Source: a virus (taxonomy: Duplodnaviria > Heunggongvirae > Uroviricota > Caudoviricetes). Taken from it: a stretch of 48,901 nucleotides of DNA. Position 1 is the stretch's first letter, and every line of letters starts with the position of its first letter. Under the pieces are notes generated by a model. It was not told where the DNA came from. It saw only the letters and a program-made list of their open reading frames with translations, and did not search any database. The position numbers were made by a program, and so were the translations under genes. Below are positions 1 to 48,901 of the stretch, one piece after another. The stretch lies in IMG/VR virus record IMGVR_UViG_3300045988_155985; one strand, written 5' to 3'.

Positions 1-55
1 TTATACCCGAAACCGAGCGATACCCGCCCTGGTTAAACCGGAGATAACCCGATGA
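1..55 (+). promoter_or_regulatory. 3' part (conserved 5' leader and RBS) of the promoter-operator-leader cassette; identical to 48847-48901, so it continues from the window end
   Basis: Exact 55-bp identity between window start and window end; same leader precedes ATGs at 32394 and 41286. Confidence 0.5.
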
Positions 56-273
56 AAGAACAAGACCGTAAAGTAATGCGTATTTCCTTCAAACGTGCGA
101 CTGAGCAGCAACGCAAAGAGTTCCTGGCTGATGATGTAGCGGCCGTTTATGACCTCATGAAAGAGGTTGTGGAATCAGGGAACTACACGGCGGCAAAGAT
201 GCTTAAACTGCAATTCTTGCTGGGCGACCTGAAATACAAATCCGAAGTTGTCGCCGGACGACGCGAGCATTAA
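52..273 (+). CDS. hypothetical protein, 73 aa, first gene downstream of cassette copy A/D
   Basis: ORF track; ATG at 52 preceded by GGAGA RBS in the conserved leader; followed by a terminator. Confidence 0.5.
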   Translation: MKEQDRKVMRISFKRATEQQRKEFLADDVAAVYDLMKEVVESGNYTAAKMLKLQFLLGDLKYKSEVVAGRREH

Positions 274-295
274 ACCGTAACGATAACGAACAACG

Positions 296-322
296 AGCCT
301 CGGCAATTGCCGGGGCTTTTTT
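296..322 (+). terminator. rho-independent terminator
   Basis: GC-rich hairpin AGCCTCGGCAATTGCCGGGGCT followed by TTTTTT. Confidence 0.6.
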
Positions 323-347
323 ACATCCAGACAAAGGAGAACATGGG

Positions 348-803
348 ATGCCTTCGACAAGCACCAAAAAAGAAATGGCGGTTAGTGATGTGCTTTACGC
401 GCTTTCGACTATATGTGACGGAGCAATGATGAGGATGAAAGTCCTCCATGAAGCATACGGAAAAAGTCACGATGAGGCAGCTAAAGAATGCCTGAATGAG
501 ATTGTGGACTTCATTGATAGCCATCGGTCGCTGATAGCTCTCGATAACCAGCCGCAAGCCGAAGAATGCCAGAAGCGCGAGTATAAAACGATATATGGGA
601 ATAAGTTCTCCTGTCTAAGCGAGTTGGCTGCAAAGGTGGCCGACATTCTGGAGAACAACAGCGGTCGAATGCATCAGGTTAGATATCAGTCTGAATATGA
701 AGCTCTAATCATGTTAGTTGATCAGTTAGTTGATACCGGAGCTTTACAGCTCAACTGCGTAAGGCTATCTGGTCATCCGATAAAAATGAATGGAAGGATA
801 TAA
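348..803 (+). CDS. hypothetical protein, 151 aa
   Basis: ORF track; ATG start; no recognisable motif. Confidence 0.5.
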   Translation: MPSTSTKKEMAVSDVLYALSTICDGAMMRMKVLHEAYGKSHDEAAKECLNEIVDFIDSHRSLIALDNQPQAEECQKREYKTIYGNKFSCLSELAAKVADILENNSGRMHQVRYQSEYEALIMLVDQLVDTGALQLNCVRLSGHPIKMNGRI

Positions 804-805
804 CC

Positions 806-1012
806 GTGGACTTGCCGAGTGATTTGTTCTGGTTTCCGCTTCCAATAAGAGATTTGTTGGTATTTCTGGCTGGCGCTTACGTCTGGAGAAAAGCGAAAGA
901 CACCTCGTTATCTTTGAGGTTTGTCTTAGCTATATCGGTAGGAACCGCGCTGGGTACGGCGTATCTCTTGATATTACTGGAGGTATTCATTGAAAAATGG
1001 ATAGTTTCATGA
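806..1012 (+). CDS. small hydrophobic (membrane) protein, 68 aa
   Basis: ORF track; two hydrophobic helices in translation. Confidence 0.45.
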   Translation: MDLPSDLFWFPLPIRDLLVFLAGAYVWRKAKDTSLSLRFVLAISVGTALGTAYLLILLEVFIEKWIVS

Positions 1013-1161
1013 ATGGTCTTGGCATTTTTCTGATGATTGTGGCCGTGTGTTTTTGTATCTCGCTGGTGGTTATTGCTGGTGTCCTGTGGCGCATCTTAGT
1101 GGCGCAGAGAGCTTTTCGGCTTAAGCGGGAGCAAATGCGCCTTGATTTCTATCGAAAGTAA
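1009..1161 (+). CDS. small membrane peptide, 50 aa, not in the ORF track (below 60 aa)
   Basis: Hand translation MNGLGIFLMIVAVCFCISLVVIAGVLWRILVAQRAFRLKREQMRLDFYRK; ATG overlaps upstream stop (ATGA); terminator follows. Confidence 0.4.
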   Translation: MNGLGIFLMIVAVCFCISLVVIAGVLWRILVAQRAFRLKREQMRLDFYRK

Positions 1162-1170
1162 CTCTTACAG

Positions 1171-1198
1171 CCTCGCGGTGTCGCGGGGCTTTTATTTT
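1171..1198 (+). terminator. rho-independent terminator
   Basis: Hairpin CCTCGCG-GTGT-CGCGGGG followed by CTTTTATTTT. Confidence 0.6.
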
Positions 1199-1209
1199 CA
1201 GGTGATGTT

Positions 1210-1620
1210 ATGGAAAAGAAAGAAGATAAACCGATTGCCATTGGTGCAGAGTCTGTTCCGTTTAAGTTTGAATTATCCCAACTGGTAACAATGCGTATCA
1301 GTGAAGAGTGGGGAGAAGTTCAAGCCCGTGCTCAGTATGCAAATGGCGAAAACCAGTATTTGATTCACTATCAGGCGGCTGATGGTCGTGCTACCACAGA
1401 GTGGTTCGGTGAATCGATGTTGATTGCGATGGAAGATGATCGTTATCCAGGCTGCCCTGTTTTTGCCTGTGTTGATTTGCCAGAAGGCGCGGTACTTGAA
1501 GACGACAAAGAAGAATGCTCGTCTGATGGCGAACTTGTCATTACCGGAATCGTTGATGGTAAGCCGGAATACTCTCGTATTGAGGTAAATAACGGCTGCC
1601 TTCGTTTGATCCCTGCGTAA
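1210..1620 (+). CDS. highly acidic hypothetical protein, 136 aa
   Basis: ORF track; by eye roughly 27 D/E against 9 K/R. Confidence 0.55.
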   Translation: MEKKEDKPIAIGAESVPFKFELSQLVTMRISEEWGEVQARAQYANGENQYLIHYQAADGRATTEWFGESMLIAMEDDRYPGCPVFACVDLPEGAVLEDDKEECSSDGELVITGIVDGKPEYSRIEVNNGCLRLIPA

Positions 1621-1854
1621 CGCATTACAGCAGCTCTTGTGCTTATCAGGGGCTGCGATAATGCGCAAACCAAAGCTGCCTCATTAACTCCAGCTCATTG
1701 TGGAGTTAATGCTGGTGGCTTTTTTATTACTGGAAGGTGGGCGACCGCCGTCAGTTGCGACCTGACGACAGTCATTCATACCCACAGGGTGCCGTGGATA
1801 CAAACCGAGGCCCACTTGCTTGCACAAGCGAGGGGATTTTAGCGGATAAACGGC

Positions 1855-2478
1855 ATGACAAAACATCTTAATGTGGTTTCTTTACCACTTTCTGTGTTGA
1901 TTGGTTATGAAAAGAACGCTCGCACACACTCCGTGGAGCAGGTAGATCAGATTGTTGCCAGCATACAGGAGTACGGATGGACTAATCCGATCCTGATAGA
2001 CGAGAACAACGTTGTAATTGCTGGTCATGGTCGAATTGCTGCGGCCACTCAGTTGGGGATGGATGATGTTCCCTGCATTGTTCTGGCTGGGCTAACGGAG
2101 AATCAGAAGAAGGCATATCGTCTGGCCGACAACCGTATTCCGCTGAATGCTGGTTGGGATGAAGAGTTGTTAAGCGCGGAGCTTGCAGATCTTGCGGCCG
2201 ATGATTTTGCTCTGGACTCAATTGGTTTTACTCAGCGCGAACTGGATAACTTATTGAGTGCGGCGGTCTACGATGACACAGAGGGTATGGATATCCCATT
2301 TGAGAAGGATGAGGCCAAATCAGGCGTAAAAGTTCAGTACCTGTCATTTGGAGGTCATAAAATCCCGGCAACGGATGAGGAAGCGGATCGTTTTGACTGC
2401 GCGGTGTCTCGTTATGTTGATGATAATGGCAGCTATATCGGATTTGTATCCGCATTGCTGGCTGGGGAGGTGTGCTGA
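1855..2478 (+). CDS. ParB/Srx (ParB-like nuclease) domain protein, paralog A
   Basis: IAGHGR motif and NAGWD motif typical of ParB N-terminal domain; about 55% identical by eye to the 5145-5735 product. Confidence 0.7.
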   Translation: MTKHLNVVSLPLSVLIGYEKNARTHSVEQVDQIVASIQEYGWTNPILIDENNVVIAGHGRIAAATQLGMDDVPCIVLAGLTENQKKAYRLADNRIPLNAGWDEELLSAELADLAADDFALDSIGFTQRELDNLLSAAVYDDTEGMDIPFEKDEAKSGVKVQYLSFGGHKIPATDEEADRFDCAVSRYVDDNGSYIGFVSALLAGEVC

Positions 2479-3851
2479 TGCTTCACCTGAATTACGACAT
2501 AACGCACCTACGCGGCGCGGAATATAACCCGCGTTTTATCGGTGAGGATGATCTTGCGAGGCTGGCCGAAAGCGTCAGGGAGCTGGGGCTTGTGAAGCCA
2601 TTGATAGTGCGCGGCGATTTGCTGGTGGCGGGACACCAAAGGACGAAGGCGCTACGTAAGTTGGGAATAACGCGTGCTGCGGTGTATGTGTTGCCCTGTG
2701 AAACGACGGTATACGACGAAGTTCGGTTTAACCAACTGCATAACGGAACGGATTTTGATAGCGGAGATGAGCGTTGCAGGGTGTCCGGTCTGGAAGATAA
2801 GCATGGTTTTGTTCAGGTATCGGCAAGCCAGATCTCAGGCAATATGCGCGCGAAAATGGCATATGTTCGAAAGAACATAGCGGAACTGGTTATCAAGTAT
2901 GGTCCGTGGGGTGGTTGTGTTGCTACTCAGTCTGGTGAGGTTATTCACTGTGCTCAGTATGCATTAGCAGCGAAAATGACGCGCACACCGCTAACGGTGT
3001 TTGTGATCCCTGATGTTGAGAAGGAAAAATACCAAAGTTATCTGAATAAAACTTATGGTGTATTTGAGTATTCTCATCTGGAGAAAACAACATACATCCA
3101 GACGTATGCGCAGCTTATGCGGTTGCGTAATGGTGGCAGCCTGAAATCAAACCTGTATGAGTCGTTGATCCTCCCGATCATTGCCAAGACGCCAAGAGGA
3201 ATTGATTTTGGTTCGGGGCAGGGAGACTACGCGCGAATGCTCAGGGCAAAGGGATATAACCTGCATGATCTCGAGCTTTTCCGCCGTAAGGGCGCTGGAA
3301 ACACTCTGGATAGGACCGCAACAAACCGGATGATTGATACGCTGGTGGACGACTTAAAAACGCGAGGGCGTTACGACTACGTGATTTGCGATAGCGTTTT
3401 GAACTCGGTCGATAGTGTCGAGGCTGAATGGTCCGTTCTGACGGTTCTGAAAGGCCTGTGTAAAGCTGGTGGGTCAATATTCTTTTCTGGTCGTAGCCGT
3501 GGAGAGCTGGAAACAGTCCTGAAGCAAACACAAGCGGCGAGTTCCAAAAGCCGGCTTTATTTTATTGATCATAACGGTTTTACCGCGTTGTACCGGAAGG
3601 GGCACTGGTTTTACCAGAAGTTTCACTCTGATGATGAAGTGAAGCAGTTGTGTCGTGTACATGGTTTCAGGATTAAGCGGTCAATATTCAACTGTAAGAG
3701 CTGGTATTTGCACGTCATTAACGATGATTCCCTTAGTTGGGCGAGTCTGGAGAAAGCTGTTCGTTTTGAGTTTGAGTTGCCGTTGCCTGGTGGTTCAACA
3801 ATCGGACGATCTGATGATGTGCTGGCGGCTTTCCGGCCGTTGATTAAGTAG
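2478..3851 (+). CDS. fusion protein: ParB/Srx-like N-terminal domain plus class I SAM-dependent methyltransferase-like C-terminal domain
   Basis: N-terminal VAGHQRTKAL (ParB GxxR-like); C-terminal GIDFGSGQG (motif I-like), acidic post-I, YDYVICDSVL (motif II-like); ATG 2478 overlaps upstream stop (TGATG); no DPPY/NPPY motif seen. Confidence 0.6.
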   Translation: MLHLNYDITHLRGAEYNPRFIGEDDLARLAESVRELGLVKPLIVRGDLLVAGHQRTKALRKLGITRAAVYVLPCETTVYDEVRFNQLHNGTDFDSGDERCRVSGLEDKHGFVQVSASQISGNMRAKMAYVRKNIAELVIKYGPWGGCVATQSGEVIHCAQYALAAKMTRTPLTVFVIPDVEKEKYQSYLNKTYGVFEYSHLEKTTYIQTYAQLMRLRNGGSLKSNLYESLILPIIAKTPRGIDFGSGQGDYARMLRAKGYNLHDLELFRRKGAGNTLDRTATNRMIDTLVDDLKTRGRYDYVICDSVLNSVDSVEAEWSVLTVLKGLCKAGGSIFFSGRSRGELETVLKQTQAASSKSRLYFIDHNGFTALYRKGHWFYQKFHSDDEVKQLCRVHGFRIKRSIFNCKSWYLHVINDDSLSWASLEKAVRFEFELPLPGGSTIGRSDDVLAAFRPLIK

Positions 3852-3867
3852 TCTGTAGGAGGCGCTG

Positions 3868-4587
3868 GTGGCTGACAGAATTGAGATAAAGATGGATTTT
3901 TCTTCTCAGGATATTCAACGACAACTCCAGCGCCTTGAAGAACGCGAATTGCCGTTCGCAATGGCGCTTGCGGCAACCAGAACGGCAAAGGCTTCTCAGG
4001 CTGCGATTAAGAATGAAATTAATCGGGTATTTGACAGGCCCACGCCGTGGATTCAGAACTCTACTTACGTTTTGGCCGCAAAGAAGAGTGATCCTACAGC
4101 CATTGTGTATGCTCGTGAATGGGGAGGAACGCCAGCCCCTGTAACGTTGACTCCGCAAATCGAAGGTGGCCAACGACAGTACAAACGCTCAGAAGGGGCG
4201 CTAAGGGCTGGTGGATATTTGCCTAACGGCTGGCAGCTTGCTCCTGGTCCCGGCGCAAAGCTGGACAAGTACGGGAATATTTCGCGGGGGCAATTACAGC
4301 AGGTCTTATCTGGCCTAAGAGTTCAGCGAGATGCGCATCAAAATCGCCGTCAGGGCAAGCCTACGGAGTTTTTTGTTGTTCGACCTGGTACAAGTAACCC
4401 GCTTCAACCAGGCGTCTGGCAGCGCGTTGGGCGGCGTCCTACGTTGATCCTTACGTTTATCCAGCAACCTAACTATTCGCAGCGTCTTGATTGGCATGGC
4501 GTGGCGCTGCGTGCTGGTGAGGATGCGTTTGCTGATGAAGTCACAAAGGCTATTGATGACATTCTTTCTAAGACCTTCTCTCGTTAA
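3868..4587 (+). CDS. hypothetical protein, 239 aa
   Basis: ORF track; GTG start 6 nt after AGGAGG; no motif recognised. Confidence 0.5.
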   Translation: MADRIEIKMDFSSQDIQRQLQRLEERELPFAMALAATRTAKASQAAIKNEINRVFDRPTPWIQNSTYVLAAKKSDPTAIVYAREWGGTPAPVTLTPQIEGGQRQYKRSEGALRAGGYLPNGWQLAPGPGAKLDKYGNISRGQLQQVLSGLRVQRDAHQNRRQGKPTEFFVVRPGTSNPLQPGVWQRVGRRPTLILTFIQQPNYSQRLDWHGVALRAGEDAFADEVTKAIDDILSKTFSR

Positions 4588-4779
4588 TCATCGTGTGGTT
4601 GATGGTGTTGTTATGCAGAGTGTATTCACTGTGTTCTGTAGCGTCGCTCGCTGGCTGTCTGTGGGGGAGCACGAGCATCGTTTCATCGTCCGGCAGAATT
4701 GGGTCCTTCTGGCCAAAAGCGTTGGATGCGGGTCATTCGAACCCCGATGTTCGGCTAGCTAAACGTGAAAAAAGTTAGG

Positions 4780-5144
4780 TTAAAAGTTGCGGTAAAAGAA
4801 ATTTACTCATCTCATTGAAAAATATCGGGAAAACGTGATTTTTTGCTGTATTTGTGCTGGTAAAAAGAAAGTAGAAAATTTTCTTTTAGATCATCAAGAT
4901 ACGCGCAGATCTTTAACCAATGTGATGTTGTTCTGATAAAAATCGTTATAAATCATGCAAATACATCCAATCTTTTAACCAAAACACCATCGCAAGATCC
5001 TTTTTACTTATAAAAACTTAATAAAATCAGATAATTATGCTGGTTTGTGTGATTTTTTATGAGTAAAAAGATCGTCATTTTTCTCTTTTAGTATCAATAA
5101 GTTAAACAGTTTTCTTTAACCTGTTGTGTTATGGCGGTTAAAAA
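4780..5144. promoter_or_regulatory. AT-rich non-coding region upstream of the packaging genes; candidate cos/pac and/or late promoter region
   Basis: 365 bp without credible ORF; three direct repeats TCTTT(T)AACC at about 4910, 4971 and 5113; four GATC sites. Confidence 0.3.
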
Positions 5145-5735
5145 ATGGCTCTAAAAATCGAATATTTACCAGTCGGTAAGCTGCTCAGATATGCCAAAAA
5201 TTCACGGACTCATTCAGATGAGCAAGTTGAACAGTTGGTGAACAGTATCCGTGAGTTCGGTTTCACTAATCCTGTGCTGATCGATGAAAAGAATGAACTG
5301 ATTGCGGGGCATGGTCGGCTTGCAGCAGCCGAAATTCTGGAAATGGATAAAGTTCCGGCGATTCGGTTGAGTAACCTTTCTGAAAAACAGAAGAAGGCTT
5401 ACAGGATTGCAGATAACAAGCTGGCCTTAAATGCTGGCTGGGATATGCAGCTTCTGGCCGAAGAAGTCAAAGAGTTAATGGATGATGATTTTGATATTGA
5501 TCTGCTTGGGTTTAATGATGCAGAGCTTGACGAAATGTTAAGCGATGAACAGCCGCAGGAAGAAGACGATAATTCTTCCCCTGTTGTTCAAATTAAGTAC
5601 CTGGCTATTGATAAAGAACGTATTCCCGCGACGGATATGGAAATTGCATTGTTGCTGGATGTTTATCGTCAGTACCACGACGCGCATGAAACGCATGAGG
5701 GATTTGTTCAGTATCTTGCTAATGGTTGCAAGTAA
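5145..5735 (+). CDS. ParB/Srx (ParB-like nuclease) domain protein, paralog B
   Basis: IAGHGR and NAGWD motifs; immediately upstream of TerS. Confidence 0.7.
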   Translation: MALKIEYLPVGKLLRYAKNSRTHSDEQVEQLVNSIREFGFTNPVLIDEKNELIAGHGRLAAAEILEMDKVPAIRLSNLSEKQKKAYRIADNKLALNAGWDMQLLAEEVKELMDDDFDIDLLGFNDAELDEMLSDEQPQEEDDNSSPVVQIKYLAIDKERIPATDMEIALLLDVYRQYHDAHETHEGFVQYLANGCK

Positions 5736-6286
5736 TGGCCATCGTCAGTAAGTCAGAGTTTGCCCGCCGGAAAGGTATTTCTCCGGCAATGGTTACGAAG
5801 CTCTGTCGTTCCGGTCGCATTCCAGTGCTGAAAAGCGGCAAGCTGGATTTTGATAAAGCAAGTGCGGCTTATGAAGCGAGCCGACAGGTTGGTCGTGAGG
5901 TATCTGCTGAAAACGGAAAAAGAGGGCATGGGATATCTTCGGAACAACCAGAGTTACCCGCTGATGATGCCGGATTAGCTGGTGGTACTTCCGGTGTTGC
6001 GGTGCAATTCAACAAGGCTAAGACCGCAGAAAAAATTTATCAGGCAAAGCTGAAACGCCTTGAATTTGAAGAAAAGGAAGGCTCTCTCATCGCTAAAGAT
6101 GCGGTCAGGGATGATGCATTTCTGGCAGCTAATGAATTGCGTAGCCGCTTATTTAGTATTGCTCCAAGAGCAGCTCCCCGTTGTGAAGGCAAAACAGCCA
6201 GGGAGATCGAACGCATTATTGAAGACGAGATTAATTTTGCGCTTCAGGCGCTCCAGGAATCCCGATTTATTAAGCAGGAAGAATAA
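5735..6286 (+). CDS. terminase small subunit, Nu1-like HTH type
   Basis: N-terminal HTH-like segment SKSEFARRKGISPAMVTKLCRSGRIPV; position before large terminase; ATG 5735 overlaps upstream stop (track start 5726 is TTG). Confidence 0.6.
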   Translation: MAIVSKSEFARRKGISPAMVTKLCRSGRIPVLKSGKLDFDKASAAYEASRQVGREVSAENGKRGHGISSEQPELPADDAGLAGGTSGVAVQFNKAKTAEKIYQAKLKRLEFEEKEGSLIAKDAVRDDAFLAANELRSRLFSIAPRAAPRCEGKTAREIERIIEDEINFALQALQESRFIKQEE

Positions 6287-6291
6287 ACCTC

Positions 6292-8148
6292 ATGGGCGAA
6301 ACAGTATGGAGCACCGCTTTTTTCCGTGCGCTTCGCCCTAAATCACGGCTAACTGTTTCCGAATGGGCTGATAAGTATCGTCATGTAGCGCCGGGAACGT
6401 CTCCAGAGCCAGGGCCGTGGCGTACAAGCCGAGTGCCATATTTGCGTGAACCAATGGATGTTATTGGTGACGCTGATACAGAAACAGTAGTGATGCAATG
6501 TAGCTCGCAAATTGGTAAATCCGAATTACAGCTAAATGTTATGGGTTACTTTGCAGATCAGGAGCCATCTCCTCAGTTGATGATTTATCCAACGGTAGAG
6601 GCGGCTGAGGCTTTTTCAAAAGAGCGTATTGATCCGACGTTCAAATATTCCCCTGGTTTGAAACACAAGCTGCATGAAGGGAAAGAGGGGCGCGGTGCAG
6701 CCAAAAAGTCCAGCACGACTATACGTATGAAGCATTACGCTGGTGGATATATAGCACTTGTTGGTGCTAATTCCCCAGCAGGTCTTGCATCCAGGCCAAT
6801 TCGAATACTGTTAGCTGATGAGATTGATCGTTACGGTGTGACGCAGGAGGGCGACCCACTAAAACTAGGTATTCAGCGTACTACCAACTTTCATAATCGT
6901 AAGAAAGTTTTTGTTTCTACTCCTGTTTTGGAGGAAACGAGCAAAATCCACAAGTGGTTTAAGCTCTCCGATCAGCGTTACTACCATGTTCCTTGCCCAT
7001 GTTGTGGCACCATGCAGGTGATGAAATGGTCGCAAGTCAGATGGGATAAGAGCGATTCAGGTGAGGCGTTACCGGAAACGGCCAGATATGAGTGCTGTGA
7101 GTGCGGCGGGATTATGCGCGGATCTGGTAAACCAGACGTTGATTGGTTGGCGAAGGGGGTATGGATAGCTGAACATACTGGAGTTAAAGGTATTGTTGGT
7201 TTTCATATTAACAGTCTTTACTCCCCGTGGGTTGCATTGTCAGAGCTGGTTGAAGAATTTACGGAAGCAACCAGAAACCGCGATAAAAATGGATTAATGG
7301 AGTTTATTAACCTTAAGCTGGGTGAGCCATGGAAAGAGGATGCTAAAGACGATATCGATCCTGAATACTTGTTGCAACGCAGAATAAGGTTTGAAGAGTT
7401 TTTACCAGATGATGTTTTATTGTTAAGTGCTGGTGTTGACGTACAGGACACGTATTTAGTTTGTGAATTGGTCGGTTGGGGAAAAGGTAAGGAGTCATGG
7501 GGGATAGAATATAAAATATTCCCAGGTGATCCCGCACAAGATGTTGTCTGGAAACAACTTGATGAATACTTACTCCGTAGCTGGTCATTCCGTGACGGTC
7601 GAAAATTACAGATTTCTTCCGTTTGTATTGACTCTGGTGGGCATTTTACGACAGAGGTATATCGCTTTACTAAGCCGAGAGAATCAAGGCGAATATACTC
7701 TATCAGGGGGCGTGGTGGGGTAGGTTTACCATTTATAGGAAAGCCAAATAATAATAACCGTGTGGGTGCTATGTTGTTTAATTTGGGGGTTGATGATGGT
7801 AAAGGGACCATCATGGCAAGAATTAAACTACATGATCCTGGTCCTGGTTATATGCATTTCCCATTAGATTCTGACAGAGGATATGATACCGAATACTTTA
7901 AAGGATTATTATCAGAGAAAAAAATATTTGAATATAAAAATGGGCAGACAAAAGAAAAGTGGGTGAAAGTCTACGAGCGTAACGAACCTCTTGATTGCCG
8001 TAACTATGCAACTGCCGCGATGGAAATTCTGAACCCTAATTTTAACTGGCTTGCCGAACAGGAAATGCGAGGTAATGTGTATGTGCAGAACTCGTCAGGT
8101 ATACGTAGAAGACGCCGTAGAGTTATAAGTAAAGGCGTAACCATATAG
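6292..8148 (+). CDS. terminase large subunit, lambda gpA-like
   Basis: 618 aa; recalled similarity to gpA (VSEWAD near N-terminus, CPCCG zinc-finger-like segment); gene order TerS-TerL-W-portal. Confidence 0.85.
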   Translation: MGETVWSTAFFRALRPKSRLTVSEWADKYRHVAPGTSPEPGPWRTSRVPYLREPMDVIGDADTETVVMQCSSQIGKSELQLNVMGYFADQEPSPQLMIYPTVEAAEAFSKERIDPTFKYSPGLKHKLHEGKEGRGAAKKSSTTIRMKHYAGGYIALVGANSPAGLASRPIRILLADEIDRYGVTQEGDPLKLGIQRTTNFHNRKKVFVSTPVLEETSKIHKWFKLSDQRYYHVPCPCCGTMQVMKWSQVRWDKSDSGEALPETARYECCECGGIMRGSGKPDVDWLAKGVWIAEHTGVKGIVGFHINSLYSPWVALSELVEEFTEATRNRDKNGLMEFINLKLGEPWKEDAKDDIDPEYLLQRRIRFEEFLPDDVLLLSAGVDVQDTYLVCELVGWGKGKESWGIEYKIFPGDPAQDVVWKQLDEYLLRSWSFRDGRKLQISSVCIDSGGHFTTEVYRFTKPRESRRIYSIRGRGGVGLPFIGKPNNNNRVGAMLFNLGVDDGKGTIMARIKLHDPGPGYMHFPLDSDRGYDTEYFKGLLSEKKIFEYKNGQTKEKWVKVYERNEPLDCRNYATAAMEILNPNFNWLAEQEMRGNVYVQNSSGIRRRRRRVISKGVTI

Positions 8149-8159
8149 AGGAAATATAA

Positions 8160-8399
8160 ATGAACAATGAAGCATTTTCTCTGACTGAAGCCAGAGAGAT
8201 GTTATCTGTCTGGCGGGAAGCATATCGCGCTATTGCTATTGGCGGTCAGTCATATAAATTTGGTACGCGGCAGTTAACTCGTGCGGATTTATCAGAAGTC
8301 AGAAAAGAGATGGATTACTGGCGTAATGAAGTGGAAAGATTATCAGCAGGTATACGCCGAGGCCCACGAATTAAACGAGTGGTGATAAGAGATTTATGA
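8160..8399 (+). CDS. head-tail joining protein, gpW-like
   Basis: 79 aa between terminase and portal; C-terminal RRGPR resembles gpW. Confidence 0.5.
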   Translation: MNNEAFSLTEAREMLSVWREAYRAIAIGGQSYKFGTRQLTRADLSEVRKEMDYWRNEVERLSAGIRRGPRIKRVVIRDL

Positions 8400-9970
8400 A
8401 TATTCTTGATCGAGTTATTGCGCCGTTTTCACCTCAGAGGGCATTAAATCGAGCTTTGGCAAGAAAACGGTTAGAAGCACTTGAAGGTATTAATAACCTT
8501 GGATATTCACGTCATGGTGCAAGCACTCATAAAAAATCATTAAGGGGTTGGTTTAGTAAAGCTGGTTCTCCTGATGATGATATTGTTAAAAATATAGATA
8601 AATTGCGTGAGCGTTCTCGTGATCTCTTCATGGGAAACCCGCTATCTGTTGGCGCAATAAAAACTATCAGGACAAACGTTGTTGGTTCCGGTTTAAAACT
8701 AAATGCGAACATTGATGCCGATTTCTTGGGGATGACGCAGGAAGAAGCGCGAGCATGGGAAAAGCATGTTGAGCGTGAGTTTAGATTATGGGCTGATTCT
8801 CCAAATTGTGATGCATCAAGAATGTGTACTTTTGGACAATTGCAATCATTGGTCCAAATATCTGCGTTAACATCTGGCGATATATTTGCTGCGCTACCAG
8901 TTATTAAGCGTAAGGGTGTTATATATGATTTGTGCGTCTATTTAATTGAAGGTGATCGTGTTTGCAATCCAGAGGATCGTTTTATACCAAATCTTTACGG
9001 TGGCGTAGAGGTTGGTGAATTTAGCGAGCCTGTGGCGTACTGGGTTGCAAAACATCACCCAGCCGGGACTTCTGGTTTTGTAACCCGCAAGTGGGAACGT
9101 ATTCCCGCATATGGGAGTAAAACAGGAAGAAGAAATATTCTGCATGTCATGCAGGATTTTGAAAGGCCTGGGCAACGCCGTGGCGTTCCTGTCCTTGCTC
9201 CTGTAATTGAAGCATTGAAGCAGTTAGGACGATACACCGATGCTGAATTGGTTGCTGCGGTTGTGTCAGGGATGTTTACTGTCTTTATTAAAACAGACGC
9301 TCCTGATGGACCAGTCGGTGAATCGGGTATCCCTCAGTACGAGCAGATCGATAACCATGATGATAACACCCAAGAAATGGGGAATGGCTCCATAGTAAGT
9401 TTGGGTGAAGGTGAGTCGATAGATACAGCAAATCCCGGGCGACCAAATACGGCATTTGATGGTTTTGTTGTCGCCATATGCCGTCAAATTGGGGCTGCTT
9501 TAGAACTCCCTTACGAACTCTTGGTAAAGCATTTTACAGCAAGTTATAGCGCAAGCAGGGCCGCATTACTTGAAGCCTGGAAAATGTTCCGTATGCGACG
9601 TGACTGGATGGTTCAGTCATTTTGCCAACCGATCTATGAGGAATGGTTGGCCGAAGCCGTTGCTAAAGGTCGTGTTATTGCCCCTGGTTTTTTTTATGGG
9701 CCTGAATATCGCGCTGCATGGAGTGGCGCTCAATGGTATGGCCCATCACAAGGCCAATTAGATCCCCTTAAAGAAGTCAAAGCTGCAAAACTGCGTGTTG
9801 AGGAAACATTCTCTACCCGTGAAAAGGAAGCGGCTGAAATGTCAGGTCTTAACTGGGAAGAAACCGCACAAATTTGTGGCAGAGAAGAGAATGCTCGCCG
9901 TGAGTTGGGGCTTATTAATCCTCCTGTTTCTGAGGTAAATGAACAAAATATGGAGACTGATGATGCCTAA
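8396..9970 (+). CDS. portal protein, lambda gpB-like
   Basis: 524 aa; position after TerL/W; overlapping start. Confidence 0.8.
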   Translation: MNILDRVIAPFSPQRALNRALARKRLEALEGINNLGYSRHGASTHKKSLRGWFSKAGSPDDDIVKNIDKLRERSRDLFMGNPLSVGAIKTIRTNVVGSGLKLNANIDADFLGMTQEEARAWEKHVEREFRLWADSPNCDASRMCTFGQLQSLVQISALTSGDIFAALPVIKRKGVIYDLCVYLIEGDRVCNPEDRFIPNLYGGVEVGEFSEPVAYWVAKHHPAGTSGFVTRKWERIPAYGSKTGRRNILHVMQDFERPGQRRGVPVLAPVIEALKQLGRYTDAELVAAVVSGMFTVFIKTDAPDGPVGESGIPQYEQIDNHDDNTQEMGNGSIVSLGEGESIDTANPGRPNTAFDGFVVAICRQIGAALELPYELLVKHFTASYSASRAALLEAWKMFRMRRDWMVQSFCQPIYEEWLAEAVAKGRVIAPGFFYGPEYRAAWSGAQWYGPSQGQLDPLKEVKAAKLRVEETFSTREKEAAEMSGLNWEETAQICGREENARRELGLINPPVSEVNEQNMETDDA

Positions 9971-11027
9971 TTGGTGGGAAATAAAAAATAGCACGGGTGA
10001 AGATGACACTCCGGCTGAGCTTTTAATATACGGGTATATTGGTGAATTTGATGAGGTTTCTTCTTCTGACATAGTTAATAAATTAAAGGATATTTCATCA
10101 AATGCTATCAACGTAAAAATTAATAGTTATGGTGGTTCTGTTTTTACAGCTCAAGCTATTCTTTCTTCATTAAAACGTCATAAGGCTAATATTACAGTTT
10201 ATATTGATGGTATTGCTGCATCGGCTGCAACCATTATTGCAATGGCAGGTGATAAAGTTGTTATCCCATCTAATGCTATGATGATGATCCATAATCCGTG
10301 GACATGGGCAATGGGGGATGCGGATGAATTGCGTGATATTGCTGAGATGATGGATAAGATACGAAATAGTATTTTATCTGCATATAAGGAGAAGACAGGA
10401 CTTTCTGAAGATAAGTTAATTGAACTAATGGATCAGGAAACTTGGCTAAATGCAGAAGAAGCTGTTGAGCTTGGGTTTGCTGACGAAGTTGAAAAACCAA
10501 TGCGTTTATCCGCTTCTATAAAGGAAGGGATGCTTTCGCTCAATGGAATAACTTTTGAAGCATCAAGGTTTTCAAAATTACCTGATTCGCTCGCAAAGTT
10601 GCCACAAAATAAAAATGAATTATCTACTGAATTAAATGAACAAACCGAGGACGATGTTGTGACTCTTGATGAATTAAAAAATAAACATCCAGAATTATAC
10701 AATCAGGTTTTTAATGCTGGTAAAGACGAGGGCGTTAAATCAGAACGCGAGCGCATTGAAACAATCGAGAATAGCGTGATTCCAGGTCATGACGACCTGG
10801 TTAAGAATGCAAAATTCAAAACGGGAGTTTCTGCGGCTGAACTTGCTTTGGAAATTATGAATGCAGAGCGAGCGCGTAACAAAAACTTTCTTAATCAACG
10901 GCAAGAAGACGCAAATGAGGTGAATGATTCAGTTGATGTTAATCAACCAGAAAACAACGGTGATAAACAAGCTGAAGTAGTAAAAAATGTTATTGGGTCA
11001 GTATTTAAAAACCGCGATAAAAATTAA
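9960..11027 (+). CDS. prohead protease (ClpP/S49-like) with C-terminal scaffold-like region
   Basis: NSYGGSV and GIAASAATIIAMAGD motifs typical of ClpP-like serine proteases; likely start ATG 9960 after GGAG (track start 9939). Confidence 0.75.
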   Translation: MMPNWWEIKNSTGEDDTPAELLIYGYIGEFDEVSSSDIVNKLKDISSNAINVKINSYGGSVFTAQAILSSLKRHKANITVYIDGIAASAATIIAMAGDKVVIPSNAMMMIHNPWTWAMGDADELRDIAEMMDKIRNSILSAYKEKTGLSEDKLIELMDQETWLNAEEAVELGFADEVEKPMRLSASIKEGMLSLNGITFEASRFSKLPDSLAKLPQNKNELSTELNEQTEDDVVTLDELKNKHPELYNQVFNAGKDEGVKSERERIETIENSVIPGHDDLVKNAKFKTGVSAAELALEIMNAERARNKNFLNQRQEDANEVNDSVDVNQPENNGDKQAEVVKNVIGSVFKNRDKN

Positions 11028-11036
11028 GGTGAGTTT

Positions 11037-11420
11037 ATGCGAGAGTCTTTTTCATTTGAACCAGATAATCTGATTATTTCTGGTGGTATGCCAGCAATTA
11101 CAACAAGTATTAAACTTGCCAGCGGTAAAGTAAATCGAGGTGAGTTGCTTGCTTTTGTCAGTATTGATCAGACAACAAATGTTGTCACTGTAGCACCAAT
11201 AAATCTCTCTGGTGAGGGGGTGGCAAAAGAACCGTATTGTATCGCTCAACACAGTATTGATGCGACTGATTCAGCGCAAGTTGGAACAGCATGGCTGACC
11301 GGAATGTTCAATGCACATGCGGTTATCCTTCCTGAATCAGCAAAGATTGCCGATGTATATCTGGCTTGCCGGAAGGTTGGGATATTCCTTAACACCGCAC
11401 AACAAAATCCATCTGCATAA
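11037..11420 (+). CDS. head decoration/accessory protein (gpD position)
   Basis: 127 aa between protease and major capsid gene; assignment by synteny only. Confidence 0.4.
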   Translation: MRESFSFEPDNLIISGGMPAITTSIKLASGKVNRGELLAFVSIDQTTNVVTVAPINLSGEGVAKEPYCIAQHSIDATDSAQVGTAWLTGMFNAHAVILPESAKIADVYLACRKVGIFLNTAQQNPSA

Positions 11421-11440
11421 TATAAAGAGGTCGTATTTTT

Positions 11441-12484
11441 ATGCCGAATATTGATATTTTTGAACGACGTACAATGCTTGAGCCTGTTATTCAGAATTTC
11501 AAGGCTCGTCGTTTTCTTCTTCGTACCTTTTTTCCTGGTGTTCAGACCTTTAATACAAAGAAAGTTGATCTGGATTTTGTTCGCGGTGGCCGTACTATGG
11601 CTCCGTTTGTTGGTAAAGGTTTTGGCTCAAAAACCGTTGAGCGACGCGGCTTTGTAACGAGAACTCTGGAGCCACCACTTGTTGCACCTGATTTGGTAAC
11701 AACAGCAGAGCTGCTTTTAAACAGGCTTCCGGGTGAGAATATTTACAACGCAAAATCGCCAGCAGAACGAGCCGCCGAGCAATTAGGTAAAGATTTGCTT
11801 GAGCTTGATGAAATGGTTAACCGCCGTGAAGAATGGATGTGTGCACAAGTCTTGTTTACGGGGCAGGTTGATATTGTTGGTGAAGGTGTGGATGACACAG
11901 TTTATTTTTGGCCTGAAGAGGAAGGAGATAAACCATATCTTGAACTGACAGGTGATGATTTATGGAGTGCAGCAAAATCAGATCCGTTGGTCAATGTTCG
12001 CAACTGGAAACGTCGGGTATCACTAACTTCAGGTTTTACACCTCGTGTTGCCGTAATGGGCGCAAAAGTTGTTGATGCTTTCGTTAAAAATGAAGCAGTA
12101 ACTAAATATCTTGATAATCGCCGAAAAGAGCTTGGGTATATTGAGCCTAAGGAGTTAGAAGAAGGCGTAACTCATTATGGCAATCTTGAAGGTGTCGATT
12201 TTTATGGTTACGACGAACTTATTCGCAATGATAAAACAGGAAAACCAGAACCATTAGTACCGGAAGATAAGATCCTCTTTGGCTCTCCTGGTCGAGGAAC
12301 GATGCTGTATGGTGCTGTAGAGCTTGTAGATGACGCCGAAAAGACTCTAACGATTGTTGAGTCACCACGAGTTCCAGACACCTGGGTAACTCGTAAGCCG
12401 GCTGGCCGTTATGTTGCCATGAAGTCATCTCCACTGCCTAATCCTGGTGTGGCTGATGCCTATCTGGTGGCTAAGGTGGTTTAA
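11441..12484 (+). CDS. major capsid protein, lambda gpE-like
   Basis: 347 aa; N-terminal FLLRTFFPGVQTFNTKKVDLD resembles gpE FLRLFFRESYPFTTEKVYLS. Confidence 0.8.
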   Translation: MPNIDIFERRTMLEPVIQNFKARRFLLRTFFPGVQTFNTKKVDLDFVRGGRTMAPFVGKGFGSKTVERRGFVTRTLEPPLVAPDLVTTAELLLNRLPGENIYNAKSPAERAAEQLGKDLLELDEMVNRREEWMCAQVLFTGQVDIVGEGVDDTVYFWPEEEGDKPYLELTGDDLWSAAKSDPLVNVRNWKRRVSLTSGFTPRVAVMGAKVVDAFVKNEAVTKYLDNRRKELGYIEPKELEEGVTHYGNLEGVDFYGYDELIRNDKTGKPEPLVPEDKILFGSPGRGTMLYGAVELVDDAEKTLTIVESPRVPDTWVTRKPAGRYVAMKSSPLPNPGVADAYLVAKVV

Positions 12485-12877
12485 ATGGCCAGACTGATTA
12501 AAAACATTGATACGATAAGCCACGGCTCGCTAAAAGCGGGCCGTTTGCTTAATGGGCTAATGGATAACTCCAGAATTGCCGAACTGATTGCGTCAGGACA
12601 TGCTATTGCCACCGAAGAGGATGGTGATTTGGCATCGGCCGGGGGCTATGATGCTGCTAAGTTAGCTTTTGAGCATGGATACGCATCTGCTGTTAATGAT
12701 GCTGTGGACGCGGGGTTGATTACGCGAACGGAGGCGGGTAGCTGTGTATTCGAGGTTGAGTTTGAGGATGATGGCGGCAATGAGGAAACGGTTGCTGATG
12801 ATTCATCTGAATCTGTAGCTACTTCTGATACCAGTAATGCGAAAAAATCAACGCAAAAAAAAGGTAATAAGAAGTAA
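12485..12877 (+). CDS. hypothetical head-associated protein with acidic C-terminal tail
   Basis: ORF track; synteny. Confidence 0.4.
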   Translation: MARLIKNIDTISHGSLKAGRLLNGLMDNSRIAELIASGHAIATEEDGDLASAGGYDAAKLAFEHGYASAVNDAVDAGLITRTEAGSCVFEVEFEDDGGNEETVADDSSESVATSDTSNAKKSTQKKGNKK

Positions 12878-13221
12878 TGAACTCCTTCAAAGAGGTTATA
12901 GCGCAAGATATTTCTGCAATATTCCTCAATGAAAAAGAGTTTGCCGATACATATAACATAGACGGCAAGGATATCCTTGCCGTTATTGATACAGACCTTA
13001 TTCATGAGCGGAATAAACGCTCATATGCTGAGTTTGCAGAGGGAATAAATCAGGGGCAAATAATATTATTTGTTTCAAGAAAAGATTTTCCTGTTCTCCC
13101 TGTCAAAGACCAGTCAATGAAAATCAACGGTAAAAATTATATTGTTGATGAAGTATCAGATAATGTTGGTGTATTGGAAATAACTCTCACTGTTAATACT
13201 AACAGAGGAATGCCGATTTGA
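12877..13221 (+). CDS. putative head-tail connector/adaptor protein
   Basis: Size and position between head and tail genes. Confidence 0.4.
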   Translation: MNSFKEVIAQDISAIFLNEKEFADTYNIDGKDILAVIDTDLIHERNKRSYAEFAEGINQGQIILFVSRKDFPVLPVKDQSMKINGKNYIVDEVSDNVGVLEITLTVNTNRGMPI

Positions 13222-13703
13222 TTAATCTTTTGATAGATGCAATAAAAAATCGGTTGGAACATGAGGTTTTCCATGATTTATTAGTGCAGGGGCCTCCTTA
13301 TGATGAAACAGACAGCGATATTAAATTGTTTGTTCCAACAATATTTAAAGGGTACTTGCCTCCTAAATCACAACCATCTCCAGATAAACCGCCAGAATTT
13401 CCTCATGTGATTATCAGGCCCACGGAAGGAGGAATGCAGCCTGAAACGGATGAAGTTAAGGTTAAGTTTCTTCTAGGTGGTTTTTGTGAGGACCATACTG
13501 GATATGAATGGGTAATGGCTCTTCTTGAAAGGATGATGTTTCATTTTCAGGAGAAGCCTTTACTTGAAGAGAAATTTCTCTTTCAGGGCGATATCAGATG
13601 GCGAATGTTTGATGATCAACCGTATCCATATTGGATAACGGAAGCAACTGGAACGTGGCTAGTATTAAAGCCTCAGAATATTCAGTCTCAGGAGTTTATC
13701 TAA
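13218..13703 (+). CDS. putative tail completion/neck protein
   Basis: Synteny; TTG start overlapping upstream stop. Confidence 0.4.
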   Translation: MINLLIDAIKNRLEHEVFHDLLVQGPPYDETDSDIKLFVPTIFKGYLPPKSQPSPDKPPEFPHVIIRPTEGGMQPETDEVKVKFLLGGFCEDHTGYEWVMALLERMMFHFQEKPLLEEKFLFQGDIRWRMFDDQPYPYWITEATGTWLVLKPQNIQSQEFI

Positions 13704-13994
13704 ATGGCTAATAAGAAAAGTAGTAAAGAAGATATAGAAAAGAAGGAAGATGTTGCTCAAACATTTGTATATATAGGACCAACAATCCCTCAACTCTCAA
13801 TTTTGAAGCATAAATTATTTAAGAATGGCTTATCTCCAGAGTGTAAAAAATTAATATCACATATTCCTGGTGCAAAGTGTTTGTTTGTGGCAACCAGTGA
13901 TTTTGCAGATGCAGAGAAAAGACTTTCTGATAAAACCAGTGTCGAGTATGTAATGTACTCTAGAGTTTCTTCTTCTATCATGGAGATTAAATAA
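13704..13994 (+). CDS. hypothetical protein, 96 aa
   Basis: ORF track; ATG start. Confidence 0.4.
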   Translation: MANKKSSKEDIEKKEDVAQTFVYIGPTIPQLSILKHKLFKNGLSPECKKLISHIPGAKCLFVATSDFADAEKRLSDKTSVEYVMYSRVSSSIMEIK

Positions 13995-15457
13995 TGGGAT
14001 ATCGCCACGGTATTTATATATCTGAACTGGCTACATCTATAACTCCTCCAGTGCAAGTTAGTGCTGGGTTGATTGTCGCATTTGGTACGGCTCCTGTTAA
14101 TCAGTTAGAAGATCCAGCCTCAGCGGTAAATAAACCTATCATTGCTTATACATACGCAGAGGCCGTATCTAAAATAGGATATAGCACAAACTTCGAGAAA
14201 TATACTTTAAGCGAAGTAATTAAAGTCGCATTTGGAATATATGGTGTTGCGCCAGTTGTATTTATCAATGTGCTTGATCCAGCAAAGCATAAGAAAGACG
14301 TTACTGATGAGTTAGTAAAACTTTCTGGCGGGAAAGGTACGCTCTCTAACGATGGTGTCTTATATAAATCTGTTGTTGTGAAAAAAGCAGATGGTGATTC
14401 GCCTGGGTTAACGGTTGATACCGATTATGTGCTGGCGCTGGATGATAATGGCTATACGGTCATTACAGCTATTAGCGGAGGAAAAATTACCGAAAAAGAC
14501 GCTACTCTTAAGGTTAGTTATACGCATCTTGATCCCGGTGCCGTAACTAAAAATGACATTATCGGTGGTGTGGATTCCAACACTAAAGCCAATACAGGGC
14601 TTGAGTTACTGTCAGATGTGTATCCCCGCTTCAAGTTAGTTCCTGGACAAGTGATTGCACCTGGATTTAGTTCTGATAGTGAAGTTGGTCAGCTAATGGC
14701 GGCTAAAGCCGCGCTGATTAGTGAATTGTTCAAAGCAGAAGCTATAACGGATGCGCCGACCGATAAATCTACTATCAGTGATTACTCGGCTGTTCCTGAA
14801 TGGAAACAGAACAATAATCACATGGCCGCTAACCAGACAGTGTGCTGGCCGATGGTGAAACTTGGTGACAATATTTACCATCACTCAACCCATTTAGCGG
14901 CCGCAACATGCTTGCTGGATAGTCAGTATGGTGATATTCCATCACGTTCTCCGTCAAATATAAAACTACAGATGGACGGTGCTGTACGTAAAGATGGCAG
15001 TGAAGTATGGCTTAACATTAGCCAGGCAAACTACTTAAATGGACAGGGGATTGTAACAAGCCTTAATTTTGATGGTTGGAAATCATGGGGAAACCGTAAT
15101 GCTATTTATCCAACATCTACAGACCCCAAAGACGCATTTCGTGTTTGCCGACGTATGTTTAACTGGGTGGGTAATACGTTAATTCTTTCGCATTGGTCAA
15201 AAATAGACAATCCTGCAAACCGTCGATTAATTGAATCGATTGTTACAAGTGCGAATATTTGGCTTAACGGCCTCACAGGTAATCAGGATATTGCAGGTGG
15301 TGTTGTTACCTTTGATCAGTCTGAAAACACGATTACGTCATTAATGGACGGGATTGTTAAATTCCATGTAAAAATGACACCATTCTCACCTGCCAGAGAT
15401 ATTGAGTTCGTCATGGAATATAATCCTGATTATCTGCTGAACTTGTTTTCTGAATAA
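13994..15457 (+). CDS. tail sheath protein
   Basis: 487 aa immediately before tube, chaperone and tape measure; myovirus order. Confidence 0.8.
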   Translation: MGYRHGIYISELATSITPPVQVSAGLIVAFGTAPVNQLEDPASAVNKPIIAYTYAEAVSKIGYSTNFEKYTLSEVIKVAFGIYGVAPVVFINVLDPAKHKKDVTDELVKLSGGKGTLSNDGVLYKSVVVKKADGDSPGLTVDTDYVLALDDNGYTVITAISGGKITEKDATLKVSYTHLDPGAVTKNDIIGGVDSNTKANTGLELLSDVYPRFKLVPGQVIAPGFSSDSEVGQLMAAKAALISELFKAEAITDAPTDKSTISDYSAVPEWKQNNNHMAANQTVCWPMVKLGDNIYHHSTHLAAATCLLDSQYGDIPSRSPSNIKLQMDGAVRKDGSEVWLNISQANYLNGQGIVTSLNFDGWKSWGNRNAIYPTSTDPKDAFRVCRRMFNWVGNTLILSHWSKIDNPANRRLIESIVTSANIWLNGLTGNQDIAGGVVTFDQSENTITSLMDGIVKFHVKMTPFSPARDIEFVMEYNPDYLLNLFSE

Positions 15458-15473
15458 ATAATAGGAGGTTGCT

Positions 15474-15995
15474 TTGAGCAATCAAATTCCTGAGAGACTT
15501 ATTAACTTTACAGTATACGGTGAGGGAAACCGTATTATCGGTGTTGCTGACGCAAAGCTGCCATCAATTGAGATGATGACAGAAACTGTTAGTGGTGCAG
15601 GTATCGCTGGAGAGCTTGAGAGCGGAACGCTGGGGCATTTCAAACCAATGACTGTCTCTCTTAAATGGCGAACTCTGACCTCTGCTGGTACAAAATTATT
15701 TCTATCCTCATCGCATCAGGTAGATTTTCGCGGTAGCCAGCAGGTTTATGATGCAGGAACAGGGAAATATAAAACGGTTCCTATTCGGGCTTCAATGAAG
15801 CTAAACCCTAAAAAACTGGATTTAGGTTCGCTACAGGTGGCAAAGGCTACTGATTCAGAGAATGAATTTGAAGTTCTCTATATCAAATTATTTATTGATG
15901 GAAAAGAAGTCCTGGAAATTGATAAGTTGAACTTTATTTGTATCTTTGATGGTGAAGATATATTAAAAAGCGTTCGTGATGATTTAGGTTTATAA
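15474..15995 (+). CDS. tail tube protein
   Basis: 173 aa after sheath; TTG start 5 nt after AGGAGG. Confidence 0.7.
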   Translation: MSNQIPERLINFTVYGEGNRIIGVADAKLPSIEMMTETVSGAGIAGELESGTLGHFKPMTVSLKWRTLTSAGTKLFLSSSHQVDFRGSQQVYDAGTGKYKTVPIRASMKLNPKKLDLGSLQVAKATDSENEFEVLYIKLFIDGKEVLEIDKLNFICIFDGEDILKSVRDDLGL

Positions 15996-16004
15996 GGTGA
16001 CAAA

Positions 16005-16286
16005 ATGGAAACCGTTAAATTAAGTAAAGAATATCGTTTTGAAGACTTTGAGCCGGTGACTGAACTCAACCTTGATTTAGACAACCTAAAAGGCAGTGAT
16101 ATTTTAGAGGTATCGGACTTACTGCAATCTCAAGGGCATGTTTCAGTTCAAACATCACTTGATAATAAAGTCCATGCAGCCTTGGCTGCTCGCTGTATTG
16201 GTCGTCCAATAGAGTATCTGAATGGATTACCAGCGAAAGACTTTGTTAAAGTTTGTCAAAAGGTACAGAATTTTTTGCTCTCGTAG
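16005..16286 (+). CDS. tail assembly chaperone (G-like), 0-frame product
   Basis: Position between tube and tape measure; ends just after slippery heptamer. Confidence 0.65.
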   Translation: METVKLSKEYRFEDFEPVTELNLDLDNLKGSDILEVSDLLQSQGHVSVQTSLDNKVHAALAARCIGRPIEYLNGLPAKDFVKVCQKVQNFLLS

Positions 16287-16435
16287 GTTTTGATGAGCAA
16301 AAACCTATTGATAAGCAAATAATGAGGGCCGCGAGTTCTCTATCTCAATCATCTCAATCAACACCTATATCCTACTGGCTTTCGCTTCGGTTGAGGCGAA
16401 TCGTCGCATGGATTGACGTGTTTAATGAGGATTAA
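16253..16435 (+). CDS. -1 frame extension of the tail chaperone (GT-like product), not an independent gene
   Basis: Overlapping ORF in -1 frame relative to 16005-16286; heptamer T_TTT_TTG at 16271-16277 in X_XXY_YYZ register. Confidence 0.55.
   Translation: MSKGTEFFALVGFDEQKPIDKQIMRAASSLSQSSQSTPISYWLSLRLRRIVAWIDVFNED
16271..16277 (+). other. programmed -1 ribosomal frameshift slippery site TTTTTTG
   Basis: Codons aaT TTT TTG in frame of 16005-16286; -1 frame continues to 16435. Confidence 0.55.
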
Positions 16436-16440
16436 TACTA

Positions 16441-19233
16441 ATGGCCAGCAATAAGAACTTTAAGCTGGCTTTTGAAATTGGCGGCAAAGTTGCCGCCTCT
16501 CTCCCCAAAAGTTTTACTACAGCTAATCAGGCTGTTGCTAAATTAAATGCAGAGCTTGCTGGATTAACGAAAGAACATGGGGAAATTCAAAAGCTACAAT
16601 CTGTAAAAGTAAAGGTTGGACAGACTGCCCTCGAATATCATAAAGCTGCTGCTCGCGTTGAAGAGTTACAGAAGCAAATAAAAAACACGGCCAATCCAAC
16701 CAGAGCGATGCTTCGTGACTTTGAGAAGGCAAAAACACATTCATCAAATTTACGAGCATCACTACGTTCTCAGCGTGAAGAACTGGCCGCTTTAAAGTCT
16801 GCGTATCAGGGAGCTGATACATCTGCCAGAGCTTTAGCCTCAAGAGAGAAAGAGCTTAAAGCAAGCATTGATCGTAATCGTGAGGCTCAGGCCCGTAGCG
16901 TTGAGCAGGTTAACCGCTACAGAACGGCTTTGGCTTTAGCCAGAGCAAATGTTCAGCAAGTGAAAAAACAGCAGGAGGAACTTAACCGGGCATTAGAAAA
17001 ACAACGTATTGATAAAATTAACAGCTATAAAAATGCGTTGGCTGAAGCACGGAAAAATGTTCTTGCAGTAAAACGTGCTCAGGAGGAGTTAAACCGCGCG
17101 TTGGAAAGGCAGCGTGAATTGAAGCGAGAGCATCTTGGTGAGGCAAAGAGTCAACTTGTAAGGTCAGGATTACAAACTGGTGCTGTAGCGGCTGGTGCAT
17201 TTGCTGCTGCTAACAATGCAGCAAATTTCAATCGTGAAAACAAAATGATTGGTCTTACGGCAGATATGAAGCCGGAAGAAGTTCAGGCGATGGGGCAGGC
17301 GATGCTTGTTACCGGAACGGCCACCAACCAGTTTGCATCTGATATTCAGGCCGCTCAGGGTTTTCTTGTCGCTGCTGGGCAGGATTATAAAGAGGCTCAG
17401 GCGAATCTACTAACTATTGGGCGAACAGCTACAGCTACTGGCTCTGATATCCTCGATGTCTCGAAAGCATCATTTACATTAAGTGACTCATTGAAGATTG
17501 ATCCATCTCAAATGAAGTCTGCAATGGGGATTCTGGTTCAGGCAGGGAAAGAGGGGAACTTTGAATTTAAAGATATGGCCAAAAATCTTCCTGTGCTTGG
17601 TGCTCAGTTCCAGGCATTAAAAATGGGAGGTAAAGAAGCCGCCGCGACGATGGGGGCAGCTTTGCAGATAGCTCGCAAAGGTGCTGCAACTTCGGATGAG
17701 GCTGCTAATAACATGAACAACTTTTTGGCGAAAATACTTTCCCCTGAAACACTAAAAAAAGCAAAGAAAAATTTCGGTGTAGATTTATATAAAATTGTCA
17801 CAACAGCGCAGAAAAAAGGGAAGAATCCATTCGAAGCTGCAATGCATTCTGTCATGAAAATGACTAAGAACGGAGATCAGAAGTTACTTGGTGAACTATT
17901 TGGCGATATGCAGGTTCAGAACTTTGTTCGTCCGATGATTCAAAACTGGAAGGAATACCAGAGAATCAAAGCAACATCTCTTGGGGCTGGAAGTGCTGTT
18001 ATTGACCGCGATTTTGCCAACATAACGAAAGACAATGCGGAGCGATTGAAACAATTACGTATTCAGGCTAGCAATGCATCATTAAGTTTTGGTCAGGCCT
18101 TGCAACCAGCTTTGAATGCCGCGCTTAGTGTTTTGGTTCCGCTGATTACAAAAATTAGTGAATTTGTAGCTAACAACCCCAATTTTGTGTCTCAGATTGT
18201 GATGGCGGCAGGTGCGTTTCTAACCATGAAAAGTGTGGTTATAGCGTGTAGGGTAGCTATGCTGGCTTTATCTGTAGCGACAAAGCTAACACCCTTCGGG
18301 TGGATTCAGATGGCTATATCTGCGCTGGTTGCCGCAGGAATATTGCTCTATCAGAATTGGGATAAGATCAGAGATTATGCTGTCAGAGTTTGGCCTTCTG
18401 TTAAGGAATATACAGTTAAATCATTTGAGGCTATAAAAAACTTTATCTTAAACTTTGACCTCAATGGATGGATTATATCTATGTTTGGTAAAGCATGGGA
18501 TTATCTTTCCAACATAAACTGGAGTTCGGCAGGAGTAAGAATTTACAGTACATTAATTAGTGCTTTTAAATGGATGTCTCCGCTTCCGTTCTTAATTAAA
18601 GCATTTAAACTTACAACAAATTACCTTTCTGGCATTAACTGGAGCGAAACAGGAAAGAAAATCATAGATACACTGGTATCTGTTTTTATGCGTTTTTCAC
18701 CAGTTGGATTCATTATAAGAGCATTCCAATCTGTAACGGCTTATTTATCTGGGATAAACTGGAGTGAGTCAGGTGCAAAAATAATTGAGACGTTAATCGC
18801 TGGGATAAAATCAAAAGCAAATGCTTTAATTAATGAAGTGAAAGGCGTTTTTTCTTCTGTACGTGAGTATTTACCGTTCTCTGACGCGAAAAAAGGTCCA
18901 TTCTCACAGCTAACAAAGTCAGGTGGTGCAATAATGACTACTCTGGCATCAGGTGTTAGCAGAAATAACAGCTTACAGAATGCAATAGCAACCAAGTTCG
19001 GGCAATCAAATTTATCACCTCACGGGATATCTGCCGCCGGGACTTCTGGACCTCGCCAGAACGTTAACGCTGTGACTGGTGGAATAACCTATTCACCTGT
19101 AATCAATCTTCCGGCTGGTTCACCAAAGGAAACTGAGGCGGCAGCTAAAAGAGCATTAGATGCGGGATATTCTGATTTTGAGAAGAAATTGAGTGCTCAT
19201 ATGTTCCAACAACGGAGATTAAGTTTTGGATGA
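16441..19233 (+). CDS. tail tape measure protein
   Basis: 930 aa; N-terminal coiled-coil-like repeats, central Ala/Gly-rich and hydrophobic segments. Confidence 0.85.
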   Translation: MASNKNFKLAFEIGGKVAASLPKSFTTANQAVAKLNAELAGLTKEHGEIQKLQSVKVKVGQTALEYHKAAARVEELQKQIKNTANPTRAMLRDFEKAKTHSSNLRASLRSQREELAALKSAYQGADTSARALASREKELKASIDRNREAQARSVEQVNRYRTALALARANVQQVKKQQEELNRALEKQRIDKINSYKNALAEARKNVLAVKRAQEELNRALERQRELKREHLGEAKSQLVRSGLQTGAVAAGAFAAANNAANFNRENKMIGLTADMKPEEVQAMGQAMLVTGTATNQFASDIQAAQGFLVAAGQDYKEAQANLLTIGRTATATGSDILDVSKASFTLSDSLKIDPSQMKSAMGILVQAGKEGNFEFKDMAKNLPVLGAQFQALKMGGKEAAATMGAALQIARKGAATSDEAANNMNNFLAKILSPETLKKAKKNFGVDLYKIVTTAQKKGKNPFEAAMHSVMKMTKNGDQKLLGELFGDMQVQNFVRPMIQNWKEYQRIKATSLGAGSAVIDRDFANITKDNAERLKQLRIQASNASLSFGQALQPALNAALSVLVPLITKISEFVANNPNFVSQIVMAAGAFLTMKSVVIACRVAMLALSVATKLTPFGWIQMAISALVAAGILLYQNWDKIRDYAVRVWPSVKEYTVKSFEAIKNFILNFDLNGWIISMFGKAWDYLSNINWSSAGVRIYSTLISAFKWMSPLPFLIKAFKLTTNYLSGINWSETGKKIIDTLVSVFMRFSPVGFIIRAFQSVTAYLSGINWSESGAKIIETLIAGIKSKANALINEVKGVFSSVREYLPFSDAKKGPFSQLTKSGGAIMTTLASGVSRNNSLQNAIATKFGQSNLSPHGISAAGTSGPRQNVNAVTGGITYSPVINLPAGSPKETEAAAKRALDAGYSDFEKKLSAHMFQQRRLSFG
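18511..18810 (+). repeat. tandem 120-bp repeats (about 2.5 copies) inside the tape measure gene
   Basis: AACTGGAG recurs at 18517, 18637 and 18757; protein motif INWSxxG repeated. Confidence 0.6.
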
Positions 19234-19444
19234 TTATAGAACGGTTCAAGGGGACTCATGGGATAGTATCGCGTTAAAGTTGTATGGTAATGAGTACCTG
19301 TCTTATCTTCTTATTGATGCTAATACTGAGCACCGATTCACGGTGCTTTTTTCTGCGGGAATTATTCTTAAAGTTCCTGATGCTCCGGTTATGCCAATAT
19401 CAGTAAACAATTTGCCTCCGTGGAGACGCAATAGTGTTACGTAA
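19226..19444 (+). CDS. small tail protein, P2 gpX-like (LysM-like)
   Basis: 72 aa directly after tape measure; TTG start. Confidence 0.5.
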   Translation: MDDYRTVQGDSWDSIALKLYGNEYLSYLLIDANTEHRFTVLFSAGIILKVPDAPVMPISVNNLPPWRRNSVT

Positions 19445-20435
19445 AACGCTTTTTGATGTTATATATCAGAATGTAAATATTACCGCTCATATGTCACCTG
19501 ATGTTTTGTCAATGTCTTATACAGATAATGAAGATGGTCAGGTCGATGATATTTCTATTATATTAAAAAATGATGATGGGAAATGGTCTGGAGACTGGAC
19601 ACCTAAAAAGGGTGATTTTATTGATTTGAGCTTTAAGCCTATAAATCAAATCGTCCTTGAGTGCGGGAAATTCCAGGTAGATGGCATAACTTGCTCTGGA
19701 CCACCTTCTGTTGTTGAGGTAACTGCTGTTTCTGTTCCTGTTTCATCAGGCATTAGACGTGATTTAAAAAGTAATGCATGGGAAAAAACAACTCTTAAAG
19801 ATATAGCAACTTCTATAGCTAAATTAGCTAACCTTGAACTGTTGTTTCTTATTGATGGTGATAGTAATCCATATTATGCGCGTGAAGATCAAATGGAGGA
19901 AAGCGATTTAAAATTTCTCCATCGACTTTGCCAGGATGAAGGGTTGTCGTTAAAGGTCACTGATAGCCAATTAATAATATTTGCTCAAGAGATGTTTGAG
20001 CAAAAAGATCCTATTGCTACGCTTACGTTAGGTATTGATGAGATAATCAGATATAGCTTTAGCACACAATCTACAGATTTGTATAAAAGTTGCACGTGCA
20101 AATATCGCGTACCTAAAAAAAGAAAGTCGCTTTCGTATACTTGGGTAGATCCATCCGTAGAAGAAGGGTCGAATCTTAAGATAAGAAAACTGGTAGCTAA
20201 TTTAGATGAAGCAAAACGTAAGGCAAAGGCTGCTTTGCGGCTTAAAAATAGATATCAAAATACAGGATCTTTAGTATTGGTTGGAGACACCAGATTGGTT
20301 GCTGGTGTAACTATAAATCTGGACGGATTCGGTTCATTTTCTGGAAAATATCTTATATCGAAAGCTGTGCATTCAATTGGGGCTAGTGGTTATACCACCT
20401 CGATTGATGTCCGAAGAGTAATTAATGGGTATTAA
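19434..20435 (+). CDS. tail protein, P2 gpD-like
   Basis: 333 aa; synteny X-D-V-W-J-I-H-G. Confidence 0.65.
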   Translation: MLRKTLFDVIYQNVNITAHMSPDVLSMSYTDNEDGQVDDISIILKNDDGKWSGDWTPKKGDFIDLSFKPINQIVLECGKFQVDGITCSGPPSVVEVTAVSVPVSSGIRRDLKSNAWEKTTLKDIATSIAKLANLELLFLIDGDSNPYYAREDQMEESDLKFLHRLCQDEGLSLKVTDSQLIIFAQEMFEQKDPIATLTLGIDEIIRYSFSTQSTDLYKSCTCKYRVPKKRKSLSYTWVDPSVEEGSNLKIRKLVANLDEAKRKAKAALRLKNRYQNTGSLVLVGDTRLVAGVTINLDGFGSFSGKYLISKAVHSIGASGYTTSIDVRRVINGY

Positions 20436-20437
20436 TT

Positions 20438-21058
20438 ATGAATGATTTAGAAACATTATTACGTCAGACAATAAGAGTTGGCGTTGTTTCTGATATTGAT
20501 GATGGTGATGTTACAGCAAGAGTTACTTTCGATGATCAGGATAACGTCACTTCGGCAAAGTTATCAGTTATTGTGAAAAATACGGATAAGAATGCTGATT
20601 ACTGGATGCCAGATATTGGTGAGCAAGTTTTGTGTATCTTTCATCCCGCAGGGCCGCAACAAGGTTTTATTCTTGGTAGTTTTTATGATGAAACACAGAA
20701 GCCGCCATCTAATACGGTTAATAAACGCGTCATTAGATTTAATAACGGAACTCGTATTGAGGTAGACAGAGAATCTAATTTACTCCTTGTTGATGCTGTC
20801 GGAGATGTAACCGTTAAGGCTACAGGAACTGTAACTATTGATGCTCCAGAAACCATCATTACCGGAAATGCTACAGTTGAAGGATTACTAACCTTCAAAG
20901 GTGGAATGAAAGGATCTTCTGCTGGAGGTGTTGCAGCTACAATTTCTGGGGATGTTAAGGTTGTTGGTGGTGATATAGATGTTGATGGGATTAAATCTAA
21001 AGGCCACCATCACACAGCTCAGGGGGAATACGCTCCGACAACGGAGGCTCAGGCATGA
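20438..21058 (+). CDS. baseplate spike/hub protein, gpV-like
   Basis: 206 aa; C-terminal Gly-rich beta-helix-like segment. Confidence 0.65.
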   Translation: MNDLETLLRQTIRVGVVSDIDDGDVTARVTFDDQDNVTSAKLSVIVKNTDKNADYWMPDIGEQVLCIFHPAGPQQGFILGSFYDETQKPPSNTVNKRVIRFNNGTRIEVDRESNLLLVDAVGDVTVKATGTVTIDAPETIITGNATVEGLLTFKGGMKGSSAGGVAATISGDVKVVGGDIDVDGIKSKGHHHTAQGEYAPTTEAQA

Positions 21059-21522
21059 TTGTGGGTATGCTTGGTACAATGCCTTTTGTTGCCTCATCAA
21101 TAGTGGTGAATACGTTCAACAATTTTAAAAGGACGTCAAAGCGTCGTGTAGCGCGTCATGATGTTATTGGGCTTAAACCTGTTCTGGAGGATATAGGTCC
21201 AGATCTGGATGAAGTTAGTTTTAATATGCGGTTGGATACAACACTTGGCATTGTTCCATTGGCTGCGCTTTCATTACTTAGGACAATGCAATCAATTCAG
21301 GAAGTAAATCCTGTTGTAATTGGTATTCAGTATTTTGGTAATTTTATAATTACAGATATAGAGGAATCATGGACTTATTTCGGTCCAACTGGGAATCCAC
21401 GAGTGATAATCGTCGGCATTAAATTACAGGAAGTCGGACAGACCTCTCTGAAAGAAGCATTAGTTGATATTGCTGGCAATATAGAGTCAAAAACTAGAAG
21501 TGCGTTAGGTAAATTATTATGA
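21055..21522 (+). CDS. tail/baseplate protein, unassigned
   Basis: 155 aa within baseplate operon; overlapping start. Confidence 0.4.
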   Translation: MIVGMLGTMPFVASSIVVNTFNNFKRTSKRRVARHDVIGLKPVLEDIGPDLDEVSFNMRLDTTLGIVPLAALSLLRTMQSIQEVNPVVIGIQYFGNFIITDIEESWTYFGPTGNPRVIIVGIKLQEVGQTSLKEALVDIAGNIESKTRSALGKLL

Positions 21523-21839
21523 ATAATACGTTTACCATATCATCACCTTCTTACTCGATTGATTGGTCGCCCAAAACAGTTGTAGAAGAAGTTTTGCAAA
21601 ATGTCTCTACTATTATTAATACTCAGATTGGCACTGTACCATATGCCAGAAAATTAGGAGTTAATTCAAGTCTTGTTGATAGCCCCAGCCCAATTTTTAT
21701 TGCTACAGCAACACGAGAAATAATTCAAAAAATTAGTGAGTTTGAGCCTAGAGCGATTATCCATTCTGTTACTTTTGAAAGAACGGACGTTTCTGATGGT
21801 TTTATTAGGCCAAAACTTGTGATAGGAGTTAGAGAATGA
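21519..21839 (+). CDS. baseplate wedge protein, gpW/gp25-like
   Basis: 106 aa directly before gpJ-like gene. Confidence 0.65.
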   Translation: MNNTFTISSPSYSIDWSPKTVVEEVLQNVSTIINTQIGTVPYARKLGVNSSLVDSPSPIFIATATREIIQKISEFEPRAIIHSVTFERTDVSDGFIRPKLVIGVRE

Positions 21840-22960
21840 CGTTGCCGCGCGGTGGTTTGCCAGATATTACTTTCGCAGATTCTAACCCGACTGATATAAC
21901 AACTCGTTCAATCAGGGCTTTTGAGAGTATAACAGGTGAAACATTAGCACCTGCTGATCCACGTAGATTATTCATCTTATCATTGTGTGAGATTATTATA
22001 CAGCAAAGAAAAGCTATCGATTTTTCTGCAAAACAAAACCTTCTTACATATGGTGAAGGTGAATATCTCGACCATATAGGCTATCTGACGGATACGCCTA
22101 GGCTGGAAGCTCAATCTGCCTTGACTACATTTGAGTTTAATCTGTCAACAAAATTATCGGGGATATATACAATACCTGCTGGCACTCAAATTTCAACTGG
22201 AAATAGTGTTATTTTCCAAACAGATGTTTTGTTGGAAATACCAGCTGGGAAAACAGTTGGTACAGTCTCAGGATATGCTGTTATACCTGGTTTATCGGGG
22301 AATGGCTTTTTACCAGGGCAAATAAATGAGTTGGTGACTCCATTGCCGTATGTTTCCAGCGTAAGGAATCTAACAACATCTAATTCTGGTGCTGATACAG
22401 AGTCAGATGATAATTATGCTGAAAGAATAAAACTTTCGCCGGAAAAACTATCTACAGCAGGGCCGGAGGATTCTTATAAATATTGGACAAGAACAGCCAA
22501 TCAGAATATAAAAGATGTGAATGTATATACACCATCGCCCGGAACTGTAGAAATCCGTTCTTTGTTAGAGAACGGAGATATACCTTCTGATGAATTATTA
22601 GAGCAGATAAATAGCGTTCTCTCTGCAACTAATATTCGACCATTCACAGATAAAGTTCTTGTTAAGAAACCAGAGAGCATTGAATACGATATAATAATTA
22701 AATACTGGATTAACTCATCGGACAAAAACAGAACAACTTTAATTCAAAGTGAGGTTGAGAAAGCTATTGATGAGTATAAACAATGGCAACGTTCGGTTAT
22801 GGGAAGAGATATAAATCCAGATGAAATTATTCAACGTTTAAAAAATGCTGGGGCTAAAAGATTAGAAATATCAAGTCCTGTATTTACTGTGGTTGGAGAG
22901 ACGCAGGTCGCCAGAGAGAGAAATATAAATTGCCAGTATGCGGGGTTAGAAGATGGCTGA
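21836..22960 (+). CDS. baseplate protein J-like
   Basis: 374 aa; synteny. Confidence 0.75.
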   Translation: MTLPRGGLPDITFADSNPTDITTRSIRAFESITGETLAPADPRRLFILSLCEIIIQQRKAIDFSAKQNLLTYGEGEYLDHIGYLTDTPRLEAQSALTTFEFNLSTKLSGIYTIPAGTQISTGNSVIFQTDVLLEIPAGKTVGTVSGYAVIPGLSGNGFLPGQINELVTPLPYVSSVRNLTTSNSGADTESDDNYAERIKLSPEKLSTAGPEDSYKYWTRTANQNIKDVNVYTPSPGTVEIRSLLENGDIPSDELLEQINSVLSATNIRPFTDKVLVKKPESIEYDIIIKYWINSSDKNRTTLIQSEVEKAIDEYKQWQRSVMGRDINPDEIIQRLKNAGAKRLEISSPVFTVVGETQVARERNINCQYAGLEDG

Positions 22961-23534
22961 TATCTTTAATGTTAGCTTGTTGGATGTTTTACCTCCTAAC
23001 TTAGCTAGAGATCCCAACGTGATAGCTATGTCGAAAGCTATCGATGATGAACTACAAGCAATTAACAATTTAATATATAAGACAGAAATATATAGCGTTG
23101 TTGATAACCTGGATTCAGTTGTTCTCGATCATTTAGCTTGGCAATGGAATGCTGATACATGGAGGGATAGTTGGCCTGTATCGTTAAAGCGTTCTGTTTT
23201 TAAATCAATAATACGAACAAAGCGAATAAAGGGTACAAGGGCAGCGGTTGAAGATGTAGTAAATAGCTTGGGTGGAGAGGTAAACATAACAGAATGGTTT
23301 GAAACATCACCACCTGGCGAACCATATACAGCCTCAATTGTTGCTTCGATTAACTCTTTTGATGGTGCCGTTCCTTCGAAAGAGATGTTGGAAGATACGT
23401 TAAGAAGTATCAAGAGCGCAAAGTCGGCAAGAACATTATTTACATTTTCGCAAGCAGCCAATGTTTCTGGTGGTGTCGGTATTGTTGGTGCTTGTCAGCC
23501 TGTGTCTTATGTACGATTAATTGGCGAGTGCTAA
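22953..23534 (+). CDS. tail protein I-like
   Basis: 193 aa between J and tail fibre. Confidence 0.6.
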   Translation: MADIFNVSLLDVLPPNLARDPNVIAMSKAIDDELQAINNLIYKTEIYSVVDNLDSVVLDHLAWQWNADTWRDSWPVSLKRSVFKSIIRTKRIKGTRAAVEDVVNSLGGEVNITEWFETSPPGEPYTASIVASINSFDGAVPSKEMLEDTLRSIKSAKSARTLFTFSQAANVSGGVGIVGACQPVSYVRLIGEC

Positions 23535-23564
23535 TTCGCAATTTGTTAATTCAAGGAATTAAAC

Positions 23565-25799
23565 GTGAGTAAATTATTATTTACGATGACTGACGCCGGG
23601 CGTCAGGAGCTGGTTAATGCCAACAAAACAGGAACAAATAAAGTTGAGATTGTTTCTGTTGGTTTAGGTAGTAGATATTATGTCACGTCAACTTCACAAA
23701 CAAATATAACAAACGAAATAAAACGACTTACCACAATAGGTGGCAAAGTTGTTTCCCCTGATACAATTCATGTAACAGCGAAGGATGATAGTAAAGATGA
23801 GTATGTTGTCCATACAATAGGATTGTATACGAATAAGGGTACGTTGTTTGCTGTATACTCACAAGAACAAGCAATAATAAATAAAGCATCATCTACTATC
23901 GCTTTAATATCAAGTGATATAGCAATTAAAACTCTTGATACTAAAAATATTACATTTGGTGATATTGAGTTTATTAATCCTCCCGCGACCGAAACTGTTG
24001 TTGGGGTGGCAAGATTTGCTAATGAACAAGAAATTGATGCAGGTACAGATGATTCCCTTGCTGTTTCAGCAAAGCGGCTTAAGCAAGCCATTGTGAAACA
24101 TGAGCAATCACGTAATCATCCTGATGCAACTTTAACCTCAAAAGGCTTTGTTCAACTTAGCAGCGCCACCAATAGCACGTCTGAAACGCTTGCTGCGACG
24201 CCTAAGGCTGTTAAGGCAGCATATGACCTTGCTAACGCTAAATACACCGCACAGGACGCTACCACAGCGCGAAAAGGGATTGTTCAGCTCAGTAGTGCCA
24301 CCAACAGCACGTCTGAAACGCTAGCAGCAACACCAAAGGCTGTTAAGGCAGCGTATGATCTTGCGGTCGGAAAGGCTCCGTCCAATCACACGCATTCGTG
24401 GGAGCAGATAACAAATGTGCCTGTAGCTTCACTGACTGTAAGGGGAATAACTCAGCTCAGTAGTGCCACTAACAGCACGTCTGAAACGCTGGCTGCGACA
24501 CCAAAAGCTGTTAAGGCGGTAATGGATGAAACGAACAAGAAAGCGCCCTTAAACAGTCCTGCGCTGACCGGAACACCAACAACACCAACTGCGCCAAAAG
24601 GTACTAACAATACTCAGATCGCAAGCACGGCTTATGTTATGGCTGCGATCGCTGCCCTCGTGGACTCGTCGCCTGACGCACTGAATACGCTGAACGAGCT
24701 GGCTGCGGCGTTGGGCAACGACCCGAATTTTGCGACCACCATGACTAACGCGCTTGCGGGTAAGCAACCGAAAGATGCCACCCTGACGGCGCTGGCCGGG
24801 CTTGCTACTGCGGCAGACAGGTTTCCGTATTTTACGGGGAATGATGTTGCCAGTCTGGCAACCCTGACAAAAGTTGGGCGGGATATTCTTGCGAAATCGA
24901 CCGTTGCCGCCGTTATCGAATACCTCGGTTTGCAGGAAACGGTAAACAGGGCTGGTAACGCCGTGCAAAAAAATGGCGATACCTTGTCCGGTGGGCTTAC
25001 TTTTGAAAATGACTCAATCCTTGCTTGGATTCGAAATACTGACTGGGCGAAGATTGGATTTAAAAATGATGCCGATGGTGACACTGATTCATACATGTGG
25101 TTTGAAACAGGCGACAACGGCAATGAATATTTCAAATGGAGAAGCAAACAAAGCACCACAACAAAAGACCTGATGACGCTGAAATGGGATGCACTAAATA
25201 TTCTTGTTAATGCCGTCATTAATGGCAGCCTTGGAGTTGGTACGACGAATGCGTTAGGTGGTAGCTCTATTGTTCTTGGTGATAATGATACCGGATTTAA
25301 ACAGAATGGAGACGGTATTCTTGATGTTTACGCTAATAGTCAGCGAGTATTCCGCTTTCAGAATGGAGTTGCTATTGCTTTTAAAAACATTCAGGCAGGT
25401 GATAGTAAAAAATTCTCGCTATCCAGCTCCAACACCTCCACAAAGAATGTAACGTTTAATTTATGGGGTGCTTCAACCCGTCCAGTAGTTGCAGAGTTAG
25501 GCGATGAGGCAGGATGGCATTTCTATAGCCAGCGAAATACAGATAACTCGGTAATATTTTCTGTTAACGGTCAGATACAGCCCAGCAACTGGGGGAATTT
25601 TGATTCACGCTATGTAAAAGATGTTCGCCTGGGTACGCGAGTTGTTCAATTGATGGCGCGTGGTGGTCGTTATGAAAAAGCCGGACACGCAATTACCGGA
25701 TTAAGAATCATTGGTGAAGTAGATGGCGATGATGAAGCCATCTTCAGACCAATACAAAAATACATCAATGGCACATGGTATAACGTCGCACAGGTGTAA
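23565..25799 (+). CDS. tail fibre protein: constant N-terminal part plus variable C-terminal part in the currently expressed orientation
   Basis: 744 aa; GTG start after AAGGAA; internal fibre repeats; crossover site at 24923-24946 lies inside the gene. Confidence 0.8.
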   Translation: MSKLLFTMTDAGRQELVNANKTGTNKVEIVSVGLGSRYYVTSTSQTNITNEIKRLTTIGGKVVSPDTIHVTAKDDSKDEYVVHTIGLYTNKGTLFAVYSQEQAIINKASSTIALISSDIAIKTLDTKNITFGDIEFINPPATETVVGVARFANEQEIDAGTDDSLAVSAKRLKQAIVKHEQSRNHPDATLTSKGFVQLSSATNSTSETLAATPKAVKAAYDLANAKYTAQDATTARKGIVQLSSATNSTSETLAATPKAVKAAYDLAVGKAPSNHTHSWEQITNVPVASLTVRGITQLSSATNSTSETLAATPKAVKAVMDETNKKAPLNSPALTGTPTTPTAPKGTNNTQIASTAYVMAAIAALVDSSPDALNTLNELAAALGNDPNFATTMTNALAGKQPKDATLTALAGLATAADRFPYFTGNDVASLATLTKVGRDILAKSTVAAVIEYLGLQETVNRAGNAVQKNGDTLSGGLTFENDSILAWIRNTDWAKIGFKNDADGDTDSYMWFETGDNGNEYFKWRSKQSTTTKDLMTLKWDALNILVNAVINGSLGVGTTNALGGSSIVLGDNDTGFKQNGDGILDVYANSQRVFRFQNGVAIAFKNIQAGDSKKFSLSSSNTSTKNVTFNLWGASTRPVVAELGDEAGWHFYSQRNTDNSVIFSVNGQIQPSNWGNFDSRYVKDVRLGTRVVQLMARGGRYEKAGHAITGLRIIGEVDGDDEAIFRPIQKYINGTWYNVAQV
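24145..24530 (+). repeat. three imperfect direct repeats of about 78 bp inside the tail fibre gene
   Basis: Repeated peptide QLSSATNSTSETLAATPKAVKA; copies at about 24151, 24283 and 24451. Confidence 0.6.
24923..24946. repeat. left inverted repeat / recombination site of the invertible segment
   Basis: CCTCGGTTTGCAGGAAACGGTAAA; exact reverse complement at 27888-27911; core resembles gix/cix sites as recalled. Confidence 0.7.
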
Positions 25800-25802
25800 A
25801 TT

Positions 25803-26336
25803 ATGCAGCATTTAAAAAATATTAAGTCAGGAAATCCAAAAACAAAAGAGCAATATCAGCTAACAAAGAATTTTGATGTTATCTGGTTATGGTCCGAAGA
25901 CGGTAAAAACTGGTATGAAGAACAAAAGAACTTTCAGGAAAACACAATAAAGCTAGCTTACACAGCAGAGGGAATTATTGTTGCTATTGATAAGGATGTA
26001 TCGGCAATTAATCCAGAAGGTTTAAGCGTTGTTGAGTTGCCTGATATAACGGCCAATAGACGGGCTGATATTTCGGGTAACTGGATGTTCAAAGATGGCG
26101 CGGTGATAAAGCGAACTTATACCGAGGAGGAACAGAGGCAGCAGGCAGAGAATGAAAAGCAAAGCCTGTTGCAACTTGTCAGGGATAAAACCCAGCTATG
26201 GGACTCACAGCTACGGCTGGGTATCATTTCCGACGAGAATAAACTAAAATTAACCGAGTGGATGCTCTATGCGCAGAAAGTCGAATCTACAGACACCTCC
26301 AGCCTGCCAGTAACGTTTCCCGAACAACCAGAATGA
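25803..26336 (+). CDS. tail fibre assembly protein (expressed orientation)
   Basis: 177 aa; N-terminus [14 protein letters not shown] shared with the minus-strand paralog. Confidence 0.75.
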
Positions 26337-26364
26337 GACAAGGCCCGCTATCGGGCCTTAATTT

Positions 26365-26892
26365 TTATTCAGGCTTTTGTGGCCATTCAGGATTTGCCGT
26401 ATCCACACGGCTGACCAGAACACTGTAGCGTTCCCATGATTCCAGTCGTGCGCGTTCCTCATCCGTCGCCATATTCAGCCTGACAGCGCGCTCCAGTGGC
26501 TGAATAACGCTTTCTGCTTCGGAAAGTAACGCGGCCTTTTGTGATTCGGCCTGTTGTTGCTGTTCGTCAGCCGTATAAATCCGTTTAACCACAGCTCCGT
26601 CCTTAAACATCCACTTACCGGAATCATCGGCCCGACGATTGGTTGTTATATCGGGAACCTCAACGACGCTAAAACCTTCAGGGTTAAGCGTGGATGCATC
26701 TTTGGTGATGGCGACAATAATATTATTTTCATCGTAAACAATCTTTATGGTGTCTGGCTGAAAGTTTTTCACTTCCTCATACCAGTTTTTTCCGTCCTCA
26801 GAGTAAAGCCAGATAACTCCGTGTTTCTTTGTTAACTCATACTGTTCCAGTGTTTTAGCGTTACCCGCTTTTATGTTCTTTAAGTGCATCAT
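26365..26892 (-). CDS. alternative tail fibre assembly protein (silent orientation)
   Basis: 175 aa; paralogous N-terminus [14 protein letters not shown]; convergent to 25803-26336. Confidence 0.75.
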
Positions 26893-26893
26893 A

Positions 26894-27904
26894 TTAAACG
26901 CTCGCTACATTATACCAGGTGCCATTTATATACTTTTGAACGGGTCTGTAATAAACGCCCGCTATATTATCGGCAGAATTGGACCCTGTATCCTGAACAT
27001 TAATACCAGTCAATACATGACCTGACGGGCACTGGAAATTCCATGTTTGCCAGTTGTTCACGCCATAATATTGCTGTGAACCAAGTCGAACATCTTTCAC
27101 ATAACGGGAATCAAAGTTACCGTAATCTGAGGGATTAACACGCCCTGTAATATTTATGGTTTTATTACTTTGAATACTGCCGGAGACAAAGCGCATAACA
27201 TGGACGTTATTAGCATAAACATCCAGATACCCGTCGCCATTTTGTTTAAATCCCGTGTCATTATCACCCAAAACAATCGAGTTACCGCCAAGAGCACTGG
27301 ATGTACCGATGCCCAGTGCACCATTCAATTGACCTCCAGATAATGACAACGCCCCAACATCAGCAGCAGTCGGTTTAATGTGCGAACTGTAAATTACATA
27401 TACAGTTCCATCTGTCAGACCTGTTGGTTTATTCGCTGTATAAGTTGGTGATGTATGAATCGTTACGCTGGCGTTACTGGTATAATCCCACTGAATATTA
27501 ACACCTGTGGCGTAATTACCTATTTCAACATAAACATCATAGGTATCACCTGATGTATTCACCCATGCAAAATTAGTAAATCCAACCGATGTCCGTCGCC
27601 ATAACGCACCAGTAAGACCTTTTGGATTTCCATTTCCCGCACGAAGAACAAGTTCAGATATACCAGCCTGCATAGGGGAGTTAACATTATATCCAGCACC
27701 ACCAATCAGGCTTATGTAAACCACGGAACTGGCTTGTGGCATTGTTACAGTTGCCAGTTTGAACCATCCAGCACCACCACTAAAAGACATGGTTGTTGAA
27801 TTTGTTGTGCCGATATTACGCAGGAATAGTTTTTTATCGGGAATATCTGCGCCGTTCTGGTTTTTCTGTAATGCGCCAGAAGCCTGATTTACCGTTTCCT
27901 GCAA
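26894..27904 (-). CDS. alternative tail fibre C-terminal variable region (promoterless until inversion)
   Basis: Track start is TTG; encodes LQETVNQ which continues the fibre frame across the crossover site; shares [17 protein letters not shown] and C-terminal [11 protein letters not shown] with the plus-strand fibre. Confidence 0.7.
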
Positions 27905-27911
27905 ACCGAGG
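27888..27911. repeat. right inverted repeat / recombination site of the invertible segment
   Basis: TTTACCGTTTCCTGCAAACCGAGG, reverse complement of 24923-24946. Confidence 0.7.
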
Positions 27912-27985
27912 TTTTTGCGAATTGCCTCTGTGTCGTCTGAACGATATTTTTTCCCGCTTTTAGCAACAATCGCGGTTTAGAAAGT

Positions 27986-28540
27986 ATGCAATATGGTTAT
28001 GCGAGGGTGTCAACTTTTGACCAGAATTTGGAATTACAACTGGAGGCGCTCAGGAGTTTAGGATGTGACCGGATTTTTGAAGATAAAATATCCGGTGCTA
28101 AATCAAAACGACCAGGACTTGATAAGCTACTTAAGGTGTTACGGCCGGGCGATACGGTTATTGTCTGGAAGCTGGACCGAATGGGGCGTTCTCTGATTCA
28201 TCTTGTTGATTTACTTAACCATTTTTTATCAAACAACATTGAGTTTATTTCGATTACGGAAGGGATAAAAATTAGCACTTCAATTGGCCGCTTTGCCTAC
28301 ACGATGCTGAGTGCAGTCGCAGAGATGGAGCGGGAAAATATGATTGAAAGAACGCGTGCAGGATTGGCGGTGGCAAGGGCTAACGGCAGGATAGGAGGAC
28401 GCCGCTCAAAGCTGGCACCAGAGCAATGGGAACAGATCGGAAGGCTTATTGCGAATGGTGTTTCACGTAAGCGGATAGCGATTATCTTCGATGTTACCTT
28501 ATCCACGCTTTACCGCAGGTTTCCGGCTGGGAATCATTGA
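27986..28540 (+). CDS. serine-recombinase DNA invertase (Hin/Gin/Cin family)
   Basis: N-terminal GYARVSTFDQ with catalytic Ser, central resolvase motifs, C-terminal HTH; adjacent to the invertible segment. Confidence 0.9.
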   Translation: MQYGYARVSTFDQNLELQLEALRSLGCDRIFEDKISGAKSKRPGLDKLLKVLRPGDTVIVWKLDRMGRSLIHLVDLLNHFLSNNIEFISITEGIKISTSIGRFAYTMLSAVAEMERENMIERTRAGLAVARANGRIGGRRSKLAPEQWEQIGRLIANGVSRKRIAIIFDVTLSTLYRRFPAGNH

Positions 28541-28670
28541 CTGGAGTTAGGCCAGTAGTATGATGCTCGCAAAACGAGATCCAATTTAGATCCTTTTACT
28601 GGTGGATTATCGTTCGATCAGTGAGAGACTTCGTGCATGACCGAAAGTGTTGTGGTAGAGTTCTCTTAAA

Positions 28671-28685
28671 ACCACGTAACGTGGT
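28671..28685. promoter_or_regulatory. 15-bp palindrome ACCACGTAACGTGGT upstream of repA; same half-sites as the cI/cro operators
   Basis: Perfect ACCAC-N5-GTGGT palindrome. Confidence 0.4.
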
Positions 28686-28729
28686 TATGATTGTGGGTGT
28701 CTGGTTGGAAAGTGACCAGATATGGAAAC

Positions 28730-28850
28730 AAAAAGCCCGCAGATAAATCTGCGGGCTTCTTGCGACATCCACGGAAAACCAACAATTAACCATGGGCGCC
28801 TCGACAACTCCCATTATACGTTGGTTTTCCGTGGACGCAAGAGCGAACAT
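28730..28850 (-). ncRNA. candidate CopA-like antisense RNA against the repA leader
   Basis: Minus-strand terminator (hairpin 28735-28756 followed by T-run on the minus strand) and a 15-bp-stem hairpin at 28769-28834 just upstream of the repA ATG. Confidence 0.3.
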
Positions 28851-29699
28851 ATGGATAGACCAATGCCGTCTCTACGTTCAGCTTACGTTTGTAATTTGTC
28901 GCCGGAGTTCCAGCCTCCAAAGCACCATACGCACAAGCTGCCGCTGGTGTTATCTGATGCTTTACAGCGCATTAATGGGCGTGATCTTACGTGTGAGGTT
29001 GCGTTCTACGTTAATCAACCGTCAGAGCGGAAGCGCCGGATAAACGAGCATCGTCGTCGGGCGATTAATGCTGTGATCGCTGCGATTTTGCACCATGTAA
29101 ACATCATTTCTAAGCGGGTTCTGGCTAGTGCTGAGGCGTTGGCTGATTTTTGCGGCCTGTCTACCGTATCCGAAGCTGGGAACAAGTCTATAACGCGCTG
29201 TACAAGGGCGTTGTCGCAACTGAAAGCGTTAGGTTTTATTGATTATGAACGTCGCTGGGATCGGGTGAATAAACAGTATTGGCCAGCGAAAATAGAGATT
29301 CGTGATCAACTGCTGGAAACCGTTGGTATTACTGAACAAGCATGGAGACGTGCGGTTAGCCAGAAACTTAATTACTTCAATGCGAAGAATAGCGAACGGC
29401 TTAAAAAAGCGATAACGGAGGCTGATTATAAGCGTATTGTTATTCAGGAGCAGATGGAGAATGTATGGCGTCAGAGGAAGACGGCCAGAGAGATAAAGGC
29501 AAAACAGAAAGCAGCGGAGAGAGCTGCGCGTCTTGTTCGGGAAAAGGGAGAGGCCGAACTTCGTCATCAAATCACTAGAGAGGTTAGCCAGGAATTTGCT
29601 GATGGCATGTATCCTGGAGCTGACCTTGCATATTTACGATCCCTCGTTGAGCAGCGTTATAACAGGTTAAGAAAGACCTGGAAATCACTCCAACATTAA
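28851..29699 (+). CDS. repA: plasmid replication initiator RepA, IncFII RepA1-like
   Basis: Segment GNKSITRCTRALSQLKALGFIDY matches recalled RepA1 GKLSITRATRALTFLSELGLITY; basic C-terminal half; ATG 28851 preferred over track start 28722 because the leader is structured. Confidence 0.7.
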   Translation: MDRPMPSLRSAYVCNLSPEFQPPKHHTHKLPLVLSDALQRINGRDLTCEVAFYVNQPSERKRRINEHRRRAINAVIAAILHHVNIISKRVLASAEALADFCGLSTVSEAGNKSITRCTRALSQLKALGFIDYERRWDRVNKQYWPAKIEIRDQLLETVGITEQAWRRAVSQKLNYFNAKNSERLKKAITEADYKRIVIQEQMENVWRQRKTAREIKAKQKAAERAARLVREKGEAELRHQITREVSQEFADGMYPGADLAYLRSLVEQRYNRLRKTWKSLQH

Positions 29700-30330
29700 C
29701 CCACCTGAATGATGAATCCGGTTTTACCGGAGGATTATCTACGTCGCAATAAAATATCTGTTCAAAAAACAATCTAAATTAATTTTCTCTAAACCTGAAC
29801 ACAGCGTAAATATCGCCTTTACAGGCATCAGCTAATCAAGTTATCCACAGTTTTGATATGTATATGCAAATGGTTTTTTATAATAGATGCACTAAACAAA
29901 TAAATGCAAAATCACTTTCTTTTATTAAAACTTTCTTTATTTAACTTACGCAGGCTTTGCCTGTGAATATGTTCGCCCTTGCAGCGAGCTAAAGCTCGCG
30001 CCGGTTCGAATCGCTACGCTCAAATATACCTCCTCCGGCACTTGCCGGAGGCATGGAGCAGCCTGATCATCCTTTTCGAAACGGCACGTTTCGAACTATA
30101 CAAAATCAATTTATATAAGGCCGAAACAAGGCCTACGGCCGGGCTTTGCAGGAGGAAGGGGCGAGCCTTATCAATAAACGTCGATAAATACGCACACAGT
30201 AGCCATCAGAACGCGATAAAACGTAAGAAACATCATTTCCTATTAGACATAGAAAACTTGTCTTATACGCAATGTAGTAAATTTCTATTGCCACATAGGA
30301 AAAGATTTCCTACCATCGTAGATATAATAA
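29700..30330. promoter_or_regulatory. candidate vegetative origin region downstream of repA
   Basis: Perfect DnaA box TTATCCACA at 29841-29849; AT-rich stretch; perfect palindromes at 29985-29998, 30032-30051 and 30075-30095. Confidence 0.4.
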
Positions 30331-30342
30331 ATGGAGATGGTT

Positions 30343-30630
30343 ATGGATAAAGATACTGTTTTAAAAATGTTGAATCCGGCTTGTTTAAAAAAAGCGGATG
30401 AATGGGAATCTCCTACATGTGGAGAAGTTCGGGCAGTCATTGGCCTGACCGGAATGAGCGGCTCGCAGTTGGCCAAAAAACTTGGCTTAAAAGATAGTCG
30501 CAATGTTCGCAACTGGCAGATGTTAAAGGAGTCCACATCCAGATCCAGCATTCCGTATGCAGCCTGGGCGCTGCTGTGTTACTTCGCTGGGTTAGGGTTA
30601 ATCTTCATTGATAACAAAACAGATGTTTGA
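30343..30630 (+). CDS. HTH (Xre-like) protein with C-terminal hydrophobic helix
   Basis: Segment MSGSQLAKKLGLKDSRNVRNWQ HTH-like; C-terminal IPYAAWALLCYFAGLGLIF. Confidence 0.4.
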   Translation: MDKDTVLKMLNPACLKKADEWESPTCGEVRAVIGLTGMSGSQLAKKLGLKDSRNVRNWQMLKESTSRSSIPYAAWALLCYFAGLGLIFIDNKTDV

Positions 30631-30653
30631 AACATGCAAATATGAGGTTTGTT

Positions 30654-30917
30654 ATGGAACTTGTACGCAAAACACGCAAAGAGTTCTTGGACCTGTATCG
30701 CATGGGAGCTTTCACTTGTGTTGTGGCTACCCAGGACGAAGTGACAAAAAGCTGGCGGCTTTTTGCTCTCAATAAAAAAGGGATTGCCGTTTTCATTGAA
30801 AAAGCCCGTGGTGGTATCCGCGAATGGGCGGGATTGAATTATGTGGCTGATTTTTGCGCAGCTATGGGGATTCGTCGCTGGGAAGTCCATATGCCAGGAG
30901 TAAAGTCACAAAAATAG
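30654..30917 (+). CDS. hypothetical protein, about 87 aa
   Basis: ORF track (TTG 30627); ATG 30654 has GAGG 7 nt upstream. Confidence 0.4.
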   Translation: MELVRKTRKEFLDLYRMGAFTCVVATQDEVTKSWRLFALNKKGIAVFIEKARGGIREWAGLNYVADFCAAMGIRRWEVHMPGVKSQK

Positions 30918-31106
30918 GGATTTCGCGTCGAAAATGAGGCGAAACTGAAAACGAGATTTCATTAACAAATAAGCAACATAAAAAACGGTGGAAAACGCCC
31001 AGGAAAACATGATCTTTTGAGCGGATTTTTTAGATCCGACAATGAACGGTGATCCGGTGGTGCCGATAACGTCCATTATGTTAAATAGCCCCGTTTTTCT
31101 TGAAAT

Positions 31107-31152
31107 TATAACTCACAGGTTATATAGTTAGTGATATAAACTACAGGTTATA
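31107..31152. promoter_or_regulatory. two operator-like palindromes upstream of the toxin-antitoxin pair
   Basis: TATAAC-N6-GTTATA at 31107-31124 and TATAAA-N6-GTTATA at 31135-31152. Confidence 0.4.
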
Positions 31153-31161
31153 GGATTGAGC

Positions 31162-31509
31162 ATGTGGACGGTACTTTTTAGCCAGCGATTTGACGACTGG
31201 CTAAATGAGCAAGAAGACGCTCTTCAGGAAAAGGTTTTGGCTGATTTGAAAAAGCTACAGGTTTACGGACCTGAGTTACCCAGGCCATATGCCGATACCG
31301 TAAAAGGTTCTCGGTACAAAAATATGAAAGAGCTTCGCGTTCAGTTTTCTGGCCGTCCGATAAGAGCCTTTTATGCGTTCGATCCGATTCGCCGGGCCAT
31401 CGTTCTTTGTGCAGGAGACAAAAGTAACGATAAACGGTTTTATGAAAAACTGGTGCGTATAGCTGAGGATGAGTTTGCAGCACATCTGAACACACTGGAG
31501 AGCAAGTAA
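31162..31509 (+). CDS. RelE/ParE-superfamily toxin, HigB-like
   Basis: About 115 aa; toxin-first order followed by HTH antitoxin; ATG 31162 after AGGA (track start 31156 is TTG). Confidence 0.6.
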   Translation: MWTVLFSQRFDDWLNEQEDALQEKVLADLKKLQVYGPELPRPYADTVKGSRYKNMKELRVQFSGRPIRAFYAFDPIRRAIVLCAGDKSNDKRFYEKLVRIAEDEFAAHLNTLESK

Positions 31510-31808
31510 TGAGAACATTAGATGAGGTGATTGCCAGCCGTTCACCTGAAAGCCAGGCGCGAATTAAAGAAATGGCAGATGAGATGATTCTTGAGGTCGG
31601 CTTGCAGATGATGCGTGAAGAACTCCAGTTATCACAAAAACAGGTTGCTGAGGCGATGGGTATAAGCCAGCCAGCAGTAACAAAGCTGGAGCAGCGCGGA
31701 AATGATTTAAAGCTGGCGACATTAAAGCGTTACGTTGAAGCTATGGGAGGCAAATTAAGCCTGGATGTTGAGCTTCCTACAGGAAAGCGAGTAGCGTTCC
31801 ATGTCTAA
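31509..31808 (+). CDS. HTH Xre-family antitoxin, HigA-like
   Basis: HTH LSQKQVAEAMGISQPAVTKLE; start overlaps toxin stop. Confidence 0.65.
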   Translation: MRTLDEVIASRSPESQARIKEMADEMILEVGLQMMREELQLSQKQVAEAMGISQPAVTKLEQRGNDLKLATLKRYVEAMGGKLSLDVELPTGKRVAFHV

Positions 31809-31816
31809 CATAATGT

Positions 31817-31835
31817 AAGGCCCCATTGGGGCCTT
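31817..31835. terminator. hairpin between convergent genes
   Basis: AAGGCCCC-ATT-GGGGCCTT between higA-like stop and the minus-strand gene stop. Confidence 0.4.
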
Positions 31836-31841
31836 ACTTAT

Positions 31842-32126
31842 TTACTTACCATTTTTGCGGTTTTTTTCGGACTTCATAAGCTGGCTAACGCGCCCTGGTG
31901 TGATATTTAACATGCGGCTTACTTCAGCTTGTGATCCTACTTCCTCTACTAGCGATGCAACATAGCGAGATTTTCCTGAGGAGGTTAATCCATTATATGT
32001 TGCTCGTACGACTTTTCCCTGAGCTTCTCTCATATCAACTAATGCCTGAGCAACCTGCTCAAAACCTTTAATTGTTACTTCTGTTAATGCTCGAATAGCA
32101 TCAATTTCAGATTTTTGTTTAGCCAT
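31842..32126 (-). CDS. putative HTH DNA-binding regulator
   Basis: HTH-like segment QAEVSRMLNITPGRVSQLM; ATG 32126 after GAGGTG. Confidence 0.45.
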   Translation of the reverse strand: MAKQKSEIDAIRALTEVTIKGFEQVAQALVDMREAQGKVVRATYNGLTSSGKSRYVASLVEEVGSQAEVSRMLNITPGRVSQLMKSEKNRKNGK

Positions 32127-32280
32127 TTGGCACCTCAAATTGTTTAAAATGTGTTAATTACAAAATTCAGCCGATACCATGTTCAATGGTATAGCATTGC
32201 TGAAATGTCTTTTTCAAGACCTTGCCAATAAGCTAAACAAAAATGTTTAATGCTTCGCCTAAAAAAACACCAGTTACTAT

Positions 32281-32393
32281 TATTTATATAATTATAGATT
32301 TATATAAAAAGTGCTTTACAGGTGGGAAAAAATTTCCTAAGGTTATACCCGAAACCGAGCGATACCCGCCCTGGTTAAACCGGAGATAACCCG
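32281..32393 (+). promoter_or_regulatory. promoter-operator-leader cassette, copy B
   Basis: AT-rich repeat 32281-32310; -35-like TTTACA 32315-32320; 17-bp spacer with inverted repeat GGAAA-AAA-TTTCC; -10-like TAAGGT 32338-32343; conserved 50-nt leader. Confidence 0.5.
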
Positions 32394-32774
32394 ATGAGCA
32401 TGATTAAAATCCGCAAAAACGCTTTCCTTAAAATTCAAACTATCCTGGCTGGTTCTGTTGGCGTGATTTGCCGTTCTTCCTCAAGCCGCATCGATGACGG
32501 CTACGATGATGAGTATCGTGTGTCCTCATGCGATGAGGCTTTAACCTGGCTGAAGGAGAATCAGGAACGTGCCCAGGTATATCTGGAAACAGAGAACGGC
32601 AATCAGATGCTGCGTATTAGCGGTCGTTATGGATTTGAAACTACATTCATGGCCTATTTTAATCAGGCTTACTTTGACAAGGAGTTGGCTTGGTACACTG
32701 ATCGCATGAGCAAAAGCGAGCCAGCCCCGATTACACCGCCGAACAATAAACCATTTTTATTCCTCGTTAAGTAA
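32394..32774 (+). CDS. hypothetical protein, 126 aa, first gene of cassette B
   Basis: ORF track; ATG within conserved leader context. Confidence 0.5.
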   Translation: MSMIKIRKNAFLKIQTILAGSVGVICRSSSSRIDDGYDDEYRVSSCDEALTWLKENQERAQVYLETENGNQMLRISGRYGFETTFMAYFNQAYFDKELAWYTDRMSKSEPAPITPPNNKPFLFLVK

Positions 32775-32782
32775 ACACAATG

Positions 32783-32809
32783 CGCAAAGTGTCATTTTGA
32801 CACTTTGCG
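32783..32809. promoter_or_regulatory. perfect 27-bp palindrome (12-bp arms), candidate operator
   Basis: CGCAAAGTGTCA-TTT-TGACACTTTGCG; half-site AAAGTGTCATTTTGA recurs at 41116-41130. Confidence 0.35.
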
Positions 32810-32837
32810 AGTGTTAATATTGTGCGAGGAGGGTGCT

Positions 32838-33110
32838 ATGACGGGTTATGAATTGAAATTATGGCGTCGTGGGATGAACTGGACGCAGGAGCGAGCCGCC
32901 GAAGAATTTGGGATATCGTTGGCTACATATAAGCGATATGAGAAGGGGGAGCCGCCGAGGGTCATTGAGATGGCCATTCGCGTTCTGTCGTTTGACGATA
33001 TGGTGAAGGATCTTTCACACCTTGATAAAGACGCGATTCTGTTAAGGCTGCAAACCCTTGTATGGGAAAAGGTTAAAGTGTCGTCAGAATTGGAACAAGG
33101 GATCAAATGA
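32838..33110 (+). CDS. HTH (Xre-like) transcriptional regulator
   Basis: HTH WTQERAAEEFGISLATYKRYE; ATG 32838 after GAGGAGGG (track start 32805 is TTG inside the palindrome). Confidence 0.55.
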   Translation: MTGYELKLWRRGMNWTQERAAEEFGISLATYKRYEKGEPPRVIEMAIRVLSFDDMVKDLSHLDKDAILLRLQTLVWEKVKVSSELEQGIK

Positions 33111-33155
33111 TCCTTTACGGATCGTTTTATGGTGGTGTAATGTAAGCGCCAGAAA

Positions 33156-33186
33156 GACAAAAACCGCCTTGCCGGGCGGTTTTCAG
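33156..33186. terminator. bidirectional rho-independent terminator
   Basis: Hairpin AACCGCC-TTGCCG-GGCGGTT flanked by A-run and T-run. Confidence 0.55.
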
Positions 33187-33919
33187 TCTGAAATTTAAAT
33201 CTTGCTTGGTAGGCTGGATTTAAAAAGACACCTCTTGATTGGGGCGGCTTTCTTGCGTCTAAAGATAATCAAATCTTTTTGCGCCTGCAACCCCTTTTTT
33301 ACTGGTGCCCATTTCAGACTCACGCTCGCGTCGTTGTCTTTGCCACTTCGTTGGGTTCGGTGTTTTTGGGCGAAGTGGCGCGCGGGTATGCGTACAAGGG
33401 GAAAGTGTGCTGACGCAAGCCAGGAACAGCGATCTAAACTAAGTCGAGTCTGAGAAAGGCAGGAGTGCGACAACTCGCCTGTGCTCTATGAGCAGAAGAA
33501 GGTATATCAGACGACCAATGGCATGATTGTGGGCCACAGGGCGCACACGGCGGCGAAGCATTGGAAACGATGTGGAGCTATCTGGTGGCATGAGTTCCGG
33601 TACTCGATCTCGAGCTTTTTTTGATGCTTTTGAGAAGGGGCCGGAACTCCGGTAAAGGGCACCCTGTATGGGGGGAGGGGGGGTTGTGTCTGAAGGGTGG
33701 TTATCGGTTATGGTGGAATTATGATGCGTAGAAAAGCGAGTTTGCTGCAAGCTATTGGGTCCATTATTTCTTTGTTTCCGGCAGTTGATCATTTTCGTCA
33801 TATGGCGACACGTTCCAGTATGGGCTTGGCGCGTGACGCTGACGCTATTCGAAAGGATTTTCAGAAAGTCTCTGGTGTTGATAAGAGAGAAAAGAGTAAG
33901 GGGCCGTAGCCCCTTGTAG

Positions 33920-35065
33920 TTATGGTCTGCTTTTCTGTGCCAGCTTATCAGCACATGTTTTTATCAGATCCTGTAGTGTCCTGGCTGGCAGGTTTGCATC
34001 CAGAACGCTGAGTATGCTGTTGTGATCAGCCTGGTCGACTACTTTGCCTGTCGGTGGTAGTAGCTTGAGCTGAGGATTCAGGTTTTCGTCAAAGCTGATA
34101 AGTGCTCTGGCGTTTCTGAGCAGATCAAGAAGTAAGGCTGATATCACATTTTCCTGAGTCATTGCTGGCAGATTTAGCGCCGCTTTAGTTTTCCCTGTTG
34201 CCTTGTCAAACTCCTTGATTAGTTCCTTCCTGTAGTTCGGTTCCGTTAATAGCCGATTATGCTCTGTTGCCGCGCGGATAATCGTTTTTTCCTGGTATAG
34301 TCGTTTAGCCAGATCACGCTCGTACTGTGTTTTTAACACGCTGCTGATAGCGTTAAAGGCTTCAATGTAGGCCAGCTTGATATCTTTCACGCCTGGACCG
34401 TCGATGCTCTCCATGAGCAAGGTAAATCCGTCTTTTGTCATGCGATAGATTGTTATTTCGCGGTCGCTTCCTTCCAGCGGTCGTTGTTCTTTAAAAAAGT
34501 GACGCGCCGCAGCTGTGCGAGGAATGCGTAACGCATCGATGGCCATAACGATGGAATTGTTTGTGGTGCTGAATGCCTGGGCAACATCGGCTGAGGTTGT
34601 GAGTGGCTCGTTATTGCACACCTTAATGTAAAACATCGGTTTGGCGTTGAGCGTATCGACAACCTCACGAGCATTGTTTGGCGAGACGGTTACGGTCGCG
34701 GCCGTTTGCGCGTTCTGGTTGAAATAGCAGTCTTCCAGTTTTTCGAACACATCCCAAGCCTGATCGGTTTCAAGCATTTTGGCGTGACGTGCAGCCCCGC
34801 GTTCTGTCCAGAGGATGAGGGAGCGGACTTTAGGTGAAACTGGATTTTGTGAGTAGTTTAAAGCTACCCGCAATTCTTTAAGGTCATTACCAACAACTTT
34901 GAAAAAGTGTTTCCCTTCAACGAAACGTACTTTGTTCTCATGATGATTCTGGCGAATACGCACCGGCTCAGTGCCGTAAAGCTGTGCCAGTAACTCGGTA
35001 GTAATGACAGGGATTTGGTTATGCAGGATAGGCTGTAGGGTGTTAACGGTCGGAAGCGTTTTCAT
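33920..35065 (-). CDS. antirepressor (Ant-like) with ORF6N/Rha-like domains
   Basis: 381 aa; N-terminal VITTELLAQLYG and central ADVAQAFS segments resemble antirepressor/Rha-family domains. Confidence 0.7.
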   Translation of the reverse strand: MKTLPTVNTLQPILHNQIPVITTELLAQLYGTEPVRIRQNHHENKVRFVEGKHFFKVVGNDLKELRVALNYSQNPVSPKVRSLILWTERGAARHAKMLETDQAWDVFEKLEDCYFNQNAQTAATVTVSPNNAREVVDTLNAKPMFYIKVCNNEPLTTSADVAQAFSTTNNSIVMAIDALRIPRTAAARHFFKEQRPLEGSDREITIYRMTKDGFTLLMESIDGPGVKDIKLAYIEAFNAISSVLKTQYERDLAKRLYQEKTIIRAATEHNRLLTEPNYRKELIKEFDKATGKTKAALNLPAMTQENVISALLLDLLRNARALISFDENLNPQLKLLPPTGKVVDQADHNSILSVLDANLPARTLQDLIKTCADKLAQKSRP

Positions 35066-35253
35066 TTTGTACCTCCCATAACTACTTTGGTTACGAGGGC
35101 GATTTTTGCGTCAGAAACAGCGTTATCGTTGCTGGCGATGCGCATAGCTTCTCGCTCAATGATTTCAGCCAGGCGGAATTTATCGGCGTATGAGGCTTTC
35201 TTGAGAAGGATCTTTACGAGGTTGACGTAATAGTCATGGGGTAGGTTTGTCAT
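35062..35253 (-). CDS. small protein translationally coupled to ant (icd-like position)
   Basis: 63 aa; stop TGA overlaps ant ATG (ATGA). Confidence 0.45.
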   Translation of the reverse strand: MTNLPHDYYVNLVKILLKKASYADKFRLAEIIEREAMRIASNDNAVSDAKIALVTKVVMGGTK

Positions 35254-35418
35254 TGTGATGATTCCCTTAAAGGTTAAGGATACTCACCACCGTCAGGTTC
35301 CAATCATTGGGTGGTGAGACGTGCAGGGTTGGAACTACCGGACACAATGACGAACCGGCGAGTCTTACGACTCCCCCGCACGCCCCACCATAATTTGGGT
35401 GTAGCAGTGCTTTACGCA

Positions 35419-35440
35419 TAAAAAAACCGCTAACGCGGTA
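35419..35440 (-). terminator. minus-strand rho-independent terminator
   Basis: On the minus strand: hairpin ACCGCGTTAGCGGT followed by TTTTTTT. Confidence 0.5.
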
Positions 35441-35585
35441 TGCGCCATTGTGTCTACGGGGTTCCAATCCCGACCGTAGATTTTGCTACGGCTCGGAAAG
35501 TGTCCACCAATGGCGCATTCATGTCAATACGGCGGGATTTTAACAGAGACAACCACATAGCGTGGGTTTATTGGTAGGCAGAAAC

Positions 35586-35613
35586 AAAAAAACCGCCCTA
35601 TTGAGGACGGTTC
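35586..35613 (-). terminator. minus-strand rho-independent terminator
   Basis: On the minus strand: hairpin AACCGTCC-TCAATA-GGGCGGTT followed by TTTTTTTG. Confidence 0.55.
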
Positions 35614-35760
35614 TTTCGTGCTGATCGGATTCGCGGTCCTTTCAGCATAACGTCGTTGTATAAACAACCACGCAAGCACAAGCGGCGTATCTATTCTTAC
35701 TCAACTGAGGTGAATAGTCCACTATTCATATAAAGAAATTTAGTTCCTTAGTTCATGCAG
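35586..35760 (-). ncRNA. candidate small regulatory RNA upstream of the ant operon (c4-like position)
   Basis: ORF-free leader on the minus strand ending at terminators; self-complementary motifs GGTTCCAA and TTGGAAC nearby; no promoter defined. Confidence 0.25.
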
Positions 35761-35999
35761 AATGAAGTTTTTTAACTTCTTCGGATGTAATTACATGTAA
35801 TAAAAGCATTTGTTATTCCTTCATTATGAAGGCGAGGACGTGTAATATGGCTTGGGGCCTTTTCGCCGATTCGCACCCGGGCACCGACTTTAAGGAAAGG
35901 ATCATCCACTTGCCGTACACGCAAGCACAAGCGGTGTGCTTGCTCTCGCGTCATTTTCGTCGGTGGAGATGCCGTGAAACGGCCTGTAAGGGCCACACA

Positions 36000-36122
36000 A
36001 TGAAAAAATACTACATGTGTATTTTTATCGTTGTTACTGGAGCTTTGTTTACGCCACATGGGGAGGGTTGGAAGATTACTGATAACGCTCTGAATGTGAC
36101 GATAAACATTAGCAGCAAGTAG
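36000..36122 (+). CDS. small hydrophobic peptide, 40 aa
   Basis: MKKYYMCIFIVVTGALF N-terminus; ATG 36000; strong terminator immediately downstream. Confidence 0.3.
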   Translation: MKKYYMCIFIVVTGALFTPHGEGWKITDNALNVTINISSK

Positions 36123-36128
36123 CGATTA

Positions 36129-36150
36129 GGCCCCTTCGGGGGCCTTTTTT
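36129..36150 (+). terminator. rho-independent terminator
   Basis: Hairpin GGCCCC-TTCG-GGGGCC followed by TTTTTT. Confidence 0.6.
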
Positions 36151-36372
36151 ATGGTTGAATTTAAACGCTGGAGCGCATTAAGCCTTTCAGAACTGCTTCA
36201 CGTACCCATTCTGGCCTGGTAGATAGCAGGGCAAATAAGCAACCAGCTTGCAGCCGTTTGAGGTCGGTTAGACGAGTTTTCAGTAACCGTGTATATTGTT
36301 GTTCGGACATAACAAATTCCCCTTGTTGTGTCGCGACGGCCAACAGTTGGCGCTGGAGGCCGTCACCTTCTC

Positions 36373-36627
36373 TTACTTCTGGTTGTATTGAGCCTTGAGT
36401 AACTCAAAAGACTTTGTCAGCACTTCTTTCAATGACATATCCATTGAGCTGGCGAACGTTTTGTACTCGCGTTTAAATTCAGGGTCGACGTTAAACGCCA
36501 TTTGTGCCCCACCTGATTTGGTTCTGGCTGGCGTTTCAGTCGGGTCGAAAACCTGCGGTTGTTCGATCGATGGCGGTACGCCTTTGCTGTTCTTCTTTGG
36601 TGGTTTTGATGGTGCGGCCATGTGCAT
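36373..36627 (-). CDS. small partition/centromere-binding protein, ParG-like (ribbon-helix-helix)
   Basis: 84 aa downstream of parA; basic flexible N-terminus and C-terminal RHH-like segment. Confidence 0.55.
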   Translation of the reverse strand: MHMAAPSKPPKKNSKGVPPSIEQPQVFDPTETPARTKSGGAQMAFNVDPEFKREYKTFASSMDMSLKEVLTKSFELLKAQYNQK

Positions 36628-36664
36628 CCCCTCTTATATAAATCTATAAAACTATAATTATATA

Positions 36665-37318
36665 TTACGCGGCAGTAGTCAGAGCCTCAAGCTGGTTGAT
36701 AATCCCCTGAATAACGTCGTCTGCCTTTTTGCGTGGCGCAACGTATGAGCACTCAATGAGGCTTAAGCCCTTATCCTGAGCTTTGCTCAGAGCTGGCTTG
36801 TGGGGAATGTACTTATCGACAACAAAGTATGGCGTATTAGCCAGGTACTCTTGGGCTTCAATATAGTCAGCTTCGTTTTCAGCCGCGCCGGAAAACACCA
36901 TGCAAATTTTCTTGATTGGTACACCCTTTTTAACGATGCCGTGAGCTGTGTTAACGGTGGTTTCCAGGTCATCGGTAGAGAATCTGGTTGGTAAAATAAC
37001 CATATCCAGAAATTCAGAGAGCTTCGGTACTGATTCAGATGCGTAGGCACCGCCATCGACGATAACCAGGTCGTATACTTCTGATTCGATGATTTTCTGG
37101 ACTTGTGATGGTGTGCCGCACGGCTGCGCCGCGATTGCTGGTTCGATATTGTTGGCCATTCTGCGTTGTACCCAACGCGTTACCGTTCCGTTAAGCACAT
37201 CCATATCGATCAGGCATACATTCCAGCCGGCCTTTGCATAAGCAACTGCTAAAGCACGGGCAATTGTTGATTTGGTTACGCCGCCTTTTCCGTTGAAAAT
37301 ACCTACAGAGATAGTCAT
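36665..37318 (-). CDS. parA: partition ATPase, small ParA (ParF-like, type Ib)
   Basis: Deviant Walker A GKGGVTKST; about 217 aa; ATG 37318 (track start 37333). Confidence 0.85.
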   Translation of the reverse strand: MTISVGIFNGKGGVTKSTIARALAVAYAKAGWNVCLIDMDVLNGTVTRWVQRRMANNIEPAIAAQPCGTPSQVQKIIESEVYDLVIVDGGAYASESVPKLSEFLDMVILPTRFSTDDLETTVNTAHGIVKKGVPIKKICMVFSGAAENEADYIEAQEYLANTPYFVVDKYIPHKPALSKAQDKGLSLIECSYVAPRKKADDVIQGIINQLEALTTAA

Positions 37319-37341
37319 TTGTCGAGACTCCATGTGTTTGG

Positions 37342-37446
37342 TTATATAATTCTATAAATCTATATTTATAGAACGAGGTAAGCATAACCAACTTTTTGGC
37401 GGATGAAAAGCGTTTTATATAATTATATAAAACTATAATCATATAA
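37342..37446. repeat. AT-rich TATAATTATA-type repeat cluster upstream of parA; candidate centromere/operator
   Basis: Two blocks (37342-37373, 37412-37446); a related block at 36632-36667 between parA and parG. Confidence 0.4.
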
Positions 37447-37464
37447 GCGGGCGTTAGCCCGCTT
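37446..37464 (-). terminator. hairpin downstream of the minus-strand gene 37469-37843
   Basis: GCGGGC-GTTA-GCCCGC followed on the minus strand by AT-rich sequence. Confidence 0.35.
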
Positions 37465-37468
37465 GCAG

Positions 37469-37843
37469 TCAGAGGTCAGCTATCGTTGATATCAGTTGAT
37501 TTGCTAGCTGTCGCTGTTTACGTGAGAGGGTTAGAGCTGCTTCTGAGCGGTCGCTAAGAGGGGTATTCTCATCGAGAATCATGAGGCATACAGAAATGAT
37601 AGCTCTGTTATATGCCATCAATGACTGGCACAGCTTTGATACAGAAGGCACATCGTATTGTAAGGCTGTTTTGAGGCAGGCTTTTTGCTCGTAAGCAAGA
37701 TGAAGGGTAGATGATATCCAGTCGATATCTTTCTCATTATCAATGATTTGGCATAACATACACTCAATCGCTATGTTCAACGCTTGGATTTCGATTCCAG
37801 CAGTGATCAGAGTTTCGTTTTTATTGGCTGTATGTAATTCCAT
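37469..37843 (-). CDS. hypothetical protein, 124 aa, downstream of the repressor gene
   Basis: ORF track; ATG 37843; operator palindrome 37879-37893 just upstream. Confidence 0.45.
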   Translation of the reverse strand: MELHTANKNETLITAGIEIQALNIAIECMLCQIIDNEKDIDWISSTLHLAYEQKACLKTALQYDVPSVSKLCQSLMAYNRAIISVCLMILDENTPLSDRSEAALTLSRKQRQLANQLISTIADL

Positions 37844-37878
37844 GCGTAGCCTCTTTTATACTTTCACATGTTGTCAAA

Positions 37879-37893
37879 ACCACAAAATGTGGT
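37879..37893. promoter_or_regulatory. operator palindrome ACCACAAAATGTGGT
   Basis: Perfect ACCAC-N5-GTGGT between the cI-like stop and the next minus-strand gene. Confidence 0.45.
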
Positions 37894-37935
37894 TTTTTTG
37901 AGCGTAGAAATGCACGGCTTTCGCCGTGCTGTGTA

Positions 37936-38592
37936 TCATAACCAGTTGACAACACTAACTACGCGGCCCAGAACTTTATAACGCTTAAATTCCTCGTTAT
38001 TCAGATGCTTAGTGTTCATTTCAGCATCCCTTTCGGTTGACAGCATAACAGCATTGTCACCCGGTATGACTCTACAGTGCCTCAAAACAACCAGGCCATT
38101 TCTGTCTTCAAGGGCATAGATCCCCTCATGAATCTCTGTATCGTCTGTATTAATCAGGACTTGGGAGCCAGGGGATATTGTTGGTGACATTAACTCATCG
38201 TTGCTCTGGAGAACTGACAGAGACGATGAGTTGATGTTCTTGCTTCGTAGAATCTCCTGTTCTATCGCCAGCACTGGCTTTTCTCCGGCGTGCGATGCTA
38301 TGTCATTTTTTATAGCTACAAGCCCAGGAATAACAGGAGCGTTAGTATTCTGGGGTGGGAACGGGTTATCTGTTAAGCACGCGATATAAGGCGCTGATGC
38401 TTTCAGGGCGTGCGCGATTTTCTTGATGGCAGGTATAGATGGTTGTCTTAATCCGGCCTCATAGTTCTGCAAGGTGCTTAAGCCTATTCCAGTGACTTGC
38501 TGGAGATCTCCGGCAGTCATGCCGGATTGTTTCCGTAGAGTCTGAATGCGCAGACCTATTTCTTTCTTGATGTTCTCGTCGTTGCTTTTCAT
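37936..38592 (-). CDS. prophage repressor, cI/LexA-like (N-terminal HTH, C-terminal S24 peptidase-like)
   Basis: HTH GMTAGDLQQVTGIGLSTLQNYE; C-terminal segment with Ser and Lys candidates; divergent from cro-like gene. Confidence 0.8.
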   Translation of the reverse strand: MKSNDENIKKEIGLRIQTLRKQSGMTAGDLQQVTGIGLSTLQNYEAGLRQPSIPAIKKIAHALKASAPYIACLTDNPFPPQNTNAPVIPGLVAIKNDIASHAGEKPVLAIEQEILRSKNINSSSLSVLQSNDELMSPTISPGSQVLINTDDTEIHEGIYALEDRNGLVVLRHCRVIPGDNAVMLSTERDAEMNTKHLNNEEFKRYKVLGRVVSVVNWL

Positions 38593-38629
38593 GTCTCATC
38601 AATCGTGAATGGTGGGTTATTTATACATT

Positions 38630-38747
38630 ACCACATTTAGTGGTTTTCACATGGTAAGACGAGAGGTGGACCACAAATAGAAGGTTATTTTTTGTTTCGC
38701 CCATTGAAAAACTCACGATATGTGGTTTTAATACCACATATCGTGGT
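38630..38747. promoter_or_regulatory. operator cluster in the cI-cro intergenic region
   Basis: ACCACATTTAGTGGT at 38630-38644, imperfect CTCACGATATGTGGT at 38712-38726, ACCACATATCGTGGT at 38733-38747, half-site at 38670. Confidence 0.5.
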
Positions 38748-38765
38748 TTAACTGGAGTTCGTTAA

Positions 38766-39260
38766 ATGACCTTTCAGGAGTGGGTTGACGAGAATGGAGG
38801 CCAAATTGGTGTTGCCAGAAAGTTTGGCTTTACGTCATCACTGATTGGTGCCTGGTATCGCTTCGAGAGATTCCCTCGTGCGGATAACCTGACGCTGCTG
38901 GTGGCGTGTTCGGAAGGCCGGATTAACGTCCAGCAATGGGCGGCAGATTTTGCCGAACGTCAGCGCCAGCGTAGCGATGGCACATCGGTTCGGCAGAACA
39001 AGATCAAAGGGAATCTCCCTGTTAACTGCTTATCAAGGCTGAAAGCGGTTTTCTCTGAGCTGGGGATGCCTGCGGAGCGTTGCAATCTACGCGGTCCGCG
39101 ATTCATTGCTCGCTGGAAACACTCACACGTAACCGTTTCAGAGGTTCGTGATGCGATTGCCGTGCTGGAGCTTAAGAATAAAGATTCCAGCGATATCGAG
39201 CTGATTCATAAGGAGATTAGCAACGCCCGGCGTTCAGCACTTGGGAGGCTTGAGGAATGA
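38766..39260 (+). CDS. Cro-like early regulator with C-terminal extension
   Basis: Divergent from repressor across the operator cluster; N-terminal HTH-like segment. Confidence 0.5.
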   Translation: MTFQEWVDENGGQIGVARKFGFTSSLIGAWYRFERFPRADNLTLLVACSEGRINVQQWAADFAERQRQRSDGTSVRQNKIKGNLPVNCLSRLKAVFSELGMPAERCNLRGPRFIARWKHSHVTVSEVRDAIAVLELKNKDSSDIELIHKEISNARRSALGRLEE

Positions 39261-39772
39261 TGATTCTGGCCTTCTTTGGTGATAATCACCAGATTCAATC
39301 GCAGGTGGTGCACTACCTTGATCAAACGATTAAAGGATTTGTTATCGATCATATTGATAACGATAGTAAACGTCTATCTGTAGAGCAGAAAATTGGACGT
39401 GTGCAGCGACTGGTTGCCAGCCGTAACAGACGTGACACCGTAACAGTCGTCACGGGGATAACGGAGGTCATGGAGTACCAGATGTTGCTGCATCGTGGAG
39501 CTGTTTTCTGCGTTCTTCCTGGCATTCTGCCAGCAATTCTTGCTCGTGGTTTTGTCCCTATTGATGAGTCGTTTTTATATGTAACCCCAAGCCGTTCTCT
39601 TCTGGATACGGAGGCGAAGCGTCGCATTTATATACTGCCGGACGAGGCATTTTCTGAATGTTACCGCCGTGAAATGAGGTTGGGTAAACGAGAAGTGTCT
39701 GTTGTTCGTGATGGCAGGTTTTTAAGAAGCCGCACGGTGAAAAGCACCAGAAATGACGGGGGCCATCAATGA
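39257..39772 (+). CDS. hypothetical protein, 171 aa
   Basis: ORF track; start overlaps upstream stop. Confidence 0.4.
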   Translation: MMILAFFGDNHQIQSQVVHYLDQTIKGFVIDHIDNDSKRLSVEQKIGRVQRLVASRNRRDTVTVVTGITEVMEYQMLLHRGAVFCVLPGILPAILARGFVPIDESFLYVTPSRSLLDTEAKRRIYILPDEAFSECYRREMRLGKREVSVVRDGRFLRSRTVKSTRNDGGHQ

Positions 39773-40002
39773 GTAGTTATGTTCGCGGTGCTGCGATGCA
39801 TTGCCAGAATCCCCAATTCTGGCGCTTTCTGACCAGTAAAACAGGGAAGAACGTTTCAAACAGTTCTGAGGCCTCTGTGATTCTGCGTGAGTTTTGCGGG
39901 ATCTCATCCCGTAAAGAGCTGGCAAAGAACTACGCGGCCAGAAGCATGTATGTCCAGTTAATCAACGAGTTCAACCTCTTTATCAATGGTAAGGGGCGCT
40001 GA
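39769..40002 (+). CDS. hypothetical protein, 77 aa
   Basis: ORF track; ATGA overlap. Confidence 0.4.
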   Translation: MSSYVRGAAMHCQNPQFWRFLTSKTGKNVSNSSEASVILREFCGISSRKELAKNYAARSMYVQLINEFNLFINGKGR

Positions 40003-40406
40003 TGAACGGACGTACACCAACGAAGAAAGAGAAACTTTATATACAAGCGGTGCTCACTCACGTGGGTTGCATAGCTTGCATTATTGATGGCCGTGAAATT
40101 GATAATCCAGAGCTGTGGACGGAGCTACATCACGATCCTGATTACGGCAGCGTTGATGAGAATTGCCACTTCCATAGCTTTGGGTTGTGCGCACCACATC
40201 ATCGCGGTGTTGTGCCTGGTGGTGGGCGCGTGCCTCCGCATATTGCCGTTCGTCACCCTCCCCTGAGTAATTGTGCTCGCTTTGTTGAGCGTTATGGCAC
40301 CGATGAATTTTTGTGTGCGCAGACGTGGGAGCTGTTGCCGCAGTCAGTTAAAGACGAAATTGGGTTTGATCTTAGTCTTGGTGAAGTACCAGGGGATACC
40401 AAATGA
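40002..40406 (+). CDS. HNH-type nuclease, P1 Ref-like
   Basis: GRTPTKKEK...CIAC...HH...C..HH pattern matches recalled P1 Ref. Confidence 0.55.
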   Translation: MNGRTPTKKEKLYIQAVLTHVGCIACIIDGREIDNPELWTELHHDPDYGSVDENCHFHSFGLCAPHHRGVVPGGGRVPPHIAVRHPPLSNCARFVERYGTDEFLCAQTWELLPQSVKDEIGFDLSLGEVPGDTK

Positions 40407-40735
40407 GATATACCGGCTTTCGCAAACCAGCGACCAGGAAAAGCAAATACGGCAATAAAAAAACTGTTGTCGATGATATCTCTTTTGATAGCAAAAAAGA
40501 GGCTGATTACTACTGCGAACTGAAGCTACTGAGAAAAGCTGGCCGCGTTGTGACGTTTCTTATGCAGGTGCCTTTTCATCTGCCAGGTGGTGTCGTTTAT
40601 AAACTTGATTTCATGGTGTTTTATGACGATGGGACGATTGATTGTGTCGACACTAAAGGTGTGCGAACAGACGTCTACATCATGAAGAAAAAGCAGGTAG
40701 AGGCGCTTTATCCCGTCACGATACGGGAGATCTGA
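40403..40735 (+). CDS. DUF1064-family phage protein
   Basis: KYGNKKTVVDDISFDSKKEADYYCELKLLRKAG matches recalled DUF1064 signature. Confidence 0.55.
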   Translation: MRYTGFRKPATRKSKYGNKKTVVDDISFDSKKEADYYCELKLLRKAGRVVTFLMQVPFHLPGGVVYKLDFMVFYDDGTIDCVDTKGVRTDVYIMKKKQVEALYPVTIREI

Positions 40736-40738
40736 ACA

Positions 40739-41116
40739 GTGAGACGCGATCTGGATAGCTTGTTTGAGCTATGGGCGCTGTGGGTGCGCAATGGCTGCAA
40801 CGCCCGTAGCGGTTTCGCGTCGATGTTAGAAATGATGATGGTTACGCGCTGCCAGTTTACCGGAGGGGGCGGCGCACCAAATGACTCACTGGAAACCAGT
40901 ATCGAGGGAGCGGTGACGGCCCTCACGGTAGTTGATGAGACTGCGGCGCTGGTTGTCCGAATTGAATACGGGGCGTGGGAGATTCGGGGCCTCGACATAA
41001 ATGCACCGCATATTGATAAAGCCCACGCCCTTTCTCTTAGTCTCAGACAGTATCGCCGGAAGCTGGCAAAAGCCAGGGCGTATGTTGTCGACTATTTGAA
41101 AAAGCGAAGAGAGTAA
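40739..41116 (+). CDS. putative late-gene antiterminator, Q-like
   Basis: 125 aa; pattern LWALWVRNG...GFASM...LRQYRRKLAKARAYV resembles Q-family; sits before a promoter cassette. Confidence 0.4.
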   Translation: MRRDLDSLFELWALWVRNGCNARSGFASMLEMMMVTRCQFTGGGGAPNDSLETSIEGAVTALTVVDETAALVVRIEYGAWEIRGLDINAPHIDKAHALSLSLRQYRRKLAKARAYVVDYLKKRRE

Positions 41117-41166
41117 AAGTGTCATTTTGAGCTGTTTTGATGGTGTGTAGACATCGGTAACATCGA

Positions 41167-41285
41167 AAATCTATAAATATATAATTATAGATTTATATAA
41201 AAAGTGCTTTACAGGTGGGAAAAAATTTCCTAAGGTTATACCCGAAACCGAGCGATACCCGCCCTGGTTAAACCGGAGAAATCTG
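41167..41285 (+). promoter_or_regulatory. promoter-operator-leader cassette, copy C
   Basis: AT-rich repeat 41167-41203; TTTACA 41208-41213; spacer with GGAAA-AAA-TTTCC; TAAGGT 41231-41236; conserved leader. Confidence 0.5.
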
Positions 41286-42353
41286 ATGAATAAACAAGAA
41301 ATTATTTCTGACTGGATCAACAACCCTAACAGCCTGTTAAGCACTGATACTGGCTACCTATTACGCCATGTTAATGGTCGTATGGTCAAAAGCGATGAGC
41401 ACGAAACCTTTTTCTTTGTTGAAGACGATGGGCGCATCTATGAGGATGGTTACTCTTATGAAGCCCAAACTGGTTGTATCCCTGCGGAGCTGGTGGACGT
41501 AACAGAAGATCTGCGCAAAGCATGGCTTGAACAGCAGCAGCGCGGAGATGATTACGTAAACACCTATCAGGAACGCCAGAACGCGCGTCTTGCCCGATAT
41601 ATTGCTCGTGCAGAAAAAGCCAGAAAAGAAGGTGCGGTAGCGCATAAGCGAGCGCATGACCTGTTGGATGTGATCCCGTTAGGCCAGCCGATTTTAGTTG
41701 ACCATTATAGCGCGAAAGGCCATCGCCGCCGTTTGTCTAAAGCTGATGCGTTATTAAGAAAAGCGTTTGTTGAATGCGAAAGTAAAGCATCACACTACGA
41801 GAGCAAAGCCGCAGGTGTTGGTCGTAATGGAATTTCGTCTGATGATCCTGATGCGCTATTTAAGTTGCTTCGTAAGCTGCAAGGCTGCATGAAGTCACAC
41901 GTCAAAATGAAGGCCGCAAATAAGGCCATTCGCAAATACAAAAAAGACCAATTACAGCAGCTTTCTGCATTAATCGATCTCAGGTTTACAGAAAGCGAAG
42001 CCAAAGAGTTACTGGCCGGAGATTTCTGTGGGCGCATCGGATTCCCTTCATACGCACTGAGCAACAATAACGCCGAAATCAAACGACTACAGAGCCGTAT
42101 TAAGGAGCTTGAATCGGTCAAGTCTGTAACAGGAGCACAGCGCGAAGAATACGACGGCTTTTCTATGGAGATAGATCCAGAGGATAACCGCATCCTGTTT
42201 TATTTCCCTGGCAAACCAGAGGCAAACATTCGTTCGCTGCTTAAATCACGCGCCTTTAAGTGGAGTCCAACCCGTAATGCATGGGTTCGCAAGATTACTC
42301 CAAACGCCCTGGCTGATGCCCGATATCTAAAAGAATCGCTATTGAAAGCCTGA
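41286..42353 (+). CDS. hypothetical protein, 355 aa, first gene of cassette C
   Basis: ORF track; basic helical C-terminal half; no catalytic motif recognised. Confidence 0.5.
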   Translation: MNKQEIISDWINNPNSLLSTDTGYLLRHVNGRMVKSDEHETFFFVEDDGRIYEDGYSYEAQTGCIPAELVDVTEDLRKAWLEQQQRGDDYVNTYQERQNARLARYIARAEKARKEGAVAHKRAHDLLDVIPLGQPILVDHYSAKGHRRRLSKADALLRKAFVECESKASHYESKAAGVGRNGISSDDPDALFKLLRKLQGCMKSHVKMKAANKAIRKYKKDQLQQLSALIDLRFTESEAKELLAGDFCGRIGFPSYALSNNNAEIKRLQSRIKELESVKSVTGAQREEYDGFSMEIDPEDNRILFYFPGKPEANIRSLLKSRAFKWSPTRNAWVRKITPNALADARYLKESLLKA

Positions 42354-42363
42354 CAGTAAGCCT

Positions 42364-42390
42364 ACGGCGGGACGTCTCCCGCCGTATATA
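42364..42390 (+). terminator. hairpin/terminator after the 355-aa gene
   Basis: Perfect 9-bp stem ACGGCGGGA-CGTC-TCCCGCCGT followed by AT-rich tract. Confidence 0.4.
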
Positions 42391-42430
42391 GAATTATATA
42401 TTTATATAAATGTATAAGGACGCCTCGACA

Positions 42431-42712
42431 ATGAAACGCAAAATTATTAACCCCCAAGATGTGATTAATTTCCTGACCGATCACCCATGTTCAAAAGTGG
42501 ACGTAATCGCGGAGCACATTGGTGTGTCGCAGAACTCTATGCGTTGCAGACTGAGAAGCATGGTTGCCGAAGGACAGATAACAACCAGGAAAATAAATGG
42601 TTGCCTGTACTACTCCGCTAAACCGGAATTGCCATTTGGCATGAATCCTAACTCCATGTTGTTTAACACCTTATTAGCCAAAGTTAAGCCGTTGAGAGGG
42701 GCTGTGGCATGA
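42431..42712 (+). CDS. winged-helix DNA-binding protein
   Basis: HTH-like DVIAEHIGVSQNSMRCRLRSMVAEGQI; ATG 42431 after AAGGA (track start 42410). Confidence 0.45.
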   Translation: MKRKIINPQDVINFLTDHPCSKVDVIAEHIGVSQNSMRCRLRSMVAEGQITTRKINGCLYYSAKPELPFGMNPNSMLFNTLLAKVKPLRGAVA

Positions 42713-43074
42713 GCATCAAAACCCATACCGGAATAATCATCACCATTGATGGTGAGAAAAAAGTGAAGTTACGCGAAACGCCGACAACCTGGTGTGTTGG
42801 TCTGAAAGAAACATATCGCAAGGAAGATGGGCGCCGTTGTGGGTCGCCACTTTCCAGCCGTCGCCTCCTTTTGAGCACGATAAAACCTATCGGGCAGGTT
42901 GAGCAACCAACGACTCCGGTAACGAAGATTTCAGACAAGAGTCTGGCAAACCTGATCGCTGATGCGGACAAGGTGCTGGAGCGAAACACCCCCGTTGCAG
43001 ATGAGGAATGGTGGCAGGATTTCCGAGCCGCAATGCTAGAGCTTCAGGAACGTCGTCGGGAGGAGTTGAAGTGA
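42709..43074 (+). CDS. hypothetical protein, 121 aa
   Basis: ORF track; RBS GAGAGGGG. Confidence 0.45.
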   Translation: MSIKTHTGIIITIDGEKKVKLRETPTTWCVGLKETYRKEDGRRCGSPLSSRRLLLSTIKPIGQVEQPTTPVTKISDKSLANLIADADKVLERNTPVADEEWWQDFRAAMLELQERRREELK

Positions 43075-43262
43075 GCAAGAAAAATGCCGGATGGGTCAGG
43101 CCAATGAAGGCGAATAAACATCATTATTTTAATGAAGGTGAAGTAACCAGCATTTGCGGCCGTTGGATGTATTTTGGTGATTACCGTGAGCCAGACACTT
43201 TTGAGAGTCCTGATGATTGCGTGTCTTGTCGCCGGAAATTGAACAAGGTGGCTTCTAAATGA
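43071..43262 (+). CDS. small Cys-containing (zinc-ribbon-like) protein
   Basis: GTG 43071 after GGGAGGAG overlapping upstream stop; ICGRW...CVSC. Confidence 0.4.
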   Translation: MSKKNAGWVRPMKANKHHYFNEGEVTSICGRWMYFGDYREPDTFESPDDCVSCRRKLNKVASK

Positions 43263-43957
43263 AAGAACGTGGTGTTGTTTTTAATGACGATATGGTTAGG
43301 GCCATCCTCGAAGGAAGGAAGACGCAGACTCGCCGACCTGTAAAAAATGTCAGGGCCGATAACTGCCTGGTTATCCGTAAACCGACAAAGAAACGCAATG
43401 GTGTCTATACCCACGTTATGGATGCACCGGAACATGGTTTATGCCCGTTCGGTAACGTTGGTGATCGCATATGGGTCCGTGAAGCGTGGGCGATATTAGG
43501 CAATGAGGATGGTTGCAGTGTGGACTGGAACGACAACCTTTGTCATGGCGATGAGAAGAACGCAGCAAGGATTTATCGGGCCAGTTGCGAGCAAAAGCCT
43601 GGTGATTACGGCCTGTGGTCGATCCCCGATGATGCCGACTGGAAACCTCACACTGTGAATGAAAAGTTTGATGGCGGGTGGTGTCCATCAATTCACATGC
43701 CGCGCTGGGCTTCGCGTATTTTGCTGGAAATTACCGACGTGCGTGTGGAACGGCTGCATGACATGAGCGAGGCAGATGCTAAAGCGGAAGGCGCATCTCC
43801 GGCGACGTACAAGATTACACCGCCGGAAGCTGTTTATCGCGTTGGCTTTGGTGATATCTGGCGCGGTATTTACGGGCAAGAGAACTGGCTATCTAACCCG
43901 TGGGTATGGGTAATTGAGTTTAAGCGTATTCAGGAGGCAACCAGTGAGCAAGATTGA
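43259..43957 (+). CDS. hypothetical protein, possibly ASCH-like
   Basis: N-terminal MVRAILEGRKTQTRRP and GDRIWVREAW segments; low-confidence recall. Confidence 0.4.
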   Translation: MKERGVVFNDDMVRAILEGRKTQTRRPVKNVRADNCLVIRKPTKKRNGVYTHVMDAPEHGLCPFGNVGDRIWVREAWAILGNEDGCSVDWNDNLCHGDEKNAARIYRASCEQKPGDYGLWSIPDDADWKPHTVNEKFDGGWCPSIHMPRWASRILLEITDVRVERLHDMSEADAKAEGASPATYKITPPEAVYRVGFGDIWRGIYGQENWLSNPWVWVIEFKRIQEATSEQD

Positions 43958-44372
43958 CTATCAGGTACTGCGTGAGGCAGCAGTAGCAATTGAAACAGTA
44001 GCAACGCCTCAAAAATTGCTGGCATTTCGTATGAAAGTCACACCTCAGGTTGTGCTGGCACTACTGGATGAACGGGAAGCAGACAAAAAGCGCATTGCAG
44101 AACTGGAAGCTCGGGAAATAAAACCAGCCAAAGGTGAAGTTCTTGTCGTTGTTTCTGGTTTTACTGGTTGCGGAAAAAGCGCCATTGCCGGGGAAATAGA
44201 AATCGCGATGAAGGCTATTGGTGTACCGGTTCAGTGGACTAATGGCGATGCGGAAAAGCGCATGACAGGAGCTGACTGGCTGACAGAGATTGAGATGTAC
44301 AAACCAACAGTGCGCATCGTGGAAGTTAATGTGCCACGCGCCGCTGGCATTCGCATCAAAGGAGGTGAGTAA
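43944..44372 (+). CDS. hypothetical protein, about 142 aa
   Basis: GTG 43944 after CAGGAGG (track start 43914 is TTG). Confidence 0.4.
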   Translation: MSKIDYQVLREAAVAIETVATPQKLLAFRMKVTPQVVLALLDEREADKKRIAELEAREIKPAKGEVLVVVSGFTGCGKSAIAGEIEIAMKAIGVPVQWTNGDAEKRMTGADWLTEIEMYKPTVRIVEVNVPRAAGIRIKGGE

Positions 44373-44548
44373 TGCGTGTGGCATGTATCGGCTTGTTACC
44401 GTACCCGACTCGTTTTTGGGCTTCTGCGCTAATTGCAAAGCCACATGTCCTGATGGCTGACAACATCATCCCGGCACCAAAGCGCCGCCATACCGGTATT
44501 GCATCGGCACGACGAGCAGCAAAGAGACGCAGGAGAGCAAAACGATGA
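44372..44548 (+). CDS. small protein with very basic C-terminus, 58 aa, not in the ORF track
   Basis: ATG after AAGGAGGTGA; C-terminus RRAAKRRRRAKR; coupled to flanking genes. Confidence 0.35.
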   Translation: MRVACIGLLPYPTRFWASALIAKPHVLMADNIIPAPKRRHTGIASARRAAKRRRRAKR

Positions 44549-44733
44549 AAAACCGTAAAGCAAAGATTCTGTTAGTTCGTAGAAACGCTCCTGGCGTCTG
44601 GCAGTGGGTGAGACTCAGCAACCGACGGATGGGGTTAATGAAACATTACGGGATGATGGATTGTGGTTTTTGCAAAAAGCCCAGCGCGGCGCAAAACCGC
44701 TGGAAAAACCATTTGCGCACTAAAGGAGAGTGA
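44545..44733 (+). CDS. hypothetical protein, 62 aa
   Basis: ORF track; ATGA overlap. Confidence 0.35.
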   Translation: MKNRKAKILLVRRNAPGVWQWVRLSNRRMGLMKHYGMMDCGFCKKPSAAQNRWKNHLRTKGE

Positions 44734-44734
44734 T

Positions 44735-45250
44735 ATGGCGTTAACACACCGCGAACTCTGTCAGATTGCGTACAAGTTCCTTAAGCGCAACGGGTTCAAG
44801 GTTTGTTTTCATGACCGCTTTATAGCTGTAACCAGTACCGGAGAACAGCCAGATGCTATGGGATTCAGAAATTCAGCATCATGCCTGATAGAGGCGAAGT
44901 GTTCTCGTGCTGATTTGTTGGCAGATAGAAAAAAGCGTTTCCGTAAAAATCCCTCACTTGGCATGGGCGACTGGCGATTCTTTATTAGTGAGCCGGGAAT
45001 TATTTCAATTGAGGATTTACCACCTGGCTGGGGATTACTTCACGTTGTTAACGGAAGAGTACGGAAAGTACATGGGTGGCCCAAGGGTAATTGCTGTTGG
45101 GGTAATCCTGACGATAAGCCATTTACTGGAAATAAGCAGGTTGAATGCGATTACATGTTATCTGCATTAAGGCGCATGGAGTTGAGAGGGCACCTTAATG
45201 AAATATATGACGGTGTAATCCTTAATAAGCAAGAAGGAAACGCGGCATGA
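44735..45250 (+). CDS. putative PD-(D/E)xK-type nuclease
   Basis: ATG 44735 after AAAGGAGAG; candidate motif PDAMG ... IEAKCS. Confidence 0.4.
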   Translation: MALTHRELCQIAYKFLKRNGFKVCFHDRFIAVTSTGEQPDAMGFRNSASCLIEAKCSRADLLADRKKRFRKNPSLGMGDWRFFISEPGIISIEDLPPGWGLLHVVNGRVRKVHGWPKGNCCWGNPDDKPFTGNKQVECDYMLSALRRMELRGHLNEIYDGVILNKQEGNAA

Positions 45251-45651
45251 CCACTGTAACCGACAAAGAACTGATTAAAGAAATCAAAGAGCGCATAGGC
45301 AGCCTGGACGTGAGAGACAATATTGAGCGCCGTGCTTATGAAATTGCTCTGGCGTCGCTGGAAGCAGAGCCAGTGCTTTATATGAACCGATTTACCGGAA
45401 AGACATTCTCACTGGAAGGGCAACCAGGAGCAGATAAGGAGCCGGAAATATACGTGCCGCTATACACTGCTCCGCCAGCGCCGGTAGTGCCTGATGATGG
45501 TCGCGAACAGTTCGAAGCACTTGTCAGGTTTCATGCGGATGATAAAAACCATGAAACATTATTGCTTCGTGCTAACGAAGGGATGAATTACCAGGACCCG
45601 AATGTTGATCTGGCGTGGATATTCTGGAAGTCCAGTCGTGAACATATATAA
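45247..45651 (+). CDS. hypothetical protein, 134 aa
   Basis: ORF track; ATGA overlap. Confidence 0.45.
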   Translation: MTTVTDKELIKEIKERIGSLDVRDNIERRAYEIALASLEAEPVLYMNRFTGKTFSLEGQPGADKEPEIYVPLYTAPPAPVVPDDGREQFEALVRFHADDKNHETLLLRANEGMNYQDPNVDLAWIFWKSSREHI

Positions 45652-45993
45652 GCTGTAGTGAGAAGCCATGCGATTACGAGCAGTATTCAGATATTCAGAG
45701 CGGGTAATGAAGCACATACAACCGAAAACATGGCAGAAACTGGACTCTATGGGAGCTAAGTTGGAGAAGATTACTCAACTTAAGCAGTGGCATATCGGCG
45801 AATATTATGGAAGTCCTGGTCGGGATGTTCGGTTGGTAAAAAGTTGAACATTGATTTTTTATTGATCGATTAACCACGATGTGAAGGTTTTTTTATGGGA
45901 AAACCTTGTTTTAGGTGGTAACTGGGTGTAGTGTTTCATTTAACGTAGTAAAACTGCGTTAAGCGATTACCGCGTAATTTGTTGCTTTATGAA

Positions 45994-46024
45994 GCCCTGC
46001 CTTTTTCGGCGGGGCTTTTTTTTT
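45994..46024 (+). terminator. rho-independent terminator immediately upstream of the lysis genes
   Basis: 8-bp stem GCCCTGCC-TTTTTC-GGCGGGGC followed by T9. Confidence 0.6.
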
Positions 46025-46037
46025 AACGAGGATTTCA

Positions 46038-46433
46038 ATGTCAGCAGAACCAATTTCCGGTACGGCCGTTGCTGCTGGTGGCCTGATGGGTGCCAGCGTT
46101 TTTGGTATTGCAACTGGTATTGATTACGGCGTTGTATTCGGGGCATTTGCTGGCGCTGTTTTCTATGTTGCTACAGCGGTGAATATTAGCCGTCTCAAGC
46201 TGATTGGCTATTTCTTTACATCGTTCATTGTTGGAGTGATTGGAGCGCCGTTAGTTGGCTCATTTCTTGCCAAATGGACCAGCTACAACGATCGTCCTCT
46301 TGATGCACTTGGTGCGGTTATTGTGGCTGCATTGACAATTAAAATCCTCACGTTCGTAAACAGCCAGGATCTCGGTAGCATCTTTGGAATGCTTTCCCGC
46401 TTACGTGGAGGGGGTTCAAATGGTAAGCAGTGA
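46038..46433 (+). CDS. holin-like membrane protein
   Basis: 131 aa with several hydrophobic helices; first gene of the lysis cassette. Confidence 0.6.
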   Translation: MSAEPISGTAVAAGGLMGASVFGIATGIDYGVVFGAFAGAVFYVATAVNISRLKLIGYFFTSFIVGVIGAPLVGSFLAKWTSYNDRPLDALGAVIVAALTIKILTFVNSQDLGSIFGMLSRLRGGGSNGKQ

Positions 46434-46716
46434 CCCGTCAGCACTGATTAATGCGGTGCTTTGCACAGTAATAGTAATGGCGCTGATGCTTTATCGACGG
46501 AAAGACTCCAGGCATCGTCCATTTGTTTCCTTTCTGGCTTATATCTACGTCATTGTATACGCCAATGTTCCCTTCCGTTATGTGTTCGGTCTTTATCAAG
46601 AATCCCACTGGCTGGTGGTTATTGGAAATCTGATTATCTGCATCGTTGTTCTGTATTTCAGGGGCAATCTGGCGCGGATAGTTGACGCATTAGGGTTTAA
46701 TCATGACCAAAGATGA
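46420..46716 (+). CDS. second membrane protein of the lysis cassette
   Basis: Three hydrophobic helices; ATG 46420 after GGAGGGGG overlaps holin 3' end (track start 46384 is TTG). Confidence 0.45.
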   Translation: MVSSDPSALINAVLCTVIVMALMLYRRKDSRHRPFVSFLAYIYVIVYANVPFRYVFGLYQESHWLVVIGNLIICIVVLYFRGNLARIVDALGFNHDQR

Positions 46717-47245
46717 GATTTTTAACAGCGTTCTTGGAAAAGAGGGCGGCTATGTGGATCACCCTGACGACAAGGGAGGCCCAACAAAGTGGGGCATTAC
46801 TCAGAACACTGCCCGTGCTCATGGATATCGTGGCGATATGCGCGATTTAACCCGCGAACAGGCACTGGAAATCCTTGAGGCTGATTACTGGTACGGACCA
46901 CGCTTTGATCAGGTGGCCGCATTATCCTCTGATATTGCCGCAGAGCTGTGTGACACGGGGGTGAACATGGGGCCAACAGTGGCGTCAAAAATGCTTCAAC
47001 GCTGGCTGAATGTGTTCAACCTGCGCGGGAAGCTGTATCCCGATTTGGATGCAGACGGACGAATCGGTCCACGTACCATTAATGCGCTACGTGCTTATCT
47101 TGGGAATCGGGGAAAAGACGGCGAACGGGTGATGCTGACGTCGCTGAACTGTACGCAGGGCGAACGCTATCTGGAGCTGGCGGAGAAGCGCGAGGCTAAT
47201 GAGTCGTTTGTCTACGGCTGGATGAAAGAGCGAGTGGTGGTATGA
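46703..47245 (+). CDS. endolysin, GH108-like N-terminal domain with peptidoglycan-binding C-terminal domain
   Basis: N-terminal GKEGGYVDHPDDKGGPTKWGIT resembles GH108 signature. Confidence 0.75.
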   Translation: MTKDEIFNSVLGKEGGYVDHPDDKGGPTKWGITQNTARAHGYRGDMRDLTREQALEILEADYWYGPRFDQVAALSSDIAAELCDTGVNMGPTVASKMLQRWLNVFNLRGKLYPDLDADGRIGPRTINALRAYLGNRGKDGERVMLTSLNCTQGERYLELAEKREANESFVYGWMKERVVV

Positions 47246-47520
47246 CTGGTTTGAAAGCCGTTTTGTCATTTATCGGCACCGTTATATTGGTTGCATTCGG
47301 TGCGTTTGGTTTTGGTCGTATGAAGGGGCGAGAAAAGGCCGAAGATGAAGCTGAAAAGCAGCGCATTAATGAGAATGCAGCCGCTGTAAAAGCCACTGCG
47401 GAGCGGCGTATAGAAGTGACAAAAGAGGTGGGGAATGTACAGCAGAGTGTTAACCATATGGCTGATGACGATGTTGATCGCGAGCTGCGGGAGTCGTGGA
47501 AGCGTCCCGGTGGTGGTTGA
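47242..47520 (+). CDS. i-spanin (Rz-like)
   Basis: N-terminal TM helix then charged helical region; overlaps endolysin stop. Confidence 0.55.
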   Translation: MTGLKAVLSFIGTVILVAFGAFGFGRMKGREKAEDEAEKQRINENAAAVKATAERRIEVTKEVGNVQQSVNHMADDDVDRELRESWKRPGGG

Positions 47521-47644
47521 TACCGCCTGTGATTGGGTAAAGCCCATCTACCTGACTGATCACGACATCGATGTTATGGACCGCCAGACAAAGAAAGATA
47601 TTCTGGCTCATAACAGGGCATGGGAAATCAACTGCCCAAAGTAA
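47435..47644 (+). CDS. o-spanin (Rz1-like lipoprotein), overlapping the i-spanin in another frame
   Basis: Lipobox-like LIASC with Cys at residue 18; starts inside 47242-47520. Confidence 0.6.
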   Translation: MYSRVLTIWLMTMLIASCGSRGSVPVVVDTACDWVKPIYLTDHDIDVMDRQTKKDILAHNRAWEINCPK

Positions 47645-47813
47645 TATATATTTCTGTAATTATATAAATATATAGTTACAACATTCTATGCGCTTTTCTC
47701 ATGAGCGCACGCATCAACCATGTTTGTCTGATATGCCGCCGCGCCCAAAAATCCTGAATTTATTGGCTGGGATTTTCGTGCGCGGCGCCACACCAGACAA
47801 ACAGATCAAATAT

Positions 47814-47889
47814 GGCCCCTTAGCTCAGTGGTTAGAGCAGGCGACTCATAATCGCACGGTCATCGGTTCAAATCCGGTAGGGGCCACCA
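47814..47889 (+). tRNA. tRNA with CAU anticodon (Met or lysidine-dependent Ile2; resembles ileX-type)
   Basis: Perfect 7-bp acceptor stem GGCCCCT/AGGGGCC; D-arm GCTC/GAGC; anticodon loop CTCATAA; T-arm with TTCAAAT; encoded 3' CCA. Confidence 0.85.
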
Positions 47890-48102
47890 ATTCACTCTCA
47901 CACATAAAGATGAGCACGAAGGAAGTAACTCCACCGCGCTTATCTTTATGCGTGCCTGGTGCGCATTTCGGGCGAACGTGGGGCTAAGTTACAGGCAGGG
48001 CCTGTTATCCGCAAAGGGGTAAAAGCTGGAGCGGCACGGAACTGTAGCCGTGTTACCAAAACAGCGTTGTCGGGCGATATCCGGCACACAACAGGCAAGG
48101 GC

Positions 48103-48135
48103 ATTAATCAGTCTGGTTAGTGCCCTTTTCGTTGT
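48103..48135 (+). terminator. hairpin/terminator downstream of the tRNA
   Basis: GGGCATTAATCAGTCTGGTTAGTGCCC followed by TTTTCGTT. Confidence 0.4.
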
Positions 48136-48197
48136 GTTTGCTGTAGAGCTGGCCAGCGTTATGACTGCCGGAGATAAGCGCCGGAGACACAACTAAC

Positions 48198-48785
48198 ATG
48201 GAGGCAATTGCATTGTTTAATCTGATTTATGCAGATCCCCCCTGGGAATACAAAGACAAGTGTAAGGATGGGAATCGTGGCGCTGGTTTTAAGTATCCAA
48301 CGATGAAAGCTGAGGATATTGCTCGTATTCCTGTCTGGCAGCTTGCTAATCCTGAATCGTGTTTGTTGGCCATGTGGTGGGTTCCGACTCAGCCAGAAGA
48401 AGCGTTGCTGGTGGTGAAAGCATGGGGATTCAGGCTGATGACCATGAAGGGCTTCACATGGAACAAATGTGGTAGCCGACAGCCAGACAAGCTGGTGATG
48501 GGGATGGGGCATATGACTCGTGCAAACAGTGAAGATTGCTTGTTTGCGGTAAAAGGCAAACTGCCGACCCGCCTTGATGCGGGGATTATTCAGTCGTTTA
48601 CATCGCCTCGTCTGGAGCATTCTCGGAAGCCTGATGTGGTCCGTGACAAGCTGGTAAAGCTGTTAGGCGATGTTCCTCGTATTGAGCTGTTTGCTCGCGG
48701 TGATTTACCTGATGGCTGGCATGGCTGGGGCAACCAGTGCAACGGAGGTATCCAGTTGCATGATGCTCTCTGGCAAATGTCATAG
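48198..48785 (+). CDS. DNA N6-adenine methyltransferase, MT-A70 family
   Basis: LIYADPPWEY (DPPW motif); 195 aa. Confidence 0.75.
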   Translation: MEAIALFNLIYADPPWEYKDKCKDGNRGAGFKYPTMKAEDIARIPVWQLANPESCLLAMWWVPTQPEEALLVVKAWGFRLMTMKGFTWNKCGSRQPDKLVMGMGHMTRANSEDCLFAVKGKLPTRLDAGIIQSFTSPRLEHSRKPDVVRDKLVKLLGDVPRIELFARGDLPDGWHGWGNQCNGGIQLHDALWQMS

Positions 48786-48901
48786 AATTATATAATTATA
48801 GATTTATATAAAAAATGCTTTACAGGTGGGAAAAAATTTCCTAAGGTTATACCCGAAACCGAGCGATACCCGCCCTGGTTAAACCGGAGATAACCCGATG
48901 A
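48786..48901 (+). promoter_or_regulatory. promoter-operator-leader cassette, copy D (same physical copy as window start on the circle)
   Basis: AT-rich repeat 48786-48815; TTTACA 48819-48824; spacer with GGAAA-AAA-TTTCC; TAAGGT 48842-48847; leader continues as 1-55. Confidence 0.5.

Follow-up and report, generated by a model that had tools for sequence, protein, structure and literature searches.

HigBA2 of plasmid pAB120 from Acinetobacter baumannii (Armalyte et al. 2018) is a pair in which the HigB2 toxin is an RNase that is toxic in Escherichia coli, while HigA2 represses its own promoter with HigB2 as co-repressor, and an internal higA promoter is absent (PMC5906591). The module stabilises an unstable plasmid; deletion of higBA2 from its native plasmid in A. 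baumannii led to no plasmid loss, and addiction is therefore context-dependent (PMC5906591). The HigB toxin of IncC (IncA/C) conjugative plasmids is also toxic in E. coli, cleaves mRNA and is made non-toxic by the substitution G64V; it is neutralised by its HigA, as HigB2 is by HigA2, and the pair stabilises pACYC184. Part of its promoter region was read by the authors as a putative non-canonical SOS box (PMC8265657).

In Mycobacterium tuberculosis (Mtb), the higBA3 promoter carries the palindrome TATAAC-CTAGAG-GTTATA around the -10 box, and in gel shifts with HigA3 a 20-mer consisting of one half-site and the spacer was shifted, while a 24-mer with the full palindrome was not (PMC7340258). 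Mtb HigB2 and HigB3, members of the Pfam family that also contains the toxin described below, are non-toxic in M. smegmatis and miss several catalytic residues (PMC9098466). HigBA of the Proteus vulgaris plasmid Rts1 is a toxin-first operon with a ribosome-dependent mRNase of the RelE family, and its helix-turn-helix antitoxin dimer binds palindromic operators O1 and O2 overlapping the promoter (PMC12266136).

The stretch of DNA analysed here (the window, 48.9 kb) is a 48-kb myovirus-type phage-plasmid, i.e. an E. coli phage living as a plasmid. Its toxin-antitoxin cassette spans positions 31107–31808, from the first base of operator O1 to the end of the antitoxin stop codon, exactly as delimited in the initial annotation. 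The analysis of the cassette established its gene anatomy, its family and fold, the conservation of its operators and the covariation of an antitoxin residue with an operator base. Taken jointly, they are read with good confidence as a type II HigBA operon (Gp49/PF05973), autoregulated through O1 and O2 and with an addiction role for the phage-plasmid.

Features of the higBA-like cassette and its flanks (positions within the window).
Feature	Position	Strand	Sequence	Description
-35 hexamer	31100–31105	+	TTGAAA	operon promoter; promoter scan, 10/12 match
Operator O1	31107–31124		TATAACTCACAGGTTATA	TATAAC-TCACAG-GTTATA; perfect 6-N6-6 palindrome
-10 hexamer	31123–31128	+	TATAGT	overlaps the last two bases of O1
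Operator O2	31135–31152		TATAAACTACAGGTTATA	TATAAA-CTACAG-GTTATA; one mismatch, in the left half (A for C)
Shine-Dalgarno	31152–31155	+	AGGA	6 nt 5′ of the toxin ATG; read from the sequence
higB-like toxin gene	31162–31509	+		115 aa; Gp49/PF05973 subfamily of RelE
higA-like antitoxin gene	31509–31808	+		99 aa; Xre helix-turn-helix
Hairpin	31815–31837		GTAAGGCCCCATTGGGGCCTTAC	10-bp stem with 7 G-C pairs; terminator-like on both strands

The gene order is toxin-first, as initially annotated, and the ATG start of the toxin gene is backed by a Met-Trp start kept across 37 homologues. The last base of the toxin stop codon is also the first of the antitoxin start codon (TAATG), a one-base overlap, and translation of both genes is probably coupled. 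The promoter hexamers, separated by a 17-nt spacer, form the only sigma70-like promoter found within 30850–32300, with none inside the toxin gene, and the register of the -35 hexamer relative to O1 recurs at 35 of the 81 homologous loci. A single bicistronic mRNA with a short leader would thus be transcribed from 31100–31128, with the toxin translated first. The strong hairpin sits 3′ of the operon and is common to a convergent ORF (31842–32138, minus strand); no RNA family was returned at or near the locus by the Rfam search.

The designation HigBA-like was borne out by family and fold searches. The toxin matched Pfam PF05973 with 81.3 bits (cut-off 23.9) over model positions 1–89 of 90, and PHROG 3445 (“toxin”). 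At E ≤0.01 the toxin matched no other Pfam family, including RelE PF06296 and the families PF09907 (HigB) and PF05015 (HigB-like), which are given as classical HigB families in Table 1 of PMC11980606. None of the NCBIfam models reached its cut-off (TIGR02683, upstrm_HI1419 addiction killer, 18.9 bits vs 62.85). The AF2 model of the toxin (pLDDT 87) has a RelE/HigB fold, with strands at residues 3–6, 44–46, 55–62, 65–74 and 79–86 and a C-terminal helix at 91–114; a long C-terminal helix has been noted for Gp49-like toxins (PMC9098466). Foldseek with this model returned RelE at E = 4.8e-5, and matches to RelE, HigB and HigB2 at probability 1.0; query-normalised TM-scores were 0.72 for Streptococcus pneumoniae HigB, 0.69 for Mtb HigB1 and 0.67 for Vibrio cholerae HigB2. 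The link to RelE/HigB comes from the fold search only, as the sequence search against PDB gave no real homologue with either the single sequence or a 37-sequence profile.

Across the 37 homologues, K56-E57-L58-R59, R68, K87 and K91 are invariant, as is G64, also in a four-way alignment. In the AF2 model K56–R59, R68, K87 and K91 are placed on the β2/β3 hairpin and the β4-α3 loop, the elements on which Mtb HigB1 has its catalytic residues (PMC9098466). By motif spacing and predicted secondary structure, with no superposition, E57, R59, R68, K87 and K91 correspond to Mtb HigB1 E66, R68, R77, K95 and K99, and the equivalents of N73 and F93, here G64 and G85, are not conserved; an hhalign profile comparison of the two toxins gave a meaningless match of 13 columns. 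The toxin gene is under strong purifying selection, with pN of 0.06–0.16 and synonymous sites saturated; because of this saturation most dN/dS ratios could not be computed, and only pN and pS are given here, together with three ratios of 0.04–0.07. By analogy with its relatives, HigB would be a small RelE-fold endoribonuclease that cuts mRNA, most likely on the ribosome.

The antitoxin is of Xre type, as first proposed: it matched Pfam HTH_3 with 40 bits (cut-off 23), and its PDB sequence matches were the HigA antitoxins of solved structure, Mtb HigA3 (the best, E = 4.6e-5), Mtb HigA2 and S. pneumoniae HigA. The recognition helix is S53–Q62 (SQPAVTKLEQ). Judging from the characterised relatives, HigA would bind and neutralise HigB.

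Upstream of the genes, the initial annotation had placed two TATAAC-N6-GTTATA palindromes and had taken them as operators. Both are 18 bp long, and the description fits O1 exactly; it was slightly generous for O2, since the left half there has A for C. With at most one mismatch, O1 and O2 were the sole matches to this pattern on both strands of the window, against a chance expectation of 0.13, and at least two matches occurred in 1 of 100 shuffles. The positions of the promoter hexamers imply that O1 fills the spacer and that O2 begins at about +1, where it lies over the predicted transcription start and the leader and touches the Shine-Dalgarno sequence.

The motif TATAxy-N6-y′x′TATA was found upstream of all homologues examined (81/81), with at least two copies in 81%, whereas it occurred in 7.7% of control windows (n = 1163), with at least two copies in 1.1%. 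In 58 of the 81 loci, a second copy lies 16–37 bp (mode 25) downstream of O1; in the copy of the cassette on the Yersinia pestis plasmid pPCP1, the left half of O2 is degenerate. This specific test replaced a generic count of 6-N6-6 palindromes (≤1 mismatch), which was dropped as uninformative at 0.96 per control window. With the motif conserved in this manner, and covarying with a residue of the recognition helix, the operator assignment held, and O1 and O2 are very probably the binding sites of the cassette’s own antitoxin. Dimers of HigA, with or without HigB as co-repressor, would occupy both palindromes, each recognition helix reading one TATAAC half-site, and with O1 in the -35/-10 spacer and O2 over the transcription start, expression would be kept low and self-limiting.

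Residue 59 of the antitoxin tracks base 6 of the half-site: Lys goes with C in 19/24 cases, Gln with G in 151/202 and Ala with A in 42/50, in counts that cover related sequences and include only about five independent Lys events. Lys59 arose in at least five separate lineages, each time with C at base 6. The Lys59/TATAAC variant is common to the window, Y. pestis pPCP1 and Mtb HigA3, and the nearest relatives of the window, with antitoxins about 90% identical, have Gln/TATAAG instead. Lys59 would specify the C:G pair at the sixth base of the half-site. Extended to the HigA partners of Gp49-type toxins in general, the suggestion would be that residue 59 alone sets base 6 of the half-site (Lys-C, Gln-G, Ala-A), and that joint switches of residue and operator are recurrent, each of them insulating the variant's autoregulation against related cassettes that share its cell; we see the chances for this generalisation as evenly balanced. 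If true, sequence could suffice to predict the operators for thousands of HigBA cassettes on plasmids, and the proposed “SOS box” of IncC higBA would be a HigA operator. Together with the motif, the correspondence offers a testable prediction of HigA operators for a family present on ca. 2000 sequenced plasmids, among them resistance plasmids of the IncC type and Acinetobacter plasmids with carbapenemases.

The phage-plasmid encodes an IncFII-type RepA (28722–29699) 1.4 kb upstream of the cassette, and the window is collinear with the deposited phage genomes vB_YpM_39/41/44. Its relatives include phages isolated on Y. pestis, and 59 PLSDB plasmids have the capsid gene of the phage-plasmid. On a near-identical plasmid, ParA and phage structural genes are present and the cassette is the sole annotated toxin-antitoxin pair. 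Homologues of the cassette were present on 1981 PLSDB plasmids, 1291 of them conjugative, and the operator motif accompanies the gene pair on chromosomes of many genera, on the 9.6-kb pPCP1, on IncC plasmids and on Acinetobacter plasmids. On pPCP1, a Y. pestis virulence plasmid, a 98% identical cassette adjoins pla; this copy is apparently unstudied, and no paper dealing with it or with the pair of the window came up in the literature search. The HQ103 and ETEC literature contained nothing on this phage-plasmid.

The cassette is likely to be a stability determinant of a widespread family of ca. 48-kb E. coli phage-plasmids. The initial annotation had proposed an addiction module, and this role is plausible given a phage-plasmid with an IncFII RepA gene so close upstream; it fits the repA neighbour and the lack of any other annotated toxin-antitoxin pair, and it is backed by experimentally validated relatives of 55–59% identity (PMC5906591, PMC8265657). 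When the plasmid prophage is lost, the labile antitoxin would decay and the stable toxin would stop growth, i.e. post-segregational killing. Toxicity, neutralisation, DNA binding and plasmid stabilisation are properties that we infer for this pair from its relatives.

Three other explanations were weighed. The main role could be defence, in which shut-off of host transcription by another phage would let the antitoxin decay and free HigB, and the ensuing arrest (abortive infection) would protect the lysogen population and the phage-plasmid. Such a role could draw on a weak toxin match (27 bits, E = 6e-7) to NsnC, a PADLOC protein, in its C-terminal domain, on the recurrence of RelE/ParE-fold toxins in defence loci (PMC11980606), and on the presence of cassette homologues also on chromosomes, where addiction matters less. 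However, no PADLOC defence-system model fitted the whole pair, the antitoxin matching generic HTH models, and what has been demonstrated for the characterised relatives is plasmid stabilisation, not phage blocking (PMC5906591, PMC8265657). The abundance of homologues on plasmids, many of them conjugative, and the position of the cassette beside repA also speak against defence as the main role, which we regard as unlikely. Abortive infection, also raised in the initial annotation, is a speculation for this cassette, and the two roles are not mutually exclusive.

It is still less probable that the toxin is attenuated or inactive like Mtb HigB2 and HigB3, and that the pair serves chiefly as an HTH regulator, autoregulated and partner-bound, without killing activity. 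The toxin does share its Pfam family with these two non-toxic proteins (PMC9098466, PMC5906591), Mtb HigB1 N73 and F93 are unconserved in it by the motif mapping, and the best PDB matches of the antitoxin are HigA3 and HigA2 of Mtb; but the toxin is much closer (55–57%) to two toxins that are toxic in E. coli, its G64 and basic residues are invariant, and very low non-synonymous change combined with saturated synonymous sites is unexpected for a decaying gene. It seems very improbable that the palindromes are AT-rich repeats that arose by chance, or that they bind another protein of the element, for example RepA, a partition protein or the phage repressor. O1 and O2 are AT-rich and resemble -10 boxes, yet the motif moves with the gene pair into unrelated contexts, changes in step with the recognition-helix residue and occurs nowhere else in the window, and the LexA-box search near 31050–31170 found no LexA-box-like site in the promoter.

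The cassette reads as an ordinary two-gene addiction cassette, a new member of a well-studied family, and nothing here alters the knowledge of how such systems work. The toxin and antitoxin of A. baumannii HigBA2 are 57% and 60% identical to those of the window, in a comparison made with the pair of an 11.1-kb A. baumannii plasmid, a record that may differ from pAB120. In both systems the gene for a Gp49-domain toxin precedes that for an Xre antitoxin. The HigBA2 locus has an operator of the same class, TATAGA-N6-TCTATA, ca. 30 bp 5′ of the start codon, as read here from the sequence, PMC5906591 not having defined an operator. HigBA2 differs in having only one operator, whose half-site is TATAGA, and Ala at the position of residue 59, against two operators, TATAAC and Lys59 in the window, and it is carried on a small mobilisable plasmid instead of a phage-plasmid.

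The IncC HigBA toxin and antitoxin are 55% and 46% identical to those of the window, with the toxin numbering in register and G64 aligned. The IncC pair is the only toxin-antitoxin system of the plasmid backbone, which apparently also holds for the pair of the window. The IncC promoter contains the palindromes TATAGG-N6-TCTATA and TATAGG-N6-CCTATA, which share two bases (start-to-start 16 bp), with Glu at the position of residue 59; its SOS-box-like site has no counterpart in the searched promoter region of the window.

M. tuberculosis HigA3 (Rv3182-Rv3183 encoding HigBA3; structures 6LTY/6LTZ), the best solved-structure match of the antitoxin, has the recognition helix VSQARVSKLES against ISQPAVTKLEQ in the window, with Lys at the same position, and the half-sites of the higBA3 palindrome are identical to those of O1. 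The toxin-first order and the Gp49-domain toxin are alike in both; HigBA3 differs in its distant phylum, chromosomal location and single reported palindrome.

The tad-ata modules and phage N15 gp49-gp48 are the founders of Pfam Gp49 and share with the window the family, the toxin-first order, the Xre antitoxin and the plasmid prophage setting; the N15 module is reportedly plasmid-stabilising (Dziewit et al. 2007, by its title in the reference list of PMC5906591). This subgroup was rejected as the closest relative: BLASTP gave no toxin alignment (E ≤100), N15 was absent from the tblastn matches in the phage collection (E ≤1e-3), identity between the antitoxins (35%) is confined to the HTH, and the N15 upstream region is without the TATAxx-N6-xxTATA motif. 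Rts1 HigBA, with a toxin of a different Pfam family and with operator sequences and an antitoxin architecture unrelated to those of the window, works in the same way as proposed here for the pair of the phage-plasmid.

The HigBA-like cassette is a compact plus-strand operon of two genes within 31100–31840, and mapping of open reading frames and palindromes confirmed the coordinates, the toxin-first gene order and the general description of the initial annotation. The toxin TAA and the antitoxin ATG have one base in common (TAATG), an overlap typical of translational coupling. An in-frame TTG at 31156, upstream of the ATG, was discounted as toxin start, because a conserved Met-Trp begins 37 homologues. 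Scanning of 30850–32300 for promoters returned one sigma70-like site and no second one, inside the toxin gene or elsewhere; no LexA-box-like site was found in the cassette promoter, and Rfam gave no family at this locus.

Features of the HigBA-like cassette and of the surrounding phage-plasmid (window coordinates)
Feature	Position	Strand	Description
IncFII-family RepA	28722–29699		150 bits
Two small ORFs	30331–30917		4-bp overlap; between repA and cassette
TTATGTTAAATAGCC	31076–31090		10–25 nt 5′ of the −35 hexamer
Sigma70-like promoter	TTGAAA 31100–31105, 17 nt, TATAGT 31123–31128	+	promoter scan, 10/12 match
O1	31107–31124		TATAAC-TCACAG-GTTATA; perfect 6-N6-6 inverted repeat
O2	31135–31152		TATAAA-CTACAG-GTTATA; single mismatch, left half
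Toxin gene	31162 (ATG)–31509	+	115 aa
Antitoxin gene	31509–31808	+	99 aa
G+C-rich hairpin	31815–31837		10-bp stem, 3′ of antitoxin gene; scores as terminator on both strands
98-aa ORF	31842–32138	−	convergent; PHROG 15590, unknown function
C4 antisense RNA	35307–35395	−	Rfam, above gathering score
isrK	35420–35492	−	Rfam, above gathering score
ryfA	35853–36150	+	Rfam, above gathering score
tRNA gene	47814–47886	+	Rfam RF00005, 67 bits

Two TATAAC-N6-GTTATA palindromes had been annotated upstream of the toxin gene; O1 fits this description exactly, while O2 departs from it in its TATAAA left half. The two start 28 bp apart and were the only matches with at most one mismatch on both strands of the 48.9-kb window (chance expectation 0.13; two or more matches in one of 100 shuffles). 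O1 occupies the promoter spacer and extends two bases into the −10 hexamer, and O2 starts approximately at the predicted transcription start, its final base being the first of the AGGA ribosome-binding site.

Downstream, the hairpin is common to the cassette and the convergent ORF, which has weak sigma70-region-4/HTH-like matches at its C-terminus. This ORF seems to be a variable insert, because the vB_YpM phages cease to match at about 31798, shortly before it.

For comparison, 80 homologous loci with 54–98% toxin identity were fetched, one genome per species (Enterobacterales, Pasteurellaceae, Acinetobacter, Oligella/Pelistega and others), giving 81 with the window. A generic palindrome count was uninformative, and the specific pattern TATAxy-N6-y′x′TATA (at most two deviations) was used instead. 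All 81 toxin genes had it in the 150 nt preceding them, with at least two copies at 81% of the loci; among 1163 control windows drawn from these loci, 7.7% had it and 1.1% had at least two copies. At 35 of 81 loci, the upstream copy was straddled by a sigma70-like promoter whose register matches that of the window. The inner half-site bases vary by lineage, symmetrically in the two arms: most Enterobacterales have TATAAG...CTTATA, the window and Y. pestis TATAAC...GTTATA, Buttiauxella and Dryocola TATAAA...TTTATA, Acinetobacter TATAGA...TCTATA, and Kluyvera and Rosenbergiella TATAGC...GCTATA.

The innermost half-site base (position 6) covaries with the residue that corresponds to Lys59 in the recognition helix (SQPAVTKLEQ) of the window antitoxin, Lys occurring with C in 19 of 24 half-sites, Gln with G in 151 of 202, and Ala with A in 42 of 50. 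When nearest relatives are chosen by antitoxin identity outside the recognition helix, at least five groups with Lys59 have their closest outside relatives among Gln antitoxins, and position 6 is C in every such Lys group; the nearest non-Lys relative of the window antitoxin (Klebsiella sp., about 90% identical) has Gln and TATAAG/TATAAT half-sites. A distant phylum provides an independent check: Mycobacterium tuberculosis HigA3 likewise has Lys at this helix position, and its promoter carries, around the −10 box, the palindrome TATAAC-CTAGAG-GTTATA (oligonucleotide DNA-4, PMC7340258), which has the half-sites of O1; the HigA3 gel shift (Kd 11 nM) was obtained with a 20-mer of one half-site and spacer, not the full palindrome (PMC7340258). 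Taken together, conservation, covariation with residue 59 and the HigA3 match are strong indirect evidence for O1 and O2 as HigA operators, with one helix per half-site. A modest additional result is that one operator class, with a simple residue-to-base correspondence, would be common to mycobacteria through enterobacterial phage-plasmids; the correspondence is not described in PMC5906591, PMC8265657 or PMC7340258.

The toxin matched a single Pfam family, PF05973 (Gp49; 81 bits, cut-off 23.9), and PHROG 3445, annotated as "toxin". The founder of the Gp49 family is gp49 of phage N15, with which the toxin has no detectable pairwise similarity. Searches of PDB by sequence and by profile found nothing for the toxin. 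Its AlphaFold model (37 homologues as input, pLDDT 87) shows a RelE fold and a long C-terminal helix, and Foldseek retrieved RelE, HigB and HigB2 structures with probability 1.0, the best TM-scores being those of Streptococcus pneumoniae HigB (0.72), M. tuberculosis HigB1 (0.69) and Vibrio cholerae HigB2 (0.67). The antitoxin was indeed of Xre type (HTH_3, 40 bits), and its best solved relatives were M. tuberculosis HigA3 (E = 4.6e-5) and HigA2, and S. pneumoniae HigA, in agreement with the HigBA-like assignment. The Gp49 family is listed in the RelE/ParE superfamily as having toxin-first gene order and degrading mRNA in a ribosome-dependent manner (PMC11980606).

The window is a phage-plasmid. 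A 48.6-kb E. coli plasmid, 99.8% identical to it, is annotated with ParA and a full myovirus head, tail and lysis gene set, and with the cassette as its only toxin-antitoxin pair. The window is also collinear with the deposited phages vB_YpM_39/41/44, isolated on Y. pestis (99% identity over 81% of the length of its first half; 97–98% over 64–71% of its second half), whose records label the toxin "higB2". The capsid gene was found on 59 PLSDB plasmids (58 from Escherichia), all non-mobilisable. The cassette with its flanks was present at ≥80% coverage on 74 plasmids and thus fits a regular part of the phage-plasmid lineage.

Of the two small ORFs upstream of the cassette, the 99-aa ORF (PHROG 8351) weakly resembles an HTH protein ("mobile mystery protein A", 22 bits) and the 96-aa ORF belongs to PHROG 4595, of unknown function; they could form a second regulator or toxin-antitoxin-like pair. 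Since C4 is the antisense RNA of P1/P7-type immunity, 35307–36150 may be the phage-plasmid immunity region.

On this element, the best-supported role of the cassette is that of an autoregulated HigBA operon acting in post-segregational killing: HigA, with HigB as co-repressor, would bind O1 and O2 and repress the operon, and the pair would confer addiction to the phage-plasmid. Anatomy, family, fold, operator conservation and covariation come from the analysis of the locus itself; toxicity, neutralisation, DNA binding, co-repression by the toxin and plasmid stabilisation are expected of the pair by analogy with its relatives. A weak domain-level PADLOC match points to abortive infection, which is improbable as the primary role and would be compatible with addiction, not exclusive of it. 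Binding of the palindromes by some other protein is very unlikely, because the motif accompanies the gene pair on unrelated replicons and chromosomes.

Family membership alone is no guarantee of toxicity, since M. tuberculosis HigB2 and HigB3, of the same Pfam family, were non-toxic in M. smegmatis (PMC9098466). An inactive toxin is nevertheless made unlikely by the conservation data. Invariant among the 37 homologues are K56-E57-L58-R59, R68, K87 and K91, which the model places on the beta2/beta3 hairpin and beta4-alpha3 loop; G64 is invariant too. By motif spacing, E57, R59, R68, K87 and K91 match E66, R68, R77, K95 and K99 of M. tuberculosis HigB1, and the equivalents of N73 and F93 do not match. 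In comparisons with relatives whose synonymous sites are saturated (pS 0.73–0.90), non-synonymous change in both genes is only 0.06–0.16. Invariant residues and low non-synonymous change are signs of an active toxin. One deposited Y. pestis toxin variant (P0010) reads ESDSSGYRS at residues 74–82, where all others have DPIRRAIVL; the change, within beta3-beta4, resembles a sequencing error or a double frameshift with compensation.

A 98%-identical copy of the pair (window 31076–31808) lies at 7789–8429 of the 9.6-kb Y. pestis virulence plasmid pPCP1 (L084, NC_005816.1; YP_RS22250/22245), directly adjoining pla, with O1 intact and the left half of O2 degenerate (GGGGTAAG...); no literature on this copy was found. 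The stretch TTATGTTAAATAGCC is conserved in pPCP1 and recurs in slightly altered form in Symbiopectobacterium (L007) and Phytobacter (L008); farther upstream the sequences are unrelated. This stretch could be an UP-like element or mark the left edge of the mobile cassette. A 9.6-kb scaffold labelled Amphibacillus jilinensis (L004, NZ_JH976447.1; Bacillota assembly), identical to pPCP1 over the 139-nt upstream region and antitoxin compared, probably represents contamination of that assembly.

The family, gene order, mode of action and use in plasmid addiction are already established, and the toxin is already named in public annotation; no literature on the exact pair was found, and it appears unstudied. 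Toxin homologues were detected by tblastn on 1981 PLSDB plasmids (1291 conjugative), led by Acinetobacter (590), Klebsiella (349), Escherichia (282) and Salmonella (221). Experimental work exists for two of these groups. For A. baumannii HigBA2, the copy on an 11.1-kb plasmid is 57% (toxin) and 60% (antitoxin) identical to the window pair; HigB2 is an RNase, the promoter is repressed by HigA2 and more strongly by the complex, the internal promoter predicted for higA shows no activity, and the module stabilises an unstable plasmid, whereas its deletion from the native plasmid caused no loss (PMC5906591).

IncC plasmid HigBA is 55% and 46% identical, respectively. Its HigB is toxic in E. coli, cleaves mRNA and is inactivated by G64V, and the pair is ciprofloxacin-induced and, on pACYC184, functions as an addiction module (PMC8265657). 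This glycine is G64 of the window toxin in a gap-free alignment, invariant in 37/37 homologues. The fetched IncC locus (L085, plasmid pKP-14-6-NDM-1) holds the exact 20-mer quoted in PMC8265657, and its higBA promoter (649–681) has two palindromes of the same class, TATAGG-TTTGAA-TCTATA and TATAGG-ATTGCA-CCTATA, with two bases in common. The second overlaps GATTGCACCTATATTAAGTA, the 20-mer proposed as a non-canonical SOS box (PMC8265657), which may instead be a HigA operator.

Follow-up and report, generated by a model that had tools for sequence, protein, structure and literature searches.

The sequence that occurs three times in the circular phage-plasmid studied here is functional-looking and can be assigned to a class already described, that of kil-kor regulon promoters with a KorC operator. 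By sequence comparison, the cassette is homologous to klcAp and kleAp, the KorC-operator promoters of IncP-1 plasmids, and it is likely that each copy serves as a strong σ70 promoter of the IncP-1 'kil-kor' type that carries two operators and a structured leader. An earlier note on this DNA had not recognised the cassette from any described phage system. What is new is its setting, in a phage-plasmid of myovirus type whose cassettes stand before operons for accessory, lysis, and structural functions, together with an apparent replacement of the KorA operator by candidate partition-protein iterons and comparative evidence for a conserved leader hairpin.

Three cassettes and their IncP-1 relatives

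The window, which is the whole stretch of 48,901 nucleotides that was analysed, represents a circular phage-plasmid of ~48.85 kb. Since positions 1–55 are an exact duplicate of 48847–48901, the contig is circular, and the last copy of the cassette continues into 1–55 as the earlier note had stated. The gene content comprises repA, parA, a cI-like S24 repressor, and a P1 immI-like C4 RNA/icd/ant block, along with phage genes for holins, an endolysin, a terminase, a portal, and a sheath-and-tube tail with an invertible fibre segment. All genes from 38766 across the junction to 26336 are encoded on the plus strand.

A repeat search of the window returned one family with three copies of 114 nt. 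Relative to the reference copy (32284–32397), the copy at 41177–41290 is 92% identical and the copy at 48788–48901 is 99% identical. When the three are aligned, the identity extends from the AT-rich repeats to the SD. All of the parts that had been read into this promoter-operator-leader module are present in the three copies: TTTACA, a 17-bp spacer with GGAAA-AAA-TTTCC, TAAGGT, a leader of ~50 nt, GGAGA, and the ATG. The offsets from copy 1 are +8893 for copy 2 and +16504 for copy 3. The cassettes, as located by the repeat search and by reading of the sequence, are as follows:

32284–32396, plus strand: cassette copy 1
32285–32306: copy 1 iterons (AT-rich repeats)
32315–32320: copy 1 −35, TTTACA
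32324–32338: predicted KorC-type operator GGGAAAAAATTTCCT, held in the 17-bp spacer of copy 1
32338–32343: copy 1 −10, TAAGGT
about 32350: predicted TSS of copy 1
32353–32376: copy 1 leader hairpin
32382–32385: copy 1 SD, GGAG
32394: copy 1 ATG
41177–41288, plus strand: cassette copy 2
41170–41199, iterons of copy 2; 41208–41213, −35; 41217–41231, predicted operator; 41231–41236, −10
41246–41269, hairpin of copy 2; 41286, ATG
48788–48901, plus strand: cassette copy 3, continuing into window 1–55
48781–48810, iterons of copy 3; 48819–48824, −35; 48828–48842, predicted operator; 48842–48847, −10
48857–48880, hairpin of copy 3; 48898 (equal to 52), ATG
1–55, plus strand: copy 3 leader and ATG of the 73-aa gene (52–273), from the circular-assembly overlap

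Each copy fronts a different block. Copy 1 heads a two-gene accessory unit composed of a 126-aa gene and an RstR-like HTH gene (32838–33110). Copy 2 is positioned 3' of the last early gene, which encodes a Q-like protein, and heads a DUF3560 gene and a block that reaches to the holins, endolysin, tRNA-Ile, and MT-A70. Copy 3 heads the terminase-to-tail operon, with the 73-aa gene first, terminators next, and the operon itself thereafter. The first genes of copies 1, 2, and 3 (126, 355, and 73 aa) are mutually unrelated, in agreement with the earlier description, and no similarity to KlcA or KleA was found for them.

Close relatives include ~70 E. coli plasmids of 47–50 kb, among them a plasmid of ATCC 25922, plasmids of other enterobacteria, and the Yersinia phages vB_YpM_39/41/44. 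These typically carry three copies, with three in all three of the Yersinia phages and a median of 3 places per matching E. coli genome; for the diverged relatives described next, the number is mostly 2–4. Because ~70 plasmids and three Yersinia phages keep three copies, chance is excluded as the origin of the repeat. Diverged loci were obtained from viral contigs and assemblies via homologues of the 125-aa Q-like protein, and the loci used for presence or absence are partial (±10 kb). The cassette was found in loci L013 (three copies), L014 (two in the available stretch), L022 (two), and L004 (one), and as up to four tandem cassette-plus-gene units in L015–L018, L017, and L023. Across lineages the sequence varies while the architecture is constant, running from a lineage-specific iteron array through the −35 (TTTACA, TTGCAT, or TTGAAG), a 17-bp spacer with the dyad (AGGW-N7-WCCT, adjoining the −10), the −10 (TAAGGT, TATGGT, TATTAT, or TATAAT), nine nucleotides, a two-part hairpin, and G(R)AGAUA to the ATG. 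A literature search on the Yersinia phages and on KorC in phage-plasmids returned nothing useful.

The relationship to IncP-1 plasmids is apparent from a direct comparison with R751. The R751 klcAp and kleAp promoters read AAAGTGC TTGACA GGYTAGGACATTTTGTCC TAATAT ..GAAGGCCGGGCAT..CGCCCAGGTC..ACCGGAGAG.TTCCGATG, where the spacer between TTGACA and TAATAT, with both promoters combined, is GG(T/C)TAGGACATTTTGTCC. The window cassette reads AAAGTGC TTTACA GGTGGGAAAAAATTTCC TAAGGT ..GAAACCGAGCGATACCCGCCCTGGTTAAACCGGAGATAACCCGATG. The homology spans about −45 to the ATG, and from AAAGTGC to ATG the window is identical to klcAp and kleAp at 56/86 and 57/87 positions, respectively (~65%). Blocks common to both are AAAGTGC, TTKACAGG, CCGRGC, GCCC.GGT, ACCGGAGA, and CCGATG. 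By this comparison, the window cassette is as close to R751 as it is to L022, and closer to R751 than to L017. The palindrome occupies the same 17 positions in the window and in R751, adjoining the −10 in each; the window sequence TGGGAAAAAATTTCCTA matches R751 TAGGACATTTTGTCCTA at 11/17 positions, and the changes at 6 and 12 are symmetric.

The same module precedes kleA or klcA in the other IncP-1 plasmids pRSB223, pMCBF6, pALTS33, pAOVO02, and L099, and the klcAp of L099, which is IncP-1-like, has ACCGAGC and AAACCGGAGA..CCGATG in common with the window. A scan of viral contigs with the pattern ACCGAGC..AAACCGGAGA gave matches that were mostly due to chance and added no new lineages.

In RP4, KorC controls the promoters of klcA, kleA, and kleC, and in the korC operon of pOXA-48 the KorC site is located between the −35 and −10 (PMC12365149). 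Strong repression of klcA by KorA and KorC gives way to a ~120–220-fold induction on entry into a new cell (PMC7314908), and unrepressed kil genes are harmful (PMC10871194). KorA operators with the consensus GTTTAGCTAAAC are found at klcAp, kleAp, and kleCp (PMC2665229).

Besides the homologous sequence, the window has several properties in common with klcAp, kleAp, and kleCp of RK2/RP4 and R751: a spacer-filling palindromic operator, near-identical copies before unrelated operons (R751 klcAp and kleAp are identical at 82/90 positions, or 91%), a KorC encoded on the replicon, a leader hairpin, and a ACCGGAGA..CCGATG start. There are also differences. The IncP-1 host is a conjugative plasmid whereas here it is a tailed phage-plasmid, and the genes behind the cassettes, among them those of lysis and structural operons, are unrelated to klcA/kleA. 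The KorA operator of the IncP-1 promoters (GTTTAGCTAAA) has its counterpart here in iterons with an 8-bp period; a KorA operator of the GTTTAGCTAAAC kind is absent at the −35 of all window copies, which have the AT iterons upstream of the −35 instead. The operator arms are AGGAAA in the window and TAGGAC/TAGGGC in the IncP-1 OC, so that cross-recognition is not implied. Lastly, korC is the last gene of the klcA operon in IncP-1 but has its own operator-bearing promoter here.

Candidate proteins for the spacer palindrome

A pattern search for the dyad identified four sites in the window, compared to 0.48 matches expected. Three of these are the cassettes and the fourth (30297–30311) lies in front of a korC-like gene:

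30288–30316, plus strand: fourth promoter, TTGCCA-17-TACCAT, with AGGAAAAGATTTCCT at 30297–30311 in the spacer (pattern search)
30343–30630, plus strand: korC-like gene, a 95-aa XRE-type HTH (sequence and structure comparison)

The fourth promoter is without iterons and without a leader hairpin, and is likely the autoregulated promoter of the korC-like gene, since the presence of the same palindrome there implies autoregulation. The earlier suggestion that the promoter-operator-leader module defines a regulon is supported.

The 95-aa protein and the KorC annotated in R751 share 52% identity (E 5e-23); in IncP-1 plasmids, KorC is the repressor bound at this palindrome. A database homologue, P0046 (52% identical), is encoded directly 3' of klcA-klcB, in the korC slot, on IncP-1-like plasmids (L099). 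An AlphaFold model of the 95-aa protein (pLDDT = 84) was closest to the HTH domain of AcrIF24 and to Aca1, followed by C-proteins and HigA2, and the Aca1 structure was solved in complex with palindromic DNA. In L013 and L022 the korC-like gene has the same stand-alone dyad promoter, and in L015–L018, L017, and L023 it resides within a cassette-driven operon. Among the ±10 kb loci, korC-like genes were found only in those that bear a cassette whereas the Q-like gene was found in all. The pairing of KorC and the dyad as cognate partners rests on this co-occurrence. Pfam has no KorC model, which explains why a link between KorC and such elements has gone unnoticed.

From these comparisons, the best candidate to bind the inverted repeat is the KorC-like repressor (30343–30630). 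A factor acting on the inverted repeat, one of the options raised in the earlier note, is therefore the best reading, with a KorC homologue encoded by the replicon; the proteins named there for the purpose (the Q-like protein, the cI-like repressor, and the HTH protein of 32838–33110) give way to it. The cI-like repressor was discarded as the dyad-binding protein, as its own region has an unrelated 13-bp inverted repeat at 38714–38745.

The Q-like protein and the terminators are listed below:

40739–41116, plus strand: 125-aa protein resembling sigma-region-4 and Q21, last gene of the early operon, candidate antiterminator
295–318, plus strand: strong intrinsic terminator after the 73-aa gene (copy 3)
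1169–1190: second terminator after copy 3
32782–32809: palindrome with 12-bp arms after the 126-aa gene, without a T-run
42363–42386, plus strand: GC-rich hairpin after the 355-aa gene, adjoining iterons, without a clean T-run
45991–46018, plus strand: strong intrinsic terminator before the holin genes, inside the copy-2 block

The call of a Q-like protein at 40739–41116 is weakly supported and is one made by fold. A Foldseek search with the 125-aa protein ranked Q21 first, and an hhalign comparison with 933W Q extended over 100 columns (E 0.036) with a common N-terminal motif, RD(L/I)xx(L/V)(F/L)ExW(A/G)xW. Q21 itself has been likened to sigma-region-4 in the paper describing it. A Pfam search with the 125-aa protein matched no family, Q families included, and the protein has a weak full-length match to the NCBIfam entry PA0613_fam, a pyocin-locus gene for which a literature search on function gave nothing useful.

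Of the hairpins that had been said to follow each first gene, the one after the 73-aa gene is a strong terminator (295–318), and those after the 355-aa and 126-aa genes are T-run-poor hairpins (42363–42386 and 32782–32809). Terminators between the promoter and late genes are present downstream of copy 3 and in the copy-2 block. Strong terminators within a co-directional late block call for an antiterminator, for which the 125-aa protein is a candidate, and it probably reads through the strong downstream terminators.

Whether the same protein could also own the palindrome must be weighed. Each copy would then be a λ-type PR' cassette, in which the palindrome is the element of the Q21-like 125-aa protein and the three copies are three sites for loading Q onto leader-paused RNA polymerase, which would thereby become resistant to terminators. 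There is a resemblance, mainly for copy 3, to the lambdoid arrangement (λ, 21, 933W), in which late genes lie beyond a regulator gene, a promoter that looks constitutive, a short first unit, and a strong terminator; the candidate regulator here has a Q21-like fold. The end of the 125-aa gene and the start of copy 2 are 50 bp apart, its fold and its alignment to 933W Q are as given above, strong terminators are found at 295–318, 1169–1190, and 45991–46018, and the Q21 binding element likewise falls within −40 to −1 of its promoter. We nonetheless regard this arrangement as unlikely. In leader alignments, no TAnnnT hexamer is conserved across lineages at +1 to +25, and with no conserved sigma-dependent pause element there is no evident site for Q loading of the λ type. 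Q21 recognises 8-bp subsites in direct repeat, whereas the palindrome here is a dyad. The IncP-1 cassette comes with KorC, and the inspected parts of L099 and R751 list no Q-like gene. The cassette is not 3' of the Q-like gene in L004, L015–L018, L023, L002, and L019, such that the Q-like gene occurs without an adjoining cassette in several lineages. For these reasons, the 125-aa protein is a weaker candidate for the palindrome than the KorC-like repressor. The same dyad is also present in the korC-like promoter, within a plasmid-maintenance region, there is no match of the 125-aa protein to a Pfam Q family, and three copies of a plasmid kor-type cassette are unlike the lambdoid arrangement.

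Against the KorC reading, the Q-like gene directly precedes copy 2, and both λ Q and Q21 bind within their promoters, so that the palindrome could also, or instead, serve the 125-aa protein.

The late promoters of P1 that depend on Lpa, as read from NC_005856, offer another comparison within a phage-plasmid. A dyad is found there upstream of a TANNNT −10 at many late operons; however, the P1 promoters lack both a −35 and a conserved leader, and have a 9-bp AAGTNACTT box at −22 that is separated from the −10 by 4 bp. A tblastn search of the 125-aa protein against P1 gave no match at E up to 10. With a different box and spacing, the lack of a −35 in P1, and no Lpa homologue, an Lpa-type late promoter was discarded.

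Upstream iterons and the leader hairpin

The AT-rich TATAATTATA-type repeats upstream of the cassettes, at about −45 to −75, are more than promoter AT-richness. They are iterons with an 8-bp period and the unit MTATAAWN, which are common to the cassettes and the partition locus. At this period, the unit gave 23 pattern matches in the window against 0.03 expected. Of the 8 clusters that the matches form, three surround parA and the gene of its 84-aa partner, three belong to the cassettes, and the other two precede the gene at 42410 and a tRNA. The arrays outside of the cassettes and the genes of the partition locus are as follows:

36636–37445: partition locus with three iteron arrays (36636–36664, 37344–37372, and 37417–37445)
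36665–37318, minus strand: parA, flanked by iteron arrays
36373–36627, minus strand: putative ParG/ω-like RHH partner of ParA, 84 aa (sequence pattern)
42387–42416: iteron array before the gene at 42410, a 'type-2' module with an RBS region resembling that of parA
47645–47674: iteron array upstream of tRNA-Ile

ParA (217 aa) matches CbiA/ParA/MipZ. The 84-aa partner has no match in Pfam but shows, after a basic tail, a strand-helix-helix pattern that is conserved in four lineages, from which we infer that it is an RHH protein resembling ParG and ω. The traits of a type Ib partition system are present: a small ParA, a small partner, and repeats at par as well as at other promoters.

The iterons co-vary with the par locus across lineages. 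The iteron is of GATATAAA type in L004/L017, AAAGAWTT in L022, TAAATAAATATTTAAT in L002/L019/L020, and ACGAAWTA in L024; in each lineage, its own iteron is common to the parA region and the same promoter classes. The β-strand of the 84-aa RHH-like protein also varies between lineages. The 84-aa ParG/ω-like protein is the best candidate for iteron binding, and the arrangement suggests a second role for the partition protein, as a transcription factor acting on phage genes. At the corresponding upstream position, R751 has the KorA operator and a TTTAGCGGCTAAA palindrome, which we take to be an operator of KorB (ParB). With operators in R751 at the position of the iterons, the phage-plasmid appears to keep the same logic, a partition-linked repressor upstream and KorC in the spacer, with a different partition protein.

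Centromere-binding proteins that double as global repressors include ω of pSM19035, ParG of TP228, and KorB of IncP-1 plasmids. Like these, the present system has short-repeat arrays not only at par but also at several promoters elsewhere, together with a small RHH partner of a small ParA. The units here differ in being 8-bp and AT-rich (MTATAAWN), the targets are promoters of phage operons, and binding is predicted. The likeness to KorB as a partition protein that acts as a repressor is also based on PMC2665229.

The leader is conserved for its own sake, as the earlier note had proposed, and RNA structure prediction gives a hairpin with covariation. The hairpin spans +4 to +27 with a stem of 7–8 bp, which begins three nucleotides after the predicted TSS in all lineages and is followed by an invariant SD block. 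Single leaders fold into the same hairpin with modest z-scores (−1.0 to −3.2), and the same stem is obtained with RNAalifold. Each of the distinct phage-plasmid leaders (20/20) keeps six core pairs; three pairs display GC/AU swaps with G·U intermediates, and the loop is hypervariable. For these 20 leaders, which represent only ~4–5 independent lineages, 90.6% of the cells are paired compared to at most 41% when the partners are slid by 1–3 columns. The picture holds when six IncP-1 leaders are added (89% paired). The G·U intermediates favour a structure of the plus-strand RNA over a DNA dyad.

Such conservation raises the prospect that the leader is the functional core, as a cis RNA element such as a put-like antiterminator, an sRNA target, or a protein-binding translational operator, with the likeness to a promoter being secondary. 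Retention of the hairpin with compensatory and G·U changes from IncP-1 to phage-plasmids, its start fixed at +4, and the invariant SD block are all consistent with this view, to which we give a slim chance. The hairpin is small compared to the two-stem put RNA and its folding scores are modest, and the korC-like promoter has the operator without a hairpin. In Rfam, the leader had no match at the gathering score, and the cassette had only chance-level matches at E up to 10. The complementarity between the leader and the element's C4, isrK-like, and ryfA-like RNAs was no greater than that of shuffles. An alternative hairpin that would sequester the SD (CUGG/CCGG) was discarded, since it is present in the window only and, by eye, is absent in L017/L023. 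No described function for the leader hairpin was found in the literature searched; it may, with low confidence, be a 5'-terminal stabiliser or an element that sets translation.

That the repeat is a neutral scar, one promoter region recently copied twice without common regulation, agrees with the 92–100% identity of copies within a genome but is scarcely credible and is already contradicted by comparative data, as at least five diverged lineages, and IncP-1 plasmids too, have preserved the architecture while their operators, iterons, and stems are specific to the lineage, ~70 plasmids have kept three copies, and the copies within one genome carry that genome's own variants (L013, L014, L017, L023, and R751), which points to homogenisation by concerted evolution or to co-selection.

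A proposed kor-type circuit in a phage-plasmid

As an IncP-1 'kil-kor'-type promoter, the cassette would operate as follows. The 15–17-bp palindrome (AGGA-N7-TCCT) that fills the 17-bp spacer would be the operator of the KorC homologue, an HTH protein of dimeric type, and a KorC-like dimer bound there would block RNA polymerase. The 8-bp AT iterons would be sites of the small RHH protein of the partition system, and this centromere-marking protein would co-repress or otherwise modulate the cassette promoters. The transcript is predicted to start ~7 nt after the −10, to form the hairpin at once, and to present a strong SD thereafter; the hairpin most likely stabilises the mRNA or sets its translation. 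By analogy to zygotic induction in RP4, the promoters may fire hard in a repressor-free cell or upon titration of the repressor, and would be shut down in the plasmid-prophage state. Long-range expression of the lysis and structural genes would also need terminator read-through, for which the Q21-like 125-aa protein is the candidate.

A bolder extension, which is possible but doubtful, is that lysis-lysogeny control in this tailed phage-plasmid runs on a rewired kor circuit of the IncP type, with the hairpin as a new functional RNA element of that circuit. If this is true, KorC and the partition protein would jointly silence the operons for accessory, lysis, and structural functions while the element is in its plasmid state. 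Their release in a burst on DNA entry or on a rise in copy number would tie virion production to partition and repressor titre, and the hairpin could, for example, help to prevent pausing or termination or switch the stability of the mRNA. Against the main reading, joint repression of all three cassettes by the KorC-like and ParG-like proteins in a lysogen would not account for derepression in lytic growth.

The repeat that members of a widespread ~48-kb E. coli phage-plasmid family carry three times gains a name and a testable regulator, and the genes concerned are at present annotated as hypothetical in these phage-plasmids. A cassette studied for decades in conjugative IncP-1 plasmids also fronts the late and lysis operons of a phage, which makes it a concrete case of a virus reusing plasmid regulatory logic, and a leader hairpin with covariation is exposed in both the plasmid and phage-plasmid versions.

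A further parallel is found in the IncU plasmid RA3, which was compared by description only. RA3 KorC is a global regulator that represses several promoters, two of which arose by duplication (PMC7414963). Unlike the KorC-like protein considered here, it controls replication, stability, and transfer modules, not phage genes.

Palindrome promoters and contig ends

The palindrome found in the -35/-10 spacer of the three cassettes, a putative KorC-type operator, is also present in a fourth promoter. This promoter drives two genes (promoter and genes together, window 30288-30917), both of which are "hypothetical" in the RefSeq annotation of relatives:

30343-30630, KorC homologue, downstream of the fourth palindrome promoter
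30627-30917, 96-aa gene, driven by the same promoter as the KorC homologue

The cassette -10 element is either TAAGGT or TATGGT among close relatives of the window (L005, L007, L011 and L012), and the two forms sometimes differ between copies within one genome. The contig is a circular assembly: its ends, window 1-55 and 48847-48901, share 55 identical bp, and the third cassette and the gene behind it cross the junction.

A P1 immI-like block and neighboring elements

A P1 immI-like block is encoded on the minus strand, where it also contains an icd-like ORF and an ORF6N/Ant-type antirepressor:

33920-35492, minus strand, P1 immI-like block
35307-35395, minus strand, C4 antisense RNA (78 bits)
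35420-35492, minus strand, isrK-like RNA

The block could provide a route to repressor inactivation. In the divergent region separating the cI-like repressor from the early operon, there is a perfect 13-bp inverted repeat (38714-38745). This repeat has no relation to the palindrome of the cassettes and probably serves as the primary operator.

A strong, full-length match to the ryfA RNA family (138 bits, window 35853-36150) adjoins the partition genes. A perfect palindrome with 12-bp arms (32782-32809, CGCAAAGTGTCA TTTT TGACACTTTGCG) lies after the 126-aa gene and before the RstR-like HTH gene; it lacks a T-run and may serve as an operator or an attenuator.

A second iteron-headed module and the Q-like protein

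In a second modular unit, an iteron array precedes (G)GAGNCYTCGACAA(A)TG; in other lineages, represented by two related loci, this unit is positioned immediately after the Q-like gene:

Window 37318-37345, at the parA start
Window 42387-42412, preceding the gene at 42410
L004 6331-6388, after the Q-like gene
L023 10359-10430, after the Q-like gene

The match between the Q-like protein of the window (40739-41116) and NCBIfam PA0613_fam was full-length, though weak. The PA0613 gene belongs to the pyocin locus of P. aeruginosa; a description of its function was not found in the literature searched.

Tail-fibre region and repeats

The tail-fibre gene contains three in-frame 93-nt repeats (window 24140-24532). 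An invertible fibre segment (window 26365-28540) has fibre-assembly genes in opposing orientation, along with a Cin/Gin-type recombinase. In L022, a related element, an exact 74-nt direct repeat (14744-15178) spans the starts of two neighboring genes.

Follow-up and report, generated by a model that had tools for sequence, protein, structure and literature searches.

A conserved palindrome beside an Xre-type HTH gene of an Escherichia coli phage-plasmid is probably an autoregulatory operator, and its apparent second half-site a gene remnant

Introduction

In an enterobacterial phage-plasmid a palindrome lies between two small genes, one encoding a 126-aa protein and the other an Xre-type helix-turn-helix (HTH) protein, and part of it recurs exactly in front of a separate cassette. 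Is the palindrome the operator of the HTH protein encoded beside it, and does that protein, as an earlier note on this DNA proposed, regulate more than its own operon? Here we consider both questions by comparing the window (the whole stretch of DNA that was analysed, 48,901 nucleotides) with its relatives and with more distant plasmids that encode homologues of the HTH protein.

Results

The phage-plasmid and its cassettes

The window is a complete circular replicon of ~48.8 kb, with bases 1-55 repeated at 48847-48901. Near-identical plasmids of ~47-49 kb are present in 74 of 5,426 complete E. coli genomes, including that of the reference strain ATCC 25922, which carries a 48,488-bp relative, and three Yersinia pestis phages, vB_YpM_39, vB_YpM_41, and vB_YpM_44, likewise match the window, which is thus recognised as a phage-plasmid; a literature search on the three phages found no paper. 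The group name 'pSLy3' was considered and rejected, as it denotes the SSU5 supergroup. More remote relatives, with about 71% nucleotide identity, are found in Salmonella, Klebsiella aerogenes, Citrobacter, and unassigned contigs. The replicon encodes an IncFII-type RepA, ParA, and a HigB/RelE-type toxin-antitoxin pair, together with myovirus head, tail, and lysis genes. A CI-like Xre/S24 protein, separate from the 90-aa HTH protein discussed here, is the true immunity repressor of the phage-plasmid. There is also an invertible tail-fibre segment, bounded by 348-nt inverted repeats (25802-26149 and 26546-26893) and containing alternative tail-fibre C-termini and assembly genes, which is accompanied by a resolvase-type invertase gene (27986-28540) as in Mu, P1, and P2-like phages.

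Three copies of a 114-nt block, 92-100% identical to each other, head the cassettes A, B, and C (Table 1). In all three, TTTACA and TAAGGT hexamers are separated by 17 nt, and the spacer contains an inverted repeat, GGAAA-aaa-TTTCC, centred near -22; in copy B the hexamers, as read from the sequence, are at 32315-32320 and 32338-32343, the inverted repeat is at 32325-32337, and the block also holds the leader, a GGAG Shine-Dalgarno sequence, and the start codon of the 126-aa gene. The element is kept in Salmonella as AGGAAAataTTTCCT. These features suggest a promoter, leader, and ribosome binding site, and the layout is reminiscent of activator-dependent late promoters such as those of P1. The hairpin of the likely terminator that closes operon B is identical in Salmonella. 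AT-rich motifs composed of 8-bp-phased TATAA units flank parA (36634-36664, 37342-37372, and 37412-37445), with a perfect palindrome, GTTTTATATAATTATATAAAAC, among them at 37412-37436, and they recur inside each 114-nt repeat and the cassette promoters (for example at 41161-41200); these motifs may be a partition-protein centromere or operator common to the cassette promoters.

Table 1. Positions in the window of the genes and sequence elements discussed in the text.
Feature	Position	Strand	Basis or remark
114-nt repeat, copy A	48788-48901, continuing into 1-55		heads operon A (morphogenesis)
114-nt repeat, copy B	32284-32397	+	heads operon B (126-aa and HTH genes)
126-aa protein gene (phrog_8090)	32394-32774	+	PHROG of unknown function
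Inverted repeat CGCAAAGTGTCA-TTT-TGACACTTTGCG (12+3+12)	32783-32809		sequence
Conserved 21-bp core AAAGTGTCA-N3-TGACACTTT	32786-32806		proposed HTH-dimer operator
TGtTAATAT	32812-32820	+	candidate extended -10 of an internal HTH promoter
Shine-Dalgarno sequence GAGGAGGG of the HTH gene	32826-32833	+	sequence
90-aa Xre-family HTH gene (phrog_6962)	32838-33110	+	Pfam HTH_3, RefSeq
Likely bidirectional terminator	33158-33185		GC-rich hairpin with flanking A/T runs; closes operon B
parA gene	36665-37333		
CI-like Xre/S24 protein gene	37936-38592	-	Pfam
125-aa ORF (phrog_5285)	40739-41116	+	last gene of the rightward early operon; PHROG of unknown function
AAAGTGTCATTTTGAGCTGTTT, containing the second 15-mer copy (41116-41130)	41116-41137	+	read as a remnant of a deleted 146/147-aa gene
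114-nt repeat, copy C	41177-41290	+	precedes the DUF3560 gene (41286-42353); operon C runs from DUF3560 through lysis

Anatomy and conservation of the palindrome

Inspection of cassette B bears out the order of the 126-aa gene, the palindrome, and the HTH gene that the earlier note had given. The palindrome begins 9 nt past the stop codon of the 126-aa ORF and ends 28 nt ahead of the HTH start codon, which we place at ATG 32838, as in the RefSeq relatives, and not at TTG 32805 of the longest ORF. It had been described as perfect; this is correct for the two 12-bp arms and does not extend to the 3-nt centre, because TTT is not self-complementary. The description of the downstream product as an Xre-like HTH protein is sound, as it scores above the Pfam gathering cutoff for HTH_3 (PF01381; 29.8 bits against 23), and it also matches HTH_31 (27.6 against 27). 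The protein has an N-terminal HTH, the recognition-helix region of which is ISLATYKRYEKG; its C-terminal helix contains a conserved RLQTL motif, and its homologues begin with MTG(F/Y)EL.

We compared 12 distinct palindrome sequences representing six lineages, namely the E. coli-clade variants, K. aerogenes, two Salmonella types, and the lineages designated L028 and L041. Where identity was measured, the HTH proteins of the E. coli, Salmonella, K. aerogenes, L028, and L041 lineages share about 71% of residues. Across the six lineages there is divergence of the intergenic flanks; the 21-bp core and the motif TGnTAAnnT have been kept. Seven of the nine inner pairs of the core never vary and the remaining two differ only by single transitions, and this near-invariance in sequence is as protein recognition would predict. 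Within the window the full operator sequence, AAAGTGTCANNNTGACACTTT, occurs once when up to three mismatches are allowed (0.02 occurrences are expected), and a search for host targets among the 5,426 E. coli genomes revealed no instance of the palindrome outside this plasmid.

The TGnTAAnnT motif is invariant in all 12 aligned sequences, being TGtTAATAT in E. coli and TGaTAAAAT or TGtTAAAAT elsewhere; it starts 6 nt past the core, with the TAAnnT hexamer 8 nt past it. The motif has the form of an extended -10 promoter element and is a candidate for an internal promoter of the HTH gene. If transcription starts near 32827, the core would span about -41 to -21; we note that this predicted start would leave a leader of about 10 nt in E. 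coli, which counts against the reading of palindrome and -10 motif as operator and promoter. A TTGACA sequence in the right arm was considered as a -35 element and rejected, its spacing to the -10 motif being 12 nt in every lineage and TTGACA itself being lost in variants with a flipped centre.

The palindrome accompanies the HTH gene

Serratia replicons and a Providencia chromosome, the latter at a locus flanked by pyrD and pepN, encode homologues with 55-66% identity to the HTH protein, without the 126-aa gene. The Providencia chromosomal homologue is preceded by the palindrome AAAAGTGACA-tat-TGGCACTTTT, and ATGACA-aat-TGGCAT and GTGACA-aaa-TGGCAT (the latter in Serratia) are further palindromes of the Providencia and Serratia homologues; all of the palindromes in these two genera are within 30 nt of the HTH start codons. 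Remoter homologues (35-53% identical) have other recognition helices and other palindromes, for example AAAGTGAAG-ttt-TTTCACTTT, present in two copies, in IncI plasmids, TGCAGATTCTGCA in IncFII plasmids, and AAATGTTCAAATATGAACATTT in both L017 and pOXA-48 (IncL). The pOXA-48 homologue is encoded by the downstream gene of a two-gene operon, with the palindrome at the operon promoter followed by TATAAA, which is the same operator-then--10 layout as in cassette B; the 153-aa protein encoded by the upstream gene has no similarity to the 126-aa protein by BLASTP, and the next gene after the HTH gene bears the annotation of a restriction endonuclease. Homologues with E values of 1e-3 or better are encoded by 3,782 of 72,556 PLSDB plasmids, which are mostly conjugative (IncL pOXA-48, IncI, IncFII), and each of these plasmid homologues has its own AAA(G/T)G...-type palindrome upstream (for example, at 1953-1976 in L014 and about 2396-2490 in L015).

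Judging from these comparisons the palindrome travels with the HTH gene and not with the 126-aa gene, and we regard this as the decisive point: a dyad site is conserved beside its own HTH gene across lineages and contexts. A conserved core, variation that matches the lineage, and a fixed distance to the -10 motif form the pattern of an autoregulatory operator. The earlier suggestion that the palindrome is the cognate site of the HTH protein is very probably right, given that the core and its position are conserved and that homologues have matching palindromes. We propose that the HTH protein, presumably as a dimer, binds the 21-bp core, which would overlap the -35/spacer region of the internal promoter, so repressing its own synthesis and probably also blocking read-through from the upstream cassette promoter. 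The palindrome, the internal extended -10 promoter, and the 90-aa HTH gene would together constitute an autonomous regulatory unit within cassette B. One observation against this proposal is that a variant common in E. coli has a 570-bp insertion splitting the palindrome and the -10 motif from the HTH gene; adjacency of palindrome and gene is therefore not essential.

Insertions at the cassette B locus

The 570-bp insertion is present in many E. coli plasmids (positions 1215-1790 in L011, and also in L031, L037, and L039) at the point corresponding to 32820/32821 of the window, immediately after TAATAT; it contains a reverse-oriented 141-aa ORF with no Pfam or PADLOC match. In the Yersinia phage vB_YpM_41 (L012) a MITE-like element of ~320 bp (1365-1687), with terminal inverted repeats of ~27 bp (GGGGTTCCGTGGGAATTTCTGCGATAA...) and a short target duplication, is located at the equivalent of 32837/32838, where it parts the ATG of the HTH gene from its Shine-Dalgarno sequence. 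One or both of the 126-aa and HTH genes are truncated by IS elements or other inserted DNA at about 10270-10393 in L025 and L026, at about 250-650 in L027, and at 6250-7600 in L028. The repeated damage by IS elements and other insertions at this locus indicates that the cassette is dispensable for plasmid maintenance.

A possible hairpin role for the palindrome

An alternative is that the palindrome functions mainly as a nucleic-acid hairpin and not as an operator, either as a stem-loop in the RNA, located 3' in the message for the 126-aa protein (a stabiliser, an attenuator, or a processing site that uncouples the two genes) or as a DNA cruciform. The predicted stem is stable, with a local fold of -23 to -29 kcal/mol (z of -3.3 to -4.5), in four of five lineages, although shuffled sequence folds just as well as the Salmonella version in L009. 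Covariation is seen in the outer three pairs, with six double-sided cells (1 of 500 shuffles reach this number) and a covariation score of 0.209 versus 0.134, which would not be predicted by a protein site alone; these pairs differ by lineage and are still complementary (CGC/GCG, ATGCTC/GAGCAT, GTGG/CCAC, CATGCGG/TCGCATG), and the E. coli clade itself contains a compensatory change from CGC/GCG to CAC/GTG. In some plasmids (L031, L039) the centre is flipped from TTT to AAA. However, quasi-palindromes tend to be corrected by intrastrand template switching, and such hairpin-templated correction could equally yield the covariation without function. Either this process or a secondary role of the hairpin best explains the perfect outer pairs specific to each lineage.

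The 570-bp insertion leaves the palindrome beside the 126-aa gene and away from the HTH gene, and on the minus strand the palindrome is followed by a T-rich tail such that it could terminate the reverse gene of the insertion. On the plus strand, by contrast, the hairpin is followed by AGTGTTAATATTG, which has no U-tract, so the palindrome is not an intrinsic (Rho-independent) terminator for the 126-aa gene; a terminator scan flags the minus strand only. Moreover, the nine inner pairs are conserved in sequence and not just in pairing, HTH homologues without the upstream gene have equivalent palindromes, and an A.G asymmetry in the Serratia and Providencia palindromes would break an RNA helix. 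An Rfam scan of 32150-33300 identified no family and a single sub-threshold chance match. Among the one-sided arm changes, scored on the plus strand, there are five G.U and two A.C, which in this small sample is not different from chance; five versus two being too few, we dropped the strand bias as a means of discriminating RNA from DNA. We regard it as unlikely that the palindrome is mainly a hairpin, but a hairpin could be a rival or an additional function.

The second site at 41116-41130

The earlier note had also taken the recurrence of one half-site to hint that the HTH protein regulates more than its own operon, in which case it might control cassette C or form a roadblock where the early operon ends. 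The recurrence itself is real: the 15-mer AAAGTGTCATTTTGA is present twice in the window, at 32786 and 41116, and about 1.8e-4 extra copies of a pre-specified 15-mer are expected from composition. The second copy starts at the last base of the TAA stop codon of the 125-aa ORF, 61 nt ahead of copy C of the 114-nt repeat and about 120 nt upstream of the cassette C start, at the point where the early operon gives way to cassette C. In every E. coli-clade copy examined the 15-mer is unchanged, as are nine further bases, an observation weakly compatible with selection on this site; the block AAAGTGTCATTTTGAGCTGTTTTG shows no variation in seven E. coli-clade sequences and the next ~30 nt contain about 10 variable positions, but this variation amounts to essentially two haplotypes, and the invariance is therefore weak evidence. 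Furthermore, about ten other exact repeats of 15-16 nt join unrelated places in the window (including 6900/10879, 1151/20519, 11992/30501, and 7275/11009), so that a lone 15-nt recurrence spotted by eye is not by itself beyond chance.

Other observations also argue against a regulatory role. The right half of the second site matches the operator at only five of nine positions, and it therefore does not constitute a dimer site; it is centred some 85 nt ahead of the candidate cassette C -35 element, outside the 114-nt repeat, and nothing comparable is found upstream of copies A and B. An AAAGTG sequence within the shared repeat was considered as a cryptic half-site and rejected, as it is a 6-mer only and copy A does not preserve it. 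No operator-like site is found at this location in Salmonella, K. aerogenes, and L027; the bases homologous to it belong to codons of a 146/147-aa gene, do not contain the GTGTCA core, and do not track the operator centres (AAT, ATT) of their own lineages. These 146/147-aa genes of the Salmonella and Klebsiella relatives overlap the stop codon of the 125-aa ORF (37720-38163 in L013, 7473-7913 in L023, 8527-8970 in L027), and their products have no Pfam or NCBIfam match. The E. coli clade lacks the gene, and the C-terminus of its 125-aa ORF is changed, with YLKKRRE versus YLKESRT.

Alignment of AAAGTGTCATTTTGAGCTGTTT with the interior of the 146/147-aa gene gives 19-20 identities in 22 positions in three sister lineages, a score reached by none of 2000 shuffles; the matching segment in K. 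aerogenes is AAAGGTCATTTTGAGCTATTT, and that in Salmonella is AAAGGCTCATTTTGAGCTATTT. A single indel thus separates the E. coli 15-mer from the K. aerogenes coding sequence of the lost gene. For the rest of the E. coli spacer (41131-41176), alignment as a gene remnant is not significant. We suggest that the copy at 41116 is a non-regulatory remnant of the lost gene that would resemble one operator half by chance. The proposal that the regulon reaches cassette C is thus not supported, the site being a half-site only, absent from the sister lineages, and aligned with a lost gene; we consider a regulon extending beyond the HTH operon distinctly unlikely and even weak binding of the HTH protein to this half-site very doubtful, and the link to cassette C is best dropped.

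The ORF ahead of the second site had been labelled Q-like, a label for which we find no support: it matches no Pfam family above threshold and no antiterminator family, lambda-type Q included, and its NCBIfam match, PA0613_fam, is at 21.3 bits against a cutoff of 100. PA0613 is a gene of the Pseudomonas pyocin cluster, in which it is located just upstream of the lysis genes.

The 126-aa protein and a toxin-antitoxin reading

The 126-aa protein is confined to this phage-plasmid lineage, with 17 clusters in a search of 5.8 billion proteins, and has no Pfam, NCBIfam, or PADLOC match. Its AF2 model, which is confident (pLDDT 82.8), has an alpha/beta fold, and structure searches yielded no informative match and no recognisable fold. 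That the two genes are a type II pair in reverse order, encoding a 126-aa toxin and an HTH antitoxin and having the palindrome as the operator of their operon, is very unlikely: gene order and sizes resemble those of higBA and mqsRA, the HTH protein is weakly similar to MqsA and HipB, and a true HigB/HigA-type pair is located immediately upstream, but the 126-aa protein matches no toxin family, PADLOC model, or toxin fold, L028 retains an intact 125-aa gene while an IS cuts its HTH gene to 43 aa, the MITE-like and 570-bp insertions part the two genes in viable phages and plasmids, HTH homologues stand alone on other replicons, and the operator lies between the two genes and not ahead of the first. 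The two genes do not, on this evidence, make up a type II toxin-antitoxin module.

Discussion

We favor the explanation, which we hold to be reasonably probable as a whole, that cassette B contains an autoregulatory HTH unit and that the 15-mer at 41116 is an incidental gene remnant. A more elaborate alternative is that the palindrome is dual-purpose, its core serving the HTH dimer and its outer stem an RNA or DNA hairpin that would insulate the late-type cassette promoter from a constitutively autoregulated HTH gene, with the decayed fragment recruited in the E. coli clade as a weak auxiliary half-site at the early/late operon boundary and the HTH proteins forming a widespread class of plasmid regulators. 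We think this quite improbable; if true, it would make the HTH family a widespread regulator class worth study.

With the autoregulatory unit as the preferred reading, a two-gene cassette of a common E. coli phage-plasmid that is otherwise annotated as hypothetical gains a probable operator, a probable promoter, and a probable autoregulatory role, and a tempting regulatory link to the lysis/DUF3560 cassette is removed. The latter illustrates that a short exact repeat can stem from gene decay instead of regulation. Thousands of enterobacterial plasmids, pOXA-48 and IncI backbones among them, encode HTH homologues, each with its own palindrome, and we found no characterised member of the family in the literature searched, the searches not having been aimed directly at it.

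The HTH unit is best read as a small autoregulator of the Xre type whose dyad operator overlies the promoter of its own gene, and it is apparently uncharacterised as far as we have searched. Among described systems the restriction-modification (R-M) controller proteins and Cro-like repressors appear to be the closest in architecture. Phage 434 Cro, the P22 C2-type proteins, and plasmid Xre regulators are small autoregulatory repressors of the Xre/Cro HTH type; like the Cro and C2-type repressors, the protein described here has a single HTH_3 domain and is predicted to act as a dimer on a dyad operator of roughly 20 bp over its own promoter, but there is one operator instead of a tripartite OR, and no divergent partner promoter. 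The R-M controller proteins (C.PvuII, C.AhdI, and C.Esp1396I) are autoregulated HTH_3 proteins of 80-100 aa with family-specific boxes, and they share with the HTH unit a gene positioned just downstream of a palindromic box in the -35 region of its own promoter; however, the HTH unit has a single palindrome and not paired C-boxes, and no R-M genes lie alongside it in the window, and judged on its boxes and its neighbouring genes it is not a member of this class. The antitoxins MqsA, HigA, and HipB are likewise palindrome-binding products of the second genes of two-gene operons with weak similarity in the HTH, but the scores are below the family cutoffs (for MqsA, 3fmy at E=0.06, TIGR03830 at 25.4 bits against 61.8, and PF15731 at 16.5 against 30), the partner is not a recognisable toxin, and the HTH gene is dispensable, as in L028; the 90-aa protein moreover begins directly with the HTH, without the N-terminal CxxC zinc-ribbon domain, and does not belong to MqsA. 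Finally, the best NCBIfam match across the HTH is to RstR of CTX-phi (NF041951), which is also a phage-borne repressor; at 34.1 bits the match is far below the 80-bit cutoff, and the HTH protein is therefore not a member of the RstR family.

What the first reader, a model, noticed from the sequence alone, without database searches (positions are those of the whole stretch)
33190..33900. ORF-poor, structure-rich 0.7-kb region between the cassette-B operon and ant
Between the bidirectional terminator at 33156-33186 and the ant 3' end there is no convincing ORF. There is a 9-bp inverted repeat pair (33592-33600 and 33641-33649) enclosing a palindrome and T-run, and a G-tract (GGGGGGAGGGGGGG at about 33670-33684). 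A possible 70-aa ORF (33697-33909) has a weak RBS. This could encode a structured non-coding RNA or be a decayed gene remnant.
Basis: seen in the sequence. Interest (0 to 1): 0.4.

Follow-up and report, generated by a model that had tools for sequence, protein, structure and literature searches.

The report
Conserved structured RNA module, origin-like
The "empty" 0.6 kb stretch is the most conserved part of this phage-plasmid genome and encodes a folded non-coding RNA of about 540 bases, probably with a short antisense partner; its layout resembles the RNA-primed replication origin of ColE1 plasmids, which would give the phage a second origin needing no initiator protein.

Summary
The inverted repeats, the G6AG7 tract and the lack of any conserved ORF are all real. 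The unit is larger than reported, about 33045/33100 to 33692, and it includes the "terminator" at 33160-33183.

The window is a complete ~48.8 kb E. coli phage-plasmid. The block is a core feature of that family. It is 89-90% identical in relatives whose genes are about 74% identical, and it ends sharply 9 nt after the G-tract. Variable cargo follows: the window's 61-aa ORFan, a 2-TM protein, or nothing.

Compensatory and G-U-compatible substitutions support a folded + strand RNA. No ORF survives across lineages, and there is no Rfam match.

The layout parallels ColE1 RNA II/RNA I:
- a weak promoter carrying the ColE1-style triple GATC;
- three 5' stem-loops whose loops are the variable sites;
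- a predicted ~105-nt antisense RNA ending at a strong minus-strand terminator;
- about 542 nt to the boundary;
- a G-run starting 23 nt before that boundary.

Sequence membership in the ColE1 family failed. I read it as a new, divergent ColE1-like RNA-primed origin or antisense-controlled RNA module (confidence about 0.4 for the origin function). The 61-aa ORF is lineage-specific cargo.

The parts
33045..33692 (.). Conserved non-coding block, the whole module. Its left ~65 nt overlap the 3' end of the HTH gene. Its right edge is sharp.
   Evidence: Sliding identity across 6 diverged lineages jumps to 0.85-1.0 at about 33045 and collapses after 33692. It holds the most conserved 300-nt windows of the genome against a Salmonella relative.
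32838..33110 (+). XRE-type HTH gene (90 aa) that always precedes the element. Candidate regulator of the sense promoter.
   Evidence: Pfam HTH_3/HTH_31. The HTH gene followed by a ~600-nt gap recurs in all relatives fetched, even where the upstream gene differs.
33100..33113 (.). Palindrome GGATCAAATGATCC abutting the putative -35. Candidate operator.
   Evidence: Read from the sequence. Near-invariant in alignment A3. Its role is inferred.
33101..33123 (.). Three GATC (Dam) sites spaced N4 and N7, the same spacing as in the ColE1/pMB1 primer (RNA II) promoter.
   Evidence: One match in the window against 0.01 expected. The ColE1-family alignment shows GATCAAAGGATCTTCTTGAGATC at the RNA II promoter.
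33114..33143 (+). Putative sense-RNA promoter: TTTACG, 18 nt, TAATGT. Predicted start is about 33151.
   Evidence: Weak consensus match found by eye; the promoter scan did not call it. It aligns with the -35/-10 (TTGAGA/TAATCT) of ColE1-type RNA II promoters in the nhmmer alignment. Inferred.
33151..33692 (+). Structured non-coding sense RNA of about 542 nt ('RNA II-like'). The 5' end is inferred. The 3' limit is taken as the conservation edge.
   Evidence: RNAalifold gave 177 pairs, 99.4% of cells paired. Seven pairs have double compensatory changes and many show G-U to A-U or G-C switches. Mirroring the structure onto the minus strand keeps only 66% of variable-pair cells paired, against 97.5% on the + strand.
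33160..33183 (.). Stem-loop I of the sense RNA, which is also the intrinsic terminator of the predicted antisense RNA. The only variable base (33173, C/A) sits in the loop.
   Evidence: It matches the ColE1-family SL1 profile at E=5e-5, but so does another hairpin at 35582-35618.
33194..33224 (.). Stem-loop II. The lower stem TTTAAATC/GATTTAAA is conserved. The top and loop (33195-33215) are the most variable part of the module, with compensatory changes.
   Evidence: (helix 8).
33223..33252 (.). Stem-loop III. The loop UUGAUU (33235-33240) varies between lineages while the stem does not.
33152..33256 (-). Predicted cis-antisense RNA of about 105 nt ('RNA I-like') with three stem-loops, the last being the terminator.
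   Evidence: The fold has three stem-loops in all four lineages tested, z = -3.2 to -3.7. A minus-strand terminator with a U5 tail was found. The Rfam RNAI match is only 18 bits. No expression data; inferred.
33262..33290 (-). Putative antisense promoter: TTGCAG, 17 nt, TATCTT, read on the minus strand.
   Evidence: Found by eye. Both hexamers are invariant in A3. The promoter scan did not call it. Inferred.
33342..33379 (+). Hairpin with the strongest covariation (GCCACTTCG/CGAAGTGGC against GCTGTCTCG/CGAGATAGC and others). One metagenomic variant has deleted it cleanly.
   Evidence: Helix 13 has 3 pairs with double changes plus G-U switches. L051 lacks about 33341-33390.
33383..33442 (+). 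Invariant core, 100% identical in all lineages. It contains a GGGG run at 33398-33401, 272 nt upstream of the G-tract.
33559..33574 (+). Second covarying hairpin (GCATTGGAAACGATGT against GTGCTGGAAACGGCGC and GTACTGGAAACGGTAC).
   Evidence: Helix 21 has 3 pairs with double changes.
33592..33649 (+). All its substitutions are G-U-compatible.
   Evidence: helix 22. There is weak colinear similarity to the hairpin just upstream of the ColE1 origin (E=3.7, not significant).
33670..33683 (+). G6AG7 tract on the RNA-like strand. Proposed site of R-loop or persistent-hybrid formation. The module ends 9 nt later.
   Evidence: Its two runs are the only G runs of 6 or more in the genome. It is invariant apart from one variant. 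The function is inferred by analogy with the ColE1 G6 run, which starts at -23.
33693..33897 (+). Lineage-specific cargo insert carrying the 61/62-aa ORF (33721 or 33724 to 33909).
   Evidence: It is absent in L002, L004 and L023. It is replaced by a 211-218 aa 2-TM protein (phrog_23465) in L005-L008, L022 and L027-L029. The ORF has only relatives of 95% identity or more and no family hit.
33898..33915 (.). Bidirectional terminator hairpin shared by the cargo/sense transcript and the convergent ant gene. The ORF's stop codon lies in its loop.
   Evidence: In cargo-less relatives this hairpin directly follows the G-tract block.

Best explanation
The region is a self-contained non-coding RNA module that is core to a family of ~48-kb enterobacterial phage-plasmids.

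Shown:
- A block of about 650 bp (33045-33692) is the best-conserved stretch of the genome.
- It has no ORF that survives between lineages.
- It folds as a + strand RNA whose helices are kept by compensatory and G-U-compatible changes.

Inferred:
- A weak promoter (TTTACG-N18-TAATGT, 33114-33143) lies inside a triple-GATC cluster, next to a palindrome and downstream of a dedicated XRE repressor gene. It starts a sense RNA of about 542 nt near 33151.
- The first ~105 nt of that RNA form three stem-loops. They are overlapped by a ~105-nt antisense RNA made from a minus-strand promoter (33290 to 33262) and ended by the strong minus-strand terminator at 33183 to 33160.
- Antisense and sense RNAs meet through the loops. 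The loops are exactly where the lineages differ, which would set specificity (incompatibility or immunity types).
- If the sense RNA escapes the antisense RNA, it folds and reaches the G6AG7 tract. There the G-rich RNA stays hybridised to the C-rich template as an R-loop. RNase H processes it into a primer that DNA polymerase I extends rightwards.

On this reading the module is a ColE1-type (class B theta), initiator-protein-independent replication origin. It sits beside the plasmid's IncFII RepA replicon and could serve lytic amplification or copy-number boosting.
For: Identity and distribution:
- The window is a circular phage-plasmid, 99% identical to E. coli ~48-kb plasmids and to Yersinia phage vB_YpM_39.
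- The element occurs in 62 PLSDB records against 61 for the capsid gene, so it is a core feature.

Conservation:
- It is 89-90% identical in relatives whose backbone is 70-78% identical and whose adjacent HTH protein is 68-77% identical.
- It holds the top-ranked 300-nt windows genome-wide.
- Its right edge is sharp at 33692.

Non-coding: all ORFs are disrupted in other lineages.

RNA structure and strand:
- 7 pairs in 3 helices carry double compensatory changes.
- 49 cells have changes on both sides against 15.6 +/- 5.4 in shuffles (0/500). Sliding the partners drops pairing to 41-48%.
- Variable pairs stay 97.5% paired on the + strand but only 66% when mirrored to the minus strand.

ColE1-like architecture:
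- A profile of 7 real ColE1-type origins hits the window once, at 33097-33183 (+). The hit is colinear with the RNA II promoter plus SL I (E=2.3e-5).
- The reciprocal promoter-only profile of this family places its top four hits on ColE1 loci. Three of them fall at the RNA II promoter position on the + strand, each only E=0.16-0.4. The best (E=0.02) is a minus-strand hit in the same GATC-rich region.
- The triple GATC with ColE1 spacing occurs once, against 0.01 expected.
- The predicted antisense RNA folds into three stem-loops in 4 lineages, z about -3.5. It has a minus-strand terminator.
- Variation within the overlap sits in the loops of SL I, II and III.
- Lengths match. The sense RNA is about 542 nt against about 550 nt for ColE1 origins. 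The antisense RNA is about 105 nt against about 100 nt (PMC8683028).
- The G-run starts 23 nt before the boundary, as the ColE1 G6 does relative to the origin (alignment).

Context:
- No phage replication initiator, helicase or RepL was found besides IncFII RepA.
- The + strand has G>C all round the genome. This fits unidirectional rightward replication.
Against: - Sequence membership in the ColE1 family fails. Split profiles show that the significant hit comes from the terminator-like SL I. An unrelated hairpin at 35582-35618 matches that profile equally well.
- The promoter-only, SL II/III, middle and origin-proximal ColE1 sub-profiles are not significant.
- Rfam RNAI scores 18 bits against a 47-bit threshold, and is absent at E<=1 in three other lineages.
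- Both promoters are weak consensus matches that the scan did not call.
- There is no transcript, copy-number or replication evidence.
- No small plasmid carrying the element alone was found. Every carrier also has RepA, so a second origin is not needed to explain maintenance.
- The covariation rests on about 5 lineages, and the structure was derived from the same alignment.
- The high conservation could partly reflect recent recombination of the module.
- The long-range helices, including those involving the G-tract, differ between predictions.
Confidence: 0.4

Rival explanations
1. The module is an antisense-controlled long structured leader. It gates transcription into the downstream 'moron' slot (the 2-TM phrog_23465 protein, or the 61-aa ORF). 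It may also gate convergent transcription against the ant operon, for example by attenuation or antitermination. A GGGG(33241-44)/CCCC(33293-96) hairpin followed by U6 would act as a switchable terminator.
For: - Cargo genes, when present, lie on the same strand immediately after the block and have no obvious promoter of their own.
- RNAalifold predicts a composite hairpin closed by GGGG/CCCC and followed by U6 (helix 10).
- An antisense RNA plus a small repressor is the classic layout of attenuation control, as in pIP501 CopR/RNAIII (my own knowledge).
- The module is convergent with the P1-like C4-icd-ant immunity operon.
Against: - The block is retained intact and equally conserved in lineages that have no cargo gene at all (L002, L004, L023, L031-L034).
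- About 430 nt of invariant, covarying structure downstream of the antisense overlap is far more than an attenuator needs.
- The cargo is far less conserved than its supposed leader.
Confidence: 0.25
2. The module is a trans-acting large non-coding RNA of a new class, unrelated in function to replication. It might be an immunity, anti-defence, protein-sequestering or host-directed RNA. The antisense RNA and the HTH protein would set its level.
For: - It is a conserved, covarying, ORF-free RNA of about 540 nt with no Rfam family.
- In cargo-less relatives it forms a discrete gene bounded by terminators.
- It lies in the accessory/immunity part of the genome, next to TA systems, ant and C4.
- It cannot be placed in the ColE1 family by sequence.
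Against: - No target or partner can be named.
- It does not explain the triple-GATC promoter, the G-tract placed exactly at the conservation edge, or the length parallels with ColE1.
- No relatives exist outside one phage-plasmid family, so no independent context supports it.
Confidence: 0.2
3. The block acts as DNA rather than RNA. It could be a packaging, partition, dimer-resolution or recombination site, or a single-strand initiation signal whose hairpins form in DNA.
For: - GATC clusters occur in the P1 pac site and in origins (my own knowledge).
- A sharp recombination junction lies at 33692.
- G-T wobble is also tolerated in DNA hairpins.
- TATGCGTACAA at 33388-33398 resembles a XerC half-site (by eye).
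Against: - Strand-specific G-U-compatible substitutions occur in many helices.
- No XerD arm follows the XerC-like motif (sequence).
- The terminase, ParA and their expected sites lie elsewhere.
- No integrase is present.
- A 600-nt multi-helix structure is atypical for protein-binding sites.
Confidence: 0.08
4. The block is a decayed gene remnant or a protein-coding region (including the 33697-33909 ORF as the functional unit), with no RNA function.
For: - Several ORFs of 40-90 aa exist in the window sequence.
- Annotators call the 61/62-aa ORF a hypothetical protein.
Against: - Every ORF inside the block is frameshifted or stopped in other lineages.
- The block is the most conserved stretch of the genome.
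- The 61-aa ORF lies outside the block and is missing or replaced in relatives. It has only near-identical homologues and no family hit.
Confidence: 0.03

Closest known systems
ColE1/pMB1-type replication origins (class B theta replicons; RNA II primer, RNA I antisense; 'ColRNAI')
   Same: - No initiator protein or ORF.
- About 540-550 nt from the primer promoter to the end of the conserved unit.
- A promoter embedded in three GATC sites with identical N4/N7 spacing.
- A terminator-like stem-loop at about +10 to +35 that doubles as the antisense terminator.
- Three stem-loops in a ~105-nt sense/antisense overlap, with variation concentrated in the loops.
- A central region more conserved than the overlap.
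- A G-run starting about 23 nt before the end.
- Rightward (RNA-sense) orientation that matches the genome-wide skew.
   Different: - There is no detectable sequence homology beyond the ~85-nt promoter/SL I segment, and that match is dominated by a generic terminator hairpin.
- The Rfam RNAI model fails.
- It lacks the conserved ColE1 core motifs seen.
- The G-tract is G6AG7 rather than G6.
- It sits in a 48-kb phage-plasmid that also has IncFII RepA, and it is never found on small plasmids.
- It is preceded by a dedicated XRE-HTH gene and palindrome.
- There is no rop.
Repressor-plus-antisense copy-control modules (R1/IncFII CopB-CopA/CopT; Inc18 pIP501 CopR-RNAIII)
   Same: A small repressor gene sits immediately upstream of the controlled promoter. 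A short antisense RNA is transcribed against the 5' part of the sense RNA and terminates next to the repressor gene. An XRE-type ~90-aa repressor resembles CopR (comparison from my own knowledge; HTH assignment).
   Different: Those modules control translation or transcription of a downstream rep gene. Here no rep gene or any conserved ORF follows, only ~430 nt of structured RNA and a G-tract.
R-loop/G-tract primed origins (phage T4 oriF/oriG; mitochondrial CSB II G6AG8)
   Same: A G-rich non-template tract sits at the end of a promoter-proximal transcript. The G6AG7 sequence is nearly identical in form to human mtDNA CSB II (G5-6AG7-8), where a hybrid G-quadruplex/R-loop ends transcription and yields the replication primer (my own knowledge).
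   Different: No evolutionary link is implied. The polymerases and hosts differ. Nothing here shows that the tract forms an R-loop with E. coli RNA polymerase.
P1/P7 immI antisense control (C4 RNA, icd-ant) and other phage antisense immunity RNAs
   Same: Loop-level sequence variants could define heteroimmune or incompatibility types. The module sits next to a genuine C4-icd-ant operon.
   Different: C4 is processed from the same transcript as its targets and controls ant. This module is on the opposite strand, has its own terminators, and has no Rfam C4-clan match.

Membership tests
ColE1-like replicon (ColRNAI) | The whole ~550-bp origin region is detectable with a ColE1 origin sequence profile. 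This is the criterion used by Ares-Arroyo et al. 2021 (PMC8683028). | tested here: not met
   A profile of 7 ColE1-type origins matches only 33097-33183 (E=2.3e-5). Sub-profiles for the promoter, SL II/III, the middle and the origin-proximal part are not significant, and the SL I match is shared with an unrelated hairpin. My profile is small (7 sequences) compared with the published 81.
ColE1-like replicon (ColRNAI) | RNA I antisense RNA recognisable by the Rfam RF00106 covariance model (gathering score 47 bits). | tested here: not met
   18.1 bits, E=0.26 in a 221-nt search, with the middle stem-loop unaligned. No hit at E<=1 in L007, L022 or L023.
ColE1-like replicon (ColRNAI) | Primer promoter followed by a non-coding RNA of about 550 nt, with no Rep protein encoded in the replicon. 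| tested here: inconclusive
   There is no conserved ORF. The distance from the predicted start at 33151 to the conservation edge at 33692 is 542 nt. The promoter is only a weak consensus match, although it has the ColE1 triple-GATC spacing. The transcript has not been observed.
ColE1-like replicon (ColRNAI) | A ~100-nt antisense RNA complementary to the 5' end of the primer, folding into three stem-loops (Enterobacterales type). | tested here: inconclusive
   A predicted 105-nt minus-strand RNA folds into three stem-loops in 4 lineages, z = -3.2 to -3.7. A minus-strand terminator is present. Loop-focused variation is seen. The promoter is inferred only.
ColE1-like replicon (ColRNAI) | A G-run about 20 nt upstream of the RNA-DNA switch point, with persistent hybrid formation. 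| tested here: inconclusive
   G6AG7 at 33670-33683 starts 23 nt before the conservation edge, and the ColE1 G6 starts at -23. The switch point itself is unknown.
ColE1-like replicon (ColRNAI) | Initiation that depends on RNase H and DNA polymerase I; autonomous replication of the isolated fragment. | not testable with these tools
   This needs cloning into a conditional vector and polA/rnhA host tests.
Any described RNA family (Rfam 15) | A match at or above a family's gathering score. | tested here: not met
   The four gathering-level hits in the window all lie elsewhere (ryfA, C4, isrK, tRNA). Only chance-level matches fall in 33000-34100.
Protein-coding gene or pseudogene | A reading frame preserved between diverged relatives, or similarity to a protein family. 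| tested here: not met
   All ORFs in the block are disrupted in other lineages. The adjacent 61-aa ORF has only relatives of 95% identity or more and no Pfam or PHROG hit.
Type I toxin-antitoxin (hok/sok-like) locus | A small conserved hydrophobic toxin ORF in the sense RNA, controlled by a short antisense RNA. | tested here: not met
   No ORF is conserved across lineages. A separate ryfA-like locus lies at 35853-36150.
Rep-gene copy-control leaders (IncFII CopA/CopT; Inc18 CopR/RNAIII) | The antisense-targeted leader is followed by the rep gene it controls. | tested here: not met
   The plasmid's IncFII repA is 3.4 kb upstream (28722-29699). Nothing coding follows the leader in cargo-less relatives.

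The most novel reading that the evidence does not exclude
A widespread E. coli/Salmonella/Klebsiella phage-plasmid family carries a second replication origin that needs no initiator protein. A ~540-nt structured transcript is primed through an R-loop at a G6AG7 tract. It is held in check by an XRE repressor, Dam-sensitive GATC sites and a three-loop antisense RNA whose loop variants define specificity types. The phage would use it to amplify its DNA with host enzymes alone. This would be a lineage of ColE1-like replicons too diverged to be found by current replicon typing.
Probability: 0.35. Interest if true: 0.75.

Novelty: new variant of a known kind. Interest (0 to 1): 0.6.

Why it matters
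These ~48-kb phage-plasmids are common in clinical and animal E. coli, including the reference strain ATCC 25922. PLSDB lists no replicon type for any of the records examined, and annotation shows nothing in this stretch.

If the module is an RNA-primed origin, three things follow:
- It would explain how a phage with no recognisable replication genes beyond a low-copy IncFII RepA amplifies its genome.
- It would extend the ColE1 mechanism to phages and large replicons.
- It would reveal a replicon class invisible to typing schemes, with consequences for incompatibility, copy-number jumps and gene dosage of cargo.

If it is not an origin, it is still a new, well-supported ~540-nt structured RNA that is the most constrained sequence in the element. 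It also marks the upstream border of a cargo-exchange hotspot. Either way the hypothesis is directly testable in a standard laboratory strain.

Tried and rejected
- **Rfam.** The whole window at gathering thresholds, and the region at permissive E-values, gave nothing credible. Phe_leader and RNAI hits are terminator-driven, and the snoRNA/lncRNA hits are chance.
- **Distant relatives, to gain covariation power and new contexts.** BLAST in 'distant' mode against phages, plasmids and E. coli genomes found only the same family. Five viral-contig scans, two genome-contig scans and one metagenome scan with conserved 18-25-mers returned either family members (84-100% identical) or chance hits (L018-L021, L042-L043, L059-L062).
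- **HTH-protein homologues at 53-57% identity** (L025, L026) lack the element.
- **ColE1 homology.** It looked strong at first. My recalled pMB1 origin sequence proved 100% correct, and the full profile hit at E=2.3e-5. Split-profile controls then showed that the terminator hairpin carries the score, so membership was rejected.
- **Long-range helix 33055-33064/33392-33401.** It is invariant apart from one change that breaks it, so it has no support (helix 2).
- **cer/Xer site idea** from TATGCGTACAA: no XerD arm follows.
- **61-aa ORF as a remnant of the 211-aa cargo protein:** no similarity.
- **Deletion derivative pCREC-544_3 (32 kb).** It keeps both RepA and the element, so it is uninformative.
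- **GC skew** cannot locate an origin, because it has one sign all round the genome.
- **Literature.** No paper on vB_YpM_39 was found. The pSLy3 group turned out to be SSU5-like and not this family. A 2026 preprint on phage-plasmid heteroresistance, the Patnaik 1990 paper and the copy-number supplement could not be read.
Full report
**What the window is.** The 48,901-nt window is a complete circular phage-plasmid; its last 55 nt repeat the first 55.
- It is 99% identical to Yersinia phage vB_YpM_39/41/44 and to about 60 E. coli, Escherichia, Klebsiella and Salmonella plasmids of 44-52 kb.
- It carries P2-like tail genes and lambda-like head/terminase genes.
- It also carries an IncFII-type RepA (28722-29699), HigBA, ParA and a CI-like S24 repressor.
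- On the minus strand it has a P1-type immI operon: an isrK/a1b1-like element, C4 RNA, an icd-like gene and ant at 33920-35065.

**Checking the observation.**
- The hairpin lies at 33160-33183.
- The 9-bp inverted repeat lies at 33592-33600/33641-33649, around a palindrome and a T-run.
- The tract GGGGGGAGGGGGGG lies at 33670-33683.
- The GTG-started ORF lies at 33697-33909.
- The two G runs are the only runs of G of six or more in the genome.
- Single-sequence folding is modestly better than shuffles on both strands, z about -3.
- The promoter/terminator scan calls the 33158-33185 hairpin a terminator on the minus strand only, where it has a U5 tail. It also finds a bidirectional hairpin at 33898-33928 between the small ORF and ant.

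**The real unit and its conservation.** Alignments with Klebsiella, Salmonella, Yokenella-type, Citrobacter and metagenomic relatives show a block that begins about 33045. That start lies in the last ~65 nt of the upstream XRE-HTH gene. The block ends abruptly at 33692, nine nucleotides after the G-tract.
- The flanking backbone is 70-78% identical between these lineages, and the adjacent HTH protein is only 68-77% identical. The block is 89-90% identical.
- Against a complete Salmonella relative (mean identity 74%), the eight 300-nt windows lying fully within the block all rank among the nine best genome-wide.
- The element occurs in 62 PLSDB records. The capsid gene defines 61 records, so the element is core to the family.
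- It was found nowhere else. BLAST in distant mode and eight exact-pattern scans of viral, genome and metagenome collections returned only family members or chance hits.

**What follows the block.** Downstream of 33692 the lineages differ completely.
- The window and its closest relatives have a ~205-nt insert with a 61/62-aa ORF.
- Many relatives have a 211-218-aa two-transmembrane protein of PHROG 23465.
- Others have nothing, so the ant terminator hairpin directly follows the G-tract.
- The 61-aa ORF has only homologues of 95% identity or more and no Pfam or PHROG hit. It is unrelated to the larger cargo protein, and its stop codon lies in the loop of the shared terminator.
- It is therefore lineage-specific cargo and not part of the conserved feature.

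**Non-coding status.** Every ORF of 32 aa or more within the block, on either strand, is frameshifted or stopped in the diverged lineages.

**RNA structure and strand.** RNAalifold on 20 distinct sequences predicts 177 pairs, with 99.4% of cells paired.
- Seven pairs in three helices carry double compensatory changes. The helices are 33201-33216, 33342-33379 and 33559-33574.
- About 30 further pairs switch between G-U and A-U or G-C.
- Cells changed on both sides number 49, against 15.6 +/- 5.4 in column shuffles (0/500). Sliding the partners by 1-3 columns drops pairing to 41-48%.
- The wobble changes are all of the kind tolerated on the + strand. Mirroring the structure onto the minus strand leaves only 66% of variable-pair cells paired, against 97.5%.
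- One metagenomic variant has cleanly deleted the best-covarying hairpin.
- Caveats: the structure was derived from the same alignment, only about five lineages contribute, and the long-range helices differ between runs.
- I conclude that a + strand structured RNA is well supported, but its exact ends are not.

**Anatomy of the 5' part.**
- A palindrome GGATCAAATGATCC (33100-33113) overlaps the HTH stop codon.
- Three GATC sites lie at 33101-33123.
- A weak promoter, TTTACG-N18-TAATGT, lies at 33114-33143 and would start the RNA near 33151.
- The first ~105 nt fold into three stem-loops: 33160-33183, 33194-33224 and 33223-33252.
- On the minus strand, TTGCAG-N17-TATCTT (33290 to 33262) would start an RNA near 33255. 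That RNA would end at the strong minus-strand terminator.
- This ~105-nt antisense RNA folds into three stem-loops in all four lineages tested, z = -3.2 to -3.7.
- Within the overlap, the differences between lineages sit in the loops: 33173 in SL I, 33195-33215 at the top of SL II, and 33235-33239 in SL III. The stems are kept.
- That pattern is expected for loop-loop ("kissing") specificity determinants.
- The promoter scan called neither promoter. Both are inferred.

**Comparison with ColE1.** This architecture matches the ColE1 RNA II/RNA I origin, so I tested the resemblance against real sequences. The pMB1 origin sequence I recalled was 100% identical to a natural plasmid, and I fetched seven diverse ColE1-type origins.

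In favour:
- A profile of these seven origins hits the whole window once, at 33097-33183 (+). The hit is colinear with the RNA II promoter and first stem-loop (E=2.3e-5).
- The reciprocal promoter-only profile of my family places its top four hits on ColE1 loci. Three fall at the RNA II promoter position on the + strand. Each is only E=0.16-0.4, and those three loci share that promoter sequence. The best hit (E=0.02) is a minus-strand hit in the same GATC-rich region.
- The triple GATC with the exact N4/N7 spacing of the ColE1 primer promoter occurs once in the window, against 0.01 expected. A study of those GATC sites is cited in PMC7736820.
- The numbers match. The distance from the predicted start to the edge is about 542 nt, against about 550 nt for ColE1 origins. 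The antisense RNA is about 105 nt, against about 100 nt for RNA I. Enterobacterial ColE1 replicons have three stem-loops (PMC8683028).
- The G-run starts 23 nt before the edge, as the ColE1 G6 does before the origin.
- A GGGG in the invariant core lies 272 nt upstream of the G-tract. This is reminiscent of the ColE1 upstream rG run (my own knowledge of Masukata and Tomizawa 1990).

Against:
- Split-profile controls show that the significant score comes from the terminator-like hairpin, and an unrelated hairpin at 35582-35618 matches it equally well.
- The promoter-only, SL II/III, central and origin-proximal ColE1 sub-profiles are not significant.
- Rfam RNAI reaches only 18 bits, against a 47-bit threshold.

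The element is therefore not a sequence member of the ColE1 family. The claim is that it works like one.

**Context bearing on function.**
- The phage has no recognisable replication initiator, helicase or RepL apart from IncFII RepA.
- The + strand has G>C around the whole circle, including over minus-strand genes. This fits unidirectional rightward replication, which is the direction of both RepA/oriR and the proposed primer RNA.
- Every carrier also has RepA, and no mini-plasmid with the element alone was seen. Autonomous replication is therefore unproven and not required for maintenance.
- The XRE-HTH gene always accompanies the element, even where its own upstream neighbour is replaced. 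The palindrome abuts the -35. Together these suggest a CopB/CopR-like repressor.

**Verdict.**
- My best mechanistic reading is a divergent ColE1-type, RNA-primed, antisense-controlled origin (about 0.4).
- The main rivals are an antisense-gated leader for the downstream cargo slot (about 0.25) and a trans-acting large ncRNA of unknown role (about 0.2).
- All three share the well-supported core: a conserved + strand structured RNA. Its predicted 5' antisense control module rests on folds, a minus-strand terminator and weak promoter matches.
- Transcript mapping and an origin-cloning test in ATCC 25922 would decide between them.

Noticed in passing
window 32284-32397, 41177-41290, 48788-48901 (continuing into 1-55): A 114-nt direct repeat is present three times (92-100% identical). 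Each copy ends at the ATG of the first ORF of an operon. One of these is the operon that ends in the HTH gene upstream of the element. It looks like a shared promoter/leader cassette that places three operons under common control.
   Followed up: partly
window 1-55 and 48847-48901: The last 55 nt repeat the first 55 nt, so the window is a whole circular genome of about 48,846 bp with an assembly overlap.
   Followed up: yes
window 35307-35492 (-), 35062-35253 (-), 33920-35065 (-), 35853-36150 (+): A P1-type immI arrangement is present: an isrK/c4-a1b1-like target element, C4 antisense RNA, an icd-like 63-aa gene and an ORF6N/Rha antirepressor. A ryfA-family (type I TA-like) RNA lies next to it.
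   Followed up: partly
window 33693 onward; L005:2147-2782, L022:1480-2136, L029:3401-4045: The site just after the G-tract is a cargo-exchange hotspot. Many relatives carry a diverged 211-218-aa protein with two N-terminal transmembrane helices (PHROG 23465, function unknown; plausibly a superinfection-exclusion-type moron). Others carry the 61-aa ORFan or nothing.
   Followed up: partly
window 35582-35618: A second hairpin of the AAAAACCGCC...GGCGGTTTTT type matches the ColE1 SL1/RNA I-terminator profile slightly better than 33160-33183 does (E=8e-6). This showed that such matches are generic.
   Followed up: no
whole window: GC skew is positive on the + strand in every 1.5-kb bin, including over minus-strand genes (ant, parA, cI). 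This suggests unidirectional replication or another genome-wide strand asymmetry.
   Followed up: no
window 6150-6500, 36150-36600, 40450-40900, 47950-48300: Besides the element, these are the stretches most conserved (85-90%) against a Salmonella relative that averages 74% identity. The first lies at the terminase gene start (possible cos region). The second lies between ryfA and parA (possible centromere).
   Followed up: no
L051 (metagenome Ga0308157_10026280) and L056: Natural variants of the element carry clean internal deletions. One removes 50 nt, exactly the covarying hairpin at 33341-33390. The other removes 22 nt at 33442-33463. This suggests that some helices are dispensable.
   Followed up: partly
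window 32800-32838: A palindrome ACACTTTGCGAGTGT and a TAATAT -10-like box lie just upstream of the HTH start codon. The conserved HTH-plus-element module begins about 32788 in relatives that lack the 126-aa gene, so the HTH gene may have its own autoregulated promoter.
   Followed up: no
window 24140-24532; 47814-47886: Three 93-nt imperfect repeats lie inside the tail-fibre gene. A tRNA gene lies near the lysis module.
   Followed up: no

What the first reader, a model, noticed from the sequence alone, without database searches (positions are those of the whole stretch)
33920..35760. immI-like antirepressor module with candidate antisense RNA leader
The antirepressor gene (33920-35065) is translationally coupled to an upstream 63-aa ORF (ATGA overlap). 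Upstream of that is a 500-bp ORF-free minus-strand leader with two intrinsic terminators (35586-35613 and 35419-35440) and complementary motif pairs (GGTTCCAA and TTGGAAC). This parallels the P1 immI layout (small RNA, icd, ant), where a processed antisense RNA represses antirepressor synthesis.
Basis: partly seen in the sequence, partly recalled or inferred. Interest (0 to 1): 0.65.

Follow-up and report, generated by a model that had tools for sequence, protein, structure and literature searches.

The report
C4 antisense RNA-controlled antirepressor operon
This part of a 49-kb E. coli phage-plasmid is a new example of the well-known phage P1 "immI" switch, in which a small RNA cut from the front of a transcript pairs with the same transcript further along and keeps a small leader gene and an antirepressor gene silent.

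Summary
Rfam finds a C4 antisense RNA at 35395-35307 (-), 77.8 bits against a threshold of 45. It also finds an IsrK / a1-b1 element at 35492-35420 (-). Both lie upstream of orf63 (35253-35062) and the ORF6N-Rha antirepressor gene (35065-33920), which overlap as ATGA.

Two exposed C4 segments, GUUCCAA and GUCAUUGUGUC, are complementary to two pairs of sites. One pair lies in IsrK. The other lies just after C4, and its second site, CACAAUGAC, covers the orf63 AUG.

Across 19 phage and plasmid loci these segments differ, and all four target sites change with them. They also swap between near-identical sister plasmids.

orf63 is a real, conserved gene, but it is not homologous to P1 Icd. Ant is not homologous to P1 Ant1.

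Three corrections:
- The "500-bp leader" is composite. The upstream terminator (35611-35586) belongs to a TimR-like antitoxin RNA of the neighbouring ryfA/TimP toxin gene.

Verdict: a new member of a known kind, of modest interest. Expression, RNA processing and Ant's target are inferred, not shown.

The parts
35499..35527 (-). Predicted promoter of the module (PisrK-like): -35 TTGACA 35527-35522, 17-nt spacer, weak -10 GACACT 35504-35499. The start is predicted near 35492.
   Evidence: Read from the sequence. The block ATTGACAT..GGACACTTTCC is conserved in the Salmonella plasmid L025, while everything upstream of it diverges. Gifsy-1 has TTGACA-17-TATATT at the same position before isrK. The consensus scan did not report it, because the -10 matches only 3 of 6. 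Inferred, not mapped.
35420..35492 (-). IsrK-type element, equivalent to the a1/b1 region of P1. It has a 5' hairpin, a second hairpin with a1 in its loop, a single-stranded b1, and an intrinsic terminator.
   Evidence: Rfam isrK RF01394, 67.7 bits against a threshold of 50. Rfam c4-a1b1 RF03163 gives 38.8 bits at 35505-35453, below its threshold of 46.7, E 3e-8.
35461..35467 (-). a1 site UUGGAAC, complementary to a' of C4.
   Evidence: Same relative position as a1 in the 18 other loci (-72 to -85 from the C4 start).
35446..35454 (-). b1 site GACACAAUG, complementary to b' of C4.
35419..35439 (-). IsrK terminator: 5-bp stem ACCGC/GCGGU followed by U7. It is short, so probably leaky. C4 and the mRNA require read-through.
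   Evidence: Terminator scan. Part of the Rfam isrK match. In Gifsy-1, read-through of this terminator was shown (PMC4825925).
35307..35395 (-). C4 antisense RNA gene. The mature RNA is predicted at 35389-35310 (80 nt) by alignment with the annotated P1 C4 ends.
   Evidence: Rfam C4 RF01695, 77.8 bits against a threshold of 45, full-length match. The fold gives a 16-bp closing stem, hairpin 1, hairpin 2 with a 13-nt loop and an 8-nt single strand; -46.1 kcal/mol, z -6.2. P1 C4 is annotated at 48343-48419.
35341..35351 (-). b' segment GUCAUUGUGUC, in the loop of C4 hairpin 2.
35329..35335 (-). a' segment GUUCCAA, in the single-stranded stretch of C4.
35297..35303 (-). a2 target UUGGAAC, 4 nt after the Rfam C4 match.
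   Evidence: a2 lies at +1 to +9 in all 19 loci.
35249..35257 (-). b2 target CACAAUGAC. It covers the AUG (35253-35251) of orf63.
   Evidence: b2 lies at +50 here and at +29 to +38 in the other phages, where it usually overlaps the Shine-Dalgarno sequence.
35258..35290 (-). Leader hairpin GUGGUGA...UCAUCAC. It encloses the orf63 Shine-Dalgarno sequence AAGGGA.
   Evidence: Folds of five allelic leaders all close the Shine-Dalgarno sequence with different sequences, z -1.6 to -3.8 (alignment). A weak feature; its role is inferred.
35062..35253 (-). orf63, the leader gene in the position of P1 icd. Function unknown.
   Evidence: PHROG 7886, E 5.6e-46. Compared with the Salmonella plasmid L025, 18 of 24 substitutions fall at codon position 3, with 15 synonymous and 5 non-synonymous codon changes. 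39 protein clusters in Enterobacterales, nearly all 63 aa. No similarity to P1 Icd.
33920..35065 (-). ant, a 381-aa protein with ORF6N and Phage_pRha domains. It has its own Shine-Dalgarno sequence GGGAGG at 35077-35072.
   Evidence: Pfam ORF6N 5.9e-20 and Phage_pRha 4.5e-12. PHROG 8244 (unknown function) matches over the full length. The N-terminal 130-160 aa match several anti-repressor PHROGs, down to 8e-65. No similarity to P1 Ant1.
33898..33915 (-). Terminator-like hairpin 5 nt after the ant stop codon; the likely end of the operon.
   Evidence: Terminator scan.

Best explanation
This is a C4-type self-targeting antisense RNA switch. It is homologous in its RNA parts to the immI region of phages P1 and P7 and to the isrK locus of Gifsy-1. 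It guards a two-gene operon, orf63-ant, on a 49-kb myovirus-type phage-plasmid.

Proposed sequence of events:
1. Transcription starts near 35492 from a promoter with a perfect -35 and a weak -10.
2. Many transcripts stop at the short terminator at 35439-35419. This gives a ~74-nt IsrK-like RNA carrying sites a1 and b1.
3. Read-through transcripts contain C4, which is cut out as a stable ~80-nt RNA. In P1 the cut is made by RNase P.
4. The two exposed C4 segments, a' (GUUCCAA) and b' (GUCAUUGUGUC), pair with a2 (UUGGAAC) and b2 (CACAAUGAC) on read-through mRNA. b2 covers the orf63 start codon, so orf63 is not translated.
5. Without ribosomes on orf63, ant is not expressed. This could work through loss of translational coupling (the ATGA overlap). 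As in P1, it could also work through Rho-dependent termination or decay of the untranslated RNA.
6. When C4 falls short, or is titrated by a1/b1-bearing RNA, orf63 and Ant are made. Ant then presumably inactivates the CI-like repressor encoded at 37936-38592.

Shown here: the RNA elements, their structure, the complementarities and their co-variation, that orf63 is a real gene, and the overlap. Inferred: the transcription start, processing, the step at which ant is silenced, and Ant's target.
For: - Rfam C4 scores 77.8 bits (threshold 45) and isrK 67.7 bits (threshold 50), in tandem on the - strand directly upstream of orf63.
- The P1 record annotates the same order: promoters, a1, b1, C4 RNA, a2, b2, icd, and ant1 overlapping icd by 4 nt.
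- C4 folds into the family structure, z -6.2.
- a' and b' are complementary to a1/b1 and a2/b2. 0 of 5000 shuffles reach this. No other such site pair occurs in the window.
- In 19 loci the stems are conserved, but a' takes at least 10 different sequences, and a1 and a2 match it every time. The summed cognate complementarity is 29.2 nt, against 17.7 nt for non-cognate pairs.
- Among sister plasmids with near-identical promoter and orf63, whole specificity sets are exchanged together. The a sites read UUGGAAC, UUGGCGU, UUAGCCU or UUGAGAC. The b' segments read CAUUGUG, CCAUGGUGA or CCUGUAAUG.
- orf63 is under purifying selection and widely conserved.
- Gifsy-1 has the same isrK-C4-ant layout. 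Its promoter, terminator read-through and dependence of anrP on an upstream ORF were shown experimentally (PMC4825925).
- The P1 mechanism is summarised in PMC8198154.
Against: - There are no expression, end-mapping or genetic data for this element.
- orf63 and Ant have no detectable similarity to P1 Icd or Ant1, so the protein-level outcome is by analogy only.
- Ant's full-length family, PHROG 8244, has no known function. Rha-type proteins are also annotated as transcriptional regulators.
- ant has a strong Shine-Dalgarno sequence of its own, so blocking orf63 translation need not silence ant unless polarity or decay follows.
- C4 lies downstream of an intrinsic terminator, so its supply depends on read-through.
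- No operator or neighbouring repressor gene was found. There is no P1 C1 operator and no LexA box. The HTH regulator gene that relatives carry next to the promoter is missing here.
- b2 sits 12-21 nt further from C4 than in the other phage loci compared (+50 against +29 to +38).
Confidence: 0.8

Rival explanations
1. Gifsy-1-type positive control dominates. The long read-through RNA folds so that a1/b1 pair in cis with the C4 region and the mRNA is translationally silent. The short IsrK-like RNA then acts in trans as an activator that opens it, or soaks up C4. On this view the C4 region is mainly an mRNA structure rather than a free repressor RNA.
For: - The isrK match is above threshold.
- The minimum-energy fold of the 253-nt read-through RNA pairs GGGAUUGGAAC..GACACAAUGG (a1/b1) with CAUUGUGUCCGGUAGUUCCAACCC (b'/a') in cis, -100.5 kcal/mol, z -5.2. 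This resembles helix b-I of 'structure A' in PMC4825925.
- Gifsy-1 carries the same isrK-C4 tandem.
- IsrK in trans raised anrP translation more than 100-fold there.
- The orf63 Shine-Dalgarno sequence sits in a hairpin in all five allelic leaders.
Against: - The ORF across C4, which in Gifsy-1 is orf45 and carries the coupling, is broken or different in sister plasmids. Here a separate, conserved orf63 follows instead.
- a2/b2 lie downstream of C4 and co-vary with it. A purely cis/IsrK model does not require that.
- The two models are not exclusive. This may be a second layer on top of C4 repression.
Confidence: 0.3
2. P4/N15-type control. The C4-like RNA pairs with the nascent transcript and causes premature transcription termination, rather than blocking translation initiation.
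For: - An intrinsic terminator follows a1/b1 directly. C4 pairing with a1/b1 on nascent RNA could therefore favour termination and regulate its own synthesis.
- The Gifsy-1 authors draw the parallel to P4 seqA / CI RNA / seqC.
- From my own knowledge, P4 CI RNA and N15 CA RNA work this way.
Against: - There is no terminator-like hairpin with a U-run between a2 and the orf63 start. The leader hairpin is followed by AUCAUCACAAUG.
- b2 covers the AUG here and the Shine-Dalgarno sequence in most relatives. That placement points to translation initiation as the target.
Confidence: 0.15
3. One reading: one 500-bp untranslated leader (35254-35760) with two attenuating terminators, and the regulatory small RNA made from 35.4-35.8 kb.
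For: Both hairpin and T-run structures exist on the - strand. IsrK does lie within 35.42-35.49 kb.
Against: - The segment 35691-35586 has 17 nt of perfect complementarity (20 with one G-U pair) to the 5' part of the divergent ryfA RNA, 66 nt before its 40-aa ORF, and ends in the terminator. This is the arrangement described for TimR/TimP (PMC7667032).
- In relatives an ~810-bp cassette with an HTH gene on the other strand separates this terminator from the isrK promoter. The two are therefore not one transcription unit.
- C4 itself lies at 35395-35307.
Confidence: 0.05
4. A decayed, non-functional remnant, or a chance resemblance.
For: None, beyond the absence of experimental data. In some sister plasmids only a 238-aa Rha protein is annotated, about 420 nt after orf63. 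The cargo gene may be damaged there.
Against: - Full-length Rfam matches.
- Intact ORFs.
- Purifying selection on orf63.
- Concerted change of the specificity segments and all their targets among close relatives.
Confidence: 0.02

Closest known systems
immI region of phages P1 and P7 (c4 - icd - ant1/ant2)
   Same: - The order is the same: promoter, a1, b1, a terminator-like hairpin, C4, a2, b2, a short leader ORF, and an antirepressor gene overlapping it by 4 nt.
- The C4 RNA is homologous (Rfam).
- Specificity lies in two short exposed segments whose targets flank the RNA gene.
- Different alleles carry different specificities, the basis of P1/P7 heteroimmunity (own knowledge; seen here).
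   Different: - orf63 is unrelated to Icd, and Ant (ORF6N + Rha) is unrelated to Ant1/2.
- There is no C1 operator. The element's main repressor is CI-like (HTH_3 plus a weak S24 match), not C1.
- b2 covers the AUG rather than the Shine-Dalgarno sequence and lies further downstream (+50 against +30).
- The host element is a 49-kb P2-like-tailed phage-plasmid, not a 94-kb P1-like one.
Gifsy-1 isrK - orf45 - anrP locus (Hershko-Shalev et al. 2016, PMC4825925)
   Same: - The IsrK RNA is homologous and a C4-family RNA follows it.
- There is a leaky terminator, and an antirepressor-type gene lies downstream.
- a1/b1 can pair in cis with the C4 region.
   Different: - In Gifsy-1 the antirepressor gene follows C4 directly. 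The coupling ORF (orf45) starts at the conserved AUG inside C4.
- Here that ORF is not conserved, and a separate 63-aa gene lies between C4 and ant.
- I did not check whether a Q-type antiterminator partner lies nearby.
C4 modules of lambdoid, Stx and P2-like phages (Rfam C4 / c4-a1b1; Weinberg et al. 2010, PMC2864571)
   Same: The isrK + C4 tandem and the a2/b2 logic are the same in front of ant, Bro-N, Rha or 'derepression' genes. The first ~300 nt of ant here are about 93% identical to ant genes of Stx phages.
   Different: Those phages have no leader gene; b2 sits on the Shine-Dalgarno sequence of the cargo gene itself.
P4 CI RNA (seqA/seqB/seqC) and N15 CA RNA
   Same: A small RNA is processed from the leader of the operon it controls, with complementary sites upstream and downstream (PMC4825925; own knowledge).
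   Different: Those act by transcription termination. No terminator lies next to a2/b2 here.
sRNA-Xcc1 (Rfam RF02221) modules upstream of orf63 homologues
   Same: In Yersinia, Erwinia and other enterobacterial islands, an orf63 homologue sits about 40 nt after an sRNA. That sRNA has the same overall architecture, with duplicated complementary sites before and after it.
   Different: It is a different RNA family; the C4 model does not match it even at E 10. It is absent from this window.

Membership tests
Rfam C4 antisense RNA (RF01695) | Covariance-model score at or above the curated threshold, over the full model | tested here: met
   77.8 bits against 45, model positions 1-87 of 87, at 35395-35307 (-).
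Rfam C4 antisense RNA (RF01695) | Long closing stem enclosing two hairpins, with an exposed loop (b') and a single-stranded stretch (a') | tested here: met
   The fold of 35389-35310 gives exactly this: -46.1 kcal/mol, z -6.2, 0 of 200 shuffles as good.
Rfam C4 antisense RNA (RF01695) | a' and b' complementary to a2/b2 just downstream, at the translation start of the first gene | tested here: met
   a2 at 35303-35297 (7 nt). b2 at 35257-35249 (9 nt), covering the orf63 AUG. They co-vary in 19 loci and in sister plasmids.
Rfam C4 antisense RNA (RF01695) | Second target pair a1/b1 upstream in the same transcript | tested here: met
   a1 at 35467-35461 and b1 at 35454-35446, within the isrK match (67.7 bits against 50). 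The narrower c4-a1b1 model reaches only 38.8 bits against 46.7.
Rfam C4 antisense RNA (RF01695) | Excised from a longer precursor (RNase P at the 5' end) to a stable RNA of about 77 nt | not testable with these tools
   The ends 35389 and 35310 are predicted only by alignment with the annotated P1 RNA.
P1-type immI operon (c4-icd-ant) | Short leader ORF between C4 and the antirepressor gene, overlapping it | tested here: met
   orf63 and ant overlap as ATGA. P1 icd and ant1 overlap by 4 nt.
P1-type immI operon (c4-icd-ant) | Leader protein homologous to Icd | tested here: not met
   BLASTP finds no alignment at E <= 100. orf63 has no Pfam or NCBIfam match.
P1-type immI operon (c4-icd-ant) | Antirepressor homologous to Ant1/Ant2 | tested here: not met
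   Best BLASTP E-value is 5.1. The domains are ORF6N + Phage_pRha.
P1-type immI operon (c4-icd-ant) | C1 operator at the operon promoter | tested here: not met
   No match to ATTGCTCTAATAAATTT with up to 3 mismatches anywhere in the window.
IsrK (RF01394) / Gifsy-1 isrK-orf45-anrP | Covariance-model score at or above threshold, including the intrinsic terminator | tested here: met
   67.7 bits against 50 at 35492-35420. The terminator was also found by the scan.
IsrK (RF01394) / Gifsy-1 isrK-orf45-anrP | Coupling ORF (orf45) that starts inside the C4 region and leads into the antirepressor gene | tested here: not met
   An ORF exists here (ATG 35419 to stop 35267, 50 aa). It ends before orf63 and is interrupted or different in four of five relatives.
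IsrK (RF01394) / Gifsy-1 isrK-orf45-anrP | Short RNA activates translation of the long isoform in trans | not testable with these tools
   Only the cis-pairing potential of a1/b1 with b'/a' could be shown.
TimP/TimR (ryfA) type I toxin-antitoxin, for the upstream terminator only | ryfA RNA with a small hydrophobic ORF, plus a divergent sRNA whose 5' part is complementary to the ryfA 5' region and which ends in an intrinsic terminator | tested here: met
   - ryfA scores 138.4 bits against 80 at 35853-36150 (+).
- It contains a 40-aa ORF from 36000.
- 17 nt of perfect complementarity link 35685-35669 (-) to 35918-35934 (+), 66 nt before the ORF; >=12 nt arose in 4 of 2000 shuffles.
- The terminator is at 35611-35586.
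- This matches the criteria as described in PMC7667032.

The most novel reading that the evidence does not exclude
orf63 may be more than a passive leader peptide. It could be the conserved first gene of a wider class of self-targeting sRNA switches on enterobacterial mobile elements. The same 63-aa gene follows either a C4 RNA (here) or an sRNA-Xcc1-type RNA (Yersinia, Erwinia and others), and variable cargo overlaps it by 4 nt.

If so, two things follow. First, sRNA-Xcc1, which the papers I read treat as a trans-acting, virulence-linked sRNA, would be a functional analogue of C4 that controls its own operon in these elements. Second, the IsrK-like short RNA would act as a decoy for C4, which would unify the P1 'repressor RNA' and Gifsy-1 'activator RNA' descriptions of one module.

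In addition, the wholesale exchange of a/b specificity sets among near-identical 48-kb plasmids would define heteroimmune types that decide which co-resident or incoming relatives can induce each other.
Probability: 0.3. Interest if true: 0.5.

Novelty: new member of a known kind. Interest (0 to 1): 0.3.

Why it matters
For annotation, a 700-bp region that public records of this plasmid family leave blank or call "hypothetical protein" resolves into named parts. These are a TimR-like antitoxin RNA, a promoter, an IsrK/a1-b1 RNA, a C4 RNA and two target sites.

For biology, it predicts that this widespread family of E. coli, Salmonella and Yersinia phage-plasmids has a second, RNA-based immunity layer. 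That layer would decide whether an antirepressor is made, and its specificity alleles differ between otherwise near-identical plasmids. This bears on superinfection immunity, cross-induction and co-residence of such elements.

It also shows that the P1 and Gifsy-1 literatures describe the same RNA module. None of this is a new kind of mechanism.

Tried and rejected
- BLASTP of orf63 against P1 Icd and of Ant against P1 Ant1 found no similarity.
- Pfam and NCBIfam gave nothing for orf63.
- tblastn of orf63 against the phage collection found only the three near-identical Yersinia phages.
- The search for related loci with Ant in the one-genome-per-species collection gave six weak or partial loci, of no use for the leader.
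- The sigma-70 scan did not find the isrK-type promoter because its -10 is weak. It also did not list the 35611-35586 terminator.
- LexA-box and P1 C1-operator searches near the promoter and across the window were empty.
- A duplex-energy matrix of C4 alleles against leaders did not discriminate. It ignores intramolecular structure, and three alleles share b'. I do not use it as evidence.
- The C4 model does not match sRNA-Xcc1 loci even at E 10, so I do not claim homology between the two RNAs.
- Pfam does not match the window's own ORF across C4.
- No paper on phages vB_YpM_39/41/44 was found, and the 1993 icd paper (PMC204598) is not held. Statements about Rho-dependent polarity in P1, RNase P processing, and P4/N15 termination rest on my own knowledge.
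- I considered that the 35611-35586 terminator was an attenuator of the ant leader. I rejected this for the reasons given under the fourth rival.
Full report
**What the window is.** The region matches 48-49 kb non-mobilizable plasmids of E. coli, E. albertii, E. fergusonii and Salmonella at 93-98% identity. It also matches three 49-kb Yersinia myophages. The closest record, pHN68-3, is annotated with terminase, portal, capsid, contractile-tail and baseplate genes. It also carries RepA, ParA/ParB, a RelE/ParE pair, holins and an endolysin. The window is therefore a phage-plasmid. Its likely main repressor is a 218-aa HTH_3 protein with a weak S24-peptidase match at 37936-38592 (-).

**Checking the observation.**
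- The 381-aa ORF (33920-35065, -) and the 63-aa ORF (35062-35253, -) are as described and overlap as ATGA.
- The terminator at 35439-35419 is found by the scan.
- The one at 35611-35586 is a strong hairpin followed by U7.
On the - strand, TTGGAAC occurs at 35467 and 35303, and GTTCCAA at 35335.

**What it is.** An Rfam scan at curated thresholds gives four hits in the window:
- C4 antisense RNA at 35395-35307 (-), 77.8 bits against 45.
- isrK at 35492-35420 (-), 67.7 bits against 50.
- ryfA at 35853-36150 (+), 138 bits against 80.
- A tRNA-Met far away.

The P1 genome record annotates its immI region in this order: C1 operator, two promoters, a1, b1, C4 RNA, a2, b2, icd, and ant1 overlapping icd by 4 nt. 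The window has the same order. By alignment with the P1 RNA ends, the mature C4 would be 35389-35310. That RNA folds into a 16-bp closing stem, a first hairpin, a second hairpin with a 13-nt loop and an 8-nt single strand, with z -6.2.

The loop carries b' (GUCAUUGUGUC) and the single strand carries a' (GUUCCAA). Their complements lie at two places:
- In the IsrK element: a1 at 35467-35461 and b1 at 35454-35446.
- Just after C4: a2 at 35303-35297 and b2 at 35257-35249.

b2, CACAAUGAC, covers the orf63 AUG. No shuffle of the flanks reached this total complementarity (0 of 5000). No other a...b pair exists in the 48.9 kb.

**Comparative evidence.** A sensitive search with the 261-nt RNA region finds it in 257 phage records. 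I fetched 17 diverse loci plus P1 and a sister plasmid. The set covers Stx and other lambdoid phages, P2-like P88 and Shae_phiSM, a Klebsiella telomere phage, and the P1-like phages SJ46 and D6. Rfam calls C4 in all of them, and isrK or c4-a1b1 just upstream.

The stems are nearly invariant, but a' takes at least ten different sequences and b' is as variable. In every locus a1 and a2 are the exact complement of that locus's a', at fixed positions, and b1 and b2 follow b'. Cognate sets sum to 29.2 nt of complementarity on average, against 17.7 nt for non-cognate sets.

The most telling case is inside this plasmid family. Five relatives have an almost identical promoter and orf63. Even so, the a-set reads UUGGAAC, UUGGCGU, UUAGCCU or UUGAGAC, and the b'-set reads CAUUGUG, CCAUGGUGA or CCUGUAAUG. 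The RNA segment and both targets always change together. This is the pattern expected of a working specificity determinant. It is the same kind of difference that makes P1 and P7 heteroimmune (own knowledge).

**The genes under control.**
- orf63 is a genuine gene. Against the Salmonella plasmid, 18 of 24 substitutions fall at third codon positions, with 15 synonymous and 5 non-synonymous codon changes.
- It matches PHROG 7886 over its full length. It has 39 clusters of homologues in Escherichia, Salmonella, Klebsiella, Yersinia, Hafnia and Erwinia, nearly all 63 aa.
- It has no similarity to P1 Icd and no known domain.
- Ant has ORF6N and Phage_pRha domains. Its N-terminal part matches several anti-repressor PHROGs, but its full-length family has no known function.
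- Ant is unrelated to P1 Ant1.
- Ant has its own good Shine-Dalgarno sequence, GGGAGG, 6 nt before the ATG.
- A terminator-like hairpin follows ant.

**How it most likely works.** The promoter is inferred from a perfect TTGACA, a 17-nt spacer and a weak GACACT. It is conserved in the Salmonella relative exactly where the upstream similarity ends. It is placed like the mapped isrK promoter of Gifsy-1.

The 5-bp terminator stem after b1 is short. In Gifsy-1 a fraction of transcripts reads through it. Read-through RNA yields C4 and the orf63-ant message. C4 then pairs with a2 and b2 and blocks initiation at orf63. Ant would be lost through coupling and, as in P1, polarity (PMC8198154; own knowledge for the Rho step).

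Two further structural features are consistent with tight control:
- In all five allelic leaders a hairpin encloses the orf63 Shine-Dalgarno sequence.
- The whole read-through RNA can pair a1/b1 with b'/a' in cis. This is the 'structure A' helix of the Gifsy-1 study.

Gifsy-1 itself has isrK at 34316-34240 and a C4-family RNA at 34214-34131, in front of anrP. The P1 'repressor RNA' and Gifsy-1 'activator RNA' accounts therefore concern the same module. A simple reconciliation is that short IsrK titrates C4 or competes with it. That is an inference.

**What is not part of it.** The segment 35691-35586 (-) is a separate gene.
- Its 5' part has 17 nt of perfect complementarity (20 with one G-U pair) to ryfA at 35918-35934. 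That site lies 66 nt before a 40-aa hydrophobic ORF starting at 36000.
- It ends in the 35611-35586 terminator.
- This matches the published description of TimR next to TimP/ryfA.
- In the ATCC 25922 plasmid both copies of the complementary stretch carry the same two changes.
- In that plasmid, and in the closest relative, an ~810-bp cassette with a 190-aa HTH regulator gene on the other strand sits between this terminator and the isrK-type promoter. The window has 11 unrelated bases there.

**Comparison and verdict.** The RNA part is a member of the C4 family by every feature I could test. The operon works like P1 immI, but by protein content it is not a member of that operon family. It has no Icd, no Ant1/2 and no C1 operator. 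It differs from the lambdoid and Gifsy-1 versions in having a dedicated leader gene. It also differs from the other phage loci compared in placing b2 on the start codon, further from C4. This is a new member of a known kind.

Noticed in passing
window 35586-36150 (TimR-like sRNA 35691-35586, - strand; ryfA 35853-36150, + strand; 40-aa ORF 36000-36122): A complete TimP/TimR-type (ryfA) type I toxin-antitoxin pair sits on this phage-plasmid, directly next to the immI-like module. The divergent sRNA has 17-20 nt of complementarity to the ryfA 5' region and its own terminator. The papers I read describe timPR as a chromosomal locus.
   Followed up: partly
window 35569-35579, compared with L001:3600-4172 and L029:32739-33311: Many sister plasmids, including the ATCC 25922 plasmid and pHN68-3, carry an ~810-bp cassette here with a 190-aa HTH_3 regulator gene. 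It is divergent from the isrK-type promoter, with repeated GTTCC-containing motifs in the spacer. The window has 11 unrelated bases instead. The regulator could be a repressor of the module that this variant lacks.
   Followed up: partly
L031:1869-1959, L032:1882-1965, L033:1876-1960, L004:2197-2280: orf63 homologues in Yersinia, Erwinia and another enterobacterium are preceded by Rfam sRNA-Xcc1 instead of C4. In all four sRNA-Xcc1 loci examined, the second hairpin loop and the single-stranded stretch are complementary to sites both upstream and downstream. The downstream site lies at the Shine-Dalgarno sequence, and each locus has a different sequence. This looks like a C4-analogous self-targeting switch. 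The papers I read treat sRNA-Xcc1 as a trans-acting virulence sRNA.
   Followed up: partly
L031-L034, genes after the orf63 homologue: The gene that overlaps the orf63 homologue by 4 nt varies: a 65-aa ORF, a P22_AR_N antirepressor, or a 56-aa ORF. orf63 therefore behaves as a conserved adaptor or leader gene with exchangeable cargo.
   Followed up: partly
P0004 residues 2-39; L030:34131-34214; window 35267-35419: Pfam Phage_ASH (PF10554) matches the translation of the 3' half of the C4 RNA gene in N-terminally extended gene calls of orf63 homologues. Some records name these 'ash family protein'. Gifsy-1 orf45 likewise starts at the conserved AUG inside C4. At least part of this protein family may be a translated RNA gene.
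   Followed up: partly
L012:1121-2272 (phage PhiR40_1); similarly L014:1075-2223 (phage cdtI): The annotated 383-aa 'Rha protein' / 'putative antirepressor' CDS reads straight through isrK and C4. A start codon with a Shine-Dalgarno sequence follows b2 (MATIPTL...), so the annotated N-terminal ~190 aa are probably an artefact.
   Followed up: partly
window 35318-35310 pairing with 35291-35283: The 3' strand of the C4 closing stem (CUCACCACC) can instead pair with GGUGGUGAG downstream, which places a2 in the loop. Across 17 loci, 92% of cells pair, and four pairs show changes on both sides. These trace to about two independent lineages: the P1 group and the Klebsiella phage. The hairpin excludes the C4 fold, so it can exist only in unprocessed RNA. 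Its role is unknown.
   Followed up: partly
L027:842-2175, L028:2278-3608, L029:30957-32287: In several sister plasmids only a 238-aa Rha regulator is annotated, about 420 nt after orf63. The ORF6N-encoding 5' part of ant may be disrupted or replaced there.
   Followed up: no
window 47814-47889 (+): The plasmid carries a tRNA-Met (CAT) gene.
   Followed up: no
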